Shown one piece after another: positions 1-64,000 of a stretch of DNA of 64,000 nucleotides. The translations under genes were made by a program, and so were the position numbers. Numbering within the stretch: the stretch's first letter is position 1; every line of letters starts with the position of its first letter. The stretch is from an uncultured Bacillota bacterium (lineage in GTDB: Bacteria > Sysuimicrobiota > Sysuimicrobiia > Sysuimicrobiales > Segetimicrobiaceae). The notes beneath the pieces were generated by a model. That model worked only from the letters and a program-made list of their open reading frames with translations, ran no database searches and was not told the origin of the DNA. The stretch covers positions 716,693 through 780,692 of the forward strand of contig CAWDRG010000009.1 in the NCBI GenBank assembly GCA_963804645.1. Reading direction: 5' to 3'.

Positions 1-283
1 CGTACGGGGATCGAACCTGAAGCTTGACGGCCACGTCGCGCAGCCGTCTCAACATGTGGTCGTGCAGCCGCGCGACCTGCGTGACGATCACCTCAGGATC
101 CTCACCGTTTTCTGCCAGACACTCCATCATCGAACAGAAGAGCGCCTGGGGCAGACGCGTCGCGCAATCGAGCGCTTCCTCGACGGTCAGCTTCCCGGAT
201 CGTTCCGCGCCCTTGACCTGCGCCCAGAGCTTGTCGAAGAGCATGTACGCCACCTCGTCTGGGACGTCTGTGTGAGGGTTGCG
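1..283 (-). CDS. hypothetical protein, partial (runs off left edge)
   Basis: Reverse-strand reading from ATG at 283-281 gives a clean ORF (MRNPHTDVPDEVAYMLFDKLWAQVKGAERSGKL...) with coding-like third-position GC. No recognisable family. Confidence 0.45.
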
Positions 284-491
284 CATGCGGCGGTCGCGCG
301 TTGCGTCATTATCCTAAGGGCGGAGGTCGGTTGCGGCAAGCCACGTCGCGAACATGCTCGGTTCACTCCGCTAACGTGCCGCACCATTCGCGCCGGCGGC
401 GCCGATGTCGGCGGCGGCCGTGTAGTGTACTATTAGGCCGGGCCCCGCGTGGGGACGTTCGAGACAGACGTGATGTGAAAGAGGTGCTTGC

Positions 492-1337
492 ATGGATCAC
501 AGCCGCAACCTTGTCACGCCAGCCTGGCTGGCCGCGCACGTGGCGGACCCGGCGGTCGTGATCATCGACTGCCGCTTCGACCTGACGAACCCGCGTGCCG
601 GGCGCGAGGCGTATGACCACGCGCACATCCCCGGGGCCGTTCACTTGGACCTTGAGCGCGATCTTTCCGGACCGAAAGCGCCTCACGGCGGACGGCACCC
701 GCTGCCGGAGATGTCCCGATTCGCCGAGAAGATCGGCCGCGTCGGCATCGACGAGCGGGTGGTGGTGGTGGCGTACGATGCGCAGAACGGGTCCTTCGCT
801 GCGCGGCTGTGGTGGATGCTCCGCTATCTCGGGCACGATCGCGTCCAGGTGCTTAACGGTGGATGGCAGGCGTGGCAGCGGGGCGGCTTTCCGACGACCG
901 CCGATGTCCCGACGACTATGTCGCGCAGGTTCGTGCCGAAGCTCAGGTCCGGCGTGCTGGTGGACATCGATGACCTGCGGGCTCGGCTGAAGCGTCCGGG
1001 CACGCGCCTCGTGGACTCGCGCACGCCCGAGCGCTACCGCGGGGACGTCGAACCGCTCGATCCGGTCGCCGGACACATTCCCGGGGCCGTCAACCTCCCG
1101 TGGACGGACAACCAGGACGAGACGGGCGCGATGAAACCGGTGGAGGATCTGCGGCGGCGCTTCGCGGGCCTTCGAGAGGGAGACGCCCAGCCGATCGTCT
1201 ACTGCGGATCGGGCGTCACCGCCTGCGCGAACCTGCTCGCGATGGAGGAGGCGGGTCTTGCCGATGCCGTGCTCTATGTCGGCGGCTGGAGCGATTGGTG
1301 TTCCTATCCGGATAACCCGGTCGCGACGCGCGACTAG
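492..1337 (+). CDS. thiosulfate/3-mercaptopyruvate sulfurtransferase (tandem rhodanese domains)
   Basis: 281 aa with two rhodanese modules. The active-site Cys sits in CGSGVTAC, plus GHIPGA motifs typical of SseA/TST-type sulfurtransferases. Confidence 0.85.
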   Translation: MDHSRNLVTPAWLAAHVADPAVVIIDCRFDLTNPRAGREAYDHAHIPGAVHLDLERDLSGPKAPHGGRHPLPEMSRFAEKIGRVGIDERVVVVAYDAQNGSFAARLWWMLRYLGHDRVQVLNGGWQAWQRGGFPTTADVPTTMSRRFVPKLRSGVLVDIDDLRARLKRPGTRLVDSRTPERYRGDVEPLDPVAGHIPGAVNLPWTDNQDETGAMKPVEDLRRRFAGLREGDAQPIVYCGSGVTACANLLAMEEAGLADAVLYVGGWSDWCSYPDNPVATRD

Positions 1338-1555
1338 CGCGGCACGCCGGCCCGCACCGCGCAGCGATGGGGGCGGGACCACTCGGTGGCCCCATCCCGG
1401 TGACTGAGTGTATTCTCTCCTGACTTCTTGCGCTCGGCCGAGAGGGGTTGTCTCCGTTGATTCCGGCGCTCCGCGCCTCGCGGCCCCGAGCTGTCGGGCC
1501 AGGTCCGGATCTATTTAGTGGCGCTCGTTCGTTCGACAGCAGAGTAAAGTTCTGT

Positions 1556-1582
1556 TTGACAACATGACCGGGTGAATATAAA
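1556..1582 (+). promoter_or_regulatory. putative sigma70-like promoter of the XRE/TPR regulator gene
   Basis: TTGACA followed 14-15 nt later by TATAAA/ATATAA, about 35 nt upstream of the GTG start at 1618, in a locally AT-richer stretch. Confidence 0.3.
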
Positions 1583-1617
1583 CTCGTGCAAGAGTCTGAG
1601 CGCCGGGGGGCGCACCC

Positions 1618-2916
1618 GTGGTGTTGACGCTCGGGGAGAAGATCCGAACCGCGCGGCTCGATTGCAGGCTTACGCAGGAGCAACTGGCCGGCCGAGAGTT
1701 CACAAAATCCTACGTCTCCGAACTTGAACGCGGCACCCGAACTCCTCGCTTGACGACTCTCAAGGTGCTTGCCAGGCGGCTCAATCGTCCCTTGTCCTAT
1801 TTTCTCGATGGCGTGCTCGAGGACCGCGAGCCTGAAGCGTTTCTTGAGATCGGCGTCGCCCACATGCACGCGGGAGCGCTGTCAGAGGCGCAGGCCTCCT
1901 TCGATCGAGCGCTCGAGCTCGCGGCGCAGCACGATGACGAGGTGCTCGAGATTCGGATCGAGCTCTCGATGACGGTTGTCGAGCGCCAGTTGGGACGCGC
2001 CGGGGCGGCATGGAAGCGGGTCAACCGGTGCATTCAGGCGCTCGGCCAGAGCGGCGACCGGGCCCTGCTGGCCCAGGCCCAGGCGCTCCTTGGGTGGCTG
2101 CGCCTCGACGCCGGCGATGCATCCTCGGCGCTGTGGGCGTTCGAGGCGGCGCTCCAACTCGTGAAACTGCTGCCCCCCGACCCGGCCGTGCTGGCCGACC
2201 TTCACGCGGGACTCGGAGAAGCGCATCTGCAGCTCGGTCGCGGCGACGAATCCGAGCGAGCGTTCCGTGCCGCGCTCTCCACCGCGGAGCCGTACCGCGA
2301 CCCGTCCCACGTCGCATCATGGCATCTCGACCGCGCGGTCGTGGCGTCGCAGAGTGGTCACTTTGACGACGCGACCGAACAGGCCATGCGGGCCCTGGCC
2401 GTCTACCACACGATGGCCCACAAGCGCCGTCTGGCTGGAATCCATCAAGCGCTAGGGCGGGCCGAGGCCGCGAGCGGGCGGTGGGCCGAGGCGGAACATC
2501 ACTACAGGTCGAGCGTGGCGCTGCAGTGCGCGGCGGCGAACTGGCCAAAGGCGGCGGAGATTCTCGGCGTGATGGCGGAGACCGTGCTCGCCCGTACCTG
2601 GCCTGACGGCGCCCGGGCGATCGGAGAGACCGCGCTGGCGCTTCTGTCCTACGACGAAGGACACCGCGATCGGGCCGACTACCTGCGCGTGCGCGGGATG
2701 CTCTGTCGTTTGCTCGGGAAGGCCGATGAGGCGCGCACTGCGCTCGACGAGAGCCTGCGCTTGCTCGAAGCGACGGAGCGTGACCGCGAGATTGGAGTGA
2801 TCCGGCTCGAGCTCGCGCTGCTGGCGATCGAGACGCGGGATCTTGACGCGGCGCGCCATCAGCTCAAGATGCTTCGCGACAGCGCGCCGCCGCACCACCC
2901 GTCGAGTGGGTTCTAA
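1618..2916 (+). CDS. XRE-family HTH transcriptional regulator with C-terminal TPR-like repeats
   Basis: N-terminal Cro/C1-type HTH (LGEKIRTARLDCRLTQEQLAG...SYVSELERG) followed by ~350 aa of Ala/Leu-rich helical repeats. GTG start. Confidence 0.8.
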   Translation: MVLTLGEKIRTARLDCRLTQEQLAGREFTKSYVSELERGTRTPRLTTLKVLARRLNRPLSYFLDGVLEDREPEAFLEIGVAHMHAGALSEAQASFDRALELAAQHDDEVLEIRIELSMTVVERQLGRAGAAWKRVNRCIQALGQSGDRALLAQAQALLGWLRLDAGDASSALWAFEAALQLVKLLPPDPAVLADLHAGLGEAHLQLGRGDESERAFRAALSTAEPYRDPSHVASWHLDRAVVASQSGHFDDATEQAMRALAVYHTMAHKRRLAGIHQALGRAEAASGRWAEAEHHYRSSVALQCAAANWPKAAEILGVMAETVLARTWPDGARAIGETALALLSYDEGHRDRADYLRVRGMLCRLLGKADEARTALDESLRLLEATERDREIGVIRLELALLAIETRDLDAARHQLKMLRDSAPPHHPSSGF

Positions 2917-3467
2917 CTTCCGCCGCCCCTTCGGGGCGGTGATCTCTCGCCCCGCGGCAGGTGCGCCGTCACGGCGCGCGCGCGGTCGTCTCAGAAGAAC
3001 CTCCACTCCCCGTAGAGGAAGTAATAGGCGAGGACGCGAGTCAAATAGACGATCAGCCGCATGAGGACGTAGCTGATCGCCAGCAGTCCTAGAAAGAACC
3101 AAATCCGAAACTTCCACTCGGGCGCGGGGCGCCTGATCGACCGTCACCCAACCTTTCTTCGCGCTGGTGCCCGTACGTCAGGGTGGGCCGCGTCTCTGCG
3201 TCCGGGTGCCGATCGTTCGCGGACCGGCCGCCGGGGCTCCACGACACGGCTCTTCTGGCTCTTCGCGCGCGTTCCTGTCCGGCGCGCTGCGCCCGAGACA
3301 GGGGCGGACCTCCACAACTTCTTCGCAGGGTCCACGTGAGTTTTGCATGAGTTTGTCGCGGGAACTTCACGGGCAGTCGCTATCGTGGTGGGCGAGGCGC
3401 AGGAGACGGTTCGCCACAGTATCCGAGGCCGCAGCCGTCGACCCGCCCCCTGAAAGGAGATGGCGTC

Positions 3468-3653
3468 ATGTTGCGGGTACGCTGCCCTGAGTGCGGAGCT
3501 GAATCCGAGGTCATGCCACAGTATGGGCACGAAGTCGTGTCGGTGTACTGCCTCAAGCATACCGGCGGAGCCGAATGCCACACCCGCCCGGTGTACATGA
3601 CGCCGATCCCCGCGGTCCAGGGGGCAGCCGCGCGCGAGCCGGTGGCCGCCTAA
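3468..3653 (+). CDS. small zinc-ribbon protein (61 aa)
   Basis: Strong SD (AAAGGAGA) 7 nt upstream of the ATG. CPECG...C..H...CH arrangement suggests a Zn ribbon. Confidence 0.45.
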   Translation: MLRVRCPECGAESEVMPQYGHEVVSVYCLKHTGGAECHTRPVYMTPIPAVQGAAAREPVAA

Positions 3654-3754
3654 CCCCGGATGCGGCGTCCGGGGCTTGGTGACGGCGCGACACGAATGCG
3701 AAGCGGCCGGCCGACCAGGTGCGCCCCGGTGGCCGGCCGCCGTGGGCGAGGACT

Positions 3755-3783
3755 TTGACAGGCGATGCTGATCTTGGGATAAT
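3755..3783 (+). promoter_or_regulatory. promoter of tRNA-Val
   Basis: Consensus -35 TTGACA, 17-nt spacer, -10 GATAAT, about 28 nt upstream of the mature tRNA 5' end. Confidence 0.55.
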
Positions 3784-3811
3784 GTTGGGTGCTCGCGATC
3801 GCGGCGTCTGG

Positions 3812-3886
3812 GGGCGGTTAGCTCAGGGGTAGAGCGCATCCTTCACACGGATGAGGCCGCAGGTTCAAGACCTGCACCGCCCACCA
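3812..3886 (+). tRNA. tRNA-Val (anticodon CAC)
   Basis: Manual cloverleaf: acceptor GGGCGGT/ACCGCCC, D-arm GCTC-AGGGGTA-GAGC, anticodon arm CATCC-TTCACAC-GGATG, T-arm GCAGG-TTCAAGA-CCTGC, discriminator A, encoded CCA. Confidence 0.9.
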
Positions 3887-3924
3887 CACACCTCTTTGCA
3901 CCGGACATGACACGTGGAGCGACA

Positions 3925-4140
3925 ATGATCGTCCGATACGATAGCGACGCCGATGTGCTTCTTGTCAAATTGCGAGACGAGCCTCCGACCGACACTGTCG
4001 AAGAAGAAGGCGGGGTCATCATCAGCTACGGGGACAAAGGGCTCCCTGTGAGCGTGGAGTTCCTTAACGCTTCGCGGCACGGCTTTGTTCAGCGCCGGGA
4101 CCCAACTGTCACGTTGGCCGGTCTAAAGGCGTCAGCGTAG
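3925..4140 (+). CDS. DUF2283 family small protein
   Basis: MIVRYDSDADVLLVKL...GLPVSVEFLNAS matches the DUF2283 pattern (YDxxxDxLxIxL ... GxxVxxExxxAS). Sits directly downstream of tRNA-Val. Confidence 0.6.
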   Translation: MIVRYDSDADVLLVKLRDEPPTDTVEEEGGVIISYGDKGLPVSVEFLNASRHGFVQRRDPTVTLAGLKASA

Positions 4141-4149
4141 GCAACTCTT

Positions 4150-5830
4150 GATCTAATTTAGTTCGCCATGAAAAACGTGGGCGCAAACCCTTGTAAAATC
4201 TGGGTTTCCATGCGCGGTGCGAGCGCAAAATGATAGGATTCCCGACCCGAAGATCGAACTGATGCAACGGCCAAGCAACACCGATTCGACGCTCCTGGGA
4301 GGGAATCCCAATGCCGCTTCTTCGCGCTCCGGTTCCCGGCTCCTGCTCCCGAGGCCGGCCATGTTGAGGCTGCGGGACCCGCAAGGCTCGCTGTGGGATC
4401 AACTCCTCCCCGTCCAAGCGCGGACGCTGAGTGCCGAGTTGACCGCCGTGGATACGTGCTTGGCCGATGAGCGGTTCTTCGAGCCCTACCTGCAGCGCTT
4501 CAACACGCTGATCGGCCGGCCGACCGTCCGGTCGAGACGTACCTGCGCTTGATGTATCTGAAGCATCGGTACCGCCTCGGCTATGAGTCCCTGGTCAAGG
4601 AAGTCACGGACAGCCTGCACTGGCGCCGATTCTGCCATCTGGCGTTGGACGCGCCGGTGCCCGCACGCGACCACGCTGAGCAAGCTGACCCGGAAGTACG
4701 GGCCCGACGTCGTGCACGACTTGAATCGGGCCCTGGTCCAGCGCGCTCGCGAGCACAAGCTCATGCGGTGCCGCAAACTGCGCATGGATACGACGGTGGT
4801 GCAAGCGCCCATCGACTATCCGACGGACATCGGGCTGCTGGCCGACAGTGCGCGGGTCGTGACGCGAACGGTGCGCCAGCTCCAGGCCGCGGGCGTGGCG
4901 GTGCGGACGGGCTTGCGCTCCCGGGCCCGCAGCATCAAGCGCGCGCTGGCCACCGTCGGCCGCAGTTTGCGCATGCGGACGGACGAGGCGAAGCAGGCCG
5001 TGCTCAAGCAGACGGCCCGCGTGCTCACGGGCACGAAACAAATCGGCCGGCAGGCGGAGCGGGTGCTGCGCAACAGTCGGCACGTCGGGCAGCACATCGA
5101 CGCGAAGACGGCCGCGATGGTGAAGCGGACGCGCGTCCGGCTGCGGCGCCAACTCGAGTTGACGGCGCCGGGTCGTCACGCCAAACGCGGACGCGTCTCA
5201 AGGGGACGACGACGATTCCGGATCGGATCGTCAGCGTGTTTGATCCCGAAGCCCGTCCCATCCGCCGCGGCAAGCTGAGCGCGAAGACGGAGTTCGGCTA
5301 CAAGGCGCTGCTCACCGAGACCGAAGATCGGCTGATCACGCACTACGAAGTCCATATGCGAAATCCGGAAGACGGCAGTCTGCTGCCTGCGGCGTATGCG
5401 GGACACACCGAGACGGTGCCGGGGACGCCACACGTCGTCGCCACCGATCGCGGGTTTGGCACCAAAGACAATGAGGCATTTCTTGAACAAGGCCGGCGTG
5501 AAGCAGCATCAGCCTTCCCATAAAGGAAGGACGAGCGCGGCGCGCGCCGCGCATGAACGCCAACGATGGTTCCGTCGACAACAACGATGGCGCAGTGGGC
5601 AGGAAGCGACGATCAGCCTGGGCAGCCGCAAGTATGGATGGCGATACAGTCGATTGCGCGGTCGCAGCTGGTGCCGATACGTGGATCGGGTTCGGAATTC
5701 TGGCCCACAATCTGGACCGAATCGTGGTGTTGGGGACAACGACGATGAGCTTCAGCGCAAACGATCACTTCCACACTGGCCGCGCGAGCGCGTGCAGGCA
5801 CGATCTCGTGTTCGCCACCATTTAAGCCTC
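4150..5830 (+). mobile_element. degenerate IS5/IS1182-family insertion sequence
   Basis: About 1.6 kb carrying an IS5/IS1182-type transposase split over at least three reading frames. Boundaries are approximate; terminal inverted repeats could not be defined by eye. Confidence 0.6.
4361..5830 (+). pseudogene. IS5/IS1182-family DDE transposase, frameshifted pseudogene
   Basis: Hallmarks are spread over frames 2/1/2/1: N-terminal SLWDQLLP...FFEPYLQRF...GRPTV then YLRLMYLKHRYRLGYESLVKEV; mid PHATTLSKLTRKYGPDVVHDLNRAL...MDTTVVQAPIDYPTDIGLL; C-terminal IVSVFDPEARPIRRGK...EFGYKALLTE...ITHYEV...ATDRGFG...ILAHNLDRI. Confidence 0.7.
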
Positions 5831-5939
5831 TCGGCAGAACCGTGTCGACCGGAGCACCCGAGCACGCGGGCGGATCACGTCAGCGGAATGGCTTCCGCAG
5901 TCACCGTTTGCTCGGATCCTAACATGCGGTGGAGCGGCA

Positions 5940-6729
5940 GCAGCTCGTTCACGCCGCGCAGGGTACGGATGTACTGGATACGCGGCGCAGTGGATCACGG
6001 CGCGTGAACTCGCTGAACTGGAACCGGACATCGACCCAAACGTGATCGGCGACGGGCCCGTCATGTTTTTCCGCAACGAAGGGTGGCTTGACCCGGTTCC
6101 GCACACGCACGCAATGCTCTCTGCGGCGATCCGTACGGGTGCTGCGCTCCATACTGGCTCGCGGGTGATCGAAACGCGCATTGAGTGCGGACGCGTGGTG
6201 CAGGTGAAGACCGCGTCTGGCGCGACCTTCAATACCGAGGTCGCAGTGCGCTACGCCGGACGGTGGGTCAGTGACGTGGCCCGTCTCGCCGGGGTGACGA
6301 TCCCACTGGCACCGACCGTCGGGTTGCTCGTCACGACGACTCCGGCTCCCACGTGCCTCCGCCGCATCGTGCTCGTGCCCGATTGCGATCTTCGGCCCGA
6401 CGGCGCCGGCCGGCTGAGGCTGCACATGGAAGACACAGACGCCGATGCTTCCGCCGGCTCAAGACCTCGTTCGCCGGGCCGCCCGGGTGCTGCAGGGGTT
6501 CGACGGAGTCAAGGCGGAAGCGGCCAGAAGCGGCATACGACCAATGCCGGTAGACCGTCACTCGGTGGTCGGGCCGATTCCGGGTGTCGACGGATACTAT
6601 GTGGTGGTGACGCACAGCGCAGTGACACTGGCCGCCTTCCTCGGCCAAGCGGTGGCCGAGGAGATCGCGCATGGCCGTGTCGACGTTCACCTGACGCCCT
6701 TCCGACCGGCGAGGTTCTTTGTGGCGTAG
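5940..6729 (+). pseudogene. FAD-dependent oxidoreductase (DAO family) C-terminal fragment, truncated and frameshifted
   Basis: ELAELEPDIDPNVIGDGPVMFFRNEGWLDPVPHTHAMLSAAIRTGAALHTGSRVIE...VQVKTASGATFNTEVAVRYAGRWVSDVARLAGVTIPLAPTVGLLVTT is typical of the DAO C-terminal half. The C-terminus continues in another frame (GIRPMPVDRHSVVGPIPGVDGYYVVVTHSAVTL...), the N-terminal FAD-binding half is absent, and the fragment abuts the IS. Confidence 0.6.
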
Positions 6730-6970
6730 GAGGGACAGCGATCCGCTCGGAGCCGTGATCGTCGTTCGCAGTTTCAGAAGCGCAGGGACGTCACACCGCA
6801 CGCGCGAAGGAACGCCTAGGCTGCCGTCCCCACCGGGACGTCCTTGCTCGTGGGGCTCGGTTGTGATTGGCGAGATGAGGAGCCCGTCGATATGACGTAC
6901 GAACCTGTCCGGCCAAAGAGTTTTGCGGACCGACGTTCGATCGTCCCGGACCCGGGAGCCCACCGATCCC

Positions 6971-8710
6971 ATGGAATCTAATGAGTCTCATCCATCGACG
7001 AGTCTGGCACCGACATTTCGAGTCCGCGCGCTGGAGATCCACAGTGACTACGCATGGAATTTCGAATGGGTGCAAAAGGCGCTCGCCTTCATGGAACGGC
7101 GGGCGCTCAACGCACTAATCCTCCATCGGAACGACATCGTGGACAATGTCGTGTATCCGGGGCGATATTTCGGGGCCGATCGTCGTCCCTACCGGAACAT
7201 CGTGGAGCGCTACCAGGACAGCTTCAGGACATTGTACCGGTACACGCCGACGCGGCGAAGCCGGCCGCTTCAACATCGGGACTATCTGGTGCGGGTCATC
7301 GAGCAGGCCCGGCGGCGTGGCATCGACGTGTATCTCCAAAATAAGGAGCTGTGGTTTCCGGACATCCTGCTGGAACTCCACCCCGAAGTGTGGATCGACG
7401 GGACCGTCTGCGCCACGCACCCGTTTTGGTGGGAGTTCGTCGAGACGAAATACACCGAGCTGCTGGAGGACTTTCCGGGACTCGCCGGCATCATCACCTC
7501 GCCGGGCACGGGGGAGAGCCGGGTGTCGATCGCCGCGAATCGCTGCGCGTGCGATCGTTGTCGAGCTACCGCACCGCGCGACTGGTATCGCCGGCTGCTG
7601 GACGCCATGCGCGGCCCGATCGTACGCGCCGGGAAGCGCCTCGTGGTTCGAGACTTCGTATTCGACGCCGCGGCGCAGGGCGAATTGGCCGCGGCCATGG
7701 AAACGTTCCCACCAGACGTGGTCGTCTCCCTGAAGAACACGCCCCACGACTACTATCCAACGTTTCCCCACAATCCCCGCATCGGACGCGTTGGGGACCA
7801 TGCGCAGTGGGTCGAGTTTGACGTGATGGGTCAATACTTCGGCTGGGGGCTGGGGATCAGCGTGATGACCGACGACCTGCGCGCGCGGATGCGCTACGGG
7901 CGCGCCCGTGGGGTCTCCGGTGTGATCTTTCGGACCGATTGGGAAGGGCTCGAAGCGCACACGGCGTTCCACACACCGAATCTCCTCAGCCTGTACGCGG
8001 GATCGGCCCTGGCGGTGAATCTCGACACGCCCGCCGCGACGATCGCCGGCGACTGGCTCGACGGAGAAGATCTCCTCCGCCCCGATTTGGACGCCGCCTC
8101 TCGTACCGCCACCGCCGCGCGGGTCGCCGATGCCTTCGGGCGTACCTGGGACATCGTCCGGCGCAGCCTCTATCTCAACGATTGCGTCTTTTCCGACTCC
8201 AGCCTGTACCCCGTCAGCCTCGAACACGCGTGGTGGCTGGCGGAAGAGAAGAACAGTTTGCGCAACTGGGATCCGTCGAAATCGGACGCGCTCTCGGTCG
8301 TCGACGAGGCGCACGTTCGTGCGCTGCTCGAGGAGAAGGACGAGGCCGTCCGGTTGGTCGCCTGGCTGGCCGATGCGGTGGGCGAGCTTCAGGACGTGCT
8401 GACCGACGCCGCGTGGCGCGACCTCCAGTGGCGCGTTGATGTCTTTCGACGTTACGTCTTGGGATTTCGCACGATCGCGCACGCCTGCGTCCTGACGAAG
8501 TACCTCGCCGACGAGGCGGGGCGCGCCCGAGTCCCATTTGCCGACACGGCGGATGCGTTGTGGCAGGCGCGGCTCGGCGACCTCCGGGCGCTCGCCGCCG
8601 AATTCGACGAGTTCGCGGCGGCGACGTCGCTGCCGTACACGGTCTATCTGGTTCTGAATCCCGAACGCCTGCGAGCGCTCGCGAACGACCTCGAGGCTCG
8701 GCGAAGGTAG
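6971..8710 (+). CDS. uncharacterised ~580-aa protein, paralog A (putative TIM-barrel glycosidase-like; conserved C...CxCxxC)
   Basis: Long ORF, about 70% identical to paralog C and about 35-40% to paralog B in this window. Shared motifs HRNDIVD, GRYFG, NKELWFPD, SPGTGESR-x9-CACDRC, RLVVRDFVFD, KNTPHDYYPTFP, GQYFGWG, RGVSGVIFRTDWE. Start is taken at MESNESHP by alignment with paralog C; the alternative ATG at 6923 cannot be excluded. Confidence 0.7.
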   Translation: MESNESHPSTSLAPTFRVRALEIHSDYAWNFEWVQKALAFMERRALNALILHRNDIVDNVVYPGRYFGADRRPYRNIVERYQDSFRTLYRYTPTRRSRPLQHRDYLVRVIEQARRRGIDVYLQNKELWFPDILLELHPEVWIDGTVCATHPFWWEFVETKYTELLEDFPGLAGIITSPGTGESRVSIAANRCACDRCRATAPRDWYRRLLDAMRGPIVRAGKRLVVRDFVFDAAAQGELAAAMETFPPDVVVSLKNTPHDYYPTFPHNPRIGRVGDHAQWVEFDVMGQYFGWGLGISVMTDDLRARMRYGRARGVSGVIFRTDWEGLEAHTAFHTPNLLSLYAGSALAVNLDTPAATIAGDWLDGEDLLRPDLDAASRTATAARVADAFGRTWDIVRRSLYLNDCVFSDSSLYPVSLEHAWWLAEEKNSLRNWDPSKSDALSVVDEAHVRALLEEKDEAVRLVAWLADAVGELQDVLTDAAWRDLQWRVDVFRRYVLGFRTIAHACVLTKYLADEAGRARVPFADTADALWQARLGDLRALAAEFDEFAAATSLPYTVYLVLNPERLRALANDLEARRR

Positions 8711-8756
8711 GGGTCCCGCCGTCGCGGCGTTCGCGGCGCGCGGCGGCCGACGTATC

Positions 8757-10379
8757 CTATGGGGCGCGGTACACCGCGAGGCCGTCCTCCAACACGGTGC
8801 GGGCACGGCCCAGACTCAGCAACATCCTGAACTGATGCGGGTACTGGTGACGCTCGAGCGTTGGGGCCAGGCCCGTGAGATACTCGTCGAGGGCCCGCAG
8901 GCTCGCTGCCAGCGCGGTGTCCACGCTCGCGCGCGTCAGCGCTCCTTGACGCAACCCCTCGACGTAGAGGCTCACCTCCGTCAGCGCACGGAACCCGGCG
9001 ATGTACTGGACATACCATCCGAAACACTCCCGCAGCCATGCGTGAAACTCGGCCGGAATCGCACCCGACGAATGCTCCACCTCGCGGCGGAGCGCCGTGA
9101 TCTCCGACATGGCCTCGTCCTTCTCCGCCAACGCCGCGTCGATCCCGGAGGCATCCATTCGAAGATCGTTCGCTCTGGCCGGGTCCCAATCGACCAGCGA
9201 GTGCTTCCGCTCCATCGTCCACCATGCCTTACGCACGCTCAGCGGAAACTGACTGCTGTCGTGAAACACAAAATCTCGAAGGTAGATTCCTTTGCGGATC
9301 ACCGCCCAGGTGCGGTCCCACACCCCGGCCACGAAGCTGGCGGTATCCGCGTCAGCGGGCCACCCAGCTTCCTCCAGCCACGTCCGCAGGATCGATGCCG
9401 CGGGGGCGTCGTCGCCGCCCGCCAGTCGTGCCGCGGCGATCAGGTTCGCGCGGTTGGGCGTCTCGAGACACCACCAGTCGTTGACGCGCTCCCATTCGGT
9501 GCGGAAGAGGGCGCCGCTCACGCCCCTGGACTGAGCGTGGCGGAGGCGCTGCGCGAGATCGTCGCGCATGAAGACCGGAAAGACCCCCCATCCGTAGAAC
9601 TGCCCGTACACATCGTATTCCACCCACTGCTCGCGGCGCAGGGCGCCGATCGCCGGGTTGTCGGGAAACGTCGGGTAGAAATCGTGCGGGGTCACCTTCA
9701 TGCAGAAGATGACGTCGGCGGGGGCACGATTGACCGCCTCCGTGAGGGGACGGTGATCGGCCGGTCGGTAGGCGAAGTCCCGCACCGCCAAGCGGAGCCC
9801 CGCGTGCGCCAACGGGGCGTACACGCTGGCGATGATCTGCTCATACCAATCCGCGAGGGTCGTGTGCTCGCAGAGCGGACATCGACACTTGTGCTGCGCT
9901 CTCGAGGCGCGCCCCTCCGGGGAGCCGGGGCTCATGATCACGCCCGCCAACTGCGGGAAGTCCTCGGCCAGCTCGGTGAACTTCGCCCCGAGAAACTCGA
10001 ACCACACCGGCTCCGACGGGCAGATGCGTCCGTCTTTCAGCAGATGCGGGAAGCGCTCGAGCACCTCGTCGGGGAACGTCAGCTCCTTCAGTTCGAGCCA
10101 CACCGGGATGTCCTGGCGCGCCGCCAGTTCGAGAATCGACGTCAAGTAGGCGCGATTGTTGTGGATCGCGTTCTCGCCGCGACGCACTGGGGTGCTGTCC
10201 CATTCCGTGTACGGGTCGAAGTAGCGCTTCGGGAAGATAAGGCGTGGCCCGAGATCGGTATCGTGGAGGACGAGCGCGTTGAGATCGTGGCGCTTGGCGA
10301 AGGTGAGCGCTTCCACGATCCGCGGCCGCTCCCACATCCTCGTCCCGCAGAGCTCAAGACCCCGAAACTTCAGCGGCAC
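8757..10379 (-). CDS. uncharacterised ~540-aa protein, paralog B (same family as 6971-8710 and 12118-13839)
   Basis: GTG start with AGGAGG 6 nt upstream. Conserved NALVLHDTDL, KRYF, LKELTFPDEV, SPGSPEGR-x9-CRCPLC, LRLAVRDFAY, KVTPHDFYPTFP, GQFYGWG, RGVSGALFRTEWE. Convergent with paralog A. Confidence 0.7.
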   Translation of the reverse strand: MPLKFRGLELCGTRMWERPRIVEALTFAKRHDLNALVLHDTDLGPRLIFPKRYFDPYTEWDSTPVRRGENAIHNNRAYLTSILELAARQDIPVWLELKELTFPDEVLERFPHLLKDGRICPSEPVWFEFLGAKFTELAEDFPQLAGVIMSPGSPEGRASRAQHKCRCPLCEHTTLADWYEQIIASVYAPLAHAGLRLAVRDFAYRPADHRPLTEAVNRAPADVIFCMKVTPHDFYPTFPDNPAIGALRREQWVEYDVYGQFYGWGVFPVFMRDDLAQRLRHAQSRGVSGALFRTEWERVNDWWCLETPNRANLIAAARLAGGDDAPAASILRTWLEEAGWPADADTASFVAGVWDRTWAVIRKGIYLRDFVFHDSSQFPLSVRKAWWTMERKHSLVDWDPARANDLRMDASGIDAALAEKDEAMSEITALRREVEHSSGAIPAEFHAWLRECFGWYVQYIAGFRALTEVSLYVEGLRQGALTRASVDTALAASLRALDEYLTGLAPTLERHQYPHQFRMLLSLGRARTVLEDGLAVYRAP

Positions 10380-10389
10380 ACCGCGCCTC

Positions 10390-11226
10390 CTATCTCAGCG
10401 TCCCGACGGTAAAGCCGTGCAGCATGTACCGGCGCAGCAGCAGGGCAAAGGTCAGGACCGGCAGGATGGTCAGGCACCCGGCGGCCGCGACGATGCCCCA
10501 ATTGAGCTGCTCTTCCATCTCCATGAACGAGAGGATGGAGACCGGCGCGGTCACCGCGTTGAAGTTCGTCAGGACCAGCGCCGCGAGAAACGAGTTCCAG
10601 ATGTCGATGAACGACAGGATCGCCACCGCGACCAACCCCGGAGTGGCGAGGGGCATGACGATCCGGAAGAACGCGCCGATGAGGCCGCATCCGTCCACTT
10701 CGGCGGCGTCGATCAGTTCGCCGGGCACGGTCCGAAAGAACCCCAGCATGATCCAGATTACGAACGGGAGCCGCACCGCGACCTCGAACGCGGTCAGGGT
10801 CGAGACCCGGTCGATCAGGCCGAGCGCCCGCACGGCGAAATAGACCGGAATGATCGTGGCAACCGGCGGAAACCCATTCGGTATCAGTACCGCCAGCAGC
10901 AGCCACCACCGTTTGCCCCGGAACGGCAGGCGGGCGAACGCGAAGGCGACCATCGCGCCCAGCACGACCGCGGCGGCCGTGCCCCACACGGAGACGTTGA
11001 TGCTGTTCAGATAGTAGCGGCCGAACCCCGACTGGATCAGCTGCACGTAGTTCGTGAGCGTCGGCGGGAACCAGAACCGCGGCGGCTGCAGGAGGAGCAC
11101 CCGGTCGGGTTTCAACGACGTGAGTAGCATGTAGTAGATCGGGAACAGCGTGACGAGGACCACGAGGACCACGAGCCCGATCACCCCGGCGCCACGGAAC
11201 GTCCACCGCCGCCCGCGCCGCGTCAC
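10390..11226 (-). CDS. carbohydrate ABC transporter permease (MalG-like)
   Basis: Six-TM permease with the EAA-like loop (IDAAEVDGCGLIGAFFRIVMPL). GTG start with GAGGG SD, 11 nt after the upstream permease stop. Confidence 0.8.
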   Translation of the reverse strand: MTRRGRRWTFRGAGVIGLVVLVVLVTLFPIYYMLLTSLKPDRVLLLQPPRFWFPPTLTNYVQLIQSGFGRYYLNSINVSVWGTAAAVVLGAMVAFAFARLPFRGKRWWLLLAVLIPNGFPPVATIIPVYFAVRALGLIDRVSTLTAFEVAVRLPFVIWIMLGFFRTVPGELIDAAEVDGCGLIGAFFRIVMPLATPGLVAVAILSFIDIWNSFLAALVLTNFNAVTAPVSILSFMEMEEQLNWGIVAAAGCLTILPVLTFALLLRRYMLHGFTVGTLR

Positions 11227-11236
11227 CGCCGGACCC

Positions 11237-12121
11237 TCATTCGGCCTCGACCAGCCGCAGGTATAGAACATACAGCAGCACGAGCACGCCGAGCGATACC
11301 ACGACCATCGCCGCGGCGCTCCCCATCTGGAAGAACTGGAACGCCGCTTTGAAGATGTGCACGCTGAGCATGTCCGTCGCGTTTCCGGGCCCGCCCCCGG
11401 TCATCACAAAGGGCTCGGCGAACAGGCGAAACGCCTCCATCGCGCGCAACAGCGCGGCGACCAGCAGCGTGTCGAAGATCACCGGCACCGTCACGCGGGT
11501 AAAGCACCCCCACCGCGAGGCCCCGTCGAGCTGCGCCGCCTCGTAGAGTGCGCCCGGCACGGTTTCGAGCGCGGACAGGCTCAGCAGAAACGTGAACGGC
11601 GTCCAGTGCCAGACGTCCATCAGCATCACCGAAACGAGCGCCAGCCGCGTGCTGGTCAGCCAGGCCACGCCCGGCAGCCCGAGTAGCCGCAGGCCGGCGT
11701 TGATTGGACCGAGGGTGTCGTTGAAGAGGATGTACCAGATGAGTCCGACCACTGCCGGCGTGATTACCATCGGGGAGATCACGACCGTCTTCAGCAGGTC
11801 GTTGGCGCGCGCGCCCCCGTGAACGAAGACGGCGAGCGCGAGCCCCAGGGTGACCTCGACCACCGTGACGACGACCATGAAGCCCAGCGTGCGGCCGATC
11901 GAGCCGACAAACGCGGGATCGGCCGCCAGTTGGAGGTAGTTCTGCACGCCGGCGAACACCGGCGACGACTGCTCTTGCAGGTTCCAGGTCGTCAGGCTGA
12001 GGTAAATCGTGTACAGCGCCGGCAGGATGCGCCCAACGACCAGGTACGCCATCCCGGGTACGAGGAAAAACCACAGCGCGAGATCTCGCCGCCGCCGGAC
12101 CGAGACCGCCGGCGCAATCAC
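11237..12121 (-). CDS. carbohydrate ABC transporter permease (MalF-like)
   Basis: TM-rich with the ABC permease signature (YEAAQLDGASRWGCFTRVTVPVI). GTG start overlaps the stop of the upstream paralog C gene (GTGA), indicating translational coupling. Confidence 0.8.
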   Translation of the reverse strand: MIAPAVSVRRRRDLALWFFLVPGMAYLVVGRILPALYTIYLSLTTWNLQEQSSPVFAGVQNYLQLAADPAFVGSIGRTLGFMVVVTVVEVTLGLALAVFVHGGARANDLLKTVVISPMVITPAVVGLIWYILFNDTLGPINAGLRLLGLPGVAWLTSTRLALVSVMLMDVWHWTPFTFLLSLSALETVPGALYEAAQLDGASRWGCFTRVTVPVIFDTLLVAALLRAMEAFRLFAEPFVMTGGGPGNATDMLSVHIFKAAFQFFQMGSAAAMVVVSLGVLVLLYVLYLRLVEAE

Positions 12122-13839
12122 CGAAGGCGCGCCCGCAGGTCGTCCGCCAGCGCCCGGAGGCGCTCCGGGCTGAGCAGGATGTAGACTACGTGGGACAAGG
12201 ACGTGGATTGCGCCAACGCGTCGAACTCGGCCGCGAGCGCCTCGAGGTCGCTGAGCCGCGCATCGAGGGTCTTCCGCGCCTCGTGGACCCACTGTACGCG
12301 GTCGCCGGCGCCGTCCTCAGTGACCGCCTTGGTCAGGACGCAGGCGTGTCCGGCGGCGCGAAACGCGGCCGTATACCGGCGGAACACGTCGAAGCGGGTC
12401 ACGAGATCCCCGTGCGCGCTGTCGCTCAAGACGTCACCGAGGTCCGCGACCTCCGCGCAGAGCCTCTCAACCAGGCGCAGCGCGTCATCCTTCTCCTCGA
12501 GCAGGCGGCGGACGTTGTCGGGGTCGTCGACCCGGAGCGCGCCCGCCCGGGATGGATCCCAGTCCTTCAGGCTGTTCTTTTCTTCCGCCAGCCACCACGC
12601 GTGGTCCAGGCTGACCGGCAGGTTGCTGGAGTCCGAGAAGACGCAGTCGTTCATGTACAGGCTCCGCCGCACAATCTCCCAGGTTTGATCGAGCACGCGC
12701 GCGACGCGGTCCGCCGCGGCCAGCCGGACCGCGGGCGCCAGGCCCGGGCGCAGGAGGTTCTCCTGGTCGAGCCATTGCCCGACAACCGCGGCCCCGGGCG
12801 TTTCCAGATCCTGGGCGAGCGCGGCACCGGCATAGAGGCTGACCACGTTCGGGCTATGAAACGTCGTGTGCGCTTCGAGCCCTTCCCAGTCGGTGCGGAA
12901 CACCACGCCGCTGGCTCCGCAGGCGCGCGCATGGCGGAAGCGCACGCGGAGATCCTCCGTCATCACGGCGATCCCGATGCCCCAACCGAAATACTGACCC
13001 AACACGTCGAACTCGATCCACTGTTCGTGGGCGCCCACCCGTCCGATCCGGGGATTGTTGGGGAACGTCGGGTAGTAGTCGTGGGGTGTGTTCTTGAGTT
13101 CGATGACCACGTCTGCCGGCAGCGCCTCCATGGCGGCTACGATCTCGGCCTGTGCCGCCGCGTCGAAGACGAAGTCCCGCACTACGAGGCGCTTGCCCAC
13201 CCGCGCGATCGGCTCGTACATCGCTTCGAGCAGCTGCCGATACCATTCCCGGGGCGTGGTGGAGCGGCACCGTGCGCAGGTGCACCGGTTCGCCGAGATC
13301 GAAACGCGGCTCTCCCCGGTTGCGGGCGAGGTAATGATCCCTGCCAGCCCGGGCAGGTCTTCAAACAACTCCGTGTACTTCGTCCGGACGAACTCCCACC
13401 AAAACGGGGCAGTCGCGCACACCGTGCCGTTCTTCCAGAGGTCCGAGTGCAGTTCGAGCAGGATCTCCGGGAACCATAACTCTTTATTCTGGAGATACAC
13501 GTCGATGCCGTAGCGGTGGGCTTCGTGGACGACCCGCCGCAGATAGTCGCGCCGCTGCAACGGTCCACTGCGCCGCGTCGGCGTATACCGGTACAACGTG
13601 CGGTACATGTCTTGATACCGCTCGAAGATGTTGCGATACGTCCGCCGGTCCGCGCCGAAATATCGCCCCGGGAACACCACCTGATCGATGATGTCGTTCC
13701 GCTGCAGGGCTAGCGCGTTGAGGCCGTGCGCCTGCGCGAATCGGAGTGCTCGCTGCACCCAGGGAAAATCCCATACGTACTCGCTGTTGATTTCGAGCAG
13801 CCGGGTACGAAACACGGGCTCCGTTTCGCTGGTTTCCAT
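12118..13839 (-). CDS. uncharacterised ~575-aa protein, paralog C (same family)
   Basis: METSETEP start. LQRNDIIDQ, GRYFGADRR, NKELWFPE, SPATGESR-x9-CTCARC, RLVVRDFVFD, KNTPHDYYPTFPNNP, GQYFGWG, RACGASGVVFRTDWE. First gene after the solute-binding protein in the operon. Confidence 0.75.
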   Translation of the reverse strand: METSETEPVFRTRLLEINSEYVWDFPWVQRALRFAQAHGLNALALQRNDIIDQVVFPGRYFGADRRTYRNIFERYQDMYRTLYRYTPTRRSGPLQRRDYLRRVVHEAHRYGIDVYLQNKELWFPEILLELHSDLWKNGTVCATAPFWWEFVRTKYTELFEDLPGLAGIITSPATGESRVSISANRCTCARCRSTTPREWYRQLLEAMYEPIARVGKRLVVRDFVFDAAAQAEIVAAMEALPADVVIELKNTPHDYYPTFPNNPRIGRVGAHEQWIEFDVLGQYFGWGIGIAVMTEDLRVRFRHARACGASGVVFRTDWEGLEAHTTFHSPNVVSLYAGAALAQDLETPGAAVVGQWLDQENLLRPGLAPAVRLAAADRVARVLDQTWEIVRRSLYMNDCVFSDSSNLPVSLDHAWWLAEEKNSLKDWDPSRAGALRVDDPDNVRRLLEEKDDALRLVERLCAEVADLGDVLSDSAHGDLVTRFDVFRRYTAAFRAAGHACVLTKAVTEDGAGDRVQWVHEARKTLDARLSDLEALAAEFDALAQSTSLSHVVYILLSPERLRALADDLRARLR

Positions 13840-13867
13840 GTGCGTTCGACGCGCCAACCGCGCGTCC

Positions 13868-15271
13868 TTAGGAGAGCTTGATCGTATCCAGAGTGGTTTG
13901 AATCTGCCGCTGCGCGGTGCTCAAGGCGCTCTGGATGTTACCGCCGGTTAGCACCGACGAAATCGCCGTGCTGACCTGGTCGGCGATTTCCTGCGCGCGG
14001 AGGATGCTCGGATACGGCAGGACGCCCACGTCGGTTTGGGCGCCTGGATCGGCTTCCGCCCGGAGCACGTATCCGGCCGCAGGGTACTGCGCGATGGTCG
14101 CCTCGATCGCACGCGCGCGGCTCGGCATGTACCCGGGATGCTTCTTGGCCATGTCCACCTGTGCCTCCGTGGTCGAGGCCGCGATCAGCAGCTGCAGGGC
14201 GGCGGCTTTGTGCTCGGACCGCGACGACACGGCAATCACGCCCGGGCCGTCCCGGAAGGCATGCTTCCATCCCCGAGGGTGGTTCGGCTCCGCAGGGGGC
14301 AGCGCGTAGCCGATTTTCCCGTATACGGGCACGTCCGGCTTGATCGTGTTGAGCACCACGCGGTCAAAGTACTGCACGATCATCGCGGCGTGACCGCTCG
14401 CGAACAGGGCCGTGGATTCCGCGCTGCTGTCGTTGAGGTTGCTCGACGGCTGGATGGCCAGCAGGGCCTTGTACATCTGGGCGGCCGCGAGGCCGTTCGG
14501 CCCGTCAAACTCAGCCTTGCGGGTGCGCGGATTGTACAGATTGATCCCGTACGCGAGGATCATGTTCTCGTAACTGTGCCACAGATATACGCCCTTCTTG
14601 TTCGGGAACGCGCTCCCGTAGAAATCGGCATCGAGCGGCTTCCCCGCGAGCAGCTCGCCCCGCTTGCGGGTGAAGAACTGACCGATTTCCAGGAACTGCT
14701 GGTAGCTATTGGGCGGGGCGAGATCGTACCCGAAGCGTGCTTTGAACGCGGCTCGTTCGCGGGGATCCTCAAACAGATCCAGCCGATACGCCACCGCCGG
14801 CGTGCTCGTGGTCGTCGGGATTCCCAGGGTCCTATTCTGGAATCTGACCGCTCGCTGCGCCGCCTGCGTGAATTCGGGCCACGCAAGCGTGCTTTGGCTC
14901 CCGGTGCTCGCGATCAGGCCGTCCAGCACGTCGATCATCCCGCGATTGTAGAACTCGTACATGTTCTGAACGCCGAGGGTATAGATCAGATCCCAGGTGT
15001 TCGCGCCGCTGACAAAGTCGAGGACCACCTTTTGCGTCAGTTCGTCGCCGTTGAGGAATCGGGCCTGCAGGATCATCCCCAAGGTCTTCGCAATCTCGCT
15101 CATCTTATCGGCGAGCGCGACCTCGTGGACCTCAGGCGACGTGATGAAGTTGATCGTGACGCCTTGGAACTGTCCTTTCGGCTGTGCCGTAACCGGCCCA
15201 GGGGTCACCCCTGCGACCACGGCGGCCCCGCTCGCGCCGACTGCAAGCTTCAAGAGCGTCCGTCGGTCCAT
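13868..15271 (-). CDS. ABC transporter substrate-binding protein (family 1, sugar-type) with Tat-like signal
   Basis: MDRRTLLKLAVGASGAAVVAG twin-arginine-type signal peptide, followed by a family-1 extracellular solute-binding domain. Confidence 0.8.
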   Translation of the reverse strand: MDRRTLLKLAVGASGAAVVAGVTPGPVTAQPKGQFQGVTINFITSPEVHEVALADKMSEIAKTLGMILQARFLNGDELTQKVVLDFVSGANTWDLIYTLGVQNMYEFYNRGMIDVLDGLIASTGSQSTLAWPEFTQAAQRAVRFQNRTLGIPTTTSTPAVAYRLDLFEDPRERAAFKARFGYDLAPPNSYQQFLEIGQFFTRKRGELLAGKPLDADFYGSAFPNKKGVYLWHSYENMILAYGINLYNPRTRKAEFDGPNGLAAAQMYKALLAIQPSSNLNDSSAESTALFASGHAAMIVQYFDRVVLNTIKPDVPVYGKIGYALPPAEPNHPRGWKHAFRDGPGVIAVSSRSEHKAAALQLLIAASTTEAQVDMAKKHPGYMPSRARAIEATIAQYPAAGYVLRAEADPGAQTDVGVLPYPSILRAQEIADQVSTAISSVLTGGNIQSALSTAQRQIQTTLDTIKLS

Positions 15272-15599
15272 TGTCCGCGTCGCCACTGCCTTCACCCCAT
15301 TCATCGGCAGGTCTGCACGCCACTTAAAAACATGCTACCGGGTGCCGTTGGAACCTCATATCGGATCGCGACCTGATTTGCCCGTACGATGCCCGCCCCA
15401 TGCCATGCTCGGCCGGGATCGTGTCCAATCGTGTCCATTAGAAGCGCCCACCGCAGGCCACAACGATTCCAGAGACCGAGGCAATCGTCGAGCGTGCCCG
15501 GCGGATCTTGCGGTGGCTACTCTGATGCTGATATTCTGAATTAGGAAGCTGCAAGATCAGCCCGGGGGGCCCGCCGCCATTTACCTGGATCTGCAGGTT

Positions 15600-16175
15600 C
15601 CTGCGTCGCACGTCAAGGCGTACTGCCGTACACGTCGGCTGGAGCTCGGTGACAATCGAGGACCTCGATTCGGTCACAGCTCACGTGGCGCAGGGACCGG
15701 TCCCGACGAGCTCGGTGAGGGGCTTCGCCCCGGCGCCGTCGACGAGCTCGTTGGGCATCATCGCGGAGGCCCCGGCCGGCGGCGGCATCAGCGACAGCAG
15801 CGGGGCGAACGGTGTCTTGAGCTTCAGCACCACCGTGTCGCTGCCGGAGGCCGTGACCGACTCGACCGACTGCTACACGAACGTGCCGTACGAGTTGACC
15901 CGGCCCCACCGATTCAGCGAGGCGATCACATCGTCCGGCCCCATCGTCTTGCCGTTGTGGAACGGGACGTTCCGCCGGAGCGTGAACGCGTACGTCAACC
16001 CGCCCTTGCTGACCTCGTAGCCGGAGACGAGCGAGGGCTGCACGCGCCAATTGGCATCGAACGCGAACAGTTCCTCGAATACGCCGAGCGTCATGTTCGC
16101 CGTGAGCGAGGCCGGCTGGACGATCACGTCGAGCGTGAGCGGTTCGCCGACCGCGTCGATGCCTCTCAGACTCAC
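15600..16175 (-). pseudogene. ABC substrate-binding protein family 5 (Dpp/Opp-type) remnant
   Basis: N-terminal family-5 SBP motifs (FEELFAFDANWRVQPSLVSGYEVSKGGLTYAFTLRRNVPFHNGKTMGPDDV) terminate prematurely. A downstream piece with LVGTGP lies in another frame and about 60 aa too close, indicating deletion plus frameshift. Confidence 0.5.
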
Positions 16176-16211
16176 TCGGCGTCTGCCCGCCTCCGTTCGC
16201 GGTCGGCGCCA

Positions 16212-16946
16212 CTACAGATGCAGGGAGCGTTCCATGTTGAACTTGTAGCGGTCTCCCCGATACACCGCCTGGCGGTACTCGACTCTGTCGCCGTCGGGAC
16301 CATAGATGAGCGACGTTACGTTGAAGACGGCCGTCGGCGCGACCAGGTCCAGCATGTCGGCCTCCTCCGCGGTCGCCATGCGGGCCTCAAACGTCTGCTC
16401 CGCTTTGAGCTCGCGCACGCCGGCCCGCAGCGCGTAGTGCTCCGACGGCGCCGCCACGTCGCAGAACGCGACCAAGACCTCGTGCATCTTCGGCGCGGAG
16501 AAATAACTCTTGTAGAGGACGAGCGGTTCGCGGTCGCCAAGCCCGAGCCACACGAGCCGAATGAGCATGGCATTTGGCGGCACCGAGAGCAGGCGGCCGA
16601 GCACGAAATCGGCGGGCTCCTGCGTGCGCGCGATTACCCGCAGCGCGGGCGCCATGTCCTGGGCCGCCACCGTCTCGCGGAAGACGGTCGCATGCGCGAG
16701 CGGCTGATTGATCGGTCCGTGCCCGGTGACGAAGGTGCCGCGTCCCTGGACCTTCTTCAACATCCCGACCCGGGCGAGTCCGTCGAGAGCTTGGCGGACC
16801 GTGGAGCGGCTCACGCCGAACTGCTCGGACAACTCCCGTTCCGAGGGCAGTTGAGCGCCCGTCTCCCAATCCCCCCGCTGGATCCGGGTATTGATCGACC
16901 CGACGAGCTGCCGGTAGAGCGGCTGCTGGTCTTTGCTGTCGATCAC
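16212..16946 (-). CDS. GntR/HutC-family transcriptional regulator (wHTH + UTRA domain)
   Basis: PLYRQLVGSINTRIQRGDWETGAQLPSERELSEQFGVSRSTVRQALDGL is a GntR HTH. The C-terminal UTRA-like effector domain puts it in the HutC subfamily. Confidence 0.85.
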   Translation of the reverse strand: MIDSKDQQPLYRQLVGSINTRIQRGDWETGAQLPSERELSEQFGVSRSTVRQALDGLARVGMLKKVQGRGTFVTGHGPINQPLAHATVFRETVAAQDMAPALRVIARTQEPADFVLGRLLSVPPNAMLIRLVWLGLGDREPLVLYKSYFSAPKMHEVLVAFCDVAAPSEHYALRAGVRELKAEQTFEARMATAEEADMLDLVAPTAVFNVTSLIYGPDGDRVEYRQAVYRGDRYKFNMERSLHL

Positions 16947-16989
16947 GATGGCAGGGGCACCTCGGGCAATGGGTTAAAAGTGGGTCATC

Positions 16990-17011
16990 TGGTACGTACC
17001 AATGGATACCA
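16990..17011. promoter_or_regulatory. candidate GntR/HutC operator (perfect 12-bp palindrome plus adjacent half-palindrome)
   Basis: TGGTACGTACCA (16990-17001) is immediately followed by TGGATACCA, about 45 bp upstream of the regulator start codon in a locally AT-richer intergenic region. HutC-type operators typically have GT...AC cores. Confidence 0.4.
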
Positions 17012-17128
17012 CGTATACAACAGACTTTTCTCGATTCCTTTTCTGCGCTCTGACAGCTGGTTTAAGCCGCGCTCGAACCTGTGTTCGATATGTGTCCGCA
17101 TGTTTCTCCGTCAAGTCACGATCCGCAC

Positions 17129-17518
17129 TTAGGACGGACTCTCCAGATGCTCCGGATCCTCGACGGGGACAAAATCGTTTCCGGCTGGCGCGAAAATTTC
17201 GACCAGACATAGAGTGTCTGATCCCGCAGCGCTGAGCGCATGGCGTGTGTGCGGAGGAATGAAGACGACATCGTCTTTGTCGACGAAGCGCTCCTCCCCC
17301 TCCACCGTGAGCCGGCCCCGACCTGATAGAATCCAGTAAATGTTCTCAGAGTGATCGTGCGAATGGTATGGTCCTGGAGGTCCGGAGGGTGCAAGGCGTA
17401 CGATGCGCACATCAACGTGCCGCGCCCCGATGGCGTCTGTCGCCAAGAGGATCGCCGTCCCGCGGTTGTTCCTCAGCGGCACCGTCCCGCACTGCGAAAC
17501 GTTCATCACCCGGTACAT
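17129..17518 (-). CDS. cupin-domain protein
   Basis: GPYHSHDHSENIYWILSGRGRLTVEGEE...DVVFIPPHTRHAL contains both conserved cupin motifs. Confidence 0.7.
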   Translation of the reverse strand: MYRVMNVSQCGTVPLRNNRGTAILLATDAIGARHVDVRIVRLAPSGPPGPYHSHDHSENIYWILSGRGRLTVEGEERFVDKDDVVFIPPHTRHALSAAGSDTLCLVEIFAPAGNDFVPVEDPEHLESPS

Positions 17519-17605
17519 GCTCGGCCTCCCCTGTTCATACACGCAGCGGGACCCGCGCGCAGCGTCGCGACGCGGACCGCGCTTCATGCCGGCGCGACGT
17601 CCGTC

Positions 17606-18295
17606 TCAACCGGCGCTGATGAACTCGCATCCCTGCTCGCGCAGCCCGCGTTCGATGTTGGCAATATTGGTGACGTCGCCGCGTCGCAACACATCTTGGA
17701 CGCCGGCATAGTGTCCCAGCAACTTCTGCGTCTCCTCGGCGATCTGTGCCGCGTCGGCAGCCCGCACGGCCACGATGCCGTCGAGGTCGGCCACGATGAT
17801 ATCCCCGGGATGGACGACCACGTGTCCGCACGCGATCGGTACGTTCACCTCACCCGGACCGTCGATTGGTCCCATCATCGCCGACACGCCCCGGGCGAAG
17901 ACTGGGAGTCCGTCCTCCTGAATTTCCGTGACGTCGCGCACGGCGCCGTCCATGACAACCCCGGCCAGCCCCCGGTGCAGTAATCCCCGGCAGACGTTCC
18001 CGCCGATGAGCGCTCCGCGAAGGCTTCCGCGGGCGTTGATGACAAGCACGTCGCCGCGGCGGGTCTGCTGCATTGCGGCTTTGATCACATTGAAGGCTCC
18101 GGTTGGCACCGAGACCGTGACGGCGGACCCAATCACCCGCCCCATCGGGCGGTAGGCCGCTTGAATTCCGTTGTCCATGGTGCCAGCCCGATTCATCGCG
18201 TCCGAAATATCCGGCGTGCGCAGTCCGGCAAACTTCGCCAAGAGCGTCGGCTCGGCGCGCAGCGCGGTCGCGTACACACGAAATCCTACTGGCAT
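17606..18295 (-). CDS. RraA-family protein (4-hydroxy-4-methyl-2-oxoglutarate aldolase / oxaloacetate decarboxylase-like)
   Basis: RraA/MenG-like fold signature. Start is at MPVGFRV (codon 54 of the 17606-18454 ORF). Confidence 0.7.
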   Translation of the reverse strand: MPVGFRVYATALRAEPTLLAKFAGLRTPDISDAMNRAGTMDNGIQAAYRPMGRVIGSAVTVSVPTGAFNVIKAAMQQTRRGDVLVINARGSLRGALIGGNVCRGLLHRGLAGVVMDGAVRDVTEIQEDGLPVFARGVSAMMGPIDGPGEVNVPIACGHVVVHPGDIIVADLDGIVAVRAADAAQIAEETQKLLGHYAGVQDVLRRGDVTNIANIERGLREQGCEFISAG

Positions 18296-18450
18296 CTCAG
18301 CCTCCTCTACCTCGCAGTTTGGCTCCGTCCGATCCATGCTCGCTCGCGGTGTTGCGCGTCGGTGACGCTGAGGGAGCCTACGGGGGCCTGCAGCGCCGGG
18401 GCAGATTCCGGCGGCGTGGCGGAGTTGTACGACGAACACTCCGTTCCATG

Positions 18451-19332
18451 TCATCCACTCCGCTTCAAGCGCGGGTCTAGCGCGTCCCGAAGTCCGTCAC
18501 CCATCAAGTTGAAGCTGACGGCCACCACGAGAATGGCGAGCCCCGGAAACGTGATCAGTAACGGTGCGCTCGTAATGAAATTCCTCGCCGTCGACAGCAT
18601 CGCGCCCCACTCCGGCGTGGGAGGCTGTGGACCGAGGCCGAGAAAGCTCAAACTCGAGGCCGTGAGCATTGCCGTGGCAAGCAACAGGGTGGTCTGGACG
18701 ATTAAGGGAGGGACGATGTTCGGGGCCACGTGACGCAGCATAATGCGCCCGGGTCCCGCACCCATGGCCGTGGCGGCGAGCGTATACTCCTCTGCTTTGA
18801 CGACCAAGGTAGAGCCGCGGGCAACCCGGGCGAACGCCGGAATCGAATACATGCCGACGGCGATCATGACGTTGGTCGTGCCGACGCCCAGCGCTGCGAT
18901 GATGCCGATGGCCAGCAGAAAGCCCGGGAGCGCCATGAGGATATCGAGCACGCGGGACAGCACCGCATCCACCGCGCGCCCGAAGTACCCGGCTGCAAGC
19001 CCCGCGAGTGCGCCGATCGGCAGGGCTAACGCCACGGCTCCAATGGTGATGAACAACGTCTCGCGAGACCCCACGATGATCCGCGAAAGAAGATCACGTC
19101 CCAATTCGTCGGTCCCGAGCCAATGGCTGCGCGAGGGCCACTGGAGCTGATGTCCGAGACTGATCGACGTCGTCGAGTAGGGAGCGAGCGAGGTGGCAAA
19201 GCATGCGGTCAGCAGAACCACTCCGATCACGATCATCCCGGCTGCGGCCGGGCGATGGCGCAGAAATTGCCGCGCTGCGATCCTCGCATACGAGGTGGGC
19301 GGCGCGGGCGGCGTGCCGTAGGTGCCGATCAT
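18451..19332 (-). CDS. ABC transporter permease, DppC/OppC-like
   Basis: TM-rich with the binding-protein-dependent transport signature. N-terminal start is uncertain. Confidence 0.75.
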   Translation of the reverse strand: MIGTYGTPPAPPTSYARIAARQFLRHRPAAAGMIVIGVVLLTACFATSLAPYSTTSISLGHQLQWPSRSHWLGTDELGRDLLSRIIVGSRETLFITIGAVALALPIGALAGLAAGYFGRAVDAVLSRVLDILMALPGFLLAIGIIAALGVGTTNVMIAVGMYSIPAFARVARGSTLVVKAEEYTLAATAMGAGPGRIMLRHVAPNIVPPLIVQTTLLLATAMLTASSLSFLGLGPQPPTPEWGAMLSTARNFITSAPLLITFPGLAILVVAVSFNLMGDGLRDALDPRLKRSG

Positions 19333-19443
19333 GGGCCGCGGCGGCTGCGGCCCAACCGCGCGCCGAACCTGACCCGACGCGGGAGTGTTCCCGCGCCCGG
19401 CGGGACGGCCCGCGGGGGGCAGCTCGTTCCGTCCCGCATCGGA

Positions 19444-20364
19444 CTAGTCGTAGCGGACACGGGGATCGAGGTACGCGTACAAGACGTCGACGGCGGCGTT
19501 CATCACCACAAAGGCTGCGCCGAGGATCATCAACCCGCCCTGCACCACCGGAAAATCACGCGACCGGATCGCGTCCACGAGCATGCGTCCCAATCCCGGG
19601 CGAGAAAACACGGTCTCGGTCACGACCGCGCCGCCGAGGAGGTATCCAAACTGCAGACTGATCACGGTCACGACCGGGACGAGCGCGTTGCGAAGTGCAT
19701 GCCGGAAAATCACGGCGCGTACCGAAAGGCCTTTGGCGCGCGCCGTGCGTGTGAAGTCCTGCCGGATGACTTCAAGCAGACTCGAGCGCGTCATCCGCGC
19801 AATGATCGCGACGGAGGCTGCGCCGAGCGCCAACGCCGGAAGCACCAGCGCGCGGATGCCAGCCGCACCGCCTGTTGGGAACCAGCGGAGCTCCACGGAG
19901 AACAAGAAGATCATCATCAACCCGACCCAAAAGATCGGCAGCGATACCCCGAGCAGCGCGCCTACCATCGCCACATGATCCACGAACGAATACTGATACG
20001 TCGCAGACACCACCCCGATGATCACCCCGAGCACGGTCGCCAACACCATCGCGGCCGTGGCCAACTCGGTTGTCGGCCAGATCCGGCTGCGAATCTCCGT
20101 AATCACCGGGCGGCGCGTGATGATGGACCGGCCGAGATCGCCCCGAACGACGCGGCTCGCCCACAGTTCGTACTGCACATACAGCGGCTTGTTCAGGCCG
20201 AGATTGACCCGAATTTGTTGGATGTCCGCGGGGGCCGCGTCTTCTCCGGCGAGGACAAACGCCGGATCACCGGGCGCGAGATGCAGCAGCCCGAACACGA
20301 TCAACGAGATCGCCACCATGACCGGAACGACATACAGGAGCCGACGGAGAACGACCCGGTGCAT
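19444..20364 (-). CDS. ABC transporter permease, DppB/OppB-like
   Basis: 306 aa, six TM helices, conserved permease loop (ARAKGLSVRAVIFRHALRNAL). Confidence 0.8.
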   Translation of the reverse strand: MHRVVLRRLLYVVPVMVAISLIVFGLLHLAPGDPAFVLAGEDAAPADIQQIRVNLGLNKPLYVQYELWASRVVRGDLGRSIITRRPVITEIRSRIWPTTELATAAMVLATVLGVIIGVVSATYQYSFVDHVAMVGALLGVSLPIFWVGLMMIFLFSVELRWFPTGGAAGIRALVLPALALGAASVAIIARMTRSSLLEVIRQDFTRTARAKGLSVRAVIFRHALRNALVPVVTVISLQFGYLLGGAVVTETVFSRPGLGRMLVDAIRSRDFPVVQGGLMILGAAFVVMNAAVDVLYAYLDPRVRYD

Positions 20365-20449
20365 CAGCGGGCGCGCGAGACGCCGCCATAGCGTTGCCGG
20401 ACGAGGCCGTATGCCCTCGGCCGGCGGTGGACGGCCATCGCGGAAACGC

Positions 20450-22000
20450 CTATTTGGTGACGTTCGTCAATCGTAAGTCCCCGATCGGCAGATAATCGTA
20501 GCCCTGCACGCCCTTGCGCGTGGCCAGGAGGTTTGCTCGAATGAACACCCAGACGAACGGGGCGTCATCCCAAATCAAGCGCTGCGCCTCGGCGTAGGGT
20601 GGTTTGCGCGCGTTCAAGTCGAACGTGGAACGCCCTTTGGTGATGGCGGCATCGACGCCGGGATCGCAGTAGCCGGACCGCGAGTCACTCTGGGGGATCG
20701 ATGTCGCGGCGCATGTAAACAGCCGGTACAGATGAAAGTCGAGATAGGCGCTCGACCGGATCTGCATACTCGTCCATCCCGCCATCGTATCGGGATCTCG
20801 CTGCAGATAGTCGCCCAGTCCCGGATTGTCCGTCGTACGAAGATTGATCTTAATCCCGACGGCGGCCCAGTTGGCCTGCATCGCCTCAACGACCTGCTCG
20901 TCACCGGCCCACCGTCCGGGGACGTAGAACAGGTTGCCCTCAAAACCGTTCGGATATCCCGCGCCCGCCAAGAGCTGTTTCGCCTTCGCCGGGTCGTACG
21001 TGTAGGGGCTGAACGCCACGTAGCCCCACGCGCCCGGTAGCCCTGGGCCATCCGGCACCCGTCCGGCCCCATGCATGATGTTCTTGATGATGCCTTCCTT
21101 GTCGATCGCGTAGTTCATGGCCTGCCGCACGGCCTTGATGCTGAACGGTGGCTTGGATTGGCGCATCTCCGACGTCACGTGCACGAGCGAGTCCGTCTGA
21201 ATGACGACGATGTTCGGATCCGCCCGCAGGGAGTTGAGGTCCCCCGGCGCCACGTTCATCGCCATGTCAATTTCTCCGGTCTTCAGCATCGCGCTCCGCG
21301 CCGCGTCCTCGGGAACCTGCCGATAGATGATCTGAGGAATCTTGGGCGTCCCGCGCCAGTAGTCGGGATTCGCGACGAATGTCAGATGATCGTTTGGGAC
21401 CCATTCGACAAACCGGTACGGTCCGGTACCGACTGGATGATGTCCAAAGTCGGCCACACCGTATTTCTTGAGCGCCGTCGGGCTGACGATCAACGCGGTC
21501 TGGTCCATCAACAGGAACGGCAGGTCGGGAAACGGCTGCGCCGTGATGATCTGGACGGTGTACGGATCGACCACCCGGACTTCTTTGATGATCAGGAAGA
21601 CCGCCCGCCGGTAGGCTCCGGTGGCCGGGTCGTTGATCGAATCTAGGGTGACTTTGACGGCGTTCGCGTTGAACGGCGTCCCGTCCTGGAATTTGACGTT
21701 TCTCCTGAGGTGAAACGTCCAGGTGACGTTGTCCGGGCCGACCCCCCAGGACGTCGCCAGGCCAAACCTCGGATCGGGTTCCATCTTCGCGTTGAAGCCG
21801 ACCAGCGGATCGTATAAGAGGTAGAAGAGCGAGCCTGGCGGCCCGATGCCAGGAGGCGGATAGAGCCCGATCGGCTCGCTTCCGTCGGCAAAAATGAGGG
21901 TCGATTGGAACAGCGGAGCAGTGGCCCCAACAGCAGTGAGGACCAGCGGGACCAGCATGATCGCGATGACCTTCCACAGCCTCGACACCAGCCGAGACAA
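20450..22000 (-). CDS. ABC transporter substrate-binding protein, family 5 (peptide/nickel/oligosaccharide type)
   Basis: 516 aa with N-terminal signal/TM. Family-5 motifs present (FHLRRNVKFQDGTPFNANAV, HPVGTGPYRFVEW). Confidence 0.85.
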   Translation of the reverse strand: MSRLVSRLWKVIAIMLVPLVLTAVGATAPLFQSTLIFADGSEPIGLYPPPGIGPPGSLFYLLYDPLVGFNAKMEPDPRFGLATSWGVGPDNVTWTFHLRRNVKFQDGTPFNANAVKVTLDSINDPATGAYRRAVFLIIKEVRVVDPYTVQIITAQPFPDLPFLLMDQTALIVSPTALKKYGVADFGHHPVGTGPYRFVEWVPNDHLTFVANPDYWRGTPKIPQIIYRQVPEDAARSAMLKTGEIDMAMNVAPGDLNSLRADPNIVVIQTDSLVHVTSEMRQSKPPFSIKAVRQAMNYAIDKEGIIKNIMHGAGRVPDGPGLPGAWGYVAFSPYTYDPAKAKQLLAGAGYPNGFEGNLFYVPGRWAGDEQVVEAMQANWAAVGIKINLRTTDNPGLGDYLQRDPDTMAGWTSMQIRSSAYLDFHLYRLFTCAATSIPQSDSRSGYCDPGVDAAITKGRSTFDLNARKPPYAEAQRLIWDDAPFVWVFIRANLLATRKGVQGYDYLPIGDLRLTNVTK

Positions 22001-22295
22001 GGGACACAGCCCCCTTTCGATGCCAGTCGCTAGGATTGGTGCAGACGGTTCGCCAGGGCGCCACGTCCTCCTGCCGCGCGATGATCGGCCAGAGATTAGG
22101 TGGGCAGCGCGCGGCGGTTGGCACCGATGATGACTCGTGACTTGGCATTCTCTCGCGCGAGATGCCGTGAGTGCGAAGGGTTCGGCGGACTCCTGTCCCC
22201 GGTGATATTGTCAAACGGTGGGGCCCAGGAGGGCGCGCCAATCTCTGGTCGTGTGCGGGCAGGCTGAGATATTGCAGCGGAGGAGATGCGAATCC

Positions 22296-23183
22296 ATGAA
22301 GATCACACAGCTGGGCAGTGGAACACCGACGCCATCGCTCGTTCGCGCGGGCTCGGGCTACTTGGTGGAGGTGGGCGATGATGTGATCGTCATTGATCAC
22401 GGGCCCGGCGCCCACCACCGGCTGCTGCAGACCGGCAAGCGCGCGGTGGACGTCACGCACCTGTTTTTCAGCCATCTCCACTACGATCACTGCTGCGACT
22501 ACGCGCGTCTGCTGCTCACGCGCTGGGACCAGGGGGCCGATCTCATTCCCGAGCTCAAGGTGTACGGGCCGGCCCATACGCAGCGGATGACCTCGCTCTT
22601 GTTCGAGCCCGGCGGCGTGTTCGGCCCGGATCTGAACGCGCGCATCAACCATCAAGGCAGCATTGACATCTTCGAGAAGCGGGGCGGGAAGCCGCCGCGG
22701 AAGTGGCCGAAGCCGGACGTGACCGTCGTGAAGCCCGGCGCGGTCATCGACGGCGAGCGCTGGCGCGTGACCGTCGCGGAGTCGTCGCACGTGCAGCCTT
22801 ATCTCGAATGCTTCGCATACCGATTTGACACCGAGGAAGGCTCGCTCTGCTACTCCGGCGACAGCGGTGGCGTGTGCCCGAGCGTCGTCAAACTCGCGCA
22901 GGGATGCGACGTCCTGATTCACATGAACCACTACATGAGCGGTACGGAACCGACGGCCGCCTATCGCGCCGCGTGCGGCAATCATCTCGATACGGCTGAG
23001 GTGGCGAAGCAGGCGGGCGTGAAGACCTTGGTGCTGACTCACATGCTCGAGCAGATCGACCATCCGGGCGTACGCGAGCGGATCCTGCGCGAGATGATGG
23101 CCATCTATCCGGGGGACATCATCTGGGGTGCCGACCTCATGGAGTTCACGCTCGCCGGTCCGCGGCTCGGGAACATGGAATAG
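22296..23183 (+). CDS. MBL-fold metallo-hydrolase
   Basis: HxHxDH motif (SHLHYDHCCD) and downstream His/Asp ligands. GGAGGA SD precedes MKITQLGSG. Confidence 0.75.
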   Translation: MKITQLGSGTPTPSLVRAGSGYLVEVGDDVIVIDHGPGAHHRLLQTGKRAVDVTHLFFSHLHYDHCCDYARLLLTRWDQGADLIPELKVYGPAHTQRMTSLLFEPGGVFGPDLNARINHQGSIDIFEKRGGKPPRKWPKPDVTVVKPGAVIDGERWRVTVAESSHVQPYLECFAYRFDTEEGSLCYSGDSGGVCPSVVKLAQGCDVLIHMNHYMSGTEPTAAYRAACGNHLDTAEVAKQAGVKTLVLTHMLEQIDHPGVRERILREMMAIYPGDIIWGADLMEFTLAGPRLGNME

Positions 23184-23249
23184 CGGCGCCCACGGTACAC
23201 GTCCGCGGCCGCCGCTTCACCGCGCCGCGGTCAGGATCCCGCCGGGCCG

Positions 23250-24185
23250 TCAGACCTGAGCCAGCGGGGCCGGGGTGAATCCGATCTCGTCGAGCGCGGT
23301 GCGCAGCCGGAGTCCCACGGCGTCATTCAACTCGACCAGCGGCGGGCGGACGGTCCGCCACCGCGGCTCGTTCTTCCAGACGGCGAGCAGATACTTCTGC
23401 GCGACGATCTGCCCGAACTCTTGAATCTTCAACCGGAGCTTCTTGACGGACTCGTGCAGTTGTTTGGCTTCGGCTTCCCTGCCGCTCCGCTGGAGCTCGA
23501 TCGCCTTCGCGATCTGCGTGGCATTGATGTTGGCGGTCGCGGTGATGCACCCGGCCGCGCCGAGCGCCAGCGCCTCGAACAGCGGCAGTTCCGAGCCCGG
23601 ATAGACGATGAGCCCGGGGACTTCGGTCAGGAGGCGCCGGGTATTGGCCCAGTCGCCCGAGCTATCCTTGATGCCGACGATCTGCGCCGGGAACGCCGAG
23701 TGGAGCCGCTGCACCAGCTCGATCGACAGGCCGACGTGAGCGACCGGCGGAATGTGGTACAGGTAGATGTGGAGGTCATTCGAGCCCACGCGCTCGATGA
23801 GGCGAGCGTAATACGCGAACAAGCCGTCGTCGGTGACATCCTTGATGTAAAACGGGGGCAGCACCATCGCTCCCGCACACCCACGGTCGACCGCATGGCG
23901 GGTCAGCCGCGCCGTGTCGATCAGGTTCGTCAGACCCGTCCCCGGAATCAGCCGCTTCGGATCGACGCCGCGGTCGATCAACCGATCGAGGGCCCCGATG
24001 CGCTCGTCGATGCCGGCCGACAGCGCCTCCCCCGTCGTCCCGAACGGGGCCAGCCCCGCGCATCCCGTCGCGAGCAGGTGCCGCGCGTGGTCGACGTAGA
24101 GGTCCAGCGCGATCGAGAGATCGTCGTTGAACGGGGTCAGGGTCGGTGCGATTACGCCACGAATCGGCTCAACTCGGGCTGCCAT
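23250..24185 (-). CDS. dihydrodipicolinate synthase-family lyase (DapA/KDG-aldolase-like)
   Basis: DapA-family TIM-barrel signature (GVIAPTLTPF, FGTTGE, Schiff-base Lys region IVGIKDSSGD). Confidence 0.8.
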   Translation of the reverse strand: MAARVEPIRGVIAPTLTPFNDDLSIALDLYVDHARHLLATGCAGLAPFGTTGEALSAGIDERIGALDRLIDRGVDPKRLIPGTGLTNLIDTARLTRHAVDRGCAGAMVLPPFYIKDVTDDGLFAYYARLIERVGSNDLHIYLYHIPPVAHVGLSIELVQRLHSAFPAQIVGIKDSSGDWANTRRLLTEVPGLIVYPGSELPLFEALALGAAGCITATANINATQIAKAIELQRSGREAEAKQLHESVKKLRLKIQEFGQIVAQKYLLAVWKNEPRWRTVRPPLVELNDAVGLRLRTALDEIGFTPAPLAQV

Positions 24186-24279
24186 GGACGACTCGCCTCC
24201 GGAGAAAAGTCAGTCGTTGCTCTTCTGTGTTACCTGCTTTCATATTACCACGCGCACGGGCGCCCGCGCATCGTGTGGA

Positions 24280-24702
24280 TCAGGCCAGTCCTTCTCCCTT
24301 CGCCGCGACTGCCAGCCGCGCATCGAAGGAGAGGAGGGCTAGTTCGGGCAGTTCGCCCTGAAGGCTTTTCGCGACGGCTAAGTGCCACAGGTCCGCGCCC
24401 CGCAGGGGCCACTTGAGCGACAGGTCCCGGACGACCTTCCAATCGGGTGCCGCGTTCAGCCGCCGCCAGGGGCCGTCTTCAAGCGCCTCGCGCGATGCGG
24501 CAACAAGGCTCTTGCCCAGAGCGCGCTCACGTTGCAGTCGTGCAATCACCGCATGTACCTCAGACCACGCAAGTGTGGAAAGGAAATGCACCGCAGGGCT
24601 GCGGGCATGACGGCCAGCCTCGTCACTGTGCTCGTCTCGAAAGAGCGCGGACAGGATCGCAGAGCTATCCCAATACAGCGCACTCGTTACCTCGGCGCTC
24701 AC
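24280..24702 (-). CDS. vapC: PIN-domain toxin VapC
   Basis: PIN motifs (LYWDSSAILSALF ... DLWHLAVA ... FD). GTG start shares GTGA with the antitoxin stop codon. Confidence 0.7.
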   Translation of the reverse strand: MSAEVTSALYWDSSAILSALFRDEHSDEAGRHARSPAVHFLSTLAWSEVHAVIARLQRERALGKSLVAASREALEDGPWRRLNAAPDWKVVRDLSLKWPLRGADLWHLAVAKSLQGELPELALLSFDARLAVAAKGEGLA

Positions 24703-24983
24703 GAGCCGCGGTCCTCGCGTAGCCACCTCTGTGCCAGACTACCTTCGAGAGGTAGCGGTGGAGGGAGGTGCCGCGCCTCGCGGCGCGCAGGTTCCACCAA
24801 CCCCGCATCTTCCAGCCGACGGACGCGCTCGGTAAGCGGCAAACTCGGACCCGAGATCGGCACGAGCCGTGCCACGGGATTGCCTCGTTCCGTGATGAGC
24901 CATTCCTGTCCACGTTGCACGTCCCGAAGGAGCCTGCTCAAGTGCGCCTTCGCGTCACGCACCCCGGTCGCTCTCGTCTTCAT
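24699..24983 (-). CDS. Phd/YefM-type antitoxin
   Basis: RDAKAHLSRLLRDVQRGQEWLITERGNPVARLVP is a typical Phd/YefM N-terminus. Lies immediately upstream of, and coupled to, the PIN toxin. Confidence 0.7.
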   Translation of the reverse strand: MKTRATGVRDAKAHLSRLLRDVQRGQEWLITERGNPVARLVPISGPSLPLTERVRRLEDAGLVEPARREARHLPPPLPLEGSLAQRWLREDRGS

Positions 24984-25124
24984 AGAACTTCTCCCTTAAT
25001 TATTGTAGATACTAAGACCACATTGGTAGGATAGTCTTTTGGACCACATGTGTCAAGGTTCCGGGTGGCGTCGCGCCGAGGAGGTCCGTGCGTGCCGGAC
25101 GAAAGCGGGGTCTCAAGGGCAGGC

Positions 25125-25766
25125 ATGATAACGTCTTCCGACACGGAACGCATCCGGAGCGTCTACGAGCGGTTCGCGCCGAGCTACGACCGGTGTGGAT
25201 CGGCCGGCGAACTGCTCGTCCTGCGCGGCCTCCGGCGCAAGCTGATCGCCCGCGTCCGGCGCCAGCACGGGTGCAGAGTGCTCGAGATCGGGATCGGGAC
25301 GGGCATCAACCTCCCGTACTACGATCCCACGTGCGTCGTCACGGGAGTCGACTTGAGCCGTGCCATGCTGGAACGTGCGCTGGCGCGCGCCTATCGGCTC
25401 GGCCGGCAGTTGACCGTCGAGGTGATGGATGCCGAGCAGCTGGCGTTCGGGGACGCCACGTTCGACTCGGTGGTGTCCACGCTGACGTTGTGTACGACCC
25501 CCGACCCGATTCGAGCGCTGCGCGAGATGGGGCGCGTCTGCCGGCCGGGCGGCCGCGTGCTCCTGCTCGAACACGGCCGCAGCCGCCGCCGCCCTGTGAA
25601 CTGGCTCCTCGACCGCCTCGCCCCCGGGCACTTTCGACGGCACGCGTGCCACCTGACCCGGGACGTGGCCGCCCTCCCGGCAGAGGCCGGGCTTCGCGTG
25701 TCCCGCCTGGAGCGGCACGTCTTCGACATGCTTGTGCTGGTCGAGGCCAGCGCCGCGTCGGCATGA
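25125..25766 (+). CDS. class I SAM-dependent methyltransferase
   Basis: Motif I VLEIGIGTGINLPYY, plus post-I and motif II regions of the Methyltransf_11/25 type. Start is assigned at MITSSD. Confidence 0.75.
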   Translation: MITSSDTERIRSVYERFAPSYDRCGSAGELLVLRGLRRKLIARVRRQHGCRVLEIGIGTGINLPYYDPTCVVTGVDLSRAMLERALARAYRLGRQLTVEVMDAEQLAFGDATFDSVVSTLTLCTTPDPIRALREMGRVCRPGGRVLLLEHGRSRRRPVNWLLDRLAPGHFRRHACHLTRDVAALPAEAGLRVSRLERHVFDMLVLVEASAASA

Positions 25767-26908
25767 TCCCCGCAATCGGCAGCGCGCTCCGTCTGGCCTT
25801 CGCGATGCTGTGGGAGATCCTGTGGCCGCTCGTCCTCGGCTTTCTGCTTTCCGCGATCGTGCAGGCGCTCGTGTCCAAGAAAGCGATGGTGCGGCTGCTC
25901 GGCAGTGACTCGCCGCGCTCCATCGCGCTCGCGACGCTGTTCGGGTTCGCGTCGTCGTCCTGCTCGTACGCCGCCGTGGCGCTGGCGCGCGCGCTCTTCC
26001 GGAAGGGCGCGGACTTCACCGCGGCGATCGTCTTCGAGTTCGCCTCCACGAACCTCGTCGTCGAATTGGGCATCATTCTGGCCGTCCTGCTGGGCTGGCA
26101 GTTCACCGCGGCGGAATTCGTCGGCGGGCCGATCATGATTCTGATCCTCTGGGGCGTATTTCGGGTCACGCTGCGCCGCTCTCTGGTGAGCGAGGCGCGG
26201 CGCCAAGCCGGGCGCGGTGCCGTCGGCCGCATGGAAGGTCACGCCGAGATGGACATGTCGGTCGTCGACGGGCGACCCTTTCTTGCACGGTTGATTTCTC
26301 CTGAGGGAATGACGGCGGTCAGCCACTACTTCATCATGGACCTGGCCGCGGTGTGGACGGATATCCTGGGCGGATTGCTGATCGCGGGCGCGATCGGCGC
26401 GTGGGTCCCGGCCACCTTCTGGAAGACGTTCTTCCTGGTCTCTCACCCGACCGCGGCGCTGATCTGGGGACCGCTGGTCGGGCCGCTGATCTCCGTCGTG
26501 TCGTTTGTGTGCTCGGTCGGTAACGTCCCGCTGGCAGCCGTCCTGTGGAACAGCGGCATCAGCTTCGGCGGGGTCGTCGCCTTCATCTTCGCCGATCTGC
26601 TGATTATCCCGATCCTGAACATTTACCGCAAGTACTACGGCGGCCGCATGGCGCTGTATCTGTTCGCCACGTCGTACGCGGCAATGGCCGCGGCCGGGCT
26701 GGCGGTCGAACTGCTGTTCCGCGCGGTGGGCGCGGTGCCCGCCGTGCGCCACGCGATCGTGCCGGAGGCCCATCTCACGCTGAACTACACGACCGTGTTG
26801 AACGTCGTCTTCCTTGCGATCGGTGCCGCGCTGCTGATCCGGTTTCTCAAGACCGGCGGCGCCGAGATGCTGGCGATGATGAACCGGCCGATGGGATCCC
26901 CCGAGTGA
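25763..26908 (+). CDS. DUF318/UPF0718-family permease
   Basis: About 380 aa, multi-TM, with the family-typical LFGFASSSCSYAAV segment. ATG overlaps the methyltransferase stop (ATGA). Confidence 0.7.
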   Translation: MIPAIGSALRLAFAMLWEILWPLVLGFLLSAIVQALVSKKAMVRLLGSDSPRSIALATLFGFASSSCSYAAVALARALFRKGADFTAAIVFEFASTNLVVELGIILAVLLGWQFTAAEFVGGPIMILILWGVFRVTLRRSLVSEARRQAGRGAVGRMEGHAEMDMSVVDGRPFLARLISPEGMTAVSHYFIMDLAAVWTDILGGLLIAGAIGAWVPATFWKTFFLVSHPTAALIWGPLVGPLISVVSFVCSVGNVPLAAVLWNSGISFGGVVAFIFADLLIIPILNIYRKYYGGRMALYLFATSYAAMAAAGLAVELLFRAVGAVPAVRHAIVPEAHLTLNYTTVLNVVFLAIGAALLIRFLKTGGAEMLAMMNRPMGSPE

Positions 26909-26947
26909 CCGCCGCGGCCCCGTCGGAGCCGCTGAGACCCTGCGCGC

Positions 26948-28225
26948 CTACAGCAGCGCGTGGGCCACTTTCCGGGTGGCGCGCACGATATCCGACTCGT
27001 CGCGTTCCGTGAAGAGCGGGTTCAGCTCCAGGAGCAGCACGCGCTTCAACAAGTCATCGCTCTGCGGGAACATCCCCTTCTCGAGCCGCGCCCGGCCCTT
27101 GTAGCGCGGGCACTGCCAGGAGCAGGGGTGCTCCGCGAACATCCGGCGCTCGATGATCTGGTCGAAGTGGTAGTAGACGTGCTGGCCGCTGTCCCACGCG
27201 ACCCCGACGTGCACCCCCTCGGCCGTCAGCGCGGTGCTGAACTCCCGCGCCGACTCCGCGGTCGGCAGGTAGAACATCAGCGTCGCCCCGGTGTCGCCGT
27301 CGGGGTCGGGCAGCCGGCGGATCGTCAGGCCGTCGATGCCGCGCAGCCCGTCGATCATCGCGGCCTTGTGGCCGCGCATCTGCTCGAGGATCCACTCCAT
27401 GCGCGCGAGCTGCACGAGCCCGAGCGCGCCCGTGATCTCGTTCATCCGGAAGTTGATGCCGATCATCAATTCGGTGCCGCCCGGAAACGTCTCGTCCAGC
27501 TCCTCCATCCGGATCGAACCCTGGTCGTGGTAGCGGACGGCCCGCGTCCACAGCTGGGGCGAGTCGGTGACGACGATCCCGCCTTCGCCGGTCGTGATGA
27601 CCTTGTGGTACTGCATGCTGAAGGCGCCGATGTCCCCGATCGTGCCGAGGCGCCGGCCCCGGTAACGCCCGCCGAGCGCCTGGGCGGCGTCCTCGACGAT
27701 GCGCAGGCGGTGGCGCTTGGCGATGTCGAGGATCGGGTCCATGTCCGCCCCGGCCCCGCGCATGTGCACCGGCAGGATGACCTTGGTGTACGGGGTGACC
27801 GCGGCCTCGATCTTGGTGGGGTCGAGGGTCAGCGTCTCGTCGATGTCGACGAACACCGGCACGGCGCCCAAGTGGACCACCGCGTTGATCGTGGCGATCC
27901 ACGTGTACGTGGGGACGATCACCTCGTCCCCCGGGCCGACGCCGAGCGCCGCGAGCGACGTCAGCAGCGCCGCGGTGCCCGAGGTGACCCCGACCGCGTG
28001 CTGCGCGCCCACGGCCTTCGCGAACGCCTGCTCGAACTGGGTCACCTTGTGGAGCGGGCGGGGACCATAGTGACGGAACAGACTCTGGCTGTCCAGCACC
28101 TCGAGCACCGCGGCTTTCTCCGCGTCCCCGATCAAGAGCCCTCCCGGGTACCCGGGCAGCAGCGGTTCCGTTCGAACCGGCGTCCCGCCGTGGACGGCCA
28201 AACGTTCCTCGGTGCCCTTTGGCAT
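26948..28225 (-). CDS. DegT/DnrJ/EryC1/StrS-family PLP-dependent aminotransferase
   Basis: Characteristic fold-type I sugar aminotransferase motifs (GVTSGTAALLTSL, DAAQALGG, FSMQYHKVITTGEGG). Confidence 0.85.
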   Translation of the reverse strand: MPKGTEERLAVHGGTPVRTEPLLPGYPGGLLIGDAEKAAVLEVLDSQSLFRHYGPRPLHKVTQFEQAFAKAVGAQHAVGVTSGTAALLTSLAALGVGPGDEVIVPTYTWIATINAVVHLGAVPVFVDIDETLTLDPTKIEAAVTPYTKVILPVHMRGAGADMDPILDIAKRHRLRIVEDAAQALGGRYRGRRLGTIGDIGAFSMQYHKVITTGEGGIVVTDSPQLWTRAVRYHDQGSIRMEELDETFPGGTELMIGINFRMNEITGALGLVQLARMEWILEQMRGHKAAMIDGLRGIDGLTIRRLPDPDGDTGATLMFYLPTAESAREFSTALTAEGVHVGVAWDSGQHVYYHFDQIIERRMFAEHPCSWQCPRYKGRARLEKGMFPQSDDLLKRVLLLELNPLFTERDESDIVRATRKVAHALL

Positions 28226-28252
28226 CTCTTCCCTCCCGGTTGGTCCGGCGGA

Positions 28253-29068
28253 TCAGCTCGCGTAGTCGGCGATGTGCTTTTTCATGCGGGCGGCGAGGCG
28301 CTCGACGTTGCGCTCGAGCCGCGCCGCGCCCTCTTCACGCGTCGCCAAGCGCGGGTCTTCCTCGGCGGGGAGCATGAAGTCGGGGGTCGGGTGCCCGTCG
28401 AACGCGGCGCCGTTGACGATGCCGAAGTCGCGGTAGCGCAGCGGCGTGCCCTTGGGCGGCAGCGCGCTCAGATCGACGCTGCCCGGCGCCTCCACCATCA
28501 TGAACGCGGTCTCGCCGCGTCCGGCGTGCCCCGGATCCTGGCCGGCCGGGGCGGGGGAGCCGCCCGCCGATTCGTACAGGACGGTGACCCGCGGCGTCTC
28601 GTTCTCCTCCAAGGCGACGCGGCGCAGCGCCCGCTGGTGGTTCGGGGCGCCGTGCCCGTTGATGATGACGATCAGCCGCCAGCTGTCCTGCTTCAGCAGC
28701 CGGACGATCTCGCGCACGACGACGGCGAACGTCCCTTCCTCGATGTAGAGGCTCTTGACGGGGAAGCCCGGGAAGTCCATGCCGACGACCCGCTCGTGCC
28801 CTTCGAAGCCGAGCGGGCGCAGGCCCTGGGGGCCGTCCGGGACGCGCACGGTCTCGGAGCCGAGGTGGTAGGCGGGGAGGACGACCCCGCCGACACGCTT
28901 GGCGACTTCGACGGCGACCCGATGGGCGGCCATCGCGTCCGTGCCCATGGGCATCGCGGGGCCGTGCCACTCGAGCGGCCCGAACGGCACGTACACGACC
29001 GGACAGCGCCGGCGCGCCTCCGCGATCTGCGGGGGGCGCATCAGCTCAAACTCGACCAACTCTGCCAT
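28253..29068 (-). CDS. creatininase-family amidohydrolase
   Basis: Creatinine amidohydrolase family metal-binding motifs (PFGPLEWHGP...GTD, INGHGAPNH). Confidence 0.8.
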   Translation of the reverse strand: MAELVEFELMRPPQIAEARRRCPVVYVPFGPLEWHGPAMPMGTDAMAAHRVAVEVAKRVGGVVLPAYHLGSETVRVPDGPQGLRPLGFEGHERVVGMDFPGFPVKSLYIEEGTFAVVVREIVRLLKQDSWRLIVIINGHGAPNHQRALRRVALEENETPRVTVLYESAGGSPAPAGQDPGHAGRGETAFMMVEAPGSVDLSALPPKGTPLRYRDFGIVNGAAFDGHPTPDFMLPAEEDPRLATREEGAARLERNVERLAARMKKHIADYAS

Positions 29069-29152
29069 GGGATCCTCCTCTGGAAACGCGGCTGCGCGGC
29101 CGCGCGGCGCGTCCGGACGGCTCCGCGCGGCTCACTGCTCCGTACCGGGCGG

Positions 29153-30622
29153 TCACGAAGACGTTTCGTCGTACCCCGCGACGTTCGTGATGATCGGGTG
29201 CCAGTCGAACTTGGTATCGAGCGGGTAGATCGGCCGCGTCACCTGCCGGTACGGCAGCCGCGTGAAGTCCATGTCCGCGTAGCCCGGGGTCAGGGCGAGG
29301 ATTTCCCTCGGCGCGATCGCCCGGATCGGCGCCATGAGGTAGCCGAGCTTGATCACCACCATCTTGTGCTTGAGCGGATCGATGCCCGCCTTCTTGAAGT
29401 CGTCCGGGTGCCGGTAGATGTACCGCCGGTCGGAGAGGATGACCCGGATGCCGTTCGCGTTGAGCGTCGCGAGCCTCGCGTCCCACGCCCCGGCCGCCGG
29501 CTGGTACAGATGCTCCACCGTGCCGGTCAGTTTGACGGGTCCGCCGCGGACCGTGTCGAGCTTGCCGCCGACCTCCACGGTGACCTTGGCGCCCTGCCCC
29601 GCCTTGAAGCACGCGTCGGTCGCGACGGCGTCGGGAAACCCCGCGACGACCGCGTCCGGCACCTTCTTGGCCACGAGCCGCGCCAGGAAGTGCGTCGAGT
29701 CGCCGGGTGCGCCCGCGGTCGGGTTGTCGCCGGAGTCCGCGATGAACACCGTGCGCTCCGACTTGAGCGCCTGGTCGATCGCCTCGTCGGCGGTCGCGGC
29801 GACCTCCTGGTCGAACACGAAGTGCTCGCGCTGATCCCACATCGCCTGCGCCATCCGGCGCGCCTGGCGGCGCGCCAGCGGGAGGGCCGCGTCGTTCTCG
29901 GCGGTCACGAGGACGTTGGCGCCGGCGTGCCAGGTGTCCGCCCACCCGAAGCCGATCAGCACCTCGGCGTTCAGGATGCCCGGCATCTGCTCGATCTCGA
30001 GCGCCATCTTGAGCATCGACTTCATCGGCTCGACCGCCATCGTGGACCGCTCGCCCGGCAGCAGGAGCGGAATGCGGATGAACACCGGCCGGGGCCGCAG
30101 CCGCCCGCGGACGACCTTCGTCAGGATGCCGAGCGTGCGCTGCAGCGTCTCGGGCGCGTCGGCGTGGGGCGCTGTGCGGAAGCACGCCCAGGTGTCGGCC
30201 TTGTTCGCGAACTCCTCGGTCAGGTTCGCGTGGGGATCCAACCGCACGGCGATCGGCAGGTCGCGCCCGACGGCCGCCCGGATCATCCGGACCTGATCGG
30301 TCTCGCCGCTCCAGACGTTCTCGACGAGCATCGCGCCGTGCAGGATCATGCAGATGCCGTCGAGCTTGCCGGCGTCCCGCAGCCGGGCGAGCGTCTCGTC
30401 CCGCAGCTCGAGGTACGTCCGCTCCTGCACCACGCCGGAGGGACAGCGAGCCGACGCGACGAGCAGCGGCACCGGCTCAAACTCGAACTTCTTCGCGGCC
30501 TCCGCCAGTCCGGCGTAGCCGAGGATGTCGGGCTCCCGCAGGACCCGGAAGTCCTCCATCGTCTGCGGGATGGGCGAAAACGTGAGAGCCTCGTGGCTGA
30601 TGCCGGCGATGCCGATGCGCAT
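29153..30622 (-). CDS. M81-family metallopeptidase (MlrC-like; DUF1485 + MlrC C-terminal domain)
   Basis: 489 aa. N-terminal MRIGIAGISHE and an overall architecture matching the microcystinase C (MlrC) family. Confidence 0.75.
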   Translation of the reverse strand: MRIGIAGISHEALTFSPIPQTMEDFRVLREPDILGYAGLAEAAKKFEFEPVPLLVASARCPSGVVQERTYLELRDETLARLRDAGKLDGICMILHGAMLVENVWSGETDQVRMIRAAVGRDLPIAVRLDPHANLTEEFANKADTWACFRTAPHADAPETLQRTLGILTKVVRGRLRPRPVFIRIPLLLPGERSTMAVEPMKSMLKMALEIEQMPGILNAEVLIGFGWADTWHAGANVLVTAENDAALPLARRQARRMAQAMWDQREHFVFDQEVAATADEAIDQALKSERTVFIADSGDNPTAGAPGDSTHFLARLVAKKVPDAVVAGFPDAVATDACFKAGQGAKVTVEVGGKLDTVRGGPVKLTGTVEHLYQPAAGAWDARLATLNANGIRVILSDRRYIYRHPDDFKKAGIDPLKHKMVVIKLGYLMAPIRAIAPREILALTPGYADMDFTRLPYRQVTRPIYPLDTKFDWHPIITNVAGYDETSS

Positions 30623-30632
30623 GCGTTCCCTC

Positions 30633-31502
30633 CTATTTGATCGCGCCGCTTCCCAGTCCCTGGACCACCCACCGCTGCAGGAGCACGAAGATGACCACGA
30701 GCGGGAGGCTGGACATGGTGGTGAGCGCCATGATGCCGTTCCAGTCGCGCACGTACTCGCCGAAGAACGAGGACATGCCGACGGTCAGCGTCTGCGAGTG
30801 CGTGGTCTCCGTGAGCACGACGGCGAGGAGATACTCGTTCCAGGCGCCGATGAAGATGAACGCGGCGACCCCTACGACCCCCGGCACGGCGAGCGGCGCC
30901 ACCACCTTCCAGAGCGTCTGGAGCCGCGTGCACCCGTCGATGAGCGCCGCTTCGTCGAGCTCGTGCGGAATCGAATCCAGGTAGGCCTTGATGAGCCAGG
31001 TCGACAGCGGCAGGAGAAACGCGGTGTTGGCCACGATCAGGCCGGGCACCGTGTCGTACAGCCCGACGACGTGGGCGAGGCGGAAGTACGGGATGATCAG
31101 GACGACCCGTGGCAGCATGAGGAGGCTCAGGATCGCCATCAGCATGACCTGGCCGCCGGGCAGCCGGAACCGGGAGAACCCGTAGGCCGCGAGCGAGCCG
31201 AAGAACAGCGCGAGGACGAGCGCGCCGAACGACAGCTCAATGCTGTTCTTGAAATAGGACTGGTACGTGGGGTTGTTGAGGATCTTTTCGAAGTACACGA
31301 GCGTGATCGATCTCGGCCACAGGACCGGCGGGTAGTTGAGCACTTCCCGGATCGGCCGCACGGCCGCGCTCACCATCCACGCGACCGGCACCAGGATCAG
31401 CACGGTCGAGAGGACCGTGAGGCCGACGACCCAGATCTGCCGGGAGACCTCCGCACGGCGGCGGCGCGAGCCCGCGGCGGACGCGACCGTGGAGGCTACC
31501 AT
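30633..31502 (-). CDS. carbohydrate ABC transporter permease (MalG-like)
   Basis: 289 aa, six TM, EAA loop (LDEAALIDGCTRLQTLWKVVAPL). The tool ORF is N-terminally over-extended. Confidence 0.8.
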   Translation of the reverse strand: MVASTVASAAGSRRRRAEVSRQIWVVGLTVLSTVLILVPVAWMVSAAVRPIREVLNYPPVLWPRSITLVYFEKILNNPTYQSYFKNSIELSFGALVLALFFGSLAAYGFSRFRLPGGQVMLMAILSLLMLPRVVLIIPYFRLAHVVGLYDTVPGLIVANTAFLLPLSTWLIKAYLDSIPHELDEAALIDGCTRLQTLWKVVAPLAVPGVVGVAAFIFIGAWNEYLLAVVLTETTHSQTLTVGMSSFFGEYVRDWNGIMALTTMSSLPLVVIFVLLQRWVVQGLGSGAIK

Positions 31503-32428
31503 GATTCCTGCTGCCGGCGCTGGAGGACGCGCAGGTAGACTTGGGTGATCACGGTAAGCAGCAGCAGCATGATCGTGCTGGCCGCGGCCCCTTCGGTCAG
31601 GTTCCCGTCCATCAGCCCCGTTCGGTAGATGTAAAACGCGACCGTTTCGGTCGCGCGGCCGGGCCCGCCCTGCGTGAGCATGTTGACGAGGTCGACGTGC
31701 CCGAACGTGGTGATGATGTCGAGCGTCGAGAGGGCCACGAGCACCCCCCTGAGCTGCGGCAGCGTGACCGCCCAGAACCGCTGCCACCCGTTCGCCCCGT
31801 CGACCTTCGCGGCGTCGTACAGCTCCGGCGGGATGTTCTGCAGACCGCCGAGCAGGGCGATCATGTAAAAGGGATAGCTCTTCCAGGTGTTGACGAAGAT
31901 GATCGAGGCGAGCGCGAGGTTCGGGTTGCCCAGGAAGTCGATCGGGCGGGTGATGTGCAGGACGCCCGTCGCGATGTAGTTGAACAGGCCGTACGGGTCG
32001 TACAGCAGCGACCACATGAGCGCCGCGGCCGCGGTGGAGAAGACCCACGGCAGGATGAGCGCGCCCCGCATGACGTTGCGCAGCGAGTGGCTGAACCACA
32101 CCTCGTGCAGCAGGAGCGCAAACGCGAGGCCGATCGACAGCTGCAGGACGACGGACGCCACGGTAAAGATCGACGTGTTCCAGACCGCGTTCCACCAGAT
32201 ATAGTCGCCCAGGATCTTGGTGTAGTGGGCCACGCCGACGAAGTGCCACACGCCGTTGTTCACGTCCTGCAGCCCCATGCCGATGACCGTGACGATCGGG
32301 TAGATCGCCGTCACGATCAGGTAGAGGATCACCGGCCCGACAAAGAGGTACCCGGTGGCATAGGCGGGCAGCCGGCGCCGGGACGGCGCCGTTGCGGCCG
32401 CGCGGGCCGGAGCTATCGCTCGTGCCAC
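31496..32428 (-). CDS. carbohydrate ABC transporter permease (MalF-like)
   Basis: 310 aa, TM-rich, permease signature (YDAAKVDGANGWQRFWAVTLP). Confidence 0.8.
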   Translation of the reverse strand: MARAIAPARAAATAPSRRRLPAYATGYLFVGPVILYLIVTAIYPIVTVIGMGLQDVNNGVWHFVGVAHYTKILGDYIWWNAVWNTSIFTVASVVLQLSIGLAFALLLHEVWFSHSLRNVMRGALILPWVFSTAAAALMWSLLYDPYGLFNYIATGVLHITRPIDFLGNPNLALASIIFVNTWKSYPFYMIALLGGLQNIPPELYDAAKVDGANGWQRFWAVTLPQLRGVLVALSTLDIITTFGHVDLVNMLTQGGPGRATETVAFYIYRTGLMDGNLTEGAAASTIMLLLLTVITQVYLRVLQRRQQESW

Positions 32429-32500
32429 GTGGGAGTCACCCGCTCTCGGAGACGCGCGCCCCGGCGCCCGTATCGGGCGCCGGGGCGGCGTCTGCGCGCG

Positions 32501-33772
32501 CTACTTGGACTGGTCGATCGCCTGCTGCCAGCCCGCGGCGATCTTGTCGAGGCCCTGCTGCGCCGTCTCCTTGCCGCTCATCATGTCCTGCCAGTCGCTC
32601 TTGAAGCTGTCGAACAGCCCGCCGGTGGCCGGCAGGATCGGCAGCGTGATGTTCGCCTTCGGGTCCTGATTCGCCATCTGCCCCGCGTACTTGAGCATCG
32701 GATCCGTGCTGCTCGACAGCGAGTCCATCGAGAACTTGTCCGCCCACGGGAGGCTGACGGCCTTGGTCATCATGATCGACGCCGGCTGGGAGTAGAGGTA
32801 CTTGAGGAACGTCCACGCCGCGTCCTTGTTCGGCGACTTGGCGCTCATCGCCACACCGCTGCAGCTCCACAGGTAGCCGCCCGTCCGAGCGTGCCACGGC
32901 GGCGCGTACGCGATCTTGATGTTGGGGTCGATCTGCTTGGCCTTGCTCCAGATGAAGGGCCCGTCGATGATGCTGTCGACCTGCCCGCTCGCGAGGTACT
33001 CGAGCATGCGGGTCTGGTCCTCGCCCATCGATCCGGGAACGGCCAGGCCCATGTCGTAGAAGCTCTTCCACCAGTTGACCGCTCGGACGCCGGCCGCGCT
33101 GTTCAGCGTGATGTGGCCGCTGGCGTCCATGAACTGACCGCCCTCCTGCGCGAGGCGGAAGCCGAAGTACCGGGTGGCGACAAACCCGCCGTCGCCGAAC
33201 GTGAGGCTCATGCCGTACCGGCTGCTGGAGGTGTGCATCGCCTTCTCGACCGAGACGAACTGGTCCCAGCTGGTCGGGGGCGACAGGTGCGCCTGCTGGA
33301 AGAAGTCGACGTTGTACGCGAACTGGTACGGGATCAGGTACAGGCAGAACGACAGGGTGTCGCCGTTGATCTTGCGCAGCGTGGTCGGCAGCAGCGTCTG
33401 GGCGAACGGCTTGTCCTTCGCCAGCCACGGATCCAGGTTCTCCACGTAGCCGAGCTTCTTCAGGCCGATCAGCCACGCGCCCTCGGTGCCGAAGACGTCG
33501 TAGTTCTCGCCCGCGGCGGCCGCGGCGTTCAGCTTGGTCGGCATCTCGGGGTAGGGGGTGTCGACGACGTCGACTTTGATGTTGGGGTTATCCTTCGCAA
33601 AGCCGGCCATCAGGGCGTTGAAGTTGTTGGGCCCCCACTCGTTGACCCACCACTCCATCCATTTGATCGTGACCTGCGAGGTGGCGGCGGTGGCGAACGT
33701 GGAGATCGACAGACTCAGGATCGTCGCAACGGCGACCAGGACGGCGGTACGCAGAACCGGTTTGTGCCGCAT
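32501..33772 (-). CDS. ABC transporter substrate-binding protein, family 1 (sugar-type)
   Basis: Signal peptide (MRHKPVLRTAVLVAVATILSLSISTFATAA) followed by a family-1 SBP domain. Confidence 0.8.
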   Translation of the reverse strand: MRHKPVLRTAVLVAVATILSLSISTFATAATSQVTIKWMEWWVNEWGPNNFNALMAGFAKDNPNIKVDVVDTPYPEMPTKLNAAAAAGENYDVFGTEGAWLIGLKKLGYVENLDPWLAKDKPFAQTLLPTTLRKINGDTLSFCLYLIPYQFAYNVDFFQQAHLSPPTSWDQFVSVEKAMHTSSSRYGMSLTFGDGGFVATRYFGFRLAQEGGQFMDASGHITLNSAAGVRAVNWWKSFYDMGLAVPGSMGEDQTRMLEYLASGQVDSIIDGPFIWSKAKQIDPNIKIAYAPPWHARTGGYLWSCSGVAMSAKSPNKDAAWTFLKYLYSQPASIMMTKAVSLPWADKFSMDSLSSSTDPMLKYAGQMANQDPKANITLPILPATGGLFDSFKSDWQDMMSGKETAQQGLDKIAAGWQQAIDQSK

Positions 33773-33893
33773 CGCGCTTCCCTCCCGAAGTGACGCCTTC
33801 GTGCGGGACACGCGGAGGAGCGCTGCCTCCCCCGCGTGCTTTCGCGTGGGATTAGGCGTTGGGGCGGCCGGTTCCTCCCTGCGGGGCGGGGGG

Positions 33894-34817
33894 TTATTTC
33901 CAGACGTGCACGTAGCTCGGGGGGAGGGTGAAGGTCTGCCGGCTGGCCTGGGCCGCCACCGTCAGGGCCGCCCCGGCCGCGCCCGCGGGCGTCTGATCCC
34001 AGACCCCGATGTCGAGCCGGGGGAGCCGGGCCGGGTCCGCGTGCCGTCCGACCGTCCAGCCGATCGTGGTGAAGAGGTAGTGATACCCGGCGGTGTTGGC
34101 GAGCGCGATCAATTCCGGGGTGTACTGGCCGTACGGGTACACCATGGCGTCGACGGGTTGTCCCGTTTCCTGTTCGACGATGGTGCGCGCCTTCACGAGA
34201 TCGGACGAGACCCGCGCGCGGTACTCGGCGTCGGTCTCGCGGCGCCCGTCCGGCAGGACGGCGATCCCCACCGTGGCGGCCGTGGTCGCGCCTCCCCCGA
34301 TGCCGATCCCGCGGTGCAGGTCGTAGGTCTCGGTGTAGAAGCGGACGAGGCCGGTCTGGCTCATCGCCTTGATCTCGTCCCAGGTGAAGTCGTGCGCGAT
34401 GCGGCCCACGTTGGCGACGATCAGGAACACCGCCGCGGGGATGCGGTCGTGCTCGAGGACCGGCAGCGCGTAGCGATAGATGCCCGCATACCCGTTGTCG
34501 AAAACGACGCAGACCGCGTTGGGCGGCACCGGCGCGCCGGCCGACACGAACCGCTCGAGGTCCGGGACGGACACGAAGTGAAATCCTTCGCTGAGCAGCA
34601 GGTTCATCTCCGCGGCGAACTCCTGCGGCGAGACCGTGTCCGTGTCGCGGGGTACCGTCGGCGAGACGTCGTGGTAGGTCAGAACGGCGATCTGGTCTTG
34701 ATAGTGGACGGGCGCCTCCGGCGCTGCGCCCGCGGGGGTGCCGGGCGCCGCGAGCAGCGCGGCGGCGCCGAGTACGAGCAGCGTGCCCCGTGCCCATCCG
34801 AGCCGCATGCGCTCCAC
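33894..34817 (-). CDS. polysaccharide deacetylase (NodB-homology, CE4) with signal peptide
   Basis: Secreted. NodB motifs VLTYHDV and VVFDNGY, plus downstream His motifs. Confidence 0.75.
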   Translation of the reverse strand: MERMRLGWARGTLLVLGAAALLAAPGTPAGAAPEAPVHYQDQIAVLTYHDVSPTVPRDTDTVSPQEFAAEMNLLLSEGFHFVSVPDLERFVSAGAPVPPNAVCVVFDNGYAGIYRYALPVLEHDRIPAAVFLIVANVGRIAHDFTWDEIKAMSQTGLVRFYTETYDLHRGIGIGGGATTAATVGIAVLPDGRRETDAEYRARVSSDLVKARTIVEQETGQPVDAMVYPYGQYTPELIALANTAGYHYLFTTIGWTVGRHADPARLPRLDIGVWDQTPAGAAGAALTVAAQASRQTFTLPPSYVHVWK

Positions 34818-34938
34818 CTCTCGTGCTGTCGCGCGAATTCGATCGTGACAGTTATAGCAGTGGACGCGCGGGGCCGCAAGCGGAGGCGCGCGCGCTCCCG
34901 GCGTTGCGGGCGCGCCCGGGGCGCGCTATGCTGGACCC

Positions 34939-35454
34939 GTGACCCGCCGCCGTCGCACCGCCGGCCGCAGTGACCGCGGATTTTCGCTGGTCGAGCTCGT
35001 GATCGCGCTCGCGGTCCTGGCGCTGATCCTCGGCATCGCGGTGCCGGCGTACCTGGGCAGCCTCGGAGGCGGCAAGCCCGGCACGAGCGTCGTCAACACC
35101 AAGAGCAACAAGGCGGCGGTCGACGAGGCCGCCGCCACGGCGGATGCCTGGCGTACGACCGCGTATACCTGCTACCTCCAGAGCCAGAACGCGACCTCGT
35201 GCAGCAGCAACGAGGCGATCGGATTCACGCAGCCGGCCGGCAAGTACTGGAACTGGACGTCGCAGCCGCAGAACGGGGTGGCGGGGGCAACGTACACCGT
35301 CGTCAACGCGGAGGGGGAGCCGGCCGCGCTGACCGTCTCCTGGCCGTCCAACAACGCCGGCCTCGAGAACGGCGAGACGTACGTTGTCAGTCTCTTCATC
35401 TCCGGGACGAGCCGGGGCCAAACGACCGCGACCTGCCTTCCGATCAGCTGCTGA
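34939..35454 (+). CDS. prepilin-type N-terminal cleavage/methylation domain protein (type IV pilin / pseudopilin-like)
   Basis: Class III signal (RGFSLVELVIALAVLALILGIAVP), with the Cys pair near the C-terminus typical of pilins. Confidence 0.75.
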   Translation: MTRRRRTAGRSDRGFSLVELVIALAVLALILGIAVPAYLGSLGGGKPGTSVVNTKSNKAAVDEAAATADAWRTTAYTCYLQSQNATSCSSNEAIGFTQPAGKYWNWTSQPQNGVAGATYTVVNAEGEPAALTVSWPSNNAGLENGETYVVSLFISGTSRGQTTATCLPISC

Positions 35455-35602
35455 CGATCGTCCGCCGGCGCACCCCGGCGGACGATCTGCATCAGATCTT
35501 TACTCCGCATTCACAGCTCCTTCGATGGATCTTCAAGCCGTGATTTTACCGTATTTCTGAGGCGTCCATTCCGCAGTTCGGTGGCGTCCAGGAGGTTCGA
35601 AG

Positions 35603-36337
35603 ATGTTCAAGCAGTGGAGATGGATGATCGGGATCGCGCTGGTGAGCCTGGTGGGGCTGGTCGGCGCGCAGGCGTGGGGGCAGGCTCCGCCGCCCTCCCA
35701 GCCGCAGGGTCCGGGCCAGCGGCCGCAGGGTCGGCCGCAGGGCGCGGGCCAGCGCCCCGCGTTCCGCGGGCACGCGCGTCCGGTGATCGGGACGATCGCG
35801 TCCGTGTCCGGAAGTTCGTTCGTAGTCACGACGTGGGCGAACCGCCCGGTGACGGTGCAGACGACGTCCACGACGCGCGTGCTGACCCAGCAGCAGGGTA
35901 CTGTGGCCGACCTGCAGTCTGGCGATCTGGTGCGCATTATGGCAACCAAGGCCGCGAATAACGGGGTGGTCGCGGTCCGCCTGAGCGACACACCGGCCGC
36001 GCTCGCGATGGCGCGGGGCGGGCGTCCCGGGGGCGGCCCCGGCGGTCCGCAGGCCGGCGCGCCGCGGAGTGGTTTGTGGGGCGGCCGCGGGACGATGGTC
36101 ATGATCGACGGGCCGCTGGCCGGGGCCCCGTCGGGCGGCGCCGTGATGGTCGCGCTCCCGGTCGGGGCGCCGCTGGCGGTGGCCGTGCCCTCGACCACGC
36201 GCATCTCGCGGACCGTCTCGCTGCCGGTATCGGGGCTCGCCGTGGGCACCCACGTCGCGGTGGTCGGCACTCCGGCGGCGGCCGGCGGCGGCCTCACGGC
36301 CGTGACGATCTACGTCCCGGGCGCGCCGACGCGGTAA
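35603..36337 (+). CDS. secreted protein with Pro/Gln/Gly-rich linker and two DUF5666-like beta repeats
   Basis: Signal peptide, then PPPSQPQGPGQRPQGRPQGAGQRP low-complexity stretch, then two repeats of the pattern GTIASVSGSSFVVTT...VTVQTTSTTRV and SLPVSGLAVGTHVAVVGT. SD GGAGG is present. Confidence 0.6.
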   Translation: MFKQWRWMIGIALVSLVGLVGAQAWGQAPPPSQPQGPGQRPQGRPQGAGQRPAFRGHARPVIGTIASVSGSSFVVTTWANRPVTVQTTSTTRVLTQQQGTVADLQSGDLVRIMATKAANNGVVAVRLSDTPAALAMARGGRPGGGPGGPQAGAPRSGLWGGRGTMVMIDGPLAGAPSGGAVMVALPVGAPLAVAVPSTTRISRTVSLPVSGLAVGTHVAVVGTPAAAGGGLTAVTIYVPGAPTR

Positions 36338-36416
36338 GCGGTGCGGGCCGAACGGATCGGGTGATCGCCGTGCAGGGGGCGGCGTCGGCGCGAGCCGAAC
36401 GCCGTCCCTCTGCGTC

Positions 36417-38003
36417 TTACTCCTCGGCGGCCGCGCGATCGGCCGCCGTGCCGCGGCGCATCAGGAGCACGAGCGGCAGGCAGAGGAGCGAGATCCAGCC
36501 GATCACCGCGAACGCGTAGTCGTATCCCACCACCGTCGACTGCTGCTGGATCAGCGTCCGCAGCCAGCCGAGCGCCTGCCAGTGCGCGGTGGTCGGGTCG
36601 CTGCCGCGGGTGATGAACATGTGCTGGTACATGTTCCACCAGCGCATGAAGTTCGGATTGGACGTCGACGCGTAGCGGACGAGGTTCGCGCTGGAGGTCG
36701 TCGTCTTGTGGTCGGCGACGGTGATGACGAGCGCCGTGCCGAGGCTGCTGCCGAGCTGCCGCAGGAGGCTGTTCATCCCGGTCGCGCTCTGCATCTGCGC
36801 GCGGGGAATCGTCGAGAGCGAGGTCGTCGTCAGCGACACCCAGACAAACGACGAGCCGAGGCCCTGGATGAACTGCGGGAGCAGGAGCTGCGCCGGCCCG
36901 CTCGCCAGGGTGAAGCCGGCCATCATGAAGCAGGAGACGGCGCTTAAAATAATCCCGATCGGCAGCATGATGTACACGCCCAATCGGTTGTAGAGGTTGC
37001 CCAGGATCGGCATCGTGAACACCATCGTGAGCGTGCGGGGCATGACGGTGAGCCCCGCCTGCGTCGCGCTGTAGCCGAGGCTCTGCTGCAGGAACAGCGG
37101 CAGCAGGATGAAGCTGCCGAACCGCGTCATGCTCACGATCCCCCCGACGAACGTGCCCGCGGCGAACGACACGTTGCGGAGAATCCGGACGTTGACCGCC
37201 GGCTCCGGCACGCGCAGCTCCCAGAACACGAACGCGGTCAGCGACACCACCGCGAGCACGATGAGCGTCAGGATGAAGTCGCTCTGAAACCACCCGTTCC
37301 GCTCACCCTCCTCGAGGACGACCTGCAGCGACGCCAGCCCGACCGCGAGCAGGCCGATGCCGACGCCGTCGATCTTCCGGATCTTTCGCCCCCGCATGTA
37401 CGGCGGATCGACGATGTACCGCAGTCCCATGATCAGGCCCAGCACGCCGACGGGGACGTTGACGAAGAAGATCCACGGCCAGGAGAACGTGTCGGTGAGC
37501 CAGCCGCCGAGCGTCGGGCCGATCGCCGGGCCGAGCAGGACAATCACGCCGTAGTATGCCATCGCCTGGCCCTGCTCTTCCACCGGAAACGTCTCGCGCA
37601 TGATCGCCTGCGCGGTCGGCTGCAGCGCGCCGCCGCCGATCCCCTGGAGCACGCGGAACGCGATGAGCTCGCCGAGCGTGCGCGAGAGGCCGCACAGGAG
37701 CGAGGCGACGGAGAAGATGGCGATCGCCGCGAGAAACATCCGCTTCCGGCCGAGGATCGACGCGACCCAGTTCGTGAGCGGCAGCGTGATGACGAGGGTG
37801 ATCAGGTAGGACGTGGTGACCCAGGTCACTTCCTGCGTGGTGACGCCGTAGGACGCTTCGATGTGGGCGAGGGAGACGTTGACGATGTTGGTGTCGATGG
37901 CGGACATCATCGATCCCGCCAACACCGACGCGGCGACGATCCATTTGCCGTGCTGCGCAAACTGATTGTCGCTGCGTGCCGCCAGCGTGATTCCCGCCGC
38001 CAC
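36417..38003 (-). CDS. MFS transporter, DHA2 (EmrB/QacA) family, 14 TMS
   Basis: 528 aa. Motifs LDTNIVNVSL, GRKRMFL, and 14 predicted TM segments. Confidence 0.85.
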   Translation of the reverse strand: MAAGITLAARSDNQFAQHGKWIVAASVLAGSMMSAIDTNIVNVSLAHIEASYGVTTQEVTWVTTSYLITLVITLPLTNWVASILGRKRMFLAAIAIFSVASLLCGLSRTLGELIAFRVLQGIGGGALQPTAQAIMRETFPVEEQGQAMAYYGVIVLLGPAIGPTLGGWLTDTFSWPWIFFVNVPVGVLGLIMGLRYIVDPPYMRGRKIRKIDGVGIGLLAVGLASLQVVLEEGERNGWFQSDFILTLIVLAVVSLTAFVFWELRVPEPAVNVRILRNVSFAAGTFVGGIVSMTRFGSFILLPLFLQQSLGYSATQAGLTVMPRTLTMVFTMPILGNLYNRLGVYIMLPIGIILSAVSCFMMAGFTLASGPAQLLLPQFIQGLGSSFVWVSLTTTSLSTIPRAQMQSATGMNSLLRQLGSSLGTALVITVADHKTTTSSANLVRYASTSNPNFMRWWNMYQHMFITRGSDPTTAHWQALGWLRTLIQQQSTVVGYDYAFAVIGWISLLCLPLVLLMRRGTAADRAAAEE

Positions 38004-38145
38004 GGCCTACCCCCCGCTGGGGAGCGAATCGACCGGCGGCGGCCGGTCCGCGGCCGCCGCCGGGGTGAGCGACGATGAATTCACCGGATGACGCGCCGGC
38101 GCCTTCAGGCGCCGGCGCGGTCCCGCGGTCCGTCGGAGTCGGCGG

Positions 38146-38913
38146 CTAGCGGGATCCCCTCGAGCGGCCCGTGTACCGGTAGGCACGCTCCAGGAACTCG
38201 CGATCACCGCCGCGTCCCGGAAACCGGAGATGCGCCCGCGGGGTGTCCGGGGTGATGACGGTGCCGTTGATCCGCCAGTGGCGCTTGATCATCGCCGCGA
38301 TCTTTTCGAGGACGGGCTCGGCGCCGTGCAGGACCACGCCGTTGCGCCGTCCCCCGGGCGGCGCCGGCCAGTTGCCGTCGAGGTAGCCGCGCAGAAACGG
38401 CGCGGCGAGGTCCGACGGGACGTCGTCGAGCAGGGCCGGATCGTCGCCGTGGATATCCGAGGAGATGCCCCATGGGAGCAGCGCCTTGCACAGCGTTTGG
38501 TCCCGGATGTAGAGCTGCCACCCGAGCAGGCTGCTCTGGCAGAACTCGTGCCGGACGTGCGGCTCCGTGAGGTCGGCCATCAGCGTGTCCACGTACGCCT
38601 GCGACCGGCCGCCGAGCGTGATGATCAGCGCGAAGGACGTGCCCTGTCCGCAGATGCGCGCCGCGGCGGTCAGGAATCCGACCCAGTACACCTGCACGTC
38701 GGCCGGCGGCAGTCCGGGCTCGGCGACGCGCGTGCGGAGCAGCGGCACCGGATCCGACAGGCGGGCATCGGCCACCGGCGACAGGATCTGCTGCACCATC
38801 TTCAGCGGCAGGTGCTGGTTGTCGGCGATCTCGCTCGGGCTGCGGCCCTTCCGCGCTGCCCCGCGGATCTGCGTGACGTGCACGCGCCGTTCGAGTTCAG
38901 CTGCGCTTCGCAT
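38146..38913 (-). CDS. hypothetical protein with N-terminal HTH-like segment
   Basis: Start at MRSAAELERR. HTH-like RGAARKGRSPSEIADNQHLPLKMVQQIL. C-terminal domain has two weakly LAGLIDADG-like segments (YWVGFLTAAARI and FLRGYLDGNW) about 100 aa apart. Confidence 0.45.
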   Translation of the reverse strand: MRSAAELERRVHVTQIRGAARKGRSPSEIADNQHLPLKMVQQILSPVADARLSDPVPLLRTRVAEPGLPPADVQVYWVGFLTAAARICGQGTSFALIITLGGRSQAYVDTLMADLTEPHVRHEFCQSSLLGWQLYIRDQTLCKALLPWGISSDIHGDDPALLDDVPSDLAAPFLRGYLDGNWPAPPGGRRNGVVLHGAEPVLEKIAAMIKRHWRINGTVITPDTPRAHLRFPGRGGDREFLERAYRYTGRSRGSR

Positions 38914-38938
38914 GCGCCCGCGAATCACCACGGGCGGC

Positions 38939-39148
38939 CTACGACTCGTTCCCGGGCAGCGACTCTTGCTGAGGCGCGGCCGGGTCCGTCGGGATGGGGG
39001 CTGCGGGGACGCCCGATTCTGACGCCGGAGCCTCGTCGGTCGGGGCCGTGTGGCCGCGAGACTGCCGCCGCGCGAGCTTGGCGTCGCGCTTCGCCTTCTG
39101 CTTGAGTTCGCGCGCACGCTTGGCCGCGTTGTAGTTTGGACGACTCAC
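38939..39148 (-). CDS. small basic protein (about 69 aa)
   Basis: VSRPNYNAAKRARELKQKAKRDAKLARRQSRG... with AGGAGCG SD before a GTG; an alternative ATG lies 11 codons upstream. Co-directional with the HTH protein, 25 nt upstream of it. Confidence 0.35.
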   Translation of the reverse strand: MSRPNYNAAKRARELKQKAKRDAKLARRQSRGHTAPTDEAPASESGVPAAPIPTDPAAPQQESLPGNES

Positions 39149-39510
39149 CCAGCACGCTCCTGCGAATCCGAAGTACATCATAGTATACCACTCGGGCGCG
39201 CGCTTCCCGGAAGTCTGCGCGGTCCGCGGGCCCGCGCGGGGCGCCGCGCCGCACTCGTGAACCGGGCCCGGACTCGCCCACCCGTACGCGTGTTTGACGC
39301 CGCAGGCCCGTCTTGGTACAATAATCGTGTCGTCATACATGCGTTCGGCGGGGGATGTTGACACCGTCCCTCGCGGTGTGTCGCAGGCCTTCTTCGTGGC
39401 GAGTTGGTCCCGGCGAGACACGCGCAGGATGCCGGCACTAACTTGAGCGGCTCAGCCGCACCCGGCCCTTCAGGCCGGATCACGAGGAGGCGATTTGTAT
39501 TAGTACTGTA

Positions 39511-40686
39511 GTGACAGACACCGTTGTGACAGACGTGGAAGTGACCGATCCCCTGAGTTCGTTCGACAGCCTCGCACTTCGCCCGGAGACTTCCCGGGCC
39601 ATTCACGCGTTGGGCTGGACCACGCCCACGCCGATTCAGGCCAAGATCATCCCGATCATGACCTCGGGCCGGGACGTCGTCGGGCAGGCCCAGACCGGAT
39701 CGGGCAAGACCGGCGCGTACGGCATCCCGCTCGTCGAGCGCCTCGATCCCGCGAAGCGCACCATCCAAGCCCTGGTCCTGGTGCCGACGCGGGAACTCGC
39801 CCTGCAGGTGGCGGGCGACGTGCGGGCGCTCGGCCGCGGGCGCGGGCTTCGGGTCGTCGCGCTGTACGGCGGGCAGTCGATCGACCGGCAGTTCGCGGAC
39901 TTGAAGCGGCATCCCCACATTGCGATCGCGACCCCGGGCCGCCTCTTGGACCACATGGAGCGGCGCACCGTGAACATCGGGACGGCGGAGATCGTCATCC
40001 TCGACGAGGCGGACCGCATGCTGGACATGGGGTTCCTGCCGGACGTGTCCCGCATCCTCGGCAAGACGCCGAGCTCGCGCCAGACGGCGCTGTTCTCGGC
40101 GACGATCCCGATGGAGATCCGGTCGATCGCCTCGCAGCACATGCGGCTGCCGGAGTGGGTGGCGATCGAGGCCCGGGCACGGACCGTCGAAACCGTCGAG
40201 CAGTTCTATCTCGAGGTGGCGGAAGAGGACAAGGTGAAAGCGCTGCGCCGGCTGATGCGGGACGAGCCGATCACGTCCGGCCTCGTGTTCCGCCGGACGC
40301 GGCACCGTGCCGACCGGCTCGAGCGGGCGTTCGCCCGCGAGGGCGGGGTGGGCGTGATCCACGGCGGGATGCGCGAAACGGCGCGCCTTCGGGCGCTGCG
40401 CGACTTCGAGGAGAAGCGCGTGCGCCTGTTGATCGCCACCAATGTCGCGTCGCGCGGGCTCGATCTTCCCGAAGTCTCCCACGTCATCAACTACGATATC
40501 CCCGAGGACGTCGACACGTATATCCACCGCATCGGCCGGACGGCGCGCGCGGGACGGCGCGGCGTCGCGATCACGTTCGTCGGCCAGTACGACATCGATC
40601 TGTTCGATCAGCTGCAGCGCGGCATCGGGTCCGCACTGCGGCGCCACTCCCTCAATATCTACGAGAGCGGCCACCGGGCGCGTTAG
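39511..40686 (+). CDS. DEAD-box ATP-dependent RNA helicase
   Basis: Q motif, Walker A AQTGSGKT, PTRELA, DEAD (ILDEAD), SAT, and HRIGRTAR motif VI. Confidence 0.9.
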   Translation: MTDTVVTDVEVTDPLSSFDSLALRPETSRAIHALGWTTPTPIQAKIIPIMTSGRDVVGQAQTGSGKTGAYGIPLVERLDPAKRTIQALVLVPTRELALQVAGDVRALGRGRGLRVVALYGGQSIDRQFADLKRHPHIAIATPGRLLDHMERRTVNIGTAEIVILDEADRMLDMGFLPDVSRILGKTPSSRQTALFSATIPMEIRSIASQHMRLPEWVAIEARARTVETVEQFYLEVAEEDKVKALRRLMRDEPITSGLVFRRTRHRADRLERAFAREGGVGVIHGGMRETARLRALRDFEEKRVRLLIATNVASRGLDLPEVSHVINYDIPEDVDTYIHRIGRTARAGRRGVAITFVGQYDIDLFDQLQRGIGSALRRHSLNIYESGHRAR

Positions 40687-41245
40687 CCTCGCCGGGTCGC
40701 GAACGGATCGGGCCCCGACGGCGCATCGCGCGCCGCCGGGGCTCTTCGTGTGTGCGCCCGGTGCGCCGGGGCGGCCCCTCCGCTCATCGCGCGCGAGGTC
40801 GGTCGAGAGGTCGCCGCGCACGTGCACGTCCCCGCGTGCCGGGGCACGGCTCATGTGAGACATCACACCACTCCGTTCGTCTGTATACATGTAGTGATCA
40901 TGCGCGGCGATGTCCGTGCCGCGCGCCGCTCCCCAGGCGGGGGAGCCGTGAGAACGTGTCTCATCGACCGGCCACACACGAGCCCGATCGGATGAGACCG
41001 CGTTCTTGATGGGCGGGGTAGGACGGGTGTTCTGTATGGGGTCAGCGGCGGATCTTGCAACCTATCGCCGCGCCGCGATTCGGGCGAATTCTGGGGCTGC
41101 TCGACGGAGGCCTCTGGTTCTCTCAAAATCTTTCAAGATTCCTCCGAGTTCCAGGAGGAAAAAAGCAAGTAGTGTCGTATGTAGGGTATGCGAGGGCCAA
41201 AATAGGCCCCCCTGGACACCAAATATCGAAAGGAGGGCCCAATTC

Positions 41246-41290
41246 GTGGCAACCAAGAAGAAGGCAGCCAAGAAGGGTAAGAAGCGCTAA
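41246..41290 (+). CDS. 14-aa lysine-rich mini-ORF (candidate leader peptide)
   Basis: GTG start 9 nt after a GGAGG SD. Peptide VATKKKAAKKGKKR carries 7 AAG Lys codons. A GC-rich hairpin lies 24 nt downstream. Confidence 0.3.
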   Translation: MATKKKAAKKGKKR

Positions 41291-41313
41291 ATCGCAATTA
41301 GGTACGGCTTTTC

Positions 41314-41350
41314 CCGGGGGGTGCTGCCCGAATGAGGCAGGGCCCCCCGG
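41314..41350 (+). terminator. GC-rich hairpin (terminator/attenuator-like)
   Basis: CCGGGGGG-(TGCTGCCCGAATGAGGCAGGG)-CCCCCCGG with an inner CTGCC/GGCAG pairing, followed by ACGTTTTCC. Confidence 0.4.
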
Positions 41351-41431
41351 ACGTTTTCCCGGGCGGCGCGCGCATCGCGGCGCGCCGAGGCGGCGGAGGA
41401 TGATGTCCGCTCCGGGCGAAACCTTCGCCGT

Positions 41432-42538
41432 ATGACGGATCCCAGGATCGAGAAGCTCGCCCGCGTCCTGATCCACTACGCGCTCCGCCTGGAACCCGGC
41501 CAGCTCCTGCGCATCCGCGGGCCCGCGCTCGCCGCGCCGCAGATTCTCGCCGCGTATCGTGAGGCGCTGGTCGCCGGCGCGCATCCGACGGTGCGGATCA
41601 GCGTCGAGGGCCTCGACGACATCTACTACCGCACGGCCACGGACGACCAGTTGCGCTACGTCTCGGCGCTCGACCGGCACGAGGTCGAGACGCTCGACGC
41701 GGAGCTGTCGTTTCTCGGCGCCTACAACACCCGGGCGATGACGCGGGTCGATCCCGGCCGGATGCGGATGCGCCGCGAGGCGACGCGGGAGCTGAGCCAG
41801 CGGTTCATGGAGCGGGCCGGCGCGGGCACGCTGCGGTGGTGCCTCACGCAGGCGCCGACCCAGGCCGACGCCCAGGAAGCGGAGATGTCGTTCGGCGAGT
41901 ACGAGGCGTTTGTATACGGCGCGGGGCATCTCGATGAAGACGATCCGGTCGCGGCGTGGGAGCACGTCGCGCGCGAGCAGGCGGCCGTCTGCGAGCGGCT
42001 CGCGCGCATGCGGACCCTGCGCATCGTCGCGCCGGACACCGATCTGACCGTGCACGTCGCCGGCCGCAAGTGGATCAGCGCGGCCGGGACGCACAACTTC
42101 CCGGACGGCGAGGTCTTCACGGGGCCGGCGGAGGACGCGACGCGCGGCACCGTCCGCTTCAGCTTCCCGGCGCTGTACGGCGGGCGCGAGGTCACCGACG
42201 TGCGCCTCGTGTTCGACGGCGGACGCGTCGTCTCGGCGACCGCGGCGAAGGGCGAGCAGCTCCTCCAGGCGATGCTCGACGTCGACGCGGGCGCCCGGGT
42301 CCTGGGCGAGTTCGCGTTCGGCCTCAACTACGGCATCCAGCAGTTTACGCGCAACATCCTGTTCGACGAGAAGATCGGCGGGACGCTCCACATGGCGCTC
42401 GGGGCCGCGTACCCGGAGACCGGCGGGAAGAACACGTCCGGCCTGCACTGGGATATGATCCTGGATCTGCGGGAGAACGGCGCGGAAGTCTTCGCCGACG
42501 GCGAGGTCGTCTACCGGAACGGCCGCTTCCTCACGTAG
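41432..42538 (+). CDS. aminopeptidase, M29 family (AmpS/PepS/aminopeptidase T-like)
   Basis: 368 aa with M29 family hallmarks (LARVLIHYAL, GTHNFPDGEVFTGP, FDEKIGGTLHMALG). Confidence 0.8.
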   Translation: MTDPRIEKLARVLIHYALRLEPGQLLRIRGPALAAPQILAAYREALVAGAHPTVRISVEGLDDIYYRTATDDQLRYVSALDRHEVETLDAELSFLGAYNTRAMTRVDPGRMRMRREATRELSQRFMERAGAGTLRWCLTQAPTQADAQEAEMSFGEYEAFVYGAGHLDEDDPVAAWEHVAREQAAVCERLARMRTLRIVAPDTDLTVHVAGRKWISAAGTHNFPDGEVFTGPAEDATRGTVRFSFPALYGGREVTDVRLVFDGGRVVSATAAKGEQLLQAMLDVDAGARVLGEFAFGLNYGIQQFTRNILFDEKIGGTLHMALGAAYPETGGKNTSGLHWDMILDLRENGAEVFADGEVVYRNGRFLT

Positions 42539-42827
42539 GCCGCTCCCCGCCGCGCGCGCGCTCGACGCGCTCGAAGAGGGCGGCGAACTCGGCCTCGGTG
42601 CGCTCGGTCACCTCCTCCGCCATCTCGGCGTAGCGGCGTCCCTCACCCGCCTTGATCTGGATGTTGGAGAGGACGCGGCCCTCGAGCTCGCGGAGGAGTG
42701 CGAGCACGTCGTCGGCCGGGACGCTCCCCCAGTCGCCCGCGAGCACGCGGTCCACGAACTCGTCGAGCGGGCGGGCGTCGTCTTCGCACACCTGCGCGTA
42801 CAGCTCCCACAGGCGCGCGCTCATTCG
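42531..42827 (-). CDS. hypothetical acidic small protein (98 aa)
   Basis: ATG overlaps the upstream debranching-enzyme stop (ATGA). Acidic, helical sequence. Confidence 0.45.
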   Translation of the reverse strand, partial: RMSARLWELYAQVCEDDARPLDEFVDRVLAGDWGSVPADDVLALLRELEGRVLSNIQIKAGEGRRYAEMAEEVTERTEAEFAALFERVERARGGERPT

Positions 42828-44809
42828 CCTGCGCCCCCGAGTTCCCACGCCTCGAGCAGCGCGGCGACGCTCCACGCCTGGGCGATGCATCCGGCCGCGC
42901 CGTACGGGGACGCTCCCTCGAAGATCTCGCTCACGGTGCCGAGTCCCGCCTCCAGCAGGTGCGCCCGGAACGGCTCGATGAGGCGGCGCGCCGCCGCGCG
43001 GTCGCCGGTCGCGCGCACGAGCGCCGTCGCGTACGGGCCGAGCCACCACGCCCAGACCGTGCCCTGGTGGTACGCCTCGTCCCGGGAGACGACCCCGCCC
43101 CGGTACCGGCCGCGGTAGGCCGGGTCGTCGGGGGCGAGCGACCGCAGGCCGAACGGCGTCAGCAGCTTCGCTCCCACCGCGCCAAGTACCGCGCGGGCCG
43201 CCGGCCCGTCGACCAGCGCGTGGGGCAGCGAGAGCGCGAGCAGCTGGTTCGGGCGGAGCGACCGGTCGGGCGTGCCGTCCGGCGCGATGACGTCGTACAG
43301 GTAGCCGCCGGCGTCGTAGAAGAACGCGCCCGAGAACGCGCGGCGAACCGCGGCCGCGCCGCTGGCGTACGCGGTGCCGTCCCGGCCGAGCATCTCCGAC
43401 CAGCGCGCCGCGACACACAGCAGTTCGTGCCAGAGCGCGTTCAGGTCGACCGCTTTGCCCATGCGCGGCGTGATCGCGCGGCCGTTCACGCGGGCATCCA
43501 TCCAGGTCAGGGCGAGCCCGGGCTCGCCCGCGGTCAGCAGGCCGTCGGCCGGATCGACGCGGATGCCGTGGCGCGTGCCGGACCGGTACCGTTCCGCGAT
43601 CTCCCGGATCGCCGGGTACACTCGCTCGAGGAGCTCGCGGTCCCACACGCGCGCGAGGTACCGGTCGAGCGCGTGCGCGTACCACAACGCCGAATCCGCG
43701 CTCGTGTACTCCGGAGGGGCGCCGTCGTCCGGGAACCGGTTCGGCAGCATGCCCTCGCTCACCACGTCGGCGAAGGAGCGGAGGATCTCGCGCGCGTCGT
43801 CGAGCCGGCCGGTGGCGAGCGTAAGCCCGGGCAGCGAGATCATGGCGTCGCGCCCCCAGTCCTCGAACCAGTGGTAGCCGGCGATCACCGAGTGCCGGCC
43901 GGCGCCCTGGACGAGGAACGCGTCCGCGGCGAGGACGAGCGCGTCGCGGAGCCCGCCGGGCCCCGGCAGCGTCGTGGGATCGCGCGGGAGCGCGCCGGCG
44001 CGGTCGATCAGCGTCTGCTGCCGGCGGCGCTCGTCTTCGTAGGTGGTGCCGGCCGCGGACGCGTCCGGCTCCGCGGAGACGCGCAGGGTGAGGTCCTCTC
44101 CCGGCTCGAGCGACGCCTCGAACACGCCGGGCACGTAGAGGTCTTCGATCGCGTCGAGCCCGCGGTCGCGCTCGACGCGGTGCAGGACGCGCCAGTACCA
44201 CGCCGGGGAGTCCGCGAAGCGGCCGCGGTCCACCGTGAGCGTGTACGGGACGGCGCCGGGCCAGGGCGTGACGCGGATGCCGCCCGGGATCGGCGCGACG
44301 TCGAACTGCCACCCGGGGTCGCCGTAGGTGTGCGTGTGGTGATCGCGCTCGGTCAGGTAGGGCCGGATCGCCATGCGCAGCGCCGGGCCGCCCGGGAGCA
44401 GCCGGTACCGGACGCAGGCGGTGTTCCGTCCGCGCGGCATCCAGACCGCCTTCTCGAGCACGGCGCCGGAGACCGCGAACGTCCAGACGGGAATCGAGCC
44501 GTCGAGCCGGAAGCCCGCGAGCGAGCGGTACCCCTCCGGGTCGATCGTCCCGTCGGCGTACTCGTTCGTCCCGAGCTCGACGAGGCGGCCGCGTCCATCG
44601 CGGAGATCGATCGTCTCGTCGACCTTCGCGACCAGCACGGTGCGGCGGACGGGCGGGGCGAGCGCGGCGACGAGGAGGCCGTGATAGCGGCGGGTGGTCG
44701 CGCCGGACACGGTCCCGGACGCGTAGCCGCCGATGCCGTTCGTGACGAGCCACTCGCGGCGGAGCGCCGCGTCGAGAAACGAGAGGAGGGAGTCCGGCAG
44801 GCTCAGCAT
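42821..44809 (-). CDS. glycogen debranching enzyme family protein (amylo-alpha-1,6-glucosidase, GDE N- and C-terminal domains)
   Basis: 662 aa. N-terminal GDE_N-like region (TNGIGGYASGTVSGATTRRYHGLL) and C-terminal (alpha/alpha)6-barrel region with GYHWFEDWGRD, typical of archaeal-type GDE/GH133. Confidence 0.8.
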   Translation of the reverse strand: MLSLPDSLLSFLDAALRREWLVTNGIGGYASGTVSGATTRRYHGLLVAALAPPVRRTVLVAKVDETIDLRDGRGRLVELGTNEYADGTIDPEGYRSLAGFRLDGSIPVWTFAVSGAVLEKAVWMPRGRNTACVRYRLLPGGPALRMAIRPYLTERDHHTHTYGDPGWQFDVAPIPGGIRVTPWPGAVPYTLTVDRGRFADSPAWYWRVLHRVERDRGLDAIEDLYVPGVFEASLEPGEDLTLRVSAEPDASAAGTTYEDERRRQQTLIDRAGALPRDPTTLPGPGGLRDALVLAADAFLVQGAGRHSVIAGYHWFEDWGRDAMISLPGLTLATGRLDDAREILRSFADVVSEGMLPNRFPDDGAPPEYTSADSALWYAHALDRYLARVWDRELLERVYPAIREIAERYRSGTRHGIRVDPADGLLTAGEPGLALTWMDARVNGRAITPRMGKAVDLNALWHELLCVAARWSEMLGRDGTAYASGAAAVRRAFSGAFFYDAGGYLYDVIAPDGTPDRSLRPNQLLALSLPHALVDGPAARAVLGAVGAKLLTPFGLRSLAPDDPAYRGRYRGGVVSRDEAYHQGTVWAWWLGPYATALVRATGDRAAARRLIEPFRAHLLEAGLGTVSEIFEGASPYGAAGCIAQAWSVAALLEAWELGGAGE

Positions 44810-44846
44810 CGCGCGCCGCGCGGCCGCCGGGACCCGCGGCGTCGCG

Positions 44847-45767
44847 CTAGTGGCCCTCGAGATAGCGCTCGACGTCCATCGCGGCCATGCAGCCCCAGCC
44901 CGCGGCCGTCACCGCCTGGCGGTACCGCTGGTCGTGCACGTCGCCCGCGGCGAACACCCCCGTGATGTTGGTCATCGTGTGCTCGCGAAGCCGCACGTAC
45001 CCCTGCTCGTCCAGTTCGACCTGGCCGCGGAACAGCTCGGTGTTCGGATGGTGGCCGATCGCGAGGAACAGCCCGTCCACGGGAAACTGCTCGACCGCGT
45101 TCGTGCGGAGGTCGCGCAGTGCGAGGCCCGTGACCTTGTCGTCCCCCAGCACGTCCTCGATGACCGTGTTCCAGCGCACACGGATCTTGCCGTGGTTGAG
45201 CGCGCGCTCGGCCATGATTTTGCTCGCCCGGAACGCCTCGCGGCGGTGGAGAATCGTCACGCGGGTCGCGAACTTCGTGAGTACCAGTGCCTCCTCCATT
45301 GCCGAGTCCCCGCCGCCGACGACCGCGACCTCCTTGTTGCGGAAGAAGAACGCGTCGCACGGCGCGCACGAGGAGACGCCGTGGCCGATCAGGCGCTGCT
45401 CGTTCGGCAGCCCGAGCCAGTTGGTGCCCGCCCCGGTCGCGATGATCACCGACTCGCTGGTGAGCGTCCGGCCCCCCACGGCGATCTCGAACGGGCGCCG
45501 GCGCAGCTCGACCGCGGTCGCGTCCTCGTCGATGAAGTCGACTTCGAAGCGCTCCGCCTGCCGGCGCATGACCTCCATCAGCTCCGGCCCCTGGATGCCG
45601 TCCGCGAACCCCGGGAAGTTCTCGACGTCGGTCGTCATCGTGAGCTGCCCGCCGCGCTGGCTGCCCGAGATCACGAGCGGCCGCAGCTGCGCGCGGGCGG
45701 CGTAGACGGCCGCGGTCAGTCCCGCGGCGCCCGACCCGATGATGACCACCTTGAGCGTGTCCGCCAT
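44847..45767 (-). CDS. trxB: thioredoxin-disulfide reductase
   Basis: FAD motif GSGAAG, redox-active CAPC (SSCAPCD), NADPH motif GGGDSA. GGAGGTG SD. Confidence 0.9.
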   Translation of the reverse strand: MADTLKVVIIGSGAAGLTAAVYAARAQLRPLVISGSQRGGQLTMTTDVENFPGFADGIQGPELMEVMRRQAERFEVDFIDEDATAVELRRRPFEIAVGGRTLTSESVIIATGAGTNWLGLPNEQRLIGHGVSSCAPCDAFFFRNKEVAVVGGGDSAMEEALVLTKFATRVTILHRREAFRASKIMAERALNHGKIRVRWNTVIEDVLGDDKVTGLALRDLRTNAVEQFPVDGLFLAIGHHPNTELFRGQVELDEQGYVRLREHTMTNITGVFAAGDVHDQRYRQAVTAAGWGCMAAMDVERYLEGH

Positions 45768-45862
45768 GCCGTGCACCTCCCGGCGGGGGTGGTCCCGCCG
45801 CCTGCTTTCACAACGTGTCCGGCCCGCGAATTCTTCCCCGCCCGGGGAGGCCCGCCGCGCGA

Positions 45863-47311
45863 TCAGGCGCGGGCGGCGAGCACGCGGTGGTGCTGGACGA
45901 AGTTCGTCCGGCCCCGCGCTACGATCGGGACCGAGCCCATGATCACCACGGCGTCGCCGGGGCGCGCGAGGTGCCGGTGGAGCAGCTCCCGGTCGACCGC
46001 CCGGATCATCGCCTCCGTGCTGTGCTGGAACGGCACGACGAGCGGCCGGACGCCCCAGCAGACGCTCAGGAGGCGCGCCACGCGCTCGTCCTCCGTGCAC
46101 GCGAGGGCGGGGACCGAGGGGCGGAGGCGCGAGATCGCCCGGGCCGCCCGGCCGGTCGTCGTCAGCACGACGATCATGCGCACCCGGCAGTCCTCGGCGA
46201 TCTCCTGCGCGGCGGACGCGATCGACTGTAAGAGTGTCGGGCGCGCGAGCGGGCCGGGACCGTCGAAGCGCGTGCCGGCCTCGACCGCCTGCGCGATCCG
46301 CACCATCGTCGCGACGGCCTGCACGGGGTACCGGCCCACCGCGGTCTCGGCCGAGAGCATCACCGCGTCGGTGCCGTCGAGGATCGCGTTCGCAACGTCG
46401 GAGGTCTCGGCGCGCGTCGGGCGCTCGTCCCGCACCATCGACTCGAGCATCTGCGTCGCGGTGATCACCGGGACGCCCCGGTCGTTCGAGACGCGGATGA
46501 TCCGCTTCTGGAGCAGCGGGACCTGCTCCGGCGGCAGCTCGACGCCGAGGTCGCCGCGGGCGACCATCACGGCGTCGGACGCGGCGACGATCTCCTCGAG
46601 GTTGCCGATCGCCTCGAAGCGCTCGAGCTTCGAGACGATCGGGACCGACCGCCCGAGCCGGCGCATCACGCGCCGGGCGTTCTGGAGGTCCCGGGCCGAG
46701 CGGACGAAGCTCAGCGCCACGAAGTCGACGCCCGCGCGCAGTCCGTAGCGAAGGTCCGCGAGGTCCTTCGGCGTGAGCGACGGGCCGCGCAGCGGCACCC
46801 CCGGCAGGTTGACGCCCTGGTGGCTGTCCAGCACGCCGCCCTCGACGACGCGGCACCGGACCTCCTGGCCTGCGCGGCCGAGTGCGAGGAGCTCGATCAT
46901 CCCATCGCGCAGCAGGATGCGCTGGCCGCGGCGGACGAGGCCGGTGAATCGGGGAAACGCGATCGGGATCCGCTCCGCGCCGCCGATCACGCGCCGCGTG
47001 GTCAGGATCACCTCGTGGCCCGGGACGAGGTGCACGGGATGCGCGAGGCGGCCCACCCGGATCTTCGGGCCCTGCAGGTCTTGCAGGATCGCGAGCGGCG
47101 CGTCGGCGCGGCGGGCGACGCTCCGGAGGCGCGCGATCAGGCGTCCGTGGTCGGTGCGTGCGCCGTGGGAGAAGTTGATCCGCGCGACGTCCATCCCGGC
47201 CGCGAGCAGGCGCTCGAGCACCTTCTCGCTGTCGCTCGCGGGGCCGATCGTCGCGACGACTTTCGTCCCGTGGGAAGTGATGGGGCGCGGTACCGCGTGC
47301 GCGCTCGGCAT
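45863..47311 (-). CDS. pyk: pyruvate kinase
   Basis: TKVVATIGPAS, MVARGDLGVE, and the C-terminal allosteric domain. GGAGGAG SD. Confidence 0.9.
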   Translation of the reverse strand: MPSAHAVPRPITSHGTKVVATIGPASDSEKVLERLLAAGMDVARINFSHGARTDHGRLIARLRSVARRADAPLAILQDLQGPKIRVGRLAHPVHLVPGHEVILTTRRVIGGAERIPIAFPRFTGLVRRGQRILLRDGMIELLALGRAGQEVRCRVVEGGVLDSHQGVNLPGVPLRGPSLTPKDLADLRYGLRAGVDFVALSFVRSARDLQNARRVMRRLGRSVPIVSKLERFEAIGNLEEIVAASDAVMVARGDLGVELPPEQVPLLQKRIIRVSNDRGVPVITATQMLESMVRDERPTRAETSDVANAILDGTDAVMLSAETAVGRYPVQAVATMVRIAQAVEAGTRFDGPGPLARPTLLQSIASAAQEIAEDCRVRMIVVLTTTGRAARAISRLRPSVPALACTEDERVARLLSVCWGVRPLVVPFQHSTEAMIRAVDRELLHRHLARPGDAVVIMGSVPIVARGRTNFVQHHRVLAARA

Positions 47312-47551
47312 CAGGAACCACTCCTCCCCGCGGCCGTCCGGGCTCGCGGGACGCGGACCCGCATCGTGCCGTTCCTGCGTGACGGTCCGGGCATGTGCCA
47401 TCGTCCCCACGACAGGTCTTCGCCGCGGGACCGCCCATTCCCGACCAGGCGGCGAATATTGTTGGCGCGGGTCGGGGGAGGAGCGCGGCGCGGGCGGATG
47501 CAATTGCAGGAAGGGCCGCGGTACGGCGCGTTCGGCGGCCGGGAGATGGGC

Positions 47552-47857
47552 ATGGCGATCATGGCGATCAGCGTCACCCCGGTGGGGACGGGGTCCCCGA
47601 GCGTGGGGGCCTACGTGGCGGAAGCGGTGCGGGTGCTCGAGGAGAGCGGCCTCCGGTACGAGCTGCGCGCGATGCACACCGAGGTCGAAGGGGATCTGGA
47701 ACGGCTGCTCGCGCTCGTGCCCGAGATCCACCGCGCGTGCTTCGCGCTCGGGGCCCAGCGCGTGTCCACCGTGATCAAGATCGACGAGCGCCGGGACGCC
47801 CCGTCGTCGATCGCGGGCAAAGTGCGGTCGGTCGAGCACCGCCGCCGGCGCGCGTAG
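47552..47857 (+). CDS. MTH1187/YkoF-family (DUF77) protein
   Basis: MAIMAISVTPVG...YELRAMHTEVEGDLERLLALV fits the DUF77 thiamine-binding/ion-tolerance fold. Start is chosen at the ATG with the best SD spacing. Confidence 0.6.
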   Translation: MAIMAISVTPVGTGSPSVGAYVAEAVRVLEESGLRYELRAMHTEVEGDLERLLALVPEIHRACFALGAQRVSTVIKIDERRDAPSSIAGKVRSVEHRRRRA

Positions 47858-47871
47858 GCGGCACCCGGGCG

Positions 47872-48483
47872 ATGGGCGGATTCGCCTCCGGGTGGCTCGA
47901 GCGCTGGTTCGAGCGCACCTACAAGATTCAGCCGATCGGCTCGGGCGGGTATATCCTGCGCATCGGGTTGATCCGTTATCGCGGTCCTCGCGTGGAGCTC
48001 GCCGACGGGACGGTCGTCACCGCGGGCGATACCGTGGGCGAGCTTCACATGGACAACGCGCGGGCGCAGGCCCTGCACCAGGAAGGGCACGGCGGCCTCA
48101 AATTCCGCCGCGAGGTCTTCCGGGCGCTGCCCGCGCTCGGGGCCGAGCTCTCGATGAAGCCGGAGTACGGACCGGTGCAGGCGTTCTGCGGTGCGAGCTT
48201 GTTCTGGCACGGGGCCGCCCGGGCCGGATTCGAGGACCGGCCGCTCCCGGCGTTCGAGCGGTGGTGGCTCACGTGGTGGGAGCGCCACTTGATGGCGAGA
48301 TACCATCCCGAGGGTCGACAGCGCCTCGACGAAGGAAATCGGACGGAACTGCGCCAGATCTGGATCAGCCGGAAGACGCTGCTGCGCTACGCGGAGGCGG
48401 CGGCGCGGCGCGGCGGGGCCGCGGACGGCGCGGCTGCCCCACAGAGTTCCGCGGAGGCCGGCGCGGACGACCGGGGCGGGTGA
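47872..48483 (+). CDS. hypothetical protein (Trp-rich, WW-ERH motifs)
   Basis: Clean ORF following the DUF77 gene. No confident family assignment. Confidence 0.45.
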   Translation: MGGFASGWLERWFERTYKIQPIGSGGYILRIGLIRYRGPRVELADGTVVTAGDTVGELHMDNARAQALHQEGHGGLKFRREVFRALPALGAELSMKPEYGPVQAFCGASLFWHGAARAGFEDRPLPAFERWWLTWWERHLMARYHPEGRQRLDEGNRTELRQIWISRKTLLRYAEAAARRGGAADGAAAPQSSAEAGADDRGG

Positions 48484-48535
48484 GCCGGCGGCGACGGTGT
48501 CGCCGGCCGCGGTGTGACGGGGACGGGCCGCTGCG

Positions 48536-49882
48536 CTACGCGGGGGCCGGTGCTTCGACCGGACGCGGCGGCGCAGCCGGCCGTGCCGTGGGGTGGCCGA
48601 TGCGCAGCGCCAGCCCGGCCGCGAGCAGGCAGAGCAGTCCGGAGCCGGTAAACGCCATCTGATAGCTCCCGAGCCAGGTGTGGACTAGCCCCGCGCCGTA
48701 CGCCGCGGTCGCGGCGCCCAGCTGGTGCGCGGCGAAGATCCATCCGTACATCACCGCGGCGTTCTCGCGGCCGAACAGATCCGCGGTGAGGCGCACGGTG
48801 GGCGGGACCGTCGCGACCCAGTCGAGCCCGTAGAAGACGGCGAACACGGCGAGCCCGATGACGCTCGGGCCGAACGAGTTCAGCCCGAACGGTAGGAACA
48901 CGAGCTGGGCGCCGAAGGCGACCGGAAGAAATACGAGCGACAGCCCCCGCAGCCCGTAGTACCAGCACAGGAGATAGCGGCTGTTCAGGCGGTCGGACAG
49001 CCATCCCGAGAACGTCGTGCCGAACATGTCGAAGACGCCGATCGCGGCGAGCAGGCCCGCGGCGGTGACCTCGGGGATGCCGACGTCCATGCACGCCGGG
49101 ATCAGGTGCGTCCCGATCAACCCGTTGGTGCTCGCGCCGCAGATGTAGAAGGTGCCGGCCAGCAGCCAGAAATCCCGCGAGCGCAGCCCCGTGCGGAGCG
49201 CACCGAACGCGGCGCCGGCCGCGCGGCGCGGCGGCGGGGGCGGCTCGGGACCGTCCGTCGGCGCGCCGAACGGCCGCAGGCCGACGTCGCGGGGGGCGTT
49301 GCGCATGAAGATCGCGACGAGCGGGATCGCGACGAGGGCCGCCGCCATGACGACCAGCGCCGCGGTGCGCCATCCGCTGGTCACGACGAGCCGGGCCAGT
49401 CCGGGGAGGAACACCAGCTGCCCGGTCGCGCCGCTCGCCGTGAGCATGCCCAGTACGAGGCCGCGGCGCTTGTCGAACCAGCGGTTCGAGATCCACGCGC
49501 CCAGCACGCCCGCGACGGCTCCCGCGCCTGTCCCGACGACGAGGCCCCAGAGGAGATAGAGCTGCCACGCCGCGTGCATCTGCGTCGTGAGTCCCACGCC
49601 GATCGCGAGCAGGGACAGCGCGCCGAGCGCGACGTACCGGGCGCCGAAGCGATCCATCAGCGCCGCCGCGAACGGCCCCAGGAATCCGTACAGCAGCAGG
49701 TTGATCGAGACGGCGAGCGACACGGTGGCCCGGCTCCAGCCGAACTCCCGCTGGAGCGGGACGATGAGCACCCCGGGCGTCGAGCGGACCCCCGCGGCGA
49801 CGAGCAGCGTGAGGAACGTCGCGCCGAAGACGATCCACCCGTAGTGGATCCGGCCGCGGGCGATCGCGGGCGCGTTGATCAT
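48536..49882 (-). CDS. MFS transporter (oxalate/formate antiporter-like, 12 TMS)
   Basis: 448 aa. MFS motifs (GPFAAALMDRFGARY), 12 TM. Confidence 0.8.
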   Translation of the reverse strand: MINAPAIARGRIHYGWIVFGATFLTLLVAAGVRSTPGVLIVPLQREFGWSRATVSLAVSINLLLYGFLGPFAAALMDRFGARYVALGALSLLAIGVGLTTQMHAAWQLYLLWGLVVGTGAGAVAGVLGAWISNRWFDKRRGLVLGMLTASGATGQLVFLPGLARLVVTSGWRTAALVVMAAALVAIPLVAIFMRNAPRDVGLRPFGAPTDGPEPPPPPRRAAGAAFGALRTGLRSRDFWLLAGTFYICGASTNGLIGTHLIPACMDVGIPEVTAAGLLAAIGVFDMFGTTFSGWLSDRLNSRYLLCWYYGLRGLSLVFLPVAFGAQLVFLPFGLNSFGPSVIGLAVFAVFYGLDWVATVPPTVRLTADLFGRENAAVMYGWIFAAHQLGAATAAYGAGLVHTWLGSYQMAFTGSGLLCLLAAGLALRIGHPTARPAAPPRPVEAPAPA

Positions 49883-49907
49883 GCCGCCGCCGTCCTCGCC
49901 GCGTCCA

Positions 49908-50522
49908 TCACGCGCCCTCCAGGGCGGCCAGCCCGAATGCCGCGACGATCCCGCCGGAGACCACGTTGATCCAGCGCATCAGCGGGGCGCCGATCCGTCG
50001 GTGGAGCGCGCCGACCGCCGTGCTGAGGCACAGCCACCACGCGGCCGACCCGAGGAACGTCCCGGCGGTCAGCAGCGCCGCGTAGGCGGCGTTGGGACCG
50101 TTCGCCGGCGCGATCGCCGTGAAGATCGCCGCGAACATGAAGATCGTCATCGGGTTGGTGATCGTCAGGAGCACCGTGGACGCGTACGCGCCGAACCGGC
50201 TGTCCGCCGGCGCCGCGCCCGCCGCCTCGGACGGGCGCGGCGCGAACGCGGTGCGCGCGCCGAGATAGAGAAGCAGCAGGCCGCCGATGAGATGGAGCGG
50301 GCGGGCGTGGTGCACGAAGAACTGCGACAGCGCGGTCAGCCCGAATCCCGCGACGGCCGCGTAGAACGCGTCCGCGGTCGCCGCTCCGAGCCCCGAGACG
50401 AACCCGATGAGGCGCCCCTGCGTCAGGCTGCGGCGGATGCACAGCACCCCGATCGGCCCGACGGGCGCCGCGATGGAGGCGCCGACCAGGAACCCCTTCA
50501 CGAGCGTGGTCAGTTCGTGCAC
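49908..50522 (-). CDS. LysE/RhtB-family amino-acid exporter
   Basis: 204 aa, six TM, family N-terminus (LVKGFLVGASIAAPVGPIGVLCI). Confidence 0.8.
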   Translation of the reverse strand: MHELTTLVKGFLVGASIAAPVGPIGVLCIRRSLTQGRLIGFVSGLGAATADAFYAAVAGFGLTALSQFFVHHARPLHLIGGLLLLYLGARTAFAPRPSEAAGAAPADSRFGAYASTVLLTITNPMTIFMFAAIFTAIAPANGPNAAYAALLTAGTFLGSAAWWLCLSTAVGALHRRIGAPLMRWINVVSGGIVAAFGLAALEGA

Positions 50523-50552
50523 GCGCGCATCCCCGGACGATGACGTACCGCG

Positions 50553-51323
50553 CTAAACGCGCGGGGTGAGGCCGGGATTCCTCGTGTCGCCGCGCGGCGC
50601 GGGATCCAGCAGCTCGCGCAGCGGCACGACCTCGAACCCGCGGGCGCGCAGCCCGGCGATCATCTCGGGGAGCGCGTGCCGCGTGTTCTCCGGCGTCGAG
50701 GGGTGTCCGCCGCGGTCGTGCAGATTCACGATCGCGCCTTCGTGCGCCGCTCGGACGACGTGCACGGTCATCCGCGCGGCGGACGCCGCCGCGGCCCAGC
50801 CCTCGGAGCGCACGGACCAGAGCACCCGCGTCTCGCCGAGCTGCCCCGCCCGCACGTAGGCCGCCCAGTTGAAGGTGCCCCACGGCGGCCGGAAGTAGTG
50901 CGGGGCGGCGCCGACCGCATCGGCGATCTCCTGGGCGCCGCGGTCCACCGCGGCGATCGACGCGCCGGGGGTGAGCGTCCACAGGTGCCGGTGGTCGAAC
51001 GTGTGGTTTCCGACGTCGTGCCCGGCCGCGGCCACGCGCCGCGCGAGCGCGGGGTGCGACGCGACCTGGCGTCCCACCATGAAAAATGCCGCGCGGACGC
51101 CGGACGCCGCCAGCACGTCGAGGATCCGGGGCGTGTGCTCCGGGTCGGGGCCGTCGTCGAAGGTGAGCGATACCTGCGCGCGGCGCGGGCCGCGTTTGAC
51201 GACGCCGACCCTCAACCCGCCGGCGAGCGTCTGGGTGCCGATCGTGTACGCGAGCGCTCCCGCCGCGAGGACGGCGGCGGCGTCGAGGCCGAGCTGGACG
51301 GGGTCGCGAAGCGTGCGGGGCAC
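50553..51323 (-). CDS. polysaccharide deacetylase (NodB/CE4)
   Basis: TFDDGP, HTFDH, RPPWG motifs. Confidence 0.85.
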   Translation of the reverse strand: MPRTLRDPVQLGLDAAAVLAAGALAYTIGTQTLAGGLRVGVVKRGPRRAQVSLTFDDGPDPEHTPRILDVLAASGVRAAFFMVGRQVASHPALARRVAAAGHDVGNHTFDHRHLWTLTPGASIAAVDRGAQEIADAVGAAPHYFRPPWGTFNWAAYVRAGQLGETRVLWSVRSEGWAAAASAARMTVHVVRAAHEGAIVNLHDRGGHPSTPENTRHALPEMIAGLRARGFEVVPLRELLDPAPRGDTRNPGLTPRV

Positions 51324-51336
51324 GCGGTTCCGCCCG

Positions 51337-52491
51337 CTAGCCCTCGACGGCTTCCATGCGCCAGCGCGTGGACGTGCCCGCGGCCAGCAACAGCAGCCCG
51401 CCGCTCAGGTAAAACGGCGAGGAGGGGTTGGCCCACTGCCACAGGTAGCCGCCGACGAGGGGACCGATCACCCCGCCCATCCCCTCGATGGTCATCGCGA
51501 TCCCGAGTCCGGCGCCGCGGACGTCGTCCGGCAGGAGGCGCAGCAGGATGCTGTTCCAGGCGGGGAGGACGAACGCGTACGCGATGCCGATCCCCAAGAA
51601 ATCGAGCAGCAGCAGCGGCAGCGACTGGCAGAACGGCAGGGCGATCAGCAGCAGCGCGACCGCGGCCAGCCCGAGGCTGTAGGTCCGCCGCCGGCCGAAG
51701 CGGTCGCCGATCCGGCCGGCGCGCGCCATCAACGCGAGCGCGGTCCCCACGCTGAGGAGCAGGAGAAGAAACAACTCGCGCTCCTCGAGCCCGCGCACGT
51801 CCTCCAGGTACGGGACGATGATCGGGATCAGCACGCCGGCCGCGATGATCTGCGGGATGATGCTGGTCGCGAGCGCCGCGAGCGCCCGCATGACGGATGG
51901 CACCAGATGGCGGATGCTGGGGGTCGCGAGCCCTTTCGGCTCCGGCGCGCGCTTCGGCACCCGGAAGCCGAGCAGGGCCGCGGCGAGCAGCGGGATGATG
52001 AATACGCCGAGCGAGATCGGATGGGCGGCCCGGCTGATGAGCGTCGCGAGCCCGATGCCGGCCCCGCCCCCGAAGAACCACGTCGAGAACACGCGCCCGA
52101 GCGCGCCGCCGACCCCGGCGCCCGCGCCTTTGGTCAGGCGGGTGAGCGCGGCCGGCCATAGCGGTGCGGCCGCCGCCCCCATGACCGCGAGCGACACGAA
52201 CACCTGCCAGGTGGCCTGCGCGAGGACGAGGGCGACGAACGCGAAGAGGTACAGCCAGAGACCCCACAGCAGCATCGAGCGGGTCCCGACCCGGTCGACC
52301 GCCCATCCCGCGGCGAGCTTGAGCGCGACCTCGGCGAAGAAGTAGGTGGAGACCGCGGCCCCGGTCGTGCCCATCGGCCATCCGAACCGGATCGTCAGGA
52401 TCGTGGGGAGGAGGACGAACAGCAGCGCGCCGTGGACGAACTCCACCATGGCGATCGTAACCGCCAGGAGATCGGTTTCGCTTCGCAGCAT
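51337..52491 (-). CDS. MFS transporter
   Basis: 384 aa, 12 TM. Start ATG overlaps the upstream glycosyltransferase stop (TGATG). Confidence 0.75.
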   Translation of the reverse strand: MLRSETDLLAVTIAMVEFVHGALLFVLLPTILTIRFGWPMGTTGAAVSTYFFAEVALKLAAGWAVDRVGTRSMLLWGLWLYLFAFVALVLAQATWQVFVSLAVMGAAAAPLWPAALTRLTKGAGAGVGGALGRVFSTWFFGGGAGIGLATLISRAAHPISLGVFIIPLLAAALLGFRVPKRAPEPKGLATPSIRHLVPSVMRALAALATSIIPQIIAAGVLIPIIVPYLEDVRGLEERELFLLLLLSVGTALALMARAGRIGDRFGRRRTYSLGLAAVALLLIALPFCQSLPLLLLDFLGIGIAYAFVLPAWNSILLRLLPDDVRGAGLGIAMTIEGMGGVIGPLVGGYLWQWANPSSPFYLSGGLLLLAAGTSTRWRMEAVEG

Positions 52492-53667
52492 CAGGGGGTC
52501 GCGGACGGCAGCGCGAGCGGCTCGTGAGACGCCACCCCGCTGCGGTTCGCGATCCGGGCGAGTTGGGCGAGTTCGTCGACGACCACTTCCGCGGCATCCG
52601 GCCGGCCGAGCCCGGCGGCCGCCTGCCGCATCGCGGCCAGACGCTCAGGATGCGTCAGCAGCGTTTCGAGCTGGACGCGCAGCGCTCGTGGGCTGGCCGC
52701 GGCGAGCGCCGCGCCGCGCTCCACGAGGAACTGGGTGTTGCCCTCCTCCTGTCCGGGAATCGGCCGGAAGATCAGCATCGGCAGCTGCTTGGCGAGCGCC
52801 TCGCTGATCGTGACCCCCCCGGCCTTCGTGATGAGCAGGTCGCTCACCGTCATCAATTCCTCGACGTTGTCGATGTAGCCAAACACCTGGACGCGGTTGT
52901 CGGACCGCGCCATTTTCGCGCGCACATCGTCCTCGAGACGCCGGTCGTAGCCGCAGACGACGAGCGCCTGCACCGGGCGCGGGAACCGGCTGAGCATGCG
53001 CACGACGTCCCCGACCCCGCCGAGCATCGCGTACGCGCCGGCCATCACGAGGATCACCGGTACATCGGGCGCGAGGCCGAACTTTGCCATCAGCCGTCCG
53101 CGGTCGAGCGGGCGGATGAATTTCCGCTCGATCGGGAGCCCGGACACGACGATGTGGTCCGCCGGGATGCCGCGCTCGATGAGGCCGTCCCGCACCAGCC
53201 CGTTCGGCACGCAGTACCGCTCCACGCACGGGTGGATCCACTGGCTGTGGGTTACATAGTCGGTGATCACGGTGAGGCAGGGGACGGACGTCCGCCCCGC
53301 GATCTTGAGGTCGGACATCGAGCCCGCGGGCGTGCAGTGGACGCAGCAGACGGCGGCGGGCTGCTCCTCGTCGAGATACCGAGCGAGGCGGTCCATCCCC
53401 ATGCGGTTGATCGCGCGCTGCACGAACGAGTCCGGACGGATGTCGCCGGTCAGCTTGTAGAACATGCCGTACATCATGGGCGCGCGCCGGACGCTCGTGA
53501 TGTACGAGAACTTGGTGACCGCGTCGAATACCGGGTGCACGAAGCGGGCGAAGTAGTCCACCATCTCCGCGCGGCCGCCGGTCCGGGCTTCCCACTCCGC
53601 GGCGATGGCTTCCCCTGCGCGCTTGTGCCCGCCGCCGTAGTTGCAGGACAGGATCGAGAGCAGCATG
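52491..53667 (-). CDS. diacylglycerol glycosyltransferase (MGDG synthase / UgtP-like, GT28)
   Basis: N-terminal MLLSILSCNYGGGH (MGDG_synth domain) and a C-terminal GT-B domain (KAGGVTISEA). Confidence 0.8.
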
Positions 53668-53671
53668 CGGC

Positions 53672-54643
53672 TCACCCGCGCGCGCGTCCCTCGTCCGTGG
53701 TGGCCGGATCGGCGCGGCGGCGGCCGGCTCCGGCGAGCGCCGGCGGCGCTGGGTGGATCACCCGGATGCGCCGCGGCAGGATCGAGAGCGTGAACACCTG
53801 GCTGGCGTCGAGGAGGCTGCCGTCGACCTGCGCCTCGCGCTTCTGATCGAGGGTGATCGTGGCTTCGGCGCACCGCTGCACGCTGAGCTCGGGAACCGGG
53901 AGGCGCCGCAGGAGGCGGGCGGTCTTCCGGAATCGGCGGCCGCCGAGCTCCTGCAAGAGGTACAGGTCGAGCAGGCCGTCCGAGAGGCTGGGGGCCGGCA
54001 GCGCCTGCAGGCGCTCCCCGTACATCCGACCGTTCGCGGCCGCGATCATGGTCGCGCCGCCGCTGTACACTTGGTCGCCCACCCGGATCTCGACCTCGAA
54101 CGGATCGAAGCCGGACGACAGGAGCGCGAGCGCCGCGACGTAGTACACGGACCGGTTGCGCGCGAGCCGGTAGCGGGCGCGCAGCGTGTTCACCATCTTT
54201 ACGACCTGCACGTCGGCGCCGAGGCCGAAAATGTGCAGGAAGTGGCGGCCGTTCACGACGCCGACGTCGATCGCGCACTCCCGGCCGCGCCGCAGGACGG
54301 CGATCGCCTTCTCCGGATCCTTCGGGATGCCGAGGGAGCGGACCATTTCGTTGCCGGTCCCGCACGGGATGATGCCGAGCGGGAGCGCCGAGCCGCTTTG
54401 GATGATCCCGTTCACGGCGCCGTTGATCGTCCCGTCGCCGCCGAGCACGACGACGCGGTCGAACTTCGACCCGTCGCGCCTGAGCGCCGCGGCGAGGAGG
54501 GTCGCCGTCGCCTCGCCCGTCGGGGACACGACGAGGTCGTAGTCATGCCCGGCCCGCTTGAGCGCGTTGGTGAGGAGCGGGAGCGCGTCGCGCGAGCGTC
54601 CCCCACCCGAACGGAGATTCGCGACGACTAATGTGGCCGGCAT
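53672..54643 (-). CDS. diacylglycerol kinase-family lipid kinase (DAGK_cat; YegS/BmrU-like)
   Basis: GGDGT motif (VVLGGDGTINGAV), GTGN. AAGGAG SD. Five nt upstream of the ugtP-like gene. Confidence 0.8.
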   Translation of the reverse strand: MPATLVVANLRSGGGRSRDALPLLTNALKRAGHDYDLVVSPTGEATATLLAAALRRDGSKFDRVVVLGGDGTINGAVNGIIQSGSALPLGIIPCGTGNEMVRSLGIPKDPEKAIAVLRRGRECAIDVGVVNGRHFLHIFGLGADVQVVKMVNTLRARYRLARNRSVYYVAALALLSSGFDPFEVEIRVGDQVYSGGATMIAAANGRMYGERLQALPAPSLSDGLLDLYLLQELGGRRFRKTARLLRRLPVPELSVQRCAEATITLDQKREAQVDGSLLDASQVFTLSILPRRIRVIHPAPPALAGAGRRRADPATTDEGRARG

Positions 54644-54948
54644 CGCATCACTCCTTCACGATGCCCGCGGGGAGACACGGCGTGGTCGAACGGGAGGCGG
54701 TCATAACCGCGCTCATTATGTTCCAGAGTGGCACGGAGTGTCAAACCACACATGCTTTATCATTCGCGCCGCACCGCGCAATCCCCCCTCAGCGCACGAG
54801 CGCCCCGCCGAGGGAAACGCAGGCGGCACGTAGAACGGGAAACACGTTGCGCGGCGCCGTTCGTCGGCACCGCATTCGAGTCGAGGCGCGGAGGTGCGGT
54901 GTGGCGTACGCAGGAGGCGCGTCCGAGTTCGGGCCGCGGCCGGTCGCG

Positions 54949-56640
54949 ATGGGGCGCCGCGGCATGGTCGCGTCCGCCAACCCGCTCGCGACGCAGGCCG
55001 GGCTGCGCATGTTCGCGCAGGGCGGGAACGCCGTGGACGCCACAGTGGCGACCGCGGCCGCCGTCACCGTCGTGGAACCGTACTTTTCATCGGCCGGCGG
55101 CATCGGGATCGCGGTGCTGTCGCTGCCGGACGGTAGTACGCGCACGCTGAACTTCATGGGCCCCAGCCCGCGCGCGGCACGCCCGGAGCAGTTCAACGTC
55201 AAGACGCAGGACAGCGGGATCCTCGCGCCCATGATCCCGGGCAACGTCGCCGGGTGGGGCCGGCTGCTCGATGAGTTTGGCAGCCTGCCGTTGGCCCAGG
55301 TGCTTGAGCCCGCGATCGAGCTGGCGGAGCGCGGGATGCCGGTGACGCTGTTCGACTATGTGCGGACGACGCAGGCGCTGGACCGGCTGACGTGGCCGGA
55401 TGCCGCGCGCACGTTTCTCCGCGACGGCCAGCCGTACCAGCCCGGGGAGATTCTGCGGCAGCCGGGCCTGGCGAGGACGCTTCGCACGCTCGCGTCGGAG
55501 GGCTGGATGGCGTTCTATCGCGGCAGCCTGGCCCGTACGATCGGCGCGTACTTCGCCGGCCACGGGGGCCTGATCACCGAAGAGGATCTGCGTACCTATC
55601 CGGACGCGATCACCTGGGAAGCGCCGGTCACGGCCCGGTACCGCGGCTTCGAGATACGGACGACGCCGCCCCCGACCAGCGCCGTGCAGGTGCTGCAGAC
55701 GCTTCGGATCCTCGAGGCGTTCGATCTCCATGACGAGGACCCGCTCGGCCCCGACGCGCTCGCGACGATCGCCGAGGCGATCCGCCTCGCGCGGATGGAC
55801 TGTCACAAATACGTCGCCGATCCCCGGTTTGTGGACGTGCCCCTCGCCTGGATGATCTCGGATGAGCGGATCGATGAGCTGCGGGCGGAGGTCGTGAAGC
55901 GTGTGAAGGCGGCGCGCCGCCGCGGCGCGCGCAACGGGAACGCCGGCCGCCGCCCTGCCGCGCGCATCCGCCGCGCCCGCCGGGCGCCGGAGCGTTCGAC
56001 GACGCATCTCGGCGCCGCGGATGCCAGCGGGCTCGCCGTCAACATCACGCAGACGGTCGGGAGCTCCTTCGGGTCGGGCGTCGTGGTCGGGGACACGGGG
56101 ATCACCATGAACAACGGGCACCATTGGTGCACGCTCATTCCCGGGGACCCGCGCGTGCTCGCGCCGGATAAGCGCCGGGAGTCGCCGACGTCGCCGGTCC
56201 ACGGGTTCGCGGTCCACGAGGCTCCGGTGGCGCCGACCCACTCGTTCAACGTCGACCCGCACGGGCCGGCGCAGGGGTCGCGGGGTCCACGCCTCGCGTT
56301 TCTGGTCGGCACGCCCGGCTCCTACAGCATTCCGCAGACCACCGCCCAGGTCATCGTCGGGCTCGTCGAGTACGGCCGGAACATTCAGGACGCCATCGCG
56401 GCGCCGAGGTTTAGATGGAAGGACGACGTCGGGGATCCGCTGCCTCCGGACACGCTGCTCTTCGAAGGACGGTTCGCGCCGGCGACCAGGCGCGCGCTGG
56501 CGGCCCGTGGGTACAAGATCGAGGTGCTCGAGGATTGGTCGATGCGGGTCGGCGGCGCCCAGGGGATCGTGTTTCGTGATGACGGTTGGCTGCAGGGCGG
56601 CGCCGATCCCAGACGCAACGGGTATGCGATGGGCTGGTAG
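54949..56640 (+). CDS. ggt: gamma-glutamyltransferase
   Basis: GGT family. Thr nucleophile context ERSTTHLGAADASGLAVNITQTVGSSFGSG. No signal peptide detected. Start is uncertain (54949 or 54964). Confidence 0.8.
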   Translation: MGRRGMVASANPLATQAGLRMFAQGGNAVDATVATAAAVTVVEPYFSSAGGIGIAVLSLPDGSTRTLNFMGPSPRAARPEQFNVKTQDSGILAPMIPGNVAGWGRLLDEFGSLPLAQVLEPAIELAERGMPVTLFDYVRTTQALDRLTWPDAARTFLRDGQPYQPGEILRQPGLARTLRTLASEGWMAFYRGSLARTIGAYFAGHGGLITEEDLRTYPDAITWEAPVTARYRGFEIRTTPPPTSAVQVLQTLRILEAFDLHDEDPLGPDALATIAEAIRLARMDCHKYVADPRFVDVPLAWMISDERIDELRAEVVKRVKAARRRGARNGNAGRRPAARIRRARRAPERSTTHLGAADASGLAVNITQTVGSSFGSGVVVGDTGITMNNGHHWCTLIPGDPRVLAPDKRRESPTSPVHGFAVHEAPVAPTHSFNVDPHGPAQGSRGPRLAFLVGTPGSYSIPQTTAQVIVGLVEYGRNIQDAIAAPRFRWKDDVGDPLPPDTLLFEGRFAPATRRALAARGYKIEVLEDWSMRVGGAQGIVFRDDGWLQGGADPRRNGYAMGW

Positions 56641-56697
56641 ACGAAGAGCGCGGCGAGGCGCTCTCGGGCACTGCACTACGCGGGCGGGGGGGCGACC

Positions 56698-56862
56698 GTG
56701 CGAGGGAACTGGGGTTTCATCGTGCTTGCCATCTACTTGATTCTGAGCGCGTTCAGAGAGTTTGGCATGTTCTTATACGTGGGCAGGTTGTTCGGCGTCC
56801 TCGCGTTTTTCGCGGGTGTCCTGATCCTGTACGAGCAGGCGCAGCAAGCACAGCAGAAGTAG
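56698..56862 (+). CDS. small hydrophobic membrane protein (54 aa, two predicted TM)
   Basis: GTG start after a G-rich SD: VRGNWGFIVLAIYLILSAFREFGMFLYVGRLFGVLAFFAGVLILYEQAQQAQQK. Below the 60-aa cut-off of the ORF track. Confidence 0.4.
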   Translation: MRGNWGFIVLAIYLILSAFREFGMFLYVGRLFGVLAFFAGVLILYEQAQQAQQK

Positions 56863-57082
56863 GGCGTCCTGCCCGGTACAACCGCGAGCGGGCCGAGATC
56901 ACCAGCGGATGTCTTCCCACGGGCCGTCCGCGCGGTGTTTGCCGGGCGGTCCGTGGGCAATCCGAAAGGGGTTCCCTTACGAAGGGATAATATGGTGCGG
57001 TATCTCTGTTCCCTGAGATCGCCCGCATCGGCTCGGAGCGGTAGCACGCGGGACCACATTCGCCATACGGGGGGGACACTGA

Positions 57083-57535
57083 ATGCAGAAGTCGATCACG
57101 AGGCTCGTCGTGTGCGTCCTACTGGTCTTTGCTACGGCAAGCATGAGCTCGGCGGCCACAATGCAGCCCTCGCTGTACGATCGTTTGGGCGGCCTGACGG
57201 CCATCAAGGCCGTGGTCGACCAGTTTGTCACGAACGTGGGTGCCGACAACAAGATCAACAAGTTTTTCACGGCGACCGTCGCGGATCCGCAGCGCCTCGC
57301 CACCTTCAAGACGAACCTCGTGAACCTGATCTGCCAGGGCACCGGCGGCCCGTGCAAGTACACCGGCAAGACCATGAAGGCTGCGCACGAGGGCATGGGA
57401 ATCACCGACGCGGACTTCAACGCGCTCGTCGGCGATCTCGTCGCCGCGCTGAACAAGTTCAAGGTGAGCGCCCAGAACCAGAAGGACCTGCTCGCGCTGC
57501 TTGGTCCCATGAAGGGCGACATCGTCGGACAGTAA
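57083..57535 (+). CDS. group I truncated hemoglobin (trHbN-like) with N-terminal signal peptide
   Basis: LYDRLGG...AIKAVVDQFVTNVGADNKINKFF...QGTGGPCKYTGKTMKAAHEGMGI matches 2/2 hemoglobin group I. Preceded by the hydrophobic signal MQKSITRLVVCVLLVFATASMSSAA. Confidence 0.8.
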   Translation: MQKSITRLVVCVLLVFATASMSSAATMQPSLYDRLGGLTAIKAVVDQFVTNVGADNKINKFFTATVADPQRLATFKTNLVNLICQGTGGPCKYTGKTMKAAHEGMGITDADFNALVGDLVAALNKFKVSAQNQKDLLALLGPMKGDIVGQ

Positions 57536-57616
57536 CCGTATCCTGGAATTCAGAGGGATGAGGCGTCCTGAGTTCCGCCCACGCGGCTCGGGGCGCCTCT
57601 CTGTTGGGCGGGCGAG

Positions 57617-58357
57617 ATGACCGGGCTGCTCGGAACCGGGGCAACGCGCGCCGCCGATCTCAACCTGCTGGCGCAGCTCGCGATGGCGGCGGCCCTGACG
57701 GTGGGGATGTTTCTCGCGCGAGCCGGGCGCTTTCGCGCGCACGCTTGGACCCAGTCGACGGTGCTGCTGCTGAACCTCGTCGCGATCGGCAGCGTCATGC
57801 TGCCGTCGTTCCGCCGGCAGGTCGCGCCCTCAGTGCCGTCGGGCCTGCACGATCCGTATTACGTGGTGGCGACGATCCACGCGGGGCTCGGGACCGTGGC
57901 AGAGCTGCTGGGACTCTACGTCATACTCGTGGCGGGGACCAAGATGTTGCCGAGCCGTTTGCGCTTCCGGAACTACAAGTTGTGGATGCGGACGACGTTG
58001 GGTCTTTGGTGGGCGGTTGTGCTCCTTGGCATCGGTGTGTACACCCTCTGGTATGTGGTGCCGTCGCCTGCCGCGACGCCCCAGGCTTCGCAGCCGGCGA
58101 TGATGATGGTGTCATTGAAGAACTTTGAGTTCACCCCCACGCAGATCACGGTTGCTGTCGGGACCACGGTGCAGTGGACGGATACCGGCGGACGTCATCA
58201 AATCGTCGCGGATGACGGTTCGTTCAAGTCCGACGTGCTGTTGTCGGGCGCCACGTTTCAGCAGAAGTTCGACAAGGCCGGCACATACCTGTACTACTGC
58301 CAGTTTCACGGCGGACCGAAGGGCCAGGACATGTCCGGGTCGGTTGTGGTGAAATAG
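57617..58357 (+). CDS. membrane-anchored cupredoxin (DUF420-like 4-TM domain fused to a plastocyanin/azurin-like domain)
   Basis: Four N-terminal TM helices. C-terminal type-1 copper ligand set (GRHQIV ... YYCQFHGGPKGQDMSG: His, Cys, His, Met). Confidence 0.75.
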   Translation: MTGLLGTGATRAADLNLLAQLAMAAALTVGMFLARAGRFRAHAWTQSTVLLLNLVAIGSVMLPSFRRQVAPSVPSGLHDPYYVVATIHAGLGTVAELLGLYVILVAGTKMLPSRLRFRNYKLWMRTTLGLWWAVVLLGIGVYTLWYVVPSPAATPQASQPAMMMVSLKNFEFTPTQITVAVGTTVQWTDTGGRHQIVADDGSFKSDVLLSGATFQQKFDKAGTYLYYCQFHGGPKGQDMSGSVVVK

Positions 58358-58601
58358 GCCTGCCACTTAACGCGAGAACGCCTGGTCGGCCAACACGGCG
58401 AAGCGGTCGCGCGCGGGTGGGTCGCCCTATCCATGGCCGTGTCTCCTGTTGTGGGTATTTGTCCCTTATTGGGCTGTACGGCTTGGGCGCACCCTGATTG
58501 GGACCGCGTCGGTTGCGCTTGAGTCCCGACTCGGATCTCAGTAAATGTCTTCTCGAAGACCTGCTAGAGTCGTTCGAAGCCGCGACGTGCCAATCTCTTA
58601 T

Positions 58602-58629
58602 TGTTGCTGGTCCGGATCTCTTGTATACT
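58602..58629 (+). promoter_or_regulatory. promoter of tRNA-Thr
   Basis: -35 TTGTTG, 17-nt spacer ending in TG, -10 TATACT, about 18 nt upstream of the tRNA 5' end. Confidence 0.5.
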
Positions 58630-58646
58630 GACACCTGGCTCGACGA

Positions 58647-58721
58647 GCCGGCGTAGCTCAGCGGTAGAGCAGCTCATTCGTAATGAGCAGGTCATCGGTT
58701 CAAATCCGATCGCCGGCTCCA
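58647..58721 (+). tRNA. tRNA-Thr (anticodon CGT)
   Basis: Manual cloverleaf: acceptor GCCGGCG/CGCCGGC, D-arm GCTC-AGCGGTA-GAGC, anticodon arm GCTCA-TTCGTAA-TGAGC, T-arm ATCGG-TTCAAAT-CCGAT, discriminator T, encoded CCA. Confidence 0.9.
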
Positions 58722-58860
58722 CGTATTTCCCGTAGATTCCGCGTTTTCTGCACCGCTTCCGAGGCTTCGCCGAGCCACGTTCGCGTGAGATCTTGAGAAT
58801 ACATTGCTTCTCCCAACCGGACAGTGGTATCGTCAAAGCAACACCCCCCAGGAGGACATC

Positions 58861-59349
58861 GTGAAGCTTCTGATCATACGCCACGCGATTGCCGTCGCTC
58901 GGGACACGGCGCAGGTGCCGGACGAGGATCGTCCGCTCACCGAATACGGGAAGCGACGCTTCAAAACGGCGGCGCGCGGTTTGGTCCGAATCTGCGGGCG
59001 TCCAGACCTGCTGCTGACGAGCCCGCTCCTCCGTGCCGTAGCCACGGCTGAGATAGTCGCCGAAGCATGGGGCGGGATCACCCCGACCCATGAACCAATT
59101 CTCGCCCACGGCAGCCCGCAGGACCTCATCAACGTACTGTCGCAGCATACGGCACACCAGAAGATCGCCATCGTGGGGCACGAACCGTTGCTTTCGGGGT
59201 TGCTGGCCCGGTTGTTGGGTAGCGGGGAGCACCGAAGCCTTACCCTTCGAAAAGGCGGGGTCGCCCTCGTCGACATACCAGGCCCGCCCTCGGAGGGAGG
59301 ACGACTCGACTGGTTGCTGCGTCCGAGGATCCTCCGCGAGCTCGCATAG
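58861..59349 (+). CDS. histidine phosphatase-family protein (SixA-like phosphohistidine phosphatase)
   Basis: GTG start 5 nt after AGGAGG. LLIIRHAIA (RHG motif) and the conserved His in IVGHEP. Confidence 0.75.
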   Translation: MKLLIIRHAIAVARDTAQVPDEDRPLTEYGKRRFKTAARGLVRICGRPDLLLTSPLLRAVATAEIVAEAWGGITPTHEPILAHGSPQDLINVLSQHTAHQKIAIVGHEPLLSGLLARLLGSGEHRSLTLRKGGVALVDIPGPPSEGGRLDWLLRPRILRELA

Positions 59350-59465
59350 ACCTCTGCAGCGTACCGCTGCGCGCTCGTGCACCTTCCCGGCGCTTCCTTT
59401 GCTGAAAAGACAACCTGGACTTTGTCGGGATACTGTCAGAGCAGCGCACTCAGAAGGCGCGGGTC

Positions 59466-59490
59466 ACGAGTTCGAATCTCGTCGGCGGCT
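59466..59490 (+). other. orphan tRNA 3'-half (T-arm + acceptor 3' strand) without a matching 5' half
   Basis: ACGAG-TTCGAAT-CTCGT followed by CGGCGGC-T. No complementary GCCGCCG within 120 nt upstream. Differs from both tRNAs in the window. Confidence 0.4.
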
Positions 59491-60040
59491 CTAGTGTTTA
59501 GCAAGGGTTTCCGCACGTTCCATCCAGCCGTCCCCCGCGCTTTGCGTAATCTTACTAATCCGCGCGTCGGAGCCCGACCCCAGCATCCGTTCAGCCACGA
59601 GTGCTGCCGGCCGTGCATCTGCTGGTGATGTGGGCGCCACCGGATCCACGGACCGAGCGTCCATTCGGGACTGCTGGACCCGTCCGTCGGGTGTTCATCG
59701 CCTGTGGATGTTGAGCAGTGCCAGTGTGCTCGATGCGGCCGGCACCTGCGAACACCTTCGCACCAGAACCGTCGGGCGCGGTGAGCCGTGGTCGGTCACG
59801 GCGCGCACGCTCGAAGTGCGCGCCGGCGACGGGCTGGCGCCCGATGCCGTGCAGGCGCTGCGGCGGACCGTCCACAAGGAATAGGTTCTGAGATGGGGCC
59901 AGACCATCGAGTGTGCAACTCTGCACAGTGGGCCAATTCGTGCCGTGCTACACTCAACACAAAGGGGTGCTTGCTGAATCGGCAGGCGGTACCTCTTGCG
60001 TCAGCCGACGAATCTCAGAGAGGGAAAGGGAGGAACGGCC

Positions 60041-60274
60041 ATGGCGCTCGACAACGATCGGAACCGTGTGTTGGCCTCGCTACGAGATCGATCGGAAAGC
60101 GTCGACTGCGCTGCTTTGGCCCAGATCGTTGGGCTCGCCCAACAAGCGGTGGAGCGTCATGTCCTCTACTGCGCGGACTACGGTCTGGCCACATGGAAGC
60201 GGCAGCGCGATGGCTTGGGGCGGGTGGCGATTACTGCCAGGGGCCTCGACTATTTGGGCCGGCAGAGCCTGTAG
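60041..60274 (+). CDS. small winged-helix-like DNA-binding protein (77 aa)
   Basis: SD AAAGGGAGGA 6 nt upstream. MALDNDRNRVLASLRDRSESVDCAALAQIVGLAQQAVERHVLYCADYGL is wHTH-like. Sits in a lower-GC block. Confidence 0.45.
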   Translation: MALDNDRNRVLASLRDRSESVDCAALAQIVGLAQQAVERHVLYCADYGLATWKRQRDGLGRVAITARGLDYLGRQSL

Positions 60275-61018
60275 GACGCCCGATCGGATGCCCATCGAAC
60301 TTGGTGGCGCGTTCGGTCACCCACATCCATGTTCACCGCGCCTTTACGCAAATCATGGACATCTGGCCTTAGGACACAATCTGTGGCGAGGTGCCCCGTG
60401 GGCAAATACATCCGGGCGAAGTCTGGGTTACCGTGGCCCGTGAGCGGAACGTATGTCTGCGATAAGTGCCACGCGCGCACACGAGCCGCATCGGTGTCAT
60501 CGCACCGCGATGTCCCACCCCTCGTGGAGACCAGCGTGCGTGTAATTGTGCCTACTTCGTGTTGAGTGAAGATGCTCGCCGCCAAGATGACACGTCGCAA
60601 AGCCTCAAGGTGACTGCATCACGTGATGCGGCGCCACCGATGCCCGGTACTGTCCTGATAGGATACTTCCCAACGAAGCACGTGCGTCGCGTCGTCAAGG
60701 GAGGCAAGCAAGCACTCCACGCCTGAACCGCCAGTGCCACCGCTGCCGTGGTAGCGGATACAGCGGACGGCAGCATACGAACAAGACGCAGCCGCCGGTA
60801 ACGTAGATCCAGCACCAATCTGAGCTTACATCTTGGCGTGTGCCTCTGGAGTGAGCGAGATGTCGTCCACGACCATGCGTATCGAGGACTACGGACAATA
60901 AGCGTCTCTACACACACCAGTTGGCAGACGTTTGCTCGCCGAGTCGATGGTCTAAGATTAGGGGCGGTTCAATCGGGCAAGGTTATGCGGGCCGCGAGGC
61001 GCTGCGCGGGAGGGACCG

Positions 61019-62062
61019 TTGATGAAAGCTGTGAGGAAGCTCGCTCCCGGATTTGGACATGTGGATTATGTTGACGTTGCGAAACCGGAACTTACACGTG
61101 GATATGTGACGTTGCAGGTGGAGGCAGCCGGGATCTGTGGTACGGACCTGCATATTCACGATGGCGAGTATGCAAGTCAGCCACCTGTCACGATGGGTCA
61201 CGAGGTATCTGGAACCGTATTCGAAGTCGGTGAAGGGGTGACTGGATGGCGGCCGGGCGATCGTGTCACCACAGAGACTTTCTTTTCCGTGTGCGGCCGA
61301 TGCCGATACTGTCGAGGTGGGCAGCCCAATCTCTGCCCGGAGCGCCACTCGATCGGATCTGGGGCCAATGGAGGGTTTGCAAGGTACCTTATGGTGCCCG
61401 CGAGTAACCTTCACTTGCTTCCCAATGAAGTGTCATTTGCGGCGGGGGCTCTCACGGAACCCCTCGCTTGCTGCGTGCATGCCGTTCAACGCGCGGGCGT
61501 TGTTGTTGGGGATGTGGTTCTCGTCTCAGGCCCTGGCCCGATTGGACTCCTATGCGTGCAACTCGCCCGTATCGCAGGGGCGCACGTGGTCGTTACGGGA
61601 ACCGACGCGGATGCGATCCGGTTGAAAAAGGCCGCCGCTTTAGGAGCGCACACGGTGCTGAACACTCAGCATGACCCCGAGAAACTCAGGCCCGTAGTTG
61701 GGGAACTCACGGATGGGGCCGGGTTTGATGTCGTGATGGAGTGCGCCGGCGCACCGGCGTCAGCAGCCAGTTGTCTCGCCTTCGTACGCCGTGGCGGCCG
61801 CTACGCGCAGCTGGGTCTCTACGGAAAAACGATCCCGATTGACCTCGACGCAGTGTGTTTCAAGGAGCTGACGGCCACAGGGACATTTGCTCAAATTCCG
61901 TCGGCGTGGCAGACGGCGATAAGGCTGATGGCTTCGGGCCAAGTAAGCACGGAATCCTTGATTTCCGAAATGGTCCCGCTATCACAGTGGGACAGGGCAT
62001 TCGACAGTCTCCGTCGGAAGAACGCGATCAAGATCTGCCTCTTCCCAGACGCTGACAATTGA
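61019..62062 (+). CDS. zinc-dependent alcohol dehydrogenase (MDR family; threonine/sorbitol dehydrogenase-like)
   Basis: Catalytic Zn ligands (C..GTDLHIHDGE...GHEVSG), structural Zn CGRCRYC...C, Rossmann motif GPGPIGL. Noticeably lower GC and atypical codons. Confidence 0.85.
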   Translation: MMKAVRKLAPGFGHVDYVDVAKPELTRGYVTLQVEAAGICGTDLHIHDGEYASQPPVTMGHEVSGTVFEVGEGVTGWRPGDRVTTETFFSVCGRCRYCRGGQPNLCPERHSIGSGANGGFARYLMVPASNLHLLPNEVSFAAGALTEPLACCVHAVQRAGVVVGDVVLVSGPGPIGLLCVQLARIAGAHVVVTGTDADAIRLKKAAALGAHTVLNTQHDPEKLRPVVGELTDGAGFDVVMECAGAPASAASCLAFVRRGGRYAQLGLYGKTIPIDLDAVCFKELTATGTFAQIPSAWQTAIRLMASGQVSTESLISEMVPLSQWDRAFDSLRRKNAIKICLFPDADN

Positions 62063-62324
62063 GCGGTCCACCCGGCGTCGTGGCGCCATAGATCCTTGTC
62101 CGAGTCCAGAGTGACGTGCTGATTCCGTGAATCTCGCGGGCGACCTCTCTACATCGCACGTCAGATGGGGCGGTTGTGGGAGATTCCCCGAAAACGCACT
62201 CGGAATACGCACGCCAGTGGCCGGATCTCCATGTCCACTCCGGATTTCCGCACCAAGCTGACGGATTCCGCTCGGGACTCCTTCGTATACGGTGGTCGTG
62301 TCTTCCCCACGGTGTCGCCCACTT

Positions 62325-62420
62325 CTCGCGATCGAGACGCGGGATCTCGACTCGGCGTGCCACCACCTCAAGATGCTTCGCGACAGTGCCCCGCCGCGCC
62401 ACCAGTCGGGCGGGCTCTGA
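62325..62420 (+). pseudogene. fragment duplicating the 3' end of the XRE/TPR regulator gene (compare 2821-2916)
   Basis: About 85% nucleotide identity over ~96 bp, by hand alignment, to the last 32 codons of the 1618-2916 gene. Reads IETRDLDSACHHLKMLRDSAPPRHQSGGL* versus AIETRDLDAARHQLKMLRDSAPPHHPSSGF*. No upstream coding continuation. Confidence 0.6.
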
Positions 62421-62542
62421 GTTCCGGAATGCGCCGCGGCACGGCGCCGACGGGTCGCGCAGAGACGCCGCTCCACCGGCAGGATCGTTCTTACGCGCCT
62501 CCGAAGGGTGCCCACGCCGACGGGCTGAATCGGGGAGGCGGT

Positions 62543-63922
62543 ATGTTCGATCTGGTGATTCGGGGCGGCACCCTCGTCACGGCGGGGCAGACCGGCGTGG
62601 CCGACGTTGGCATTGAAGAGCAGCATGTGGTGCAGATTGGCGGCGAGATGCGCGGACGGCGGGAGATCGCCGCGGCGGGCCTGTACGTATTTCCTGGCGG
62701 TGTCGACGCGCACGTGCACCTGAGCCAGCCCGCGCCGCCCGCGCCCGGGCGTGAGTTGTGGGTAGATGACTTCTTCAGCGGCTCCCTCGCCGCGATCGCT
62801 GGCGGGGTGACCACCGTTGGCAACATGACGTTCCAGTGGCCGGGCGAAACCCTCGTGGACGCCCTCGAGCGGGATCTCAAGGCGGCCGCCCGCGAAGCCG
62901 CGGTGGATGTCATTCTGCACCCGGTTCTCACGGAACCAACCGACGCCGTGATCGCCCAGATCCCCGCGCTCGCGGATTCCGGCCACACGAGCCTTAAGAT
63001 CTTCATGACCCGCTCCAACTTCGAGCCCCAGCTTGAGCGGTATCTCGAGGCGATGCGCCAGGCCGGGATGGCGAAGATGCTGACCCTGGTGCACTGTGAG
63101 GATGGGGCGGTGATGCGGTTCGTCCACCAGCGGCTCGCGGCCGAGGGGCGCGATGCTGTCCGCTACTATCCGGACAGCCGGCCGGTGTACACCGAGGCGA
63201 GCGCGACGGAACGTGCGATCGCGATGGCCCAGGCAGCAGGCGCTCCGATCTACGTCGTGCACCTTTCATCGGCGGCGGCGCTCGCACACTGCAGACGCGC
63301 CCGCGCCGCGGGCGAGCGGGTGTACGTCGAGACGCGGCCACTCTACCTATACCTGACGCGGGAGCGGTTCGAGGAGCCGGATGGCGCGAAGTACGTGGGC
63401 GCCCCGGCCCTTCGGGAGCCGGCCGACGTGGCGGCGCTCTGGGGCGGCCTCGAAAGCGGCGACATTCAGTGCGTCTGCACCGATCATGCACCGTGGAACC
63501 TTCGCCAGAAGCTCGACCCCACGCTGACCGTCGCGAACGCGCGACAGGGGGTCGCGGACCTCGAAACCCTGATGCCGATGCTGTTTTCGGAGGGGGTCGT
63601 GAAGCGGGGCCTGTCCCTCAGCCGGTTCGTGGAGCTCACGAGCACGAACGCCGCCAAACTCTTCGGCCTGTACCCGCAGAAAGGCACGATCGCCGTCGGC
63701 GCCGACGCCGATCTCGTGGTATGGGACGCCAAGCAGCGCCGCAGGATCGACGGTGCGTTGATGCAGTCCCGTGCGGGTTATTCCGTGTACGACGGGCTCG
63801 ATGTGCAGGGATGGCCAGCGTACACGATCAGCAGGGGAGAAGTCGTGCTGGACCATGGAACCATCTCTGCGCCGCGGGGCCGCGGCCGGTGGGTGAGGCG
63901 GGGCCCGACAGCAGCGCTCTAA
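62543..63922 (+). CDS. dihydropyrimidinase/D-hydantoinase-family cyclic amidohydrolase
   Basis: Metal-binding motifs GGVDAHVHL, carboxylated-Lys region SLKIFM, HCED, CTDHAP. GGGGAGG SD precedes MFDLVIRGG. Confidence 0.85.
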   Translation: MFDLVIRGGTLVTAGQTGVADVGIEEQHVVQIGGEMRGRREIAAAGLYVFPGGVDAHVHLSQPAPPAPGRELWVDDFFSGSLAAIAGGVTTVGNMTFQWPGETLVDALERDLKAAAREAAVDVILHPVLTEPTDAVIAQIPALADSGHTSLKIFMTRSNFEPQLERYLEAMRQAGMAKMLTLVHCEDGAVMRFVHQRLAAEGRDAVRYYPDSRPVYTEASATERAIAMAQAAGAPIYVVHLSSAAALAHCRRARAAGERVYVETRPLYLYLTRERFEEPDGAKYVGAPALREPADVAALWGGLESGDIQCVCTDHAPWNLRQKLDPTLTVANARQGVADLETLMPMLFSEGVVKRGLSLSRFVELTSTNAAKLFGLYPQKGTIAVGADADLVVWDAKQRRRIDGALMQSRAGYSVYDGLDVQGWPAYTISRGEVVLDHGTISAPRGRGRWVRRGPTAAL

Positions 63923-64000
63923 CCGCCTCGACCACGGCCTATTGCTGGTGCCCGGCTCCCCGGGGACAGATTGGATAGAGCGAATTTAGGTTTGCACACT

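What the first reader, a model, noticed from the sequence alone, without database searches (positions are those of the whole stretch)
26948..34817. Unusual catabolic operon: sugar-type ABC importer + M81/MlrC peptidase + creatininase-family amidohydrolase + DegT aminotransferase (+ secreted CE4 deacetylase upstream)
Eight co-directional genes combine a carbohydrate-type SBP and two permeases with two amidohydrolase-type enzymes (M81 MlrC-like and creatininase-like) and a DegT/StrS keto-sugar aminotransferase. A secreted NodB deacetylase lies just upstream. This composition suggests uptake and breakdown of an N-acylated or amino-sugar/aminocyclitol-containing compound, not a plain sugar. I do not recognise it as a described pathway.
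Basis: inference. Interest (0 to 1): 0.6.

Follow-up and report, generated by a model that had tools for sequence, protein, structure and literature searches.

The report
Amino-sugar or aminocyclitol conjugate breakdown operon
This is a real gene cluster, conserved in many uncultured bacteria, that most likely imports a sugar-like compound carrying an amide-linked amino group and breaks it down, but the compound is not identified and no described pathway matches it.

Summary
There are seven of them, not eight: a CE4 deacetylase, a sugar-type binding protein, two permeases, an M81/MlrC-like zinc hydrolase, a creatininase-family hydrolase and a DegT aminotransferase.

The refutation test fails: the genes are conserved together elsewhere.
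- Binding protein, permeases and M81 are syntenic in about 65 non-redundant loci.
- The creatininase-family gene follows M81 in 10 of 11 close relatives.
- DegT is linked in three independent ways. It sits in the same operon in 91-99% relatives. In 74-78% relatives it sits in a divergent LacI-DegT-Gfo/Idh/MocA unit that shares an 18-bp operator with the transporter operon. A DegT paralogue lies next to M81 in Caldilineaceae.
- The CE4 gene is conserved nowhere, and two of its three expected metal ligands are replaced. It is a neighbour, not a member.

In one relative, a 59%-identical creatininase-family gene and a 73%-identical DegT lie in an inositol regulon with a true IolM. More distant M81 relatives sit beside hexosaminidases and mannosidases.

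Best reading: uptake and catabolism of an N-acylated aminocyclitol or amino-sugar conjugate. The substrate is unknown, and I found no description of the pathway. Interest is moderate.

The parts
32501..33772 (-). Substrate-binding protein of a CUT1 (carbohydrate-type) ABC importer, secreted. It has a signal peptide but no lipobox cysteine.
   Evidence: Pfam SBP_bac_1, E=8e-34. Best solved relatives are the acarbose/maltose binder GacH and other sugar binders, all weak at E=1e-16 or worse. ATG at 33772 is preceded by GGGAGGG. Orthologues of 51-87% identity lie upstream of M81 in relatives.
31496..32428 (-). ABC permease 1 (MalF/UgpA-like)
   Evidence: Pfam BPD_transp_1. Best NCBIfam hits are UgpA, MalF and GlcT, all below cut-off. 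59-85% identical orthologues are syntenic in relatives.
30633..31502 (-). ABC permease 2 (MalG/GlcU/UgpE-like). Its ATG at 31502 overlaps the stop codon of permease 1, which suggests translational coupling.
   Evidence: Pfam BPD_transp_1. Best NCBIfam hits are GlcU, MalG and UgpE. Start read. Found upstream of M81 in 10/11 close relatives.
29153..30622 (-). Cytoplasmic M81-family zinc hydrolase (MlrC-like fold). Proposed to cleave the amide bond of the imported conjugate.
   Evidence: Pfam DUF1485 + MlrC_C. The NCBIfam MlrC model scores 143.7 bits against a cut-off of 999. PDB 7ylq matches at E=7e-40. The zinc ligands align to E11, D129, H131 and H153, which are invariant in 26 homologues. The MlrC general base E70 and binding residues N41, W59 and F67 are not conserved.
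28253..29068 (-). Cytoplasmic creatininase-family binuclear metallohydrolase. Proposed either as an IolN-like hydrolase that opens a diketo-cyclitol ring or as a second amidase.
   Evidence: Pfam Creatininase, E=5e-32. It scores below the curated cut-off of every NCBIfam equivalog: creatininase 60 vs 235, MftE 56 vs 172, IolN 33.5 vs 245. Metal ligands and the catalytic His are invariant (E33, H35, D44, H139, H181, E186), and there is a clade-specific insert of about 35 residues. It follows M81 in 10/11 close relatives. A 59%-identical homologue sits next to an IolM equivalog in L171.
26948..28225 (-). Cytoplasmic PLP-dependent DegT-family aminotransferase of the KdnA-like subgroup. Proposed to convert the freed amino group to a ketone.
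   Evidence: Pfam DegT_DnrJ_EryC1, 312 bits. No NCBIfam equivalog cut-off is reached. The best solved relative is KdnA (5k8b), E=4e-74 over the full length, with the PLP lysine retained in FSMQYHK. Orthologues of 73-99% identity lie in L089, L090, L007, L169, L171 and L172.
33894..34808 (-). Secreted CE4 (PgaB/IcaB-like) polysaccharide-deacetylase homologue. It is co-directional with the unit but not a conserved member.
   Evidence: Pfam Polysacc_deac_1, E=3e-16. The PgaB model scores 133 bits against a cut-off of 322. No homologue occurs in any related locus. FDNG replaces FDDG, and TETYDLH replaces the first-His motif of BpsB and IcaB.
33809..33838 (.). GC-rich inverted repeat (12-nt arms, 6-nt loop) in the 121-bp gap between the CE4 stop codon and the binding-protein start codon. 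It may be a transcript boundary or a regulatory hairpin.
   Evidence: repeat I1; sequence read. It has no T-tail, so it is not a canonical terminator.

Best explanation
The six genes from the binding protein to DegT form a catabolic operon for a sugar-like compound that carries an amide-substituted amino group. The most likely substrate is an N-acyl or N-peptidyl aminocyclitol (inosamine type), or a hexosamine-cyclitol conjugate.

Proposed sequence of events:
1. The secreted binding protein and the two permeases import the compound. They would use an ATPase encoded elsewhere.
2. The cytoplasmic M81 zinc hydrolase cleaves the amide and frees the amine.
3. The KdnA-like DegT aminotransferase converts the amine to a ketone (inosamine to inosose, or the equivalent on a sugar).
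4. After a further dehydrogenation by Gfo/Idh/MocA or IolM-type enzymes encoded elsewhere in this genome, the creatininase-family enzyme opens the keto ring hydrolytically, as IolN does in the Thermotoga inositol route. Alternatively it removes a second amide.

What is shown: gene content, intact catalytic residues, synteny, and co-regulation in relatives. What is inferred: every chemical step and the substrate class.
For: - Importer type: the binding protein and permeases are of the carbohydrate (CUT1) type.
- Localisation: only the binding protein and CE4 have signal peptides; the three enzymes do not.
- Intact active sites: M81 zinc ligands, the creatininase-family binuclear site and the DegT PLP lysine.
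- Synteny in close relatives (M81 at least 62% identical, 13 non-redundant loci): permease 10/11, binding protein 8/8, creatininase-family gene 10/11.
- DegT linkage, line 1: the order M81, creatininase-family gene, DegT is kept in L089 (99%) and L090 (91%).
- DegT linkage, line 2: in L007, L008, L091 and L110 a divergent LacI-DegT(78%)-Gfo/Idh/MocA unit abuts the binding-protein gene. A perfect palindrome, TGTCAAATCGATTTGACA, lies between them. The same operator precedes operons containing the creatininase-family gene in L169 and L171, and a transporter operon in L172.
- DegT linkage, line 3: 36 of 52 loci with M81 at 50-62% identity, mostly Caldilineaceae, carry a DegT paralogue, typically directly after M81.
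- Cyclitol link: in L171 the 59%-identical creatininase-family homologue is divergent from an IolM equivalog (540.6 bits against a cut-off of 450). It heads an operon with an IolG-like Gfo gene, an ABC importer, a GDPD gene and an inositol-monophosphatase-like gene. An IolO-like gene lies nearby. All of these sit behind the same operator as LacI-DegT(73%)-Gfo.
- DegT substrate type: its best solved relative, KdnA, acts on a free sugar acid. 2-deoxy-scyllo-inosose aminotransferases are also strong matches.
- L088 gathers DegT, Gfo, the transporter, M81, three further amidohydrolases and a creatininase-family gene in one cluster.
Against: - No enzyme was assayed and no ligand is known.
- The creatininase-family protein scores only 33.5 bits on the IolN model (cut-off 245). 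It scores higher on the creatininase model, so an amidase role is equally compatible.
- The window has no LacI, Gfo/Idh/MocA, IolM-equivalog or IolO homologue and no copy of the operator. The dehydrogenase steps must therefore be supplied from outside the 64 kb.
- Eight of 13 close-relative loci have no DegT within the fetched flank of up to 10 kb.
- More distant M81 relatives associate with hexosaminidases and mannosidases, not cyclitol genes. This points to amino sugars rather than cyclitols.
- N-acyl inosamines are not known to be abundant, yet the module is widespread in soil, sludge and sponge symbionts.
Confidence: 0.4

Rival explanations
1. Salvage of amino-sugar glycopeptides or glycoconjugates, for example GlcNAc-Asn or N-glycan cores, muropeptide fragments, or chito-oligomers. 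The importer takes up a hexosamine-containing fragment. M81 and the creatininase-family enzyme both act as amidases, removing peptide and N-acyl groups. DegT then deaminates the free hexosamine to a keto-sugar, which Gfo-type reductases return to central metabolism. No cyclitol is involved.
For: - Among 72 same-strand neighbours of M81 relatives at 35-48% identity there are four GH20 genes, two GH38, one GH123, one GH88, one AnmK, sugar transporters and Gfo/Idh/MocA genes.
- Bacteroides sp. GD17 has M81 with a sugar MFS transporter and a six-hairpin glycosidase-like protein.
- S. meliloti pSymB has RidA, MurR/RpiR, SDR, beta-N-acetylhexosaminidase, M81 and MFS genes next to a Gfo gene and a sugar ABC system.
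- L001 has a glucosamine-6-phosphate-isomerase-family gene divergent from the operon.
- The Gfo gene beside DegT in L007 is most like the sugar C3-dehydrogenase LgdA.
- The creatininase-family protein keeps all residues of an amide hydrolase.
- Peptide-type transporters and peptidases M19, M20 and M55 flank L003 and L005.
Against: - No glycoside hydrolase occurs in any locus with M81 at least 50% identical.
- The supporting M81 contexts are from relatives at 35-48% identity and may have a different specificity.
- The nearest informative context for the creatininase-family gene and DegT is an inositol regulon.
Confidence: 0.27
2. Two unrelated functions happen to be joined. The transporter, M81 and the creatininase-family enzyme take up and hydrolyse an unusual peptide-like or lactam compound. 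DegT belongs to a separate sugar or cyclitol regulon and landed at the operon's end by rearrangement, without sharing a pathway.
For: - Eight of 13 close-relative loci lack DegT nearby.
- DegT orthologues occur with LacI and Gfo without M81 in L169, L171 and L172.
- The only characterised M81 enzyme is a peptidase.
Against: - The shared operator places the M81 and creatininase-family operon and LacI-DegT-Gfo in one regulon in L007, L008, L091 and L110.
- The creatininase-family gene bridges both modules (L169, L171).
- An independent M81-DegT adjacency in Caldilineaceae uses a different DegT paralogue.
- L088 groups all of these genes together.
- The importer is of the sugar type, not the peptide type.
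Confidence: 0.12
3. A cell-surface polysaccharide or amino-sugar biosynthesis and modification locus. DegT makes an amino sugar and CE4 deacetylates an exopolysaccharide such as PNAG.
For: The DegT family is mostly biosynthetic. The CE4 protein resembles PgaB and IcaB.
Against: - There is no glycosyltransferase, nucleotidyltransferase, flippase or polymerase.
- A binding-protein-dependent importer is present.
- CE4 is not conserved and its metal ligands are degenerate.
- DegT is closest to an enzyme that acts on a free sugar acid, and its orthologues sit under a LacI catabolic-type regulator.
Confidence: 0.05
4. A microcystin-type peptide toxin degradation locus (MlrC) or a creatinine degradation locus, as the family names suggest.
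For: Pfam and JGI name transfer only.
Against: - The MlrC model scores 143.7 bits against a cut-off of 999, and the creatininase model 60.4 against 235.
- The MlrC general base and substrate-binding residues are not conserved.
- No mlrA, mlrB or mlrD genes, and no creatinase or sarcosine oxidase genes, occur in the window.
Confidence: 0.03

Closest known systems
Thermotoga maritima-type inositol catabolism (IolG, IolM, IolN, IolO with a sugar ABC importer; Rodionova et al. 2013, cited in PMC3750489 and PMC12632266)
   Same: A creatininase-superfamily hydrolase is used beside inositol-type dehydrogenases and a sugar-type ABC importer. In relative L171 a homologue 59% identical to the window's creatininase-family protein sits with an IolM equivalog, an IolG-like gene and an IolO-like gene under one operator.
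   Different: The window protein fails the IolN equivalog model (33.5 bits against 245). The window has no IolG, IolM or IolO. The Thermotoga route has no M81 hydrolase and no aminotransferase.
Microcystinase C (MlrC, peptidase family M81; PDB 7ylq)
   Same: The same two-domain fold family and the same four zinc ligands (PMC9982164).
   Different: The alignment is weak (141 bits in phmmer; no identity value computed). The proposed general base E70 and the binding residues N41, W59 and F67 are not conserved. There are no mlrABD neighbours. The gene is embedded in a sugar-type importer operon. Relatives sit beside glycosidases rather than peptide-degradation genes.
KdnA/KdnB (Kdo8N formation) and NtdC/NtdA (kanosamine formation): dehydrogenase plus DegT aminotransferase pairs that act on sugars not linked to nucleotides
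   Same: DegT is most similar to KdnA over its full length (253 bits). Its orthologues are paired with a Gfo/Idh/MocA dehydrogenase, the same hydroxyl-ketone-amine logic.
   Different: Those pairs are biosynthetic. Here the pair sits under a LacI-type regulator with importers and hydrolases, so the reverse, catabolic direction is inferred. There is no KdnB-type iron alcohol dehydrogenase here.
Rhizopine (scyllo-inosamine) catabolism, moc genes
   Same: A binding-protein-dependent importer plus a MocA-family dehydrogenase for an aminocyclitol. This is from my own knowledge and was not tested here.
   Different: The moc loci have no M81, creatininase-family or DegT gene, and they use oxygenase components that are absent here.
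Ectoine degradation (DoeA/DoeB/DoeD)
   Same: The same logic of a ring or amide hydrolase, then a deacylase, then an aminotransferase. This is from my own knowledge.
   Different: The protein families and the transporter type are entirely different. It is an analogy only.

Membership tests
Microcystinase MlrC (M81) | Two-domain M81 architecture (DUF1485 + MlrC_C) | tested here: met
   Pfam 264 and 156 bits.
Microcystinase MlrC (M81) | Zinc ligands E39, D167, H169 and H191 of MlrC | tested here: met
   They align to E11, D129, H131 and H153, which are invariant in alignment A1.
Microcystinase MlrC (M81) | Curated NCBIfam score for MlrC | tested here: not met
   143.7 bits against a cut-off of 999.
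Microcystinase MlrC (M81) | General base E70 and substrate-binding residues N41, W59 and F67 | tested here: not met
   They align to Y36, L13, a gap and I. The alignment runs through a loop region, so it is of moderate reliability.
Microcystinase MlrC (M81) | Neighbouring mlrA, mlrB and mlrD genes | tested here: not met
   None were found among the window genes that were annotated.
Creatinine amidohydrolase | Creatininase fold with a binuclear metal site and a catalytic His | tested here: met
   PF02633 at 111.7 bits. E33, H35, D44, H139, H181 and E186 are invariant.
Creatinine amidohydrolase | Curated equivalog score (TIGR04448) | tested here: not met
   60.4 bits against 235.
IolN (3-dehydro-scyllo-inosose hydrolase) | Curated equivalog score (NF041098) | tested here: not met
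   33.5 bits against 245, covering the N-terminal region only. The L171 homologue scores 31.2 bits.
IolN (3-dehydro-scyllo-inosose hydrolase) | Genomic association with IolM, IolG and IolO | tested here: inconclusive
   Met for the 59%-identical homologue in L171, where IolM scores 540.6 bits against 450. Not met in the window itself.
MftE (mycofactocin peptidase) | Curated score (TIGR03964) | tested here: not met
   55.6 bits against 172. Whether mycofactocin genes lie elsewhere in the window was not checked.
DegT/DnrJ/EryC1/StrS aminotransferases | Family domain and PLP lysine | tested here: met
   PF01041 at 312 bits. The lysine in FSMQYHK aligns to the KdnA lysine.
Named nucleotide-sugar aminotransferases (PseC, ArnB, LegC, WecE, DesI) | Curated equivalog scores | tested here: not met
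   All are far below cut-off, for example PseC at 203 bits against 423 and ArnB at 200 against 631.
KdnA (Kdo8N transaminase) | Close similarity plus a KdnB partner | tested here: inconclusive
   Full-length match at 253 bits. No curated threshold is available, and no iron alcohol dehydrogenase lies in the operon.
CUT1 carbohydrate ABC importer | SBP_bac_1 binding protein plus two MalF/MalG-type permeases | tested here: met
CUT1 carbohydrate ABC importer | Cognate ATPase | tested here: not met
   None lies in the cluster. From general knowledge, shared ATPases are common for this family.
CE4 polysaccharide deacetylase | NodB domain | tested here: met
   PF01522 at 59.8 bits.
CE4 polysaccharide deacetylase | Asp-His-His metal triad | tested here: not met
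   FDNG replaces FDDG, and Glu replaces the first His, in alignments to 5bu6 and 4wcj.
LacI(DegT-linked) regulon seen in relatives | Operator TGTCAAATCGATTTGACA upstream of the operon | tested here: not met
   No match with up to 3 mismatches anywhere in the window. It is present in L007, L008, L091, L110, L169, L171, L172 and L173.

The most novel reading that the evidence does not exclude
In this branch the M81 family is not a peptidase family. It would be a deacylase for amino-sugar or cyclitol conjugates, and the module would scavenge hexosamine-inositol compounds: mycothiol (AcCys-GlcN-inositol), or GlcN-inositol head groups released from GPI or GIPC lipids. In that case M81 would split the amide, DegT with a C3-dehydrogenase-like Gfo enzyme would dispose of the glucosamine without a glycosidase, and the divergent creatininase-family enzyme would replace IolN in opening the inositol ring. 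This would be a new, environmentally widespread catabolic pathway and the first non-peptide function for M81.
Probability: 0.1. Interest if true: 0.75.

Novelty: new variant of a known kind. Interest (0 to 1): 0.48.

Why it matters
- M81 has a single characterised member (microcystinase C), and the creatininase superfamily has only a handful of known reactions. This work gives both families a conserved, testable context: a sugar-type importer, a DegT/Gfo pair and a defined LacI operator.
- The module occurs in soil bacteria, activated-sludge and sponge-symbiont Caldilineaceae, and in looser form in Bacteroidales and rhizobia. Identifying the substrate would therefore annotate thousands of genes now mislabelled "microcystin degradation protein" or "creatinine amidohydrolase".
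- It could reveal how a common nitrogen-containing glycoconjugate or cyclitol is recycled.
- It would also show a catabolic role for DegT-type aminotransferases, which are normally regarded as biosynthetic.

Tried and rejected
- Sigma-70 promoter and terminator scan of 26700-35100: no promoter-like sites, and terminator-like sites at chance level.
- Rfam scan of the whole window: only two tRNAs, and no riboswitch in the leaders.
- Search for the relatives' LacI operator in the window: none with up to 3 mismatches, and one unrelated site at 4 mismatches.
- tblastn of LacI, Gfo, IolM, IolO, FAD-oxidoreductase, PhyH and arginase partners against the window: only a generic Zn-ADH at 60992-61981.
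- Literature searches for M81/MlrC plus creatininase, DUF1485, the M81 family with ABC transporters, DegT plus MocA plus LacI, creatininase plus inosose, and MlrC in S. meliloti: no described pathway. The Rodionova 2013 paper was not held.
- Plasmid search with the creatininase-family protein: only relatives at 31% identity or less, which were not informative.
- Microcystin, creatinine and mycofactocin readings: rejected on curated score cut-offs and on context.
- A link to guanidino compounds (arginase-family genes next to the creatininase-family gene in L007 and L086, and arginine-biosynthesis genes around L087) and a streptothricin or aminoglycoside reading: considered but not pursued. The associations are on the opposite strand and are not recurrent.
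- Structure prediction was not run. Locus-derived sequences cannot be submitted, and fold matches would only return MlrC and creatininase.

Full report
**Observation**

The region 26948-34817 contains seven co-directional minus-strand genes with very high third-position GC (0.92-0.96), which marks them as real genes in this 65-73% GC window. Pfam assigns them as follows:
- a CE4 polysaccharide deacetylase (34808..33894)
- an SBP_bac_1 binding protein (33772..32501)
- two BPD_transp_1 permeases (32428..31496 and 31502..30633; the second start overlaps the first stop)
- an M81 protein with DUF1485 and MlrC_C domains (30622..29153)
- a creatininase-family protein (29068..28253)
- a DegT aminotransferase (28225..26948)

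No ABC ATPase is present. Only CE4 and the binding protein have signal peptides. The unit is bounded by a convergent ArsP-type permease gene and a divergent pilin-like gene.

**None of the enzymes belongs to the characterised family it is named after**

NCBIfam curated cut-offs are missed by wide margins:

| Model | Score (bits) | Cut-off (bits) |
|---|---|---|
| MlrC | 143.7 | 999 |
| Creatininase | 60.4 | 235 |
| MftE | 55.6 | 172 |
| IolN | 33.5 | 245 |

No nucleotide-sugar aminotransferase equivalog is reached by DegT either.

The active sites are nevertheless intact.
- The four MlrC zinc ligands (PMC9982164) align to E11, D129, H131 and H153, which are invariant among 26 homologues.
- MlrC's proposed general base E70 and several of its substrate-binding residues are not conserved.
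- The creatininase-family protein keeps the binuclear-site ligands and the catalytic His. It also has a clade-specific insert of about 35 residues with invariant positions.
- DegT is most similar, over its full length, to KdnA (5k8b, E=4e-74), an enzyme that acts on a free sugar acid. It keeps the PLP lysine.

I fetched 174 related loci from genomes and metagenomes and scored them by tblastn.

| M81 identity to window | Loci | Permease upstream | Binding protein upstream | Creatininase-family gene downstream | DegT in locus |
|---|---|---|---|---|---|
| At least 62% | 13 non-redundant | 10/11 | 8/8 | 10/11 | 5/13 |
| 50-62% (mostly Caldilineaceae from sludge and sponges) | 52 | 29/46 | 25/40 | 0/47 | 36/52 |

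- In the Caldilineaceae group the DegT is a paralogue (38% identical), typically directly after M81 and followed by a PhyH dioxygenase gene.
- The window's own order (M81, creatininase-family gene, DegT) is kept in the 99% and 91% relatives L089 and L090.
- CE4 has no homologue in any locus.

**A shared operator**

In the 74-78% relatives (L007, L008, L091, L110; MAGs labelled Bacillota), DegT (78% identical) lies in a divergent LacI-DegT-Gfo/Idh/MocA unit directly upstream of the binding-protein gene.

The intergenic region carries a perfect 18-bp palindrome, TGTCAAATCGATTTGACA. The same sequence occurs in three other contexts:
- between LacI-DegT(79.5%) and an operon of two FAD oxidoreductase genes plus a creatininase-family gene, in L169
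- between LacI-DegT-Gfo-Gfo and an operon of two FAD oxidoreductase genes plus a sugar transporter, in L172 and L173
- three times in L171

This places M81, the creatininase-family gene, DegT, Gfo and the sugar-type importers in one regulon in relatives. The window has no such operator and no LacI gene. Here DegT has instead been joined to the operon itself.

**What the regulon is about**

In L171 the operator sits between two transcription units.
- On one side is a Zn-dehydrogenase gene that passes the curated IolM (scyllo-inosose 3-dehydrogenase) equivalog threshold (540.6 bits against 450).
- On the other side is an operon that starts with the creatininase-family gene (59% identical to the window's). 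It continues with an IolG-like Gfo gene, an ABC importer, a glycerophosphodiesterase gene and an inositol-monophosphatase-like gene.
- An IolO-like epimerase gene lies behind a third operator copy.

This is the enzyme set of the Thermotoga-type inositol route, with the window-type creatininase-family protein in the place of IolN, itself a creatininase-superfamily enzyme. DegT orthologues (73-80% identical) are constant members of this regulon. Together with the DegT family's known inosose aminotransferases, this suggests amine-to-ketone conversion on a cyclitol or sugar ring.

**What M81 is about**

Nothing is published on M81 beyond MlrC.
- Same-strand neighbours of M81 relatives at 35-48% identity include four GH20 genes, two GH38, one GH123, one GH88, one AnmK, sugar transporters and Gfo genes.
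- Bacteroides sp. GD17 has M81 with a sugar MFS transporter and a glycosidase-like protein.
- S. meliloti pSymB has RidA, MurR, SDR, beta-N-acetylhexosaminidase, M81 and MFS genes beside a Gfo gene, a sugar ABC system and a second M81 gene.

This branch of M81 is therefore embedded in amino-sugar and glycoconjugate metabolism rather than peptide metabolism. Cleavage of an amide on a sugar-like scaffold is the most economical role.

**Synthesis**

The best-supported reading (confidence 0.40) is import of an amide-substituted amino-cyclitol or amino-sugar conjugate, followed by:
1. deacylation by M81
2. transamination by DegT
3. action of the creatininase-family enzyme, either as an IolN-like ring-opening hydrolase after dehydrogenation, or as a second amidase

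The main rival (0.27) is glycopeptide or hexosamine-conjugate salvage with both hydrolases acting as amidases. Less likely readings are:
- an accidental fusion of two pathways (0.12)
- a biosynthetic locus (0.05)
- the name-derived microcystin or creatinine functions (0.03)

A unifying but speculative substrate class is hexosamine-inositol conjugates such as mycothiol or GPI/GIPC head groups.

**The CE4 gene**

CE4 should be dropped from the unit.
- It is not conserved.
- It is separated from the binding-protein gene by 121 bp containing a GC-rich hairpin.
- FDNG replaces FDDG, and Glu replaces the first His, in its metal triad.

**Verdict**

It is not an exotic new system but an uncharacterised, widely distributed variant of a sugar-type catabolic operon built from poorly understood enzyme families. 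All chemistry is inferred; the assays listed under next steps would decide it.

Noticed in passing
L007 6631-6648; L008 and L091 6637-6654; L110 6631-6648; L169 5826-5843; L171 2947, 8562 and 18179; L172 and L173 8807-8824: A perfect 18-bp palindrome, TGTCAAATCGATTTGACA, recurs next to LacI-DegT-Gfo units and in front of several different catabolic operons. It is a candidate operator that defines an uncharacterised regulon. It is absent from the window.
   Followed up: yes
L171 7283-8452 (-), 9001-16560 (+), 16573-17445 (-): A Thermotoga-type inositol gene set (an IolM equivalog above the curated cut-off, plus IolG-like, IolO-like, GDPD and inositol-monophosphatase-like genes). The IolN position is filled by a creatininase-family protein that fails the IolN model. 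This may be a second IolN lineage.
   Followed up: partly
window 33894-34808 (-): The secreted CE4 homologue has FDNG instead of FDDG, and Glu instead of the first His of the metal-binding motif, compared with BpsB and IcaB. It may be inactive or use different chemistry. A second, more canonical-looking CE4 gene lies at 50553-51323.
   Followed up: partly
L071 8504-9901, and homologues in L053, L066, L067, L068, L072, L077, L078, L082, L125, L127, L129, L131, L145, L161 and L162: A conserved protein of about 465 residues with no Pfam match has homologues in 16 M81 loci. It lies directly upstream of M81 in the eight Bacteroidales-type loci that were examined (57-64% identical to one another). 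It is an unknown partner of M81.
   Followed up: partly
L175 and L176 (S. meliloti pSymB, CP130053.1, 509691-525038): A cultured, genetically tractable organism carries two M81 genes with a beta-N-acetylhexosaminidase gene, a MurR/RpiR regulator gene, RidA, SDR and GNAT genes, a Gfo/Idh/MocA gene and a sugar ABC system. This would be a convenient place to test M81 function.
   Followed up: no
L053 10001-12906; L103, L104 and L105: Tandem duplicated M81 genes (41-52% identical to the window protein) lie downstream of the same type of permease.
   Followed up: no
L085 13028-13756 and other Caldilineaceae loci: In L085 a PhyH-family dioxygenase gene follows M81-DegT. The other Caldilineaceae loci were not checked for it. 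KanJ-type oxidative deamination of an amino sugar is one possibility, from my own knowledge.
   Followed up: no
L007 12485-13432 (-); L086 4340-5287 (-): An arginase-family gene lies convergent to the creatininase-family gene in two related lineages. In L087 the operon is inserted between arginine-biosynthesis genes and carAB. This may hint at a guanidino or arginine-related substrate, or it may be coincidence.
   Followed up: no
window 8757-16946 (-): A second sugar-type ABC system (binding protein 13868-15304, permeases 10390-12292) lies with two large proteins that have no Pfam match (8757-10379 and 12118-13857) and a GntR/UTRA regulator gene (16212-16946).
   Followed up: no
window 34810-34870: An imperfect palindrome, CTGTCACG-N8-CGCGACAG, lies about 25-50 nt upstream of the CE4 start codon, in the divergent region shared with the pilin-like gene at 34939-35454. 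It may be an operator.
   Followed up: no
window 42000-52000: GC content rises to 0.73-0.74, against 0.62-0.69 in most of the rest of the window. The stretch holds genes for a glycogen-debranching enzyme, pyruvate kinase, MFS and LysE transporters and the second CE4.
   Followed up: no

Follow-up and report, generated by a model that had tools for sequence, protein, structure and literature searches.

We identified a conserved unit of 403 nt at positions 40957-41359 of the window, by which we mean the whole 64,000-nt stretch of DNA that was analyzed. The unit was retrieved from about 40 loci in high-GC MAGs and metagenomes. It contains a mini-ORF, a Shine-Dalgarno sequence (SD) and a GC-rich hairpin, and it precedes the gene for an M29 aminopeptidase. 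The combination of ORF, SD and hairpin is far from chance and is kept in about 40 independent loci. From the way its sequence varies, the mini-ORF is almost certainly translated. Our preferred explanation, to which we give a little less than an even chance, is that the unit is a very small gene that is translated and has a SigH-type promoter and a terminator of its own, and that it lies beside a co-regulated, probably leaderless aminopeptidase gene.

The unit is located in the non-coding gap at 40687-41431, between the genes for a DEAD-box helicase (39511-40686) and the M29 peptidase. Both flanking genes have Pfam matches, the helicase to DEAD and Helicase_C, and the gap between them is confirmed as originally described. 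The GC3 excess typical of real genes was absent from every frame of the gap. The original prediction had called the gap AT-rich as a whole, which does not hold. The GC content of 40600-41000 is 67-75%, which is gene-like, and the left 300 nt of the gap are as high in GC as coding sequence. A drop to 50-57% occurs only at about 41000-41300.

The mini-ORF was found at 41246..41290 on the + strand. It contains a GTG start, 13 further codons and a TAA stop codon (41288-41290), and its product is MATKKKAAKKGKKR. The peptide has the form M/V-ATKKKAAKKGKKR with 7 Lys, every one encoded by AAG. The SD AAAGGAGGG is at 41229..41237 on the + strand, within the invariant 16-mer ATCGAAAGGAGGGCCC (41225-41240). 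A perfect SD followed by a 14-codon ORF with seven AAG Lys codons had been predicted, and both are present in that form.

About 30 related uncultured bacteria keep the mini-ORF and the hairpin. At the DNA level the mini-ORF comes in 22 distinct versions, which encode 13 peptides. All versions are 39 or 42 nt long, so every length change is in frame. Length differences of 1 nt were found in the spacer between the SD and the start codon and in the 5' untranslated region (5' UTR). The start codon is ATG or GTG and the stop codon is TAA or TAG in all versions. The SD is invariant, and 7, 8 or 9 nt separate GGAGGG from the start codon. Sequence conservation ends with the stop codon of the mini-ORF.

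Changes within the mini-ORF include synonymous ones (GCG/GCA/GCT, GGC/GGT, AAG/AAA and TCG/TCA). The codon for the C-terminal Arg is CGC, CGG or AGA, so that both Arg codon families are used, and retention of this Arg through these changes is sensible only under selection on the amino acid. All peptides follow one pattern: A or T, three to four Lys, two to three small residues, Lys interspersed with G or S, and Arg. This gives 7-8 Lys and 1 Arg in the 12-13 residues after the start codon. The features looked for in a small ORF (SD spacing, start and stop codons, frame and amino acid constraint) were all found. After Met removal the predicted peptide has 12-13 residues and a net charge of about +8.

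Relatives were retrieved by searching the aminopeptidase protein against species-representative genomes. The closest are 71-86% identical in the aminopeptidase, and these are MAGs whose labels go no further than "bacterium," "Bacillota bacterium" or "Armatimonadota bacterium." The mini-ORF, the SD, a long conserved upstream stretch and the hairpin were present in nine of the 10 closest relatives (L002-L010). In the tenth (L001) the sequence starts inside the hairpin, and the rest of the unit is out of view. An exact-pattern scan of metagenome contigs retrieved 31 more true loci and 8 chance matches. An nhmmer profile was built from 28 versions of the unit. It matched the window at 40957-41359 with an E value of 4e-105, and it matched about 40 loci, once each. 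The profile had no match in 69 loci with an M29 gene that is ≤61% identical, and no Lys-rich mini-ORF was found upstream of these 69 more distant M29 genes. Within the window there were no further copies of the mini-ORF unit. The original prediction had made its case depend on the conservation of the mini-ORF in relatives, and there the mini-ORF is indeed conserved.

The M29 gene lies 3' of the unit in every locus with enough sequence except L115. The unit in L115 is joined to the middle of an unrelated gene, and this locus looks chimeric. The upstream neighbor is variable, and no more than about half of the loci have the helicase there. It is therefore the aminopeptidase, and not the upstream neighbor, that the unit accompanies. 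This fixed pairing suggests a functional link, in which the peptide could be a substrate or a regulator, or the two could share a regulon. Trimming of the peptide by the M29 aminopeptidase is conceivable. The exact aminopeptidase protein is also encoded on three further short metagenome contigs, which gave no evidence of transcript-like ends.

The GC-rich hairpin is located at 41314..41357 on the + strand. Its arms are CCGGGGGGTGCTGCC (41314-41328) and GGCAGGGCCCCCCGG (41336-41350), 15 nt each, with a 7-nt loop. They are followed by ACG and by TTTT at 41354-41357, which is the short U-tract of the original prediction. The hairpin after the ORF is likewise present as predicted, with the correction that the stem begins 23 nt past the stop codon and not 24 nt. 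Its energy is about -32 kcal/mol (calculated in L100 and L110, which have the same hairpin as the window). A hairpin of -25 to -38 kcal/mol is found in all versions, 18-26 nt after the stop codon. Among 27 versions, 8 of the 14 hairpin pairs show compensatory change, and the hairpin is a selected RNA structure. The U-tract contains 2-4 U per 10 nt in most versions, which is weak, and it is strong in about six. The hairpin is best read as the terminator-type end of a short transcript.

A promoter-like motif was found upstream of the mini-ORF at 41156..41180 on the + strand. It contains AGGA (41156-59), a spacer of 17 nt and GTAT (41177-80), the last inside the invariant TGTCGTAT. All homologues whose sequence covers this position have the form AGGA-N17(18)-G(T/A)AT. 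The -10 element is GAAT in three loci and GTAT in the others. An ECF/SigW reading of CGTAT was set aside by eye, as the -35 element misfits. The motif ends about 10 nt before a hairpin in the 5' UTR, and transcription is predicted to start at about 41188-41191.

The 5'-UTR hairpin is at 41194..41212 on the + strand. It contains GGGCC, AAAATA and GGCCC, and then a C-run (41205-41212), and it appears in minimum-energy folds. The C-run has two alternative partners, the SD and the 5' arm of the downstream hairpin. For both alternatives pairing is kept in 93-96% of cells, and the columns are invariant and hence do not covary. When the C-run pairs with the 5' arm, the duplex energy is -26.9 kcal/mol and the z-score -3.1, as calculated in L100, whose sequence here does not differ from that of the window. 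For the predicted transcript of about 170 nt, the fold z-score is -2.8. Conservation in the 5' UTR matches that in the ORF. A longer reading frame that takes in the 5' UTR (41055-41435) was rejected, as 1-nt indels break it in homologues.

The aminopeptidase gene is located at 41432..42538 on the + strand and belongs to the aminopeptidase T/PepS/AmpS family (PF02073; E value of 6e-89). Its ATG is the first possible start in its frame. The next gene, for glycogen debranching (42821-44809), is convergent, and the M29 gene is therefore monocistronic. There is no SD before the aminopeptidase ATG, though many genes in the window carry a GGAGG-type SD. In its place is a second promoter-like motif at 41397..41421 on the + strand. 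It contains AGGA (41397-41400), a spacer of 17 nt and GAAA (41418-21), and 10 nt separate it from the ATG. In 22 of 24 distinct upstream regions, AGGA-N17/18-GAA(C/G/A) is followed after 8-10 nt by ATG or GTG, which are the only start codons that the aminopeptidase uses. The layout AGGA-N17/18-GWAN-N7-11-RTG is found before the aminopeptidase alone among the genes of the window. Between the hairpin and this second motif lies a stretch that lacks conservation, with a length of about 10 to 170 nt depending on the locus.

Two other readings of this region were tried. An RNA hairpin at the motif was rejected, as no consensus RNA fold was found before the aminopeptidase ATG. An upstream ORF that overlaps the aminopeptidase start (ATG 41401) lacks conservation, judged by eye. 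No lysine-related gene adjoins the locus.

The two motifs have an identical architecture and stand at fixed distances, one from the 5' hairpin and the other from the ATG. A SigH-type motif has AGGA at -35 and GAAT at -10 with a spacer of 17-18 nt (PMC12456013). The AGGA and the 17-18 nt spacing are thus the same here as in the promoters of this transition-phase sigma factor in the Bacillota, and the layout occurs twice in the locus. The -10 elements differ from the SigH-type GAAT by one base, being GTAT (GAAT in three loci) in the first motif and GAAC, GAAG or GAAA in the second. Both motifs may be SigH-type promoters. In mycobacteria, an ATG or GTG at the 5' end of the mRNA is necessary and sufficient for leaderless initiation (PMC4633059). 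A -10-like element 8-10 nt before RTG, with no SD, would be the arrangement of a leaderless gene.

Together these signals suggest how the locus may work. The SigH-like AGGA-N17-G(T/A)AT promoter would fire, with a start near 41188. The resulting unit of about 170 nt would contain the 5'-terminal hairpin, the invariant strong SD and the ORF of 13-14 codons. The strong terminator-type hairpin would end this short transcript and insulate the second promoter, and it would not act as a switch that senses lysine. The second copy of the promoter would then drive the aminopeptidase as a leaderless or near-leaderless mRNA. The tiny gene and the aminopeptidase gene would be co-regulated, and the roughly 200 nt of conserved sequence upstream would hold regulator sites. 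Separate leaderless or near-leaderless transcription of the aminopeptidase seems most likely because the gene has its own promoter copy 8-10 nt before the ATG or GTG and has no SD. With a conserved promoter-like motif of its own, the gene need not rely on read-through. We infer the promoters, the start sites, leaderless translation and co-regulation from sequence patterns. Some observations sit less easily with a separate gene. The constant linkage to the aminopeptidase and the his/phe-leader-like composition of the peptide would also be expected of an attenuator. In addition, the complementarity of the SD region to the 3' arm and of the C-run to the 5' arm means that alternative pairings exist.

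The upstream half of the unit (40957..41150, + strand) consists of conserved blocks in the nhmmer profile. It contains inverted repeats (GAGAAC at 40950-55, TCTCA at 40959-63, TGAGA at 40993-97 and GTTCTT at 41002-07), the block GGACGGGTGTTC at 41021-32 and TTGCAA at 41055-60. Further downstream are two GAATTC-like direct repeats about 10 nt apart, GATTC at 41077-81 and GAATTC at 41086-91, and the block CCTCTGGTTCTCTC at 41111-24, which is followed by an AT-rich stretch. The candidate TCTCA/TGAGA stem, proposed by hand, was 80.8% paired in the covariation test, compared with 77.4% (15 of 500 shuffles). RNAalifold, run on the whole unit and in sliding windows, gave no consensus fold, and it detected covariation in the terminator only. 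A sigma-54 (-24/-12) reading of the invariant TTGCAA was rejected by eye; the spacing fits some homologues and misfits the window and several others. The upstream half may contain regulator binding sites or may be a piece of a longer leader RNA. The preferred explanation does not by itself account for these roughly 200 nt of conserved sequence 5' of the proposed promoter.

Several other features of the gap were searched for. The original prediction included a long-range inverted repeat, TGTGAGACAT at 40854-40863 against GTGTCTCAT at 40956-40964. It proved to be a chance 7-nt complement, shorter than the 9-nt reporting limit of the inverted-repeat search. The left arm TGTGAGACAT lies outside the conserved unit and is not conserved, and the right arm GTGTCTCAT has a better and conserved partner at 40993-40997. 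A consensus scan of 40500-41600 found no sigma-70-type promoter and no canonical terminator. An Rfam covariance-model search, which the original prediction had proposed as a check, returned nothing in the window at E values up to 10. Seven homologues had no match to the Rfam 15 families (including the lysine riboswitch, T-box and tmRNA) at E values up to 1. The best score among these seven was to CC2171, at 26 bits against a gathering score of 75. The ARAGORN scan for tRNA and tmRNA had no match.

Translation of the mini-ORF might instead decide termination, through stalling at Lys or Arg codons or through a ribosome on an SD that resembles the terminator's 5' arm. We consider this quite unlikely. 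A Lys attenuator and an mccA-like ribosome-controlled terminator, both counted together, are rather unlikely. The attenuator was the main claim of the original prediction. A ribosome that stalls at AAG or AGA would block termination and allow read-through into the aminopeptidase gene, and the enzyme would free amino acids from peptides. Parts of this claim stand. The ORF is conserved, with a coding signature across 22 DNA versions, the hairpin covaries, and the unit is directly 5' of the M29 aminopeptidase gene whatever the upstream gene. The Lys positions are fixed while other residues vary among A, T, S and G. The composition of the peptide resembles that of the his and phe leaders. One group of versions uses the Arg codon AGA right before the stop, and AGA is usually rare in high-GC genomes. 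Many versions, not including the window, have a small hairpin GAAGCGC-UAAAUC-GCGUUUC with the stop codon in its loop, and some, again not the window, have a 5-bp CCGGG/CCCGG hairpin that overlaps the base of the terminator. The structure tests, however, do not support an attenuator. No conserved anti-terminator pairing was found. For the stretch that runs from the last four codons up to the stem, pairing with the 5' arm did not exceed that of shuffled sequence (mean z-score of -0.54 in 32 versions). The hairpin of the window stayed intact in the minimum-energy structure wherever the model placed the ribosome (SD, each of the two Lys clusters, stop codon). The last Lys codon is just two codons before the stop, so the RNA covered by a stalled ribosome would be almost the same as that covered by a terminating one. 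Apart from the 3' arm, the 5' arm can pair only with the C-run in the 5' UTR, which lies upstream of the ORF and so beyond the control of stalling at Lys codons. The U-tracts are weak in most versions, distant M29 genes do not have such a leader, and a literature search for lysine leader peptides or Lys-rich mini-ORFs found nothing relevant. The aminopeptidase gene lacks an SD and carries its own conserved promoter-like motif, and these signals of its own make an attenuator mechanism unnecessary. A Lys or basic-amino-acid attenuator is therefore improbable, and slightly more so than the terminator control considered next.

In the microcin C operon, sequence upstream of the mccA terminator attenuates it, and ribosome binding restores termination (PMC4231749). 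The alternative pairings with the 5' UTR seen here follow this logic and not that of a ribosome stalled at Lys codons. A terminator of this type, controlled by ribosome occupancy, would have the SD region and the C-run compete with the hairpin arms, and a bound ribosome would free the arms and so let the hairpin form. The outcome would be an abundant stable short transcript and minor read-through, which would set the ratio of peptide to aminopeptidase. We regard this mechanism as improbable. An abundant short transcript with some read-through is plausible here, as in mccA. The layout is shared, with a tiny ORF that is followed by a putative intrinsic terminator and then by the gene for an enzyme. 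In one subgroup (L006-L010, L081, L084, L103, L109 and L115) the SD region GGAGGGCCC and the 3' arm GGGCCCUCC are reverse complements, with duplex energies of -21 to -28 kcal/mol, z-scores of -2.8 to -5.9 and 12 perfect pairs in L081. The mean z-score for the SD region against the 3' arm is -2.25, and that subgroup has 9-12 perfect pairs. In the window, the 5' arm pairs with the C-run when the 3' arm is withheld. Outside the one related subgroup, however, the complementarity is weak (z-scores of -0.3 to -2), and it may only mirror the G-runs of the 5' arms and the C-runs of the 3' arms. The columns are invariant and hence do not covary, the local hairpin should win kinetically, and the aminopeptidase seems to own a promoter. 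The unit could also be a non-coding sRNA or a structured leader such as a riboswitch, with an incidental frame and a purine-rich stretch that acts as a seed or as a ligand- or protein-binding region. A structured sRNA had been the alternative in the original prediction, and the shape of the transcript fits it: about 170 nt, a 5' hairpin, a 3' terminator and a fold z-score of -2.8. Conservation is equally high in the 5' UTR and the ORF, and mutually exclusive G-run/C-run pairings near the SD are conserved. The coding signature argues against a purely non-coding RNA, as the frame, start, stop and Arg are kept through changes that are sensible only if the ORF is translated. Rfam gave no match in the window and seven homologues, and covariation was found in the terminator only. 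We consider this reading very improbable. A tiny translated gene beside a leaderless aminopeptidase gene remains our preferred explanation.

Genes of 13-14 codons are overlooked by every gene caller, and comparative evidence this clean for so tiny a gene exists in very few cases. If the peptide is made, few conserved products of bacterial genes would be shorter, antibiotic precursors aside. The constant association with the M29 peptidase points to a functional link that is open to testing. The two copies of one promoter type and the roughly 200 nt of conserved sequence offer an entry point to the transcription signals of a lineage known from MAGs only. If translation did decide termination, basic amino acid supply or translational capacity would be coupled to aminopeptidase expression in an uncultured high-GC lineage, by a device undescribed for lysine, and a long structured leader would include the conserved 200 nt upstream. 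An attenuator would be the first lysine leader-peptide attenuator. An mccA-type terminator would be a second, unrelated case of ribosome-controlled termination.

The unit resembles known systems in part. Attenuators of the trpL, hisL, pheL and thrL type have, as here, an ORF of 13-14 codons rich in one amino acid, an SD, a GC-rich hairpin and an enzyme gene on the same strand. Unlike them, the unit has no conserved anti-terminator or 1:2/2:3/3:4 arrangement, and its candidate regulatory codons come as close as two codons to the stop. The gene that follows lacks an SD, carries a promoter-like motif of its own and encodes a peptidase rather than lysine biosynthesis or transport. The mccA gene of the microcin C operon (Zukher et al. 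2014, PMC4231749) shares an SD-region sequence that is complementary to a terminator arm, whereas strong complementarity is found here in one subgroup only. The mccA product is a heptapeptide that ends in Asn, and the peptide here is Lys-rich with 13-14 residues. There are no MccB-like modification genes at this locus, only a single M29 peptidase with its own promoter-like motif.

Some very small basic peptides are ribosome bound and have genes of their own, such as bTHX of Thermus and bS22 and bL37 of mycobacteria. The predicted peptide has no sequence similarity to them, and its 12-13 residues are half the length of the smallest. A fixed place beside an aminopeptidase gene is also atypical of ribosomal-protein genes. 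The product is, like these peptides, very short and highly basic, and the strong SD suggests high expression. The leader is conserved, as it is in autoregulated ribosomal-protein genes.

The M29 aminopeptidase gene is preceded by a conserved promoter-like motif, AGGA-N17/18-GAA(C/G/A), at 41397-41431 of the window. This motif ends 8 to 10 nt before an ATG or GTG start codon that has no Shine-Dalgarno (SD) sequence. It suggests that the M29 mRNA is leaderless and that its promoter belongs to the type proposed for the Lys-rich mini-ORF. Public gene calls also include an ORF of 97 residues (42531-42824, minus strand) whose coordinates run into the 3' end of the aminopeptidase gene. This putative ORF has no Pfam hit and is situated just downstream of the glycogen-debranching gene. 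A gene for a LysE-type translocator (PF01810) is located about 8.5 kb downstream (49908-50522, minus strand). It shows no sign of a link with the Lys-rich mini-ORF.

The conserved unit that holds the mini-ORF and its GC-rich hairpin contains two sets of repeats in its upstream half. The inverted repeats GAGAAC and TCTCA, followed after a 29-nt gap by TGAGA and GTTCTT, are conserved at window positions 40948-41007. The window version folds as a single long hairpin. More distant versions have one local palindrome in its place, TGAGAAC-N3/4-GTCTCA, located where the second half would be. These repeats may be operator sites or RNA stems. Two GAATTC-like direct repeats, 9 to 11 nt apart, are found at the same position in all homologues (GATTC and GAATTC at 41077-41091 in the window). 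Such a spacing would suit a regulator that binds in tandem on one face of the helix. In several homologues, the sequences flanking these repeats may also fold into a small hairpin.

A different GC-rich hairpin, GGGCCCCGACGGCGC...GCGCCGCCGGGGC followed by TCTTCGTG, lies directly 3' of the helicase stop codon (40710-40777). It is outside the conserved unit and probably serves as the terminator of the helicase gene. In some relatives, the helicase is separated from the unit by an additional gene on the minus strand (1498-2100 in locus L008 and 1591-2130 in locus L010). The product of this gene contains ...RVPRGRVVTYGQLA..., which by eye resembles an MGMT/ATL-type DNA-binding domain. The window does not contain this gene.

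Unusually many metagenome or MAG contigs (L001, L002, L004, L081, L085, L121, and L122) start or stop within the unit. Their ends fall 5 to 45 nt before the mini-ORF SD, just past its stop codon, or within the hairpin. The unit is single copy at every locus that could be checked. The breaks likely reflect assembly-graph branching where co-occurring relatives share sequence. At locus L115 (~990-1554), the unit and hairpin are followed by the middle part of an unrelated gene, a fragment of an ATPase-type regulator (...LTLTGAGGAGKSRLALRVAAEV), and not by an aminopeptidase. L115 is probably a chimeric contig.

An AT-rich block lies upstream of the proposed mini-ORF promoter (41120-41150). In some homologues, it resembles by eye the CodY box, AATTTTCWGAAAATT. 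Agreement with this consensus, counted by eye, is 13 of 15 positions in L105, at the same location, and 9 of 15 in the window.

Follow-up and report, generated by a model that had tools for sequence, protein, structure and literature searches.

The window, i.e. the whole 64,000-nt stretch of DNA analysed here, holds six co-directional minus-strand genes spanning 48536-54643, together with a promoter-like site and a convergent YkoP-domain gene:

54715-54744, minus strand: promoter-like site (TTGACA, 18 nt, CATAAT), a sigma-70-like consensus match only, 11/12
53672-54643, minus strand: lipid kinase, 323 aa
52491-53666, minus strand: glycosyltransferase, 391 aa
51337-52491, minus strand: first (LtaA-like) MFS protein, 384 aa
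50553-51323, minus strand: CE4 deacetylase, 256 aa, GTG start
49908-50522, minus strand: LysE exporter, 204 aa, GTG start
48536-49882, minus strand: second MFS protein, 448 aa
47869-48483, plus strand: YkoP-domain gene, convergent with the operon; YkoP (PF22790) 111.3 bits against a gathering score of 27

The earlier note had described six tightly packed genes and named a family for each product. Both descriptions hold, as coordinates, strand and junctions could be read directly in the sequence and all six products surpass the Pfam gathering score. A 5-nt gap separates the kinase and glycosyltransferase genes, the stop of the latter is joined to the first MFS start in a TGATG (1-nt overlap), and 13 nt lie between the first MFS gene and CE4; downstream of CE4 the last two gaps of the block are 30 and 25 nt. 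The strong sigma-70-like site lies ~70 nt 5' of the first start codon and is the single such site in 47800-55200, with 0.3 expected in shuffled sequence. Four terminator-like matches were detected, all intragenic and not above shuffles (2.1 +/- 1.7). A divergent gamma-glutamyltranspeptidase gene borders the block on one side and the convergent YkoP gene on the other, and the complete block is also found in two metagenome contigs, L001 (products 96-100% identical) and L089 (CE4 78% identical).

Neighbourhood conservation had been proposed as a check on the pairing of glycosyltransferase and deacetylase. This linkage is kept in CE4 homologues of at least 50% identity and is not due to chance: all of those with readable context follow a UgtP-like glycosyltransferase, the sole exception being L094, where CE4 lies 44 nt from the contig end and hence nothing upstream is readable. 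As a control, a UgtP-like glycosyltransferase was present within 4 kb in only 16 of 80 generic CE4 loci (30-49% identity). In relatives that belong to two or more deep lineages, the conserved unit consists of the DagK-family kinase, the UgtP/MGDG-synthase-family glycosyltransferase, the MFS protein and CE4, and this order is seen in L006 (CE4 63% identical), L089, L090 (72%) and the Armatimonadota MAG L091 (55%). L008, also from Armatimonadota (53%), carries the kinase, the glycosyltransferase and a CE4::YkoP fusion, and L092 and L093 carry a PAP2::glycosyltransferase fusion, the MFS gene and a CE4::YkoP fusion. L003-5 (71%) have the glycosyltransferase and CE4 followed by a convergent YkoP gene, with neither kinase nor MFS, and in L050 and L031 CE4 is still paired with a glycosyltransferase although kinase and MFS are absent.

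The LysE/RhtB-family exporter (LysE, 84 bits in Pfam) and the second MFS protein, which is of the oxalate/formate and monocarboxylate type (MFS_1 above gathering; SfMCT 142 bits, cut-off 320; TIGR00890 84 bits), are confined, among the loci read, to the window and its closest relatives L001 and L089, and are absent from L003, L006, L008 and L090-L093. Their slot is filled by unrelated genes in L006 and L090 (AHSA1, ArsR, glyoxalase, GGDEF, AraC) and is merely a 0.7-kb gap in L091, and in L003 nothing lies between the CE4 and YkoP genes. With this distribution the six genes do not form the one functional unit that had been claimed. A single six-gene pathway, in which LysE and the second MFS protein are extra lipid or head-group exporters, would fit the short gaps, the common strand, the lack of a predicted terminator between the genes and the order kept in L001 and L089, but the variable slot and the small solutes carried by these two families make it very unlikely. 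The two genes are probably lineage-specific passengers, presumed from the sequence to be co-transcribed with the conserved unit.

The kinase is a soluble member of the DagK / YegS-BmrU-Rv2252 family (Pfam DAGK_cat 100.5 bits and YegS_C 51.1 bits; TIGR00147, YegS/Rv2252/BmrU, 139.6 bits, above the cut-off of 118.65). Its translation contains the nucleotide motif GGDGT ('VLGGDGT'), and its best PDB relatives are DgkB/BmrU-type kinases. The gene, the first of the conserved unit, lies directly upstream of the glycosyltransferase gene in L001, L006, L008, L089, L090 and L091; some relatives lack the kinase and have their glycosyltransferase fused to a PAP2 lipid-phosphate phosphatase (L092, L093). 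Both enzymes, DagK and PAP2, work at the diacylglycerol/phosphatidic acid node, which argues for a diacylglycerol acceptor, and we suggest that the acceptor may be diacylglycerol or glycosyl-diacylglycerol. It should be noted that a diacylglycerol kinase consumes this presumed acceptor, and that its reaction runs opposite to that of the PAP2 of other lineages; both are points against the explanation we prefer below.

The glycosyltransferase has MGDG_synth (PF06925, 87.9 bits) and Glyco_tran_28_C (49.3 bits) domains (Pfam), and matches B. subtilis UgtP (9wde) with E 3.6e-47 and plant MGD1 (4wyi) with E 3.7e-31. Its GGGH (N-terminal), ITKAGG and PGQEEGN motifs align with those of UgtP and MGD1, and no transmembrane segment was found in this GT28 enzyme. 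Against NF010135 (UgtP/YpfP diglucosyl-diacylglycerol synthase) it scores 288.4 bits, below the equivalog cut-off of 500, and on this score it is a member of the UgtP family, but not an equivalog. UgtP, the nearest characterised relative, uses UDP-glucose, and no feature of the sequence distinguishes UDP-GlcNAc from UDP-Glc use; the donor sugar is probably GlcNAc from UDP-GlcNAc.

For the first MFS protein (MFS_1 above the Pfam gathering score) the best family by far is LtaA (NF047396, 92.2 bits, E 3e-26, full length), with the equivalog cut-off of 450 missed. The S. aureus glycolipid flippase LtaA (PDB 6s7v, E 5.4e-23; runner-up 1e-9) is the one strong relative of the protein, and LtaA is also the best match for every MFS protein of these units. 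At the positions of the LtaA pocket residues E32/R35/D68/W127/W150 the window protein has E17/H20/E54/W112/W138, i.e. three identical residues and two conservative changes. The E, W and W of this headgroup pocket are invariant, and the L091 orthologue has Arg at position 20, where the window has His. The gene follows immediately downstream of the UgtP-family glycosyltransferase gene, an order kept in L006 and L089-L093. Being specifically LtaA-like, the protein is a real candidate for a glycolipid flippase, which on this point supports the earlier note. Both the glycosyltransferase and the MFS protein are well below their NCBIfam equivalog cut-offs (288 of 500; 92 of 450), which is a further point against our preferred explanation.

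The CE4 gene (Polysacc_deac_1, PF01522, 112.9 bits in Pfam) is the second gene after that of the glycosyltransferase in the same operon. There are five canonical CE4/NodB motifs: TFDDG, H-S/T-xx-H, RxPY, DxxDW and LxHD. In an alignment of 37 homologues TFDDG, HTxxH, RPPWG and LHD are invariant, and the metal and catalytic motifs 1, 2, 3 and 5 are intact. Motif 4 reads R-x-E-G-(W/L/F/Y), not DxxDW, with R172, E174 and G175 invariant. An N-terminal hydrophobic helix is conserved among the homologues, and we predict the enzyme to be membrane-anchored. Among named relatives its best matches are deacetylases of peptidoglycan or chitin, and the JGI label for its homologues is peptidoglycan GlcNAc deacetylase. 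Of the top 150 cluster representatives, at least 50 are full-length CE4::YkoP fusions, and judged from sequence YkoP is a conserved fifth partner, going with CE4, that the earlier note overlooked.

The top matches to UgtP, LtaA and DgkB-type kinases would also suit the ordinary pathway of lipoteichoic acid synthesis in Firmicutes, where glucosyl-diacylglycerol is made and then flipped by LtaA, with diacylglycerol being recycled by the kinase; CE4 would then act on peptidoglycan or a GlcNAc-containing surface polymer, as its closest named relatives might indicate. In S. aureus ypfP and ltaA are an adjacent operon pair, which the overlapping glycosyltransferase-MFS pair resembles. However, CE4 stays paired with the glycosyltransferase in loci that lack kinase and MFS (L003-5, L050, L031), and no LtaS-like gene was found in the window or in any of the other loci read. 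The fusion of CE4 to YkoP, along with a stand-alone YkoP that shows no signal peptide and no transmembrane segment, further argues against an extracellular wall enzyme. We consider this reading unlikely.

The L003-5 trio is set among hopanoid and isoprenoid genes, flanked on one side by squalene-hopene cyclase, HpnC/D/E-like genes and type 2 IPP isomerase and on the other by IspG. HpnJ (TIGR03471, 742 bits), whose known substrate is glucosaminyl-BHT (PMC12324291), is the neighbour of a more distant GT28-CE4 pair in L015 and L072. These contexts would fit an acceptor that is not a glycerolipid, either the hopanoid polyol bacteriohopanetetrol or some other lipid, with glycosyltransferase and CE4 replacing HpnI and HpnK to give a glucosaminyl hopanoid. 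We find this quite improbable, since tblastn with the L003 hopanoid/isoprenoid genes and the L015 HpnJ detected no hopanoid gene in the window, since the DagK-family kinase here and the PAP2::glycosyltransferase of related units are diacylglycerol/phosphatidate enzymes, and since the hydrophobic pocket of LtaA is described as binding acyl chains. That the L003-5 trio sits amid such genes with no kinase and no MFS is a point against the explanation we prefer.

The structure model of YkoP is confident (pLDDT 90) and its structural neighbours all have the GNAT fold, including the teicoplanin acyltransferase 4mfj/4q36, with weak Foldseek similarity (best E 0.026, TM 0.4 or less). Pfam search gave no GNAT sequence relation, there was no PDB sequence match at all, and no canonical CoA pyrophosphate motif (Q/R-x-x-G-x-G/A) was seen between model strand 122-125 and helix 128-145 (GFEDRPLPAF). 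The weakly GNAT-like predicted fold hints at re-acylation of the freed amine. Tentatively, we speculate that YkoP might be a new N-acyltransferase family, re-acylating the sugar amine with a longer chain after CE4, much as in the NodB/NodA or LpxC/LpxD logic but applied to a membrane glycolipid. N-acyl-hexosaminyl diacylglycerols, for export by the LtaA-type flippase, would then be the product of the trio of glycosyltransferase, CE4 and YkoP, which is spread over uncultured soil lineages, over Armatimonadota and over low-GC bacteria. If true, this would be the first function for the YkoP domain and the genetic basis for N-acyl-glucosaminyl glycolipids, which have long been known from thermophiles.

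Mycothiol synthesis follows the logic of a glycosyltransferase, a deacetylase and a GNAT-like protein, and a weak BshA match (E 0.0013) was detected, both of which would suit a soluble amino-sugar metabolite, i.e. a bacillithiol- or mycothiol-like thiol made by glycosyltransferase, deacetylase and acyl/ligase logic, and not a lipid. It seems extremely unlikely, as the glycosyltransferase is from the lipid-acceptor MGDG-synthase family and is accompanied by a lipid kinase or PAP2, by a homologue of a lipid flippase and by a CE4 predicted to be membrane-anchored.

On the basis of the assigned families, the catalytic motifs that are intact, the fusions and the linkage kept among relatives, we suggest as rather probable that kinase, glycosyltransferase, LtaA-like MFS protein, CE4 and YkoP form a five-gene unit that makes a membrane glycolipid with an amino sugar and flips it, as a variant of the HexSDF type. 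The glycosyltransferase would put an N-acetyl-hexosamine on diacylglycerol or glycosyl-diacylglycerol at the cytoplasmic membrane face, the membrane-anchored CE4 would strip the acetyl group to leave a free amine, and YkoP would act with CE4, in re-acylation of the amine or in lipid presentation. In the order of deacetylation and flipping proposed here, the LtaA-like transporter would act last and flip the completed glycolipid into the outer leaflet. The diacylglycerol/phosphatidic acid balance feeding the pathway may be set by the kinase, or elsewhere by the PAP2 fused to the glycosyltransferase. The product might be GlcN-diacylglycerol-like, as named in the earlier note.

The closest characterised systems are HexSDF of Clostridioides difficile, GpgSDF of Pseudomonas aeruginosa and HpnI/K, all of which combine a glycosyltransferase with a deacetylase. 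The claim that this is not a textbook operon is only half true, as such systems have been described since 2023. A related logic is that of NodC/NodB/NodA, LpxC/LpxD and the teicoplanin deacetylase and acyltransferase, which deacetylate GlcNAc and then N-acylate it with a longer acyl chain, NodB being a CE4 enzyme; the acylation step in the window is hypothetical, and no sequence relation of YkoP to their acyltransferases was detected.

HexS (MGDG-synthase family) and HexD (polysaccharide deacetylase) make aminohexosyl-hexosyl-diradylglycerol via an N-acetyl intermediate (PMC10128005; PMC11898633), and GpgS and GpgD make GlcN-PG via GlcNAc-PG (PMC12713373); for both systems experiments have shown that the glycosyltransferase adds HexNAc and the deacetylase exposes the amine (PMC10128005, PMC12713373). 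Compared by published description, HexSDF and the window share an MGDG-synthase-family glycosyltransferase, a CE4-type deacetylase and a candidate flippase in one operon. HexF is an MprF-like flippase, whereas the candidate in the window is an LtaA-like MFS protein and none of the six products matched the MprF-like (AglD/UPF0104) type; the adjacent HexRK two-component system that controls HexSDF has no counterpart adjacent in the window, and the DagK-family kinase and YkoP are outside the published HexSDF description. GpgSDF shares the synthase/deacetylase/flippase logic, with a deacetylase predicted to be cytoplasmic and a product bearing a free glucosamine amine (PMC12713373), but has its own families (GT4, COG3233 deacetylase, AglD2/YbhN flippase) and phosphatidylglycerol as acceptor. 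In the HpnI/HpnK/HpnJ pathway of the hopanoid side chain, too, a membrane lipid receives GlcNAc from a glycosyltransferase and has the amine uncovered by a deacetylase (PMC12324291), and none of the NCBIfam models for these three is among the matches of the window proteins. The S. aureus ypfP(ugtP)-ltaA pair with DgkB is alike in that a UgtP-family glycosyltransferase is followed by an LtaA-type MFS protein with the pocket E, W and W kept (PMC8866510; 6s7v, 9wde), and in the soluble DagK-family kinase of its lipid cycle (DgkB). It differs in that the similarity is distant and below equivalog cut-offs, that the specificity-setting headgroup pocket is changed in the window (R35 to His, D68 to Glu), and that it is without deacetylase or YkoP. 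What is new compared with the known systems is the LtaA-type flippase, the enzyme of the diacylglycerol/phosphatidic acid node and YkoP.

The earlier note had described six tightly packed minus-strand genes at 48536-54643, and the open reading frames were found exactly as claimed, with all junctions read from sequence. The gap between the lipid kinase and the glycosyltransferase (GT) is 5 nt, one base is common to the stop of the GT and the start of the first MFS gene (TGATG), the MFS and the NodB-homology deacetylase (CE4) are 13 nt apart, followed by gaps of 30 nt before gene 5 and 25 nt before gene 6. About 70 nt 5' of the first gene there is one strong sigma-70-like site (TTGACA, 18 nt, CATAAT), against 0.3 such sites in shuffles. 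We detected no credible terminator candidate within the six-gene block, and where the operon and the YkoP gene converge no hairpin is prominent (z-score 0.65). The block is flanked by a divergent gamma-glutamyltranspeptidase gene and the convergent YkoP-domain gene. All six products exceed the Pfam gathering scores, and were assigned as follows.

Assignment of the operon genes (48536-54643, minus strand) and of the convergent gene
Gene 1: soluble lipid kinase of the YegS/BmrU/Rv2252 (DagK) family; TIGR00147 at 139.6 bits against a cut-off of 118.65; PDB relatives of DgkB/BmrU type
Gene 2: GT28 glycosyltransferase of the MGDG-synthase/UgtP family; B. subtilis UgtP at E 3.6e-47, plant MGD1 at E 3.7e-31
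Gene 3: LtaA-like MFS, not a generic MFS; LtaA (S. aureus) is the best NCBIfam family (E 3e-26), over the full length
Gene 4, 50553-51323: CE4 deacetylase; four of the five CE4 motifs invariant, motif 4 altered; N-terminal hydrophobic helix conserved
Gene 5: LysE/RhtB exporter, from family searches
Gene 6: MFS of the oxalate/formate and monocarboxylate type, from family searches
47869-48483, plus strand: YkoP (PF22790), 204 aa

The GT motifs GGGH, ITKAGG and PGQEEGN align with UgtP and MGD1, an alignment that gave us no donor-sugar specificity, and the score against the diglucosyl-DAG synthase equivalog was 288 bits, under the cut-off of 500. Searching genome contigs with the GT protein as single query gave one weak match, in Burkholderiales. 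For gene 3, LtaA was the only strong PDB relative (E 5e-23, the next match being at 1e-9). The headgroup pocket of LtaA is lined by E32, R35, D68, W127 and W150 (PMC8866510), which align with E17, H20, E54, W112 and W138 in gene 3. The E, E, W and W of this pocket are invariant across four orthologues, and the Armatimonadota orthologue has Arg at position 20.

Further, we examined what surrounds the CE4 gene in homologues of decreasing identity.

Gene order at loci carrying CE4 homologues (identity to the CE4 of the window; :: denotes a fusion)
L001 and L089: CE4 97% and 78%; all six genes
L090: CE4 72%; DagK-GT-MFS-CE4, then AHSA1, AHSA1, ArsR and YkoP (convergent)
L003-5: CE4 71%; GT-CE4, then YkoP (convergent, 26 nt downstream)
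L006: CE4 63%; DagK-GT-MFS-CE4, then five unrelated genes; YkoP 5.6 kb off
L091 (Armatimonadota MAG): CE4 55%; DagK-GT-MFS-CE4, then YkoP (convergent)
L008 (Armatimonadota MAG): CE4 53%; DagK-GT-(CE4::YkoP fusion)
L092 and L093: CE4 about 50%; (PAP2::GT fusion)-MFS-(CE4::YkoP fusion)

From these gene orders, and with LtaA as the best match for every MFS in the conserved units read, it follows that a kinase (or PAP2), the GT, the LtaA-like MFS, CE4 and YkoP form a conserved unit. PAP2, a lipid phosphate phosphatase, is N-terminal on the GT at L092:5225-6850 and L093:4955-6811, where a DagK gene is absent; it catalyses the reverse of the DagK reaction, at the same diacylglycerol/phosphatidate node. 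After its close MAG relatives, the next nearest relatives of the window are Armatimonadota.

A metagenome search with the CE4 alignment caught generic CE4 motifs at 30-49% identity only, and served as a control rather than as a source of orthologues. Among these 80 generic loci a UgtP-like GT was found within 4 kb in 16, and a YkoP domain in four. Two of the latter four have the gene orders GT-(CE4::YkoP) (L031, 39% GC) and GT-CE4-YkoP-GT (L050:8735-12325, 54% GC), hence the GT-CE4-YkoP trio spans very different lineages. The CE4 of L050 has a strongly hydrophobic N-terminal helix, and the second UgtP-like GT there suggests a two-sugar headgroup, by analogy with UgtA and HexS in C. difficile. 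Of the top 150 representatives from a library of 1.84 billion proteins, at least 50 were full-length CE4::YkoP fusions; it should be noted that the profile used (430 positions) took in the CE4 half, and the number is a count of fusions, which does not show how large the YkoP family is. Many cluster representatives of CE4, GT and YkoP have longest contigs of equal size, an indirect indication that the three are co-located.

The slot between CE4 and YkoP varies in content. In the window (48484-50552) it is filled by LysE and the second MFS, at L090:10718-11978 by two AHSA1 genes and ArsR, and at L006:10742-16337 by glyoxalase, GGDEF, AHSA1, AraC and 2-hydroxyacid dehydrogenase genes; in L003 it is empty. 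As other genes occupy the slot in L006 and L090, we read LysE and the second MFS as passengers, probably co-transcribed with the operon, and the earlier proposal that all six genes constitute one functional unit appears weak. Downstream of the operon the same gene order is seen at 42821-48483 and at L090:11979-17622, namely YkoP, a Thiamine_BP-domain gene and then, compared loosely, a GH15-like glycoside hydrolase, pyruvate kinase and a thioredoxin-reductase-like gene; the neighbourhood is therefore vertically inherited chromosome and not a mobile island. The G+C content goes from about 0.73 at 42-52 kb to 0.60-0.66 past 56 kb (56000-62000). A tRNA-Thr (CGT) is located at 58647-58721. Just upstream of it, two ORFs were judged by eye from the translation: the one at 57083-57535 would encode a small, secreted, globin-like protein, and the one at 57617-58357 a membrane protein whose C-terminus is cupredoxin-like.

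An ordinary glucolipid or LTA-anchor pathway, with CE4 unrelated to it, would account for the kinase, GT and LtaA-like MFS, but we consider it unlikely, as CE4 follows the GT even where kinase and MFS are absent, and as CE4 is fused to YkoP, a protein without an export signal. A soluble-metabolite product is likewise a weak reading. In some relatives the acceptor could well be a hopanoid: the L003-5 trio, the nearest one, without kinase or MFS, sits amid hopanoid and isoprenoid genes. In L003:1-12461 these lipid genes are squalene-hopene cyclase, two SQS_PSY genes, an HpnE-like amine oxidase, a type 2 IPP isomerase::YjbQ fusion and an RND permease on one side, and IspG on the other. At L015:8805-12033 and L072:10001-14827 a UgtP-like GT28 and a CE4 (37-44% identical to the window's) adjoin HpnJ (TIGR03471, 742 bits), the radical SAM enzyme which converts glucosaminyl-bacteriohopanetetrol to the cyclitol ether, and the GT28-CE4 pair may stand in place of HpnI/HpnK in these organisms. 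For the window itself the hopanoid acceptor was set aside, as it contains no hpn genes and the partners are DagK or, in relatives, PAP2. We favour a glycerolipid acceptor, mainly because the diacylglycerol/phosphatidate node is where the kinase of this locus and the GT-fused PAP2 of relatives both act.

Donor sugar, acceptor, product and kinase role are what we infer for the following scheme, the best-supported reading. The GT would put an N-acetyl-hexosamine on diacylglycerol or glycosyl-diacylglycerol at the inner leaflet, the acetyl group would be taken off by the membrane-anchored CE4, YkoP would work with CE4, possibly re-acylating the amine, and the product would be flipped by the LtaA-like MFS. 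Deacetylation is tentatively placed on the cytoplasmic side, ahead of flipping; the one argument for this is that stand-alone YkoP lacks a signal peptide, yet is C-terminally fused to CE4 in other lineages. A positive-inside argument for CE4 topology was abandoned, the C-flank of the N-terminal helix being more positive in 11 of 39 sequences in the charge analysis. In the CE4 alignment motif 4 departs from the canonical DxxDW: it reads R-x-E-G, which is invariant, and the next residue is W, L, F or Y. Gene context suggests that the routine name 'peptidoglycan deacetylase' is wrong for the stand-alone CE4 and CE4::YkoP proteins.

YkoP has no predicted transmembrane segment, a relaxed Pfam scan of 43 sequences found no family besides PF22790, a profile search against PDB sequences found no relative, and a literature search on ykoP/ykoN gave nothing useful on its function. 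The AlphaFold2 model from the 43 sequences is confident (pLDDT 90, pTM 0.82), and the invariant polar residues of YkoP, D46, E58, H60, Y100, R152 and R168, suggest an enzyme. Foldseek ranked the GNAT fold on top without significance (best E 0.026) and no canonical CoA-binding motif was seen in YkoP, hence we keep a GNAT-like acyltransferase as a lead, and a rather doubtful one. Parallels may be seen in NodABC, in the N-acyl-glucosaminyl lipids known from thermophiles and in the adjacency of ykoN and ykoP in B. subtilis.

Amino-sugar glycolipids reduce the negative charge of the membrane. To our knowledge the genetics of only two pathways for them has been resolved, in both cases from 2023 on. 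The nearest experimentally defined systems are HexSDF of C. difficile and GpgSDF of P. aeruginosa. The C. difficile lipids confer daptomycin and bacitracin resistance (PMC10128005). As precedents for the proposed topology, an intracellular HexD is listed by the HexSDF authors among the alternatives (PMC10128005), and GpgD is cytoplasmic by prediction (PMC12713373). HpnI/HpnK use the same chemistry in hopanoid side-chain synthesis (PMC12324291). A literature search for 'GlcN-DAG' returned matches on Glc(n)-DAG, which are irrelevant here. To judge by the window locus, the same GT and deacetylase chemistry occurs widely among uncultured soil bacteria and Armatimonadota. The locus also provides a context in which the uncharacterised YkoP domain, fused to CE4 in dozens of protein clusters, can be tested. 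The window locus has GT and deacetylase families in common with HexSDF, but it lacks an adjacent two-component system and has an LtaA-like MFS where HexSDF has an MprF-like protein. It resembles ypfP-ltaA of S. aureus in gene order and families, and in sequence only distantly; here the GT-deacetylase chemistry would be coupled with a candidate flippase of LtaA type and with diacylglycerol/phosphatidate-node enzymes.
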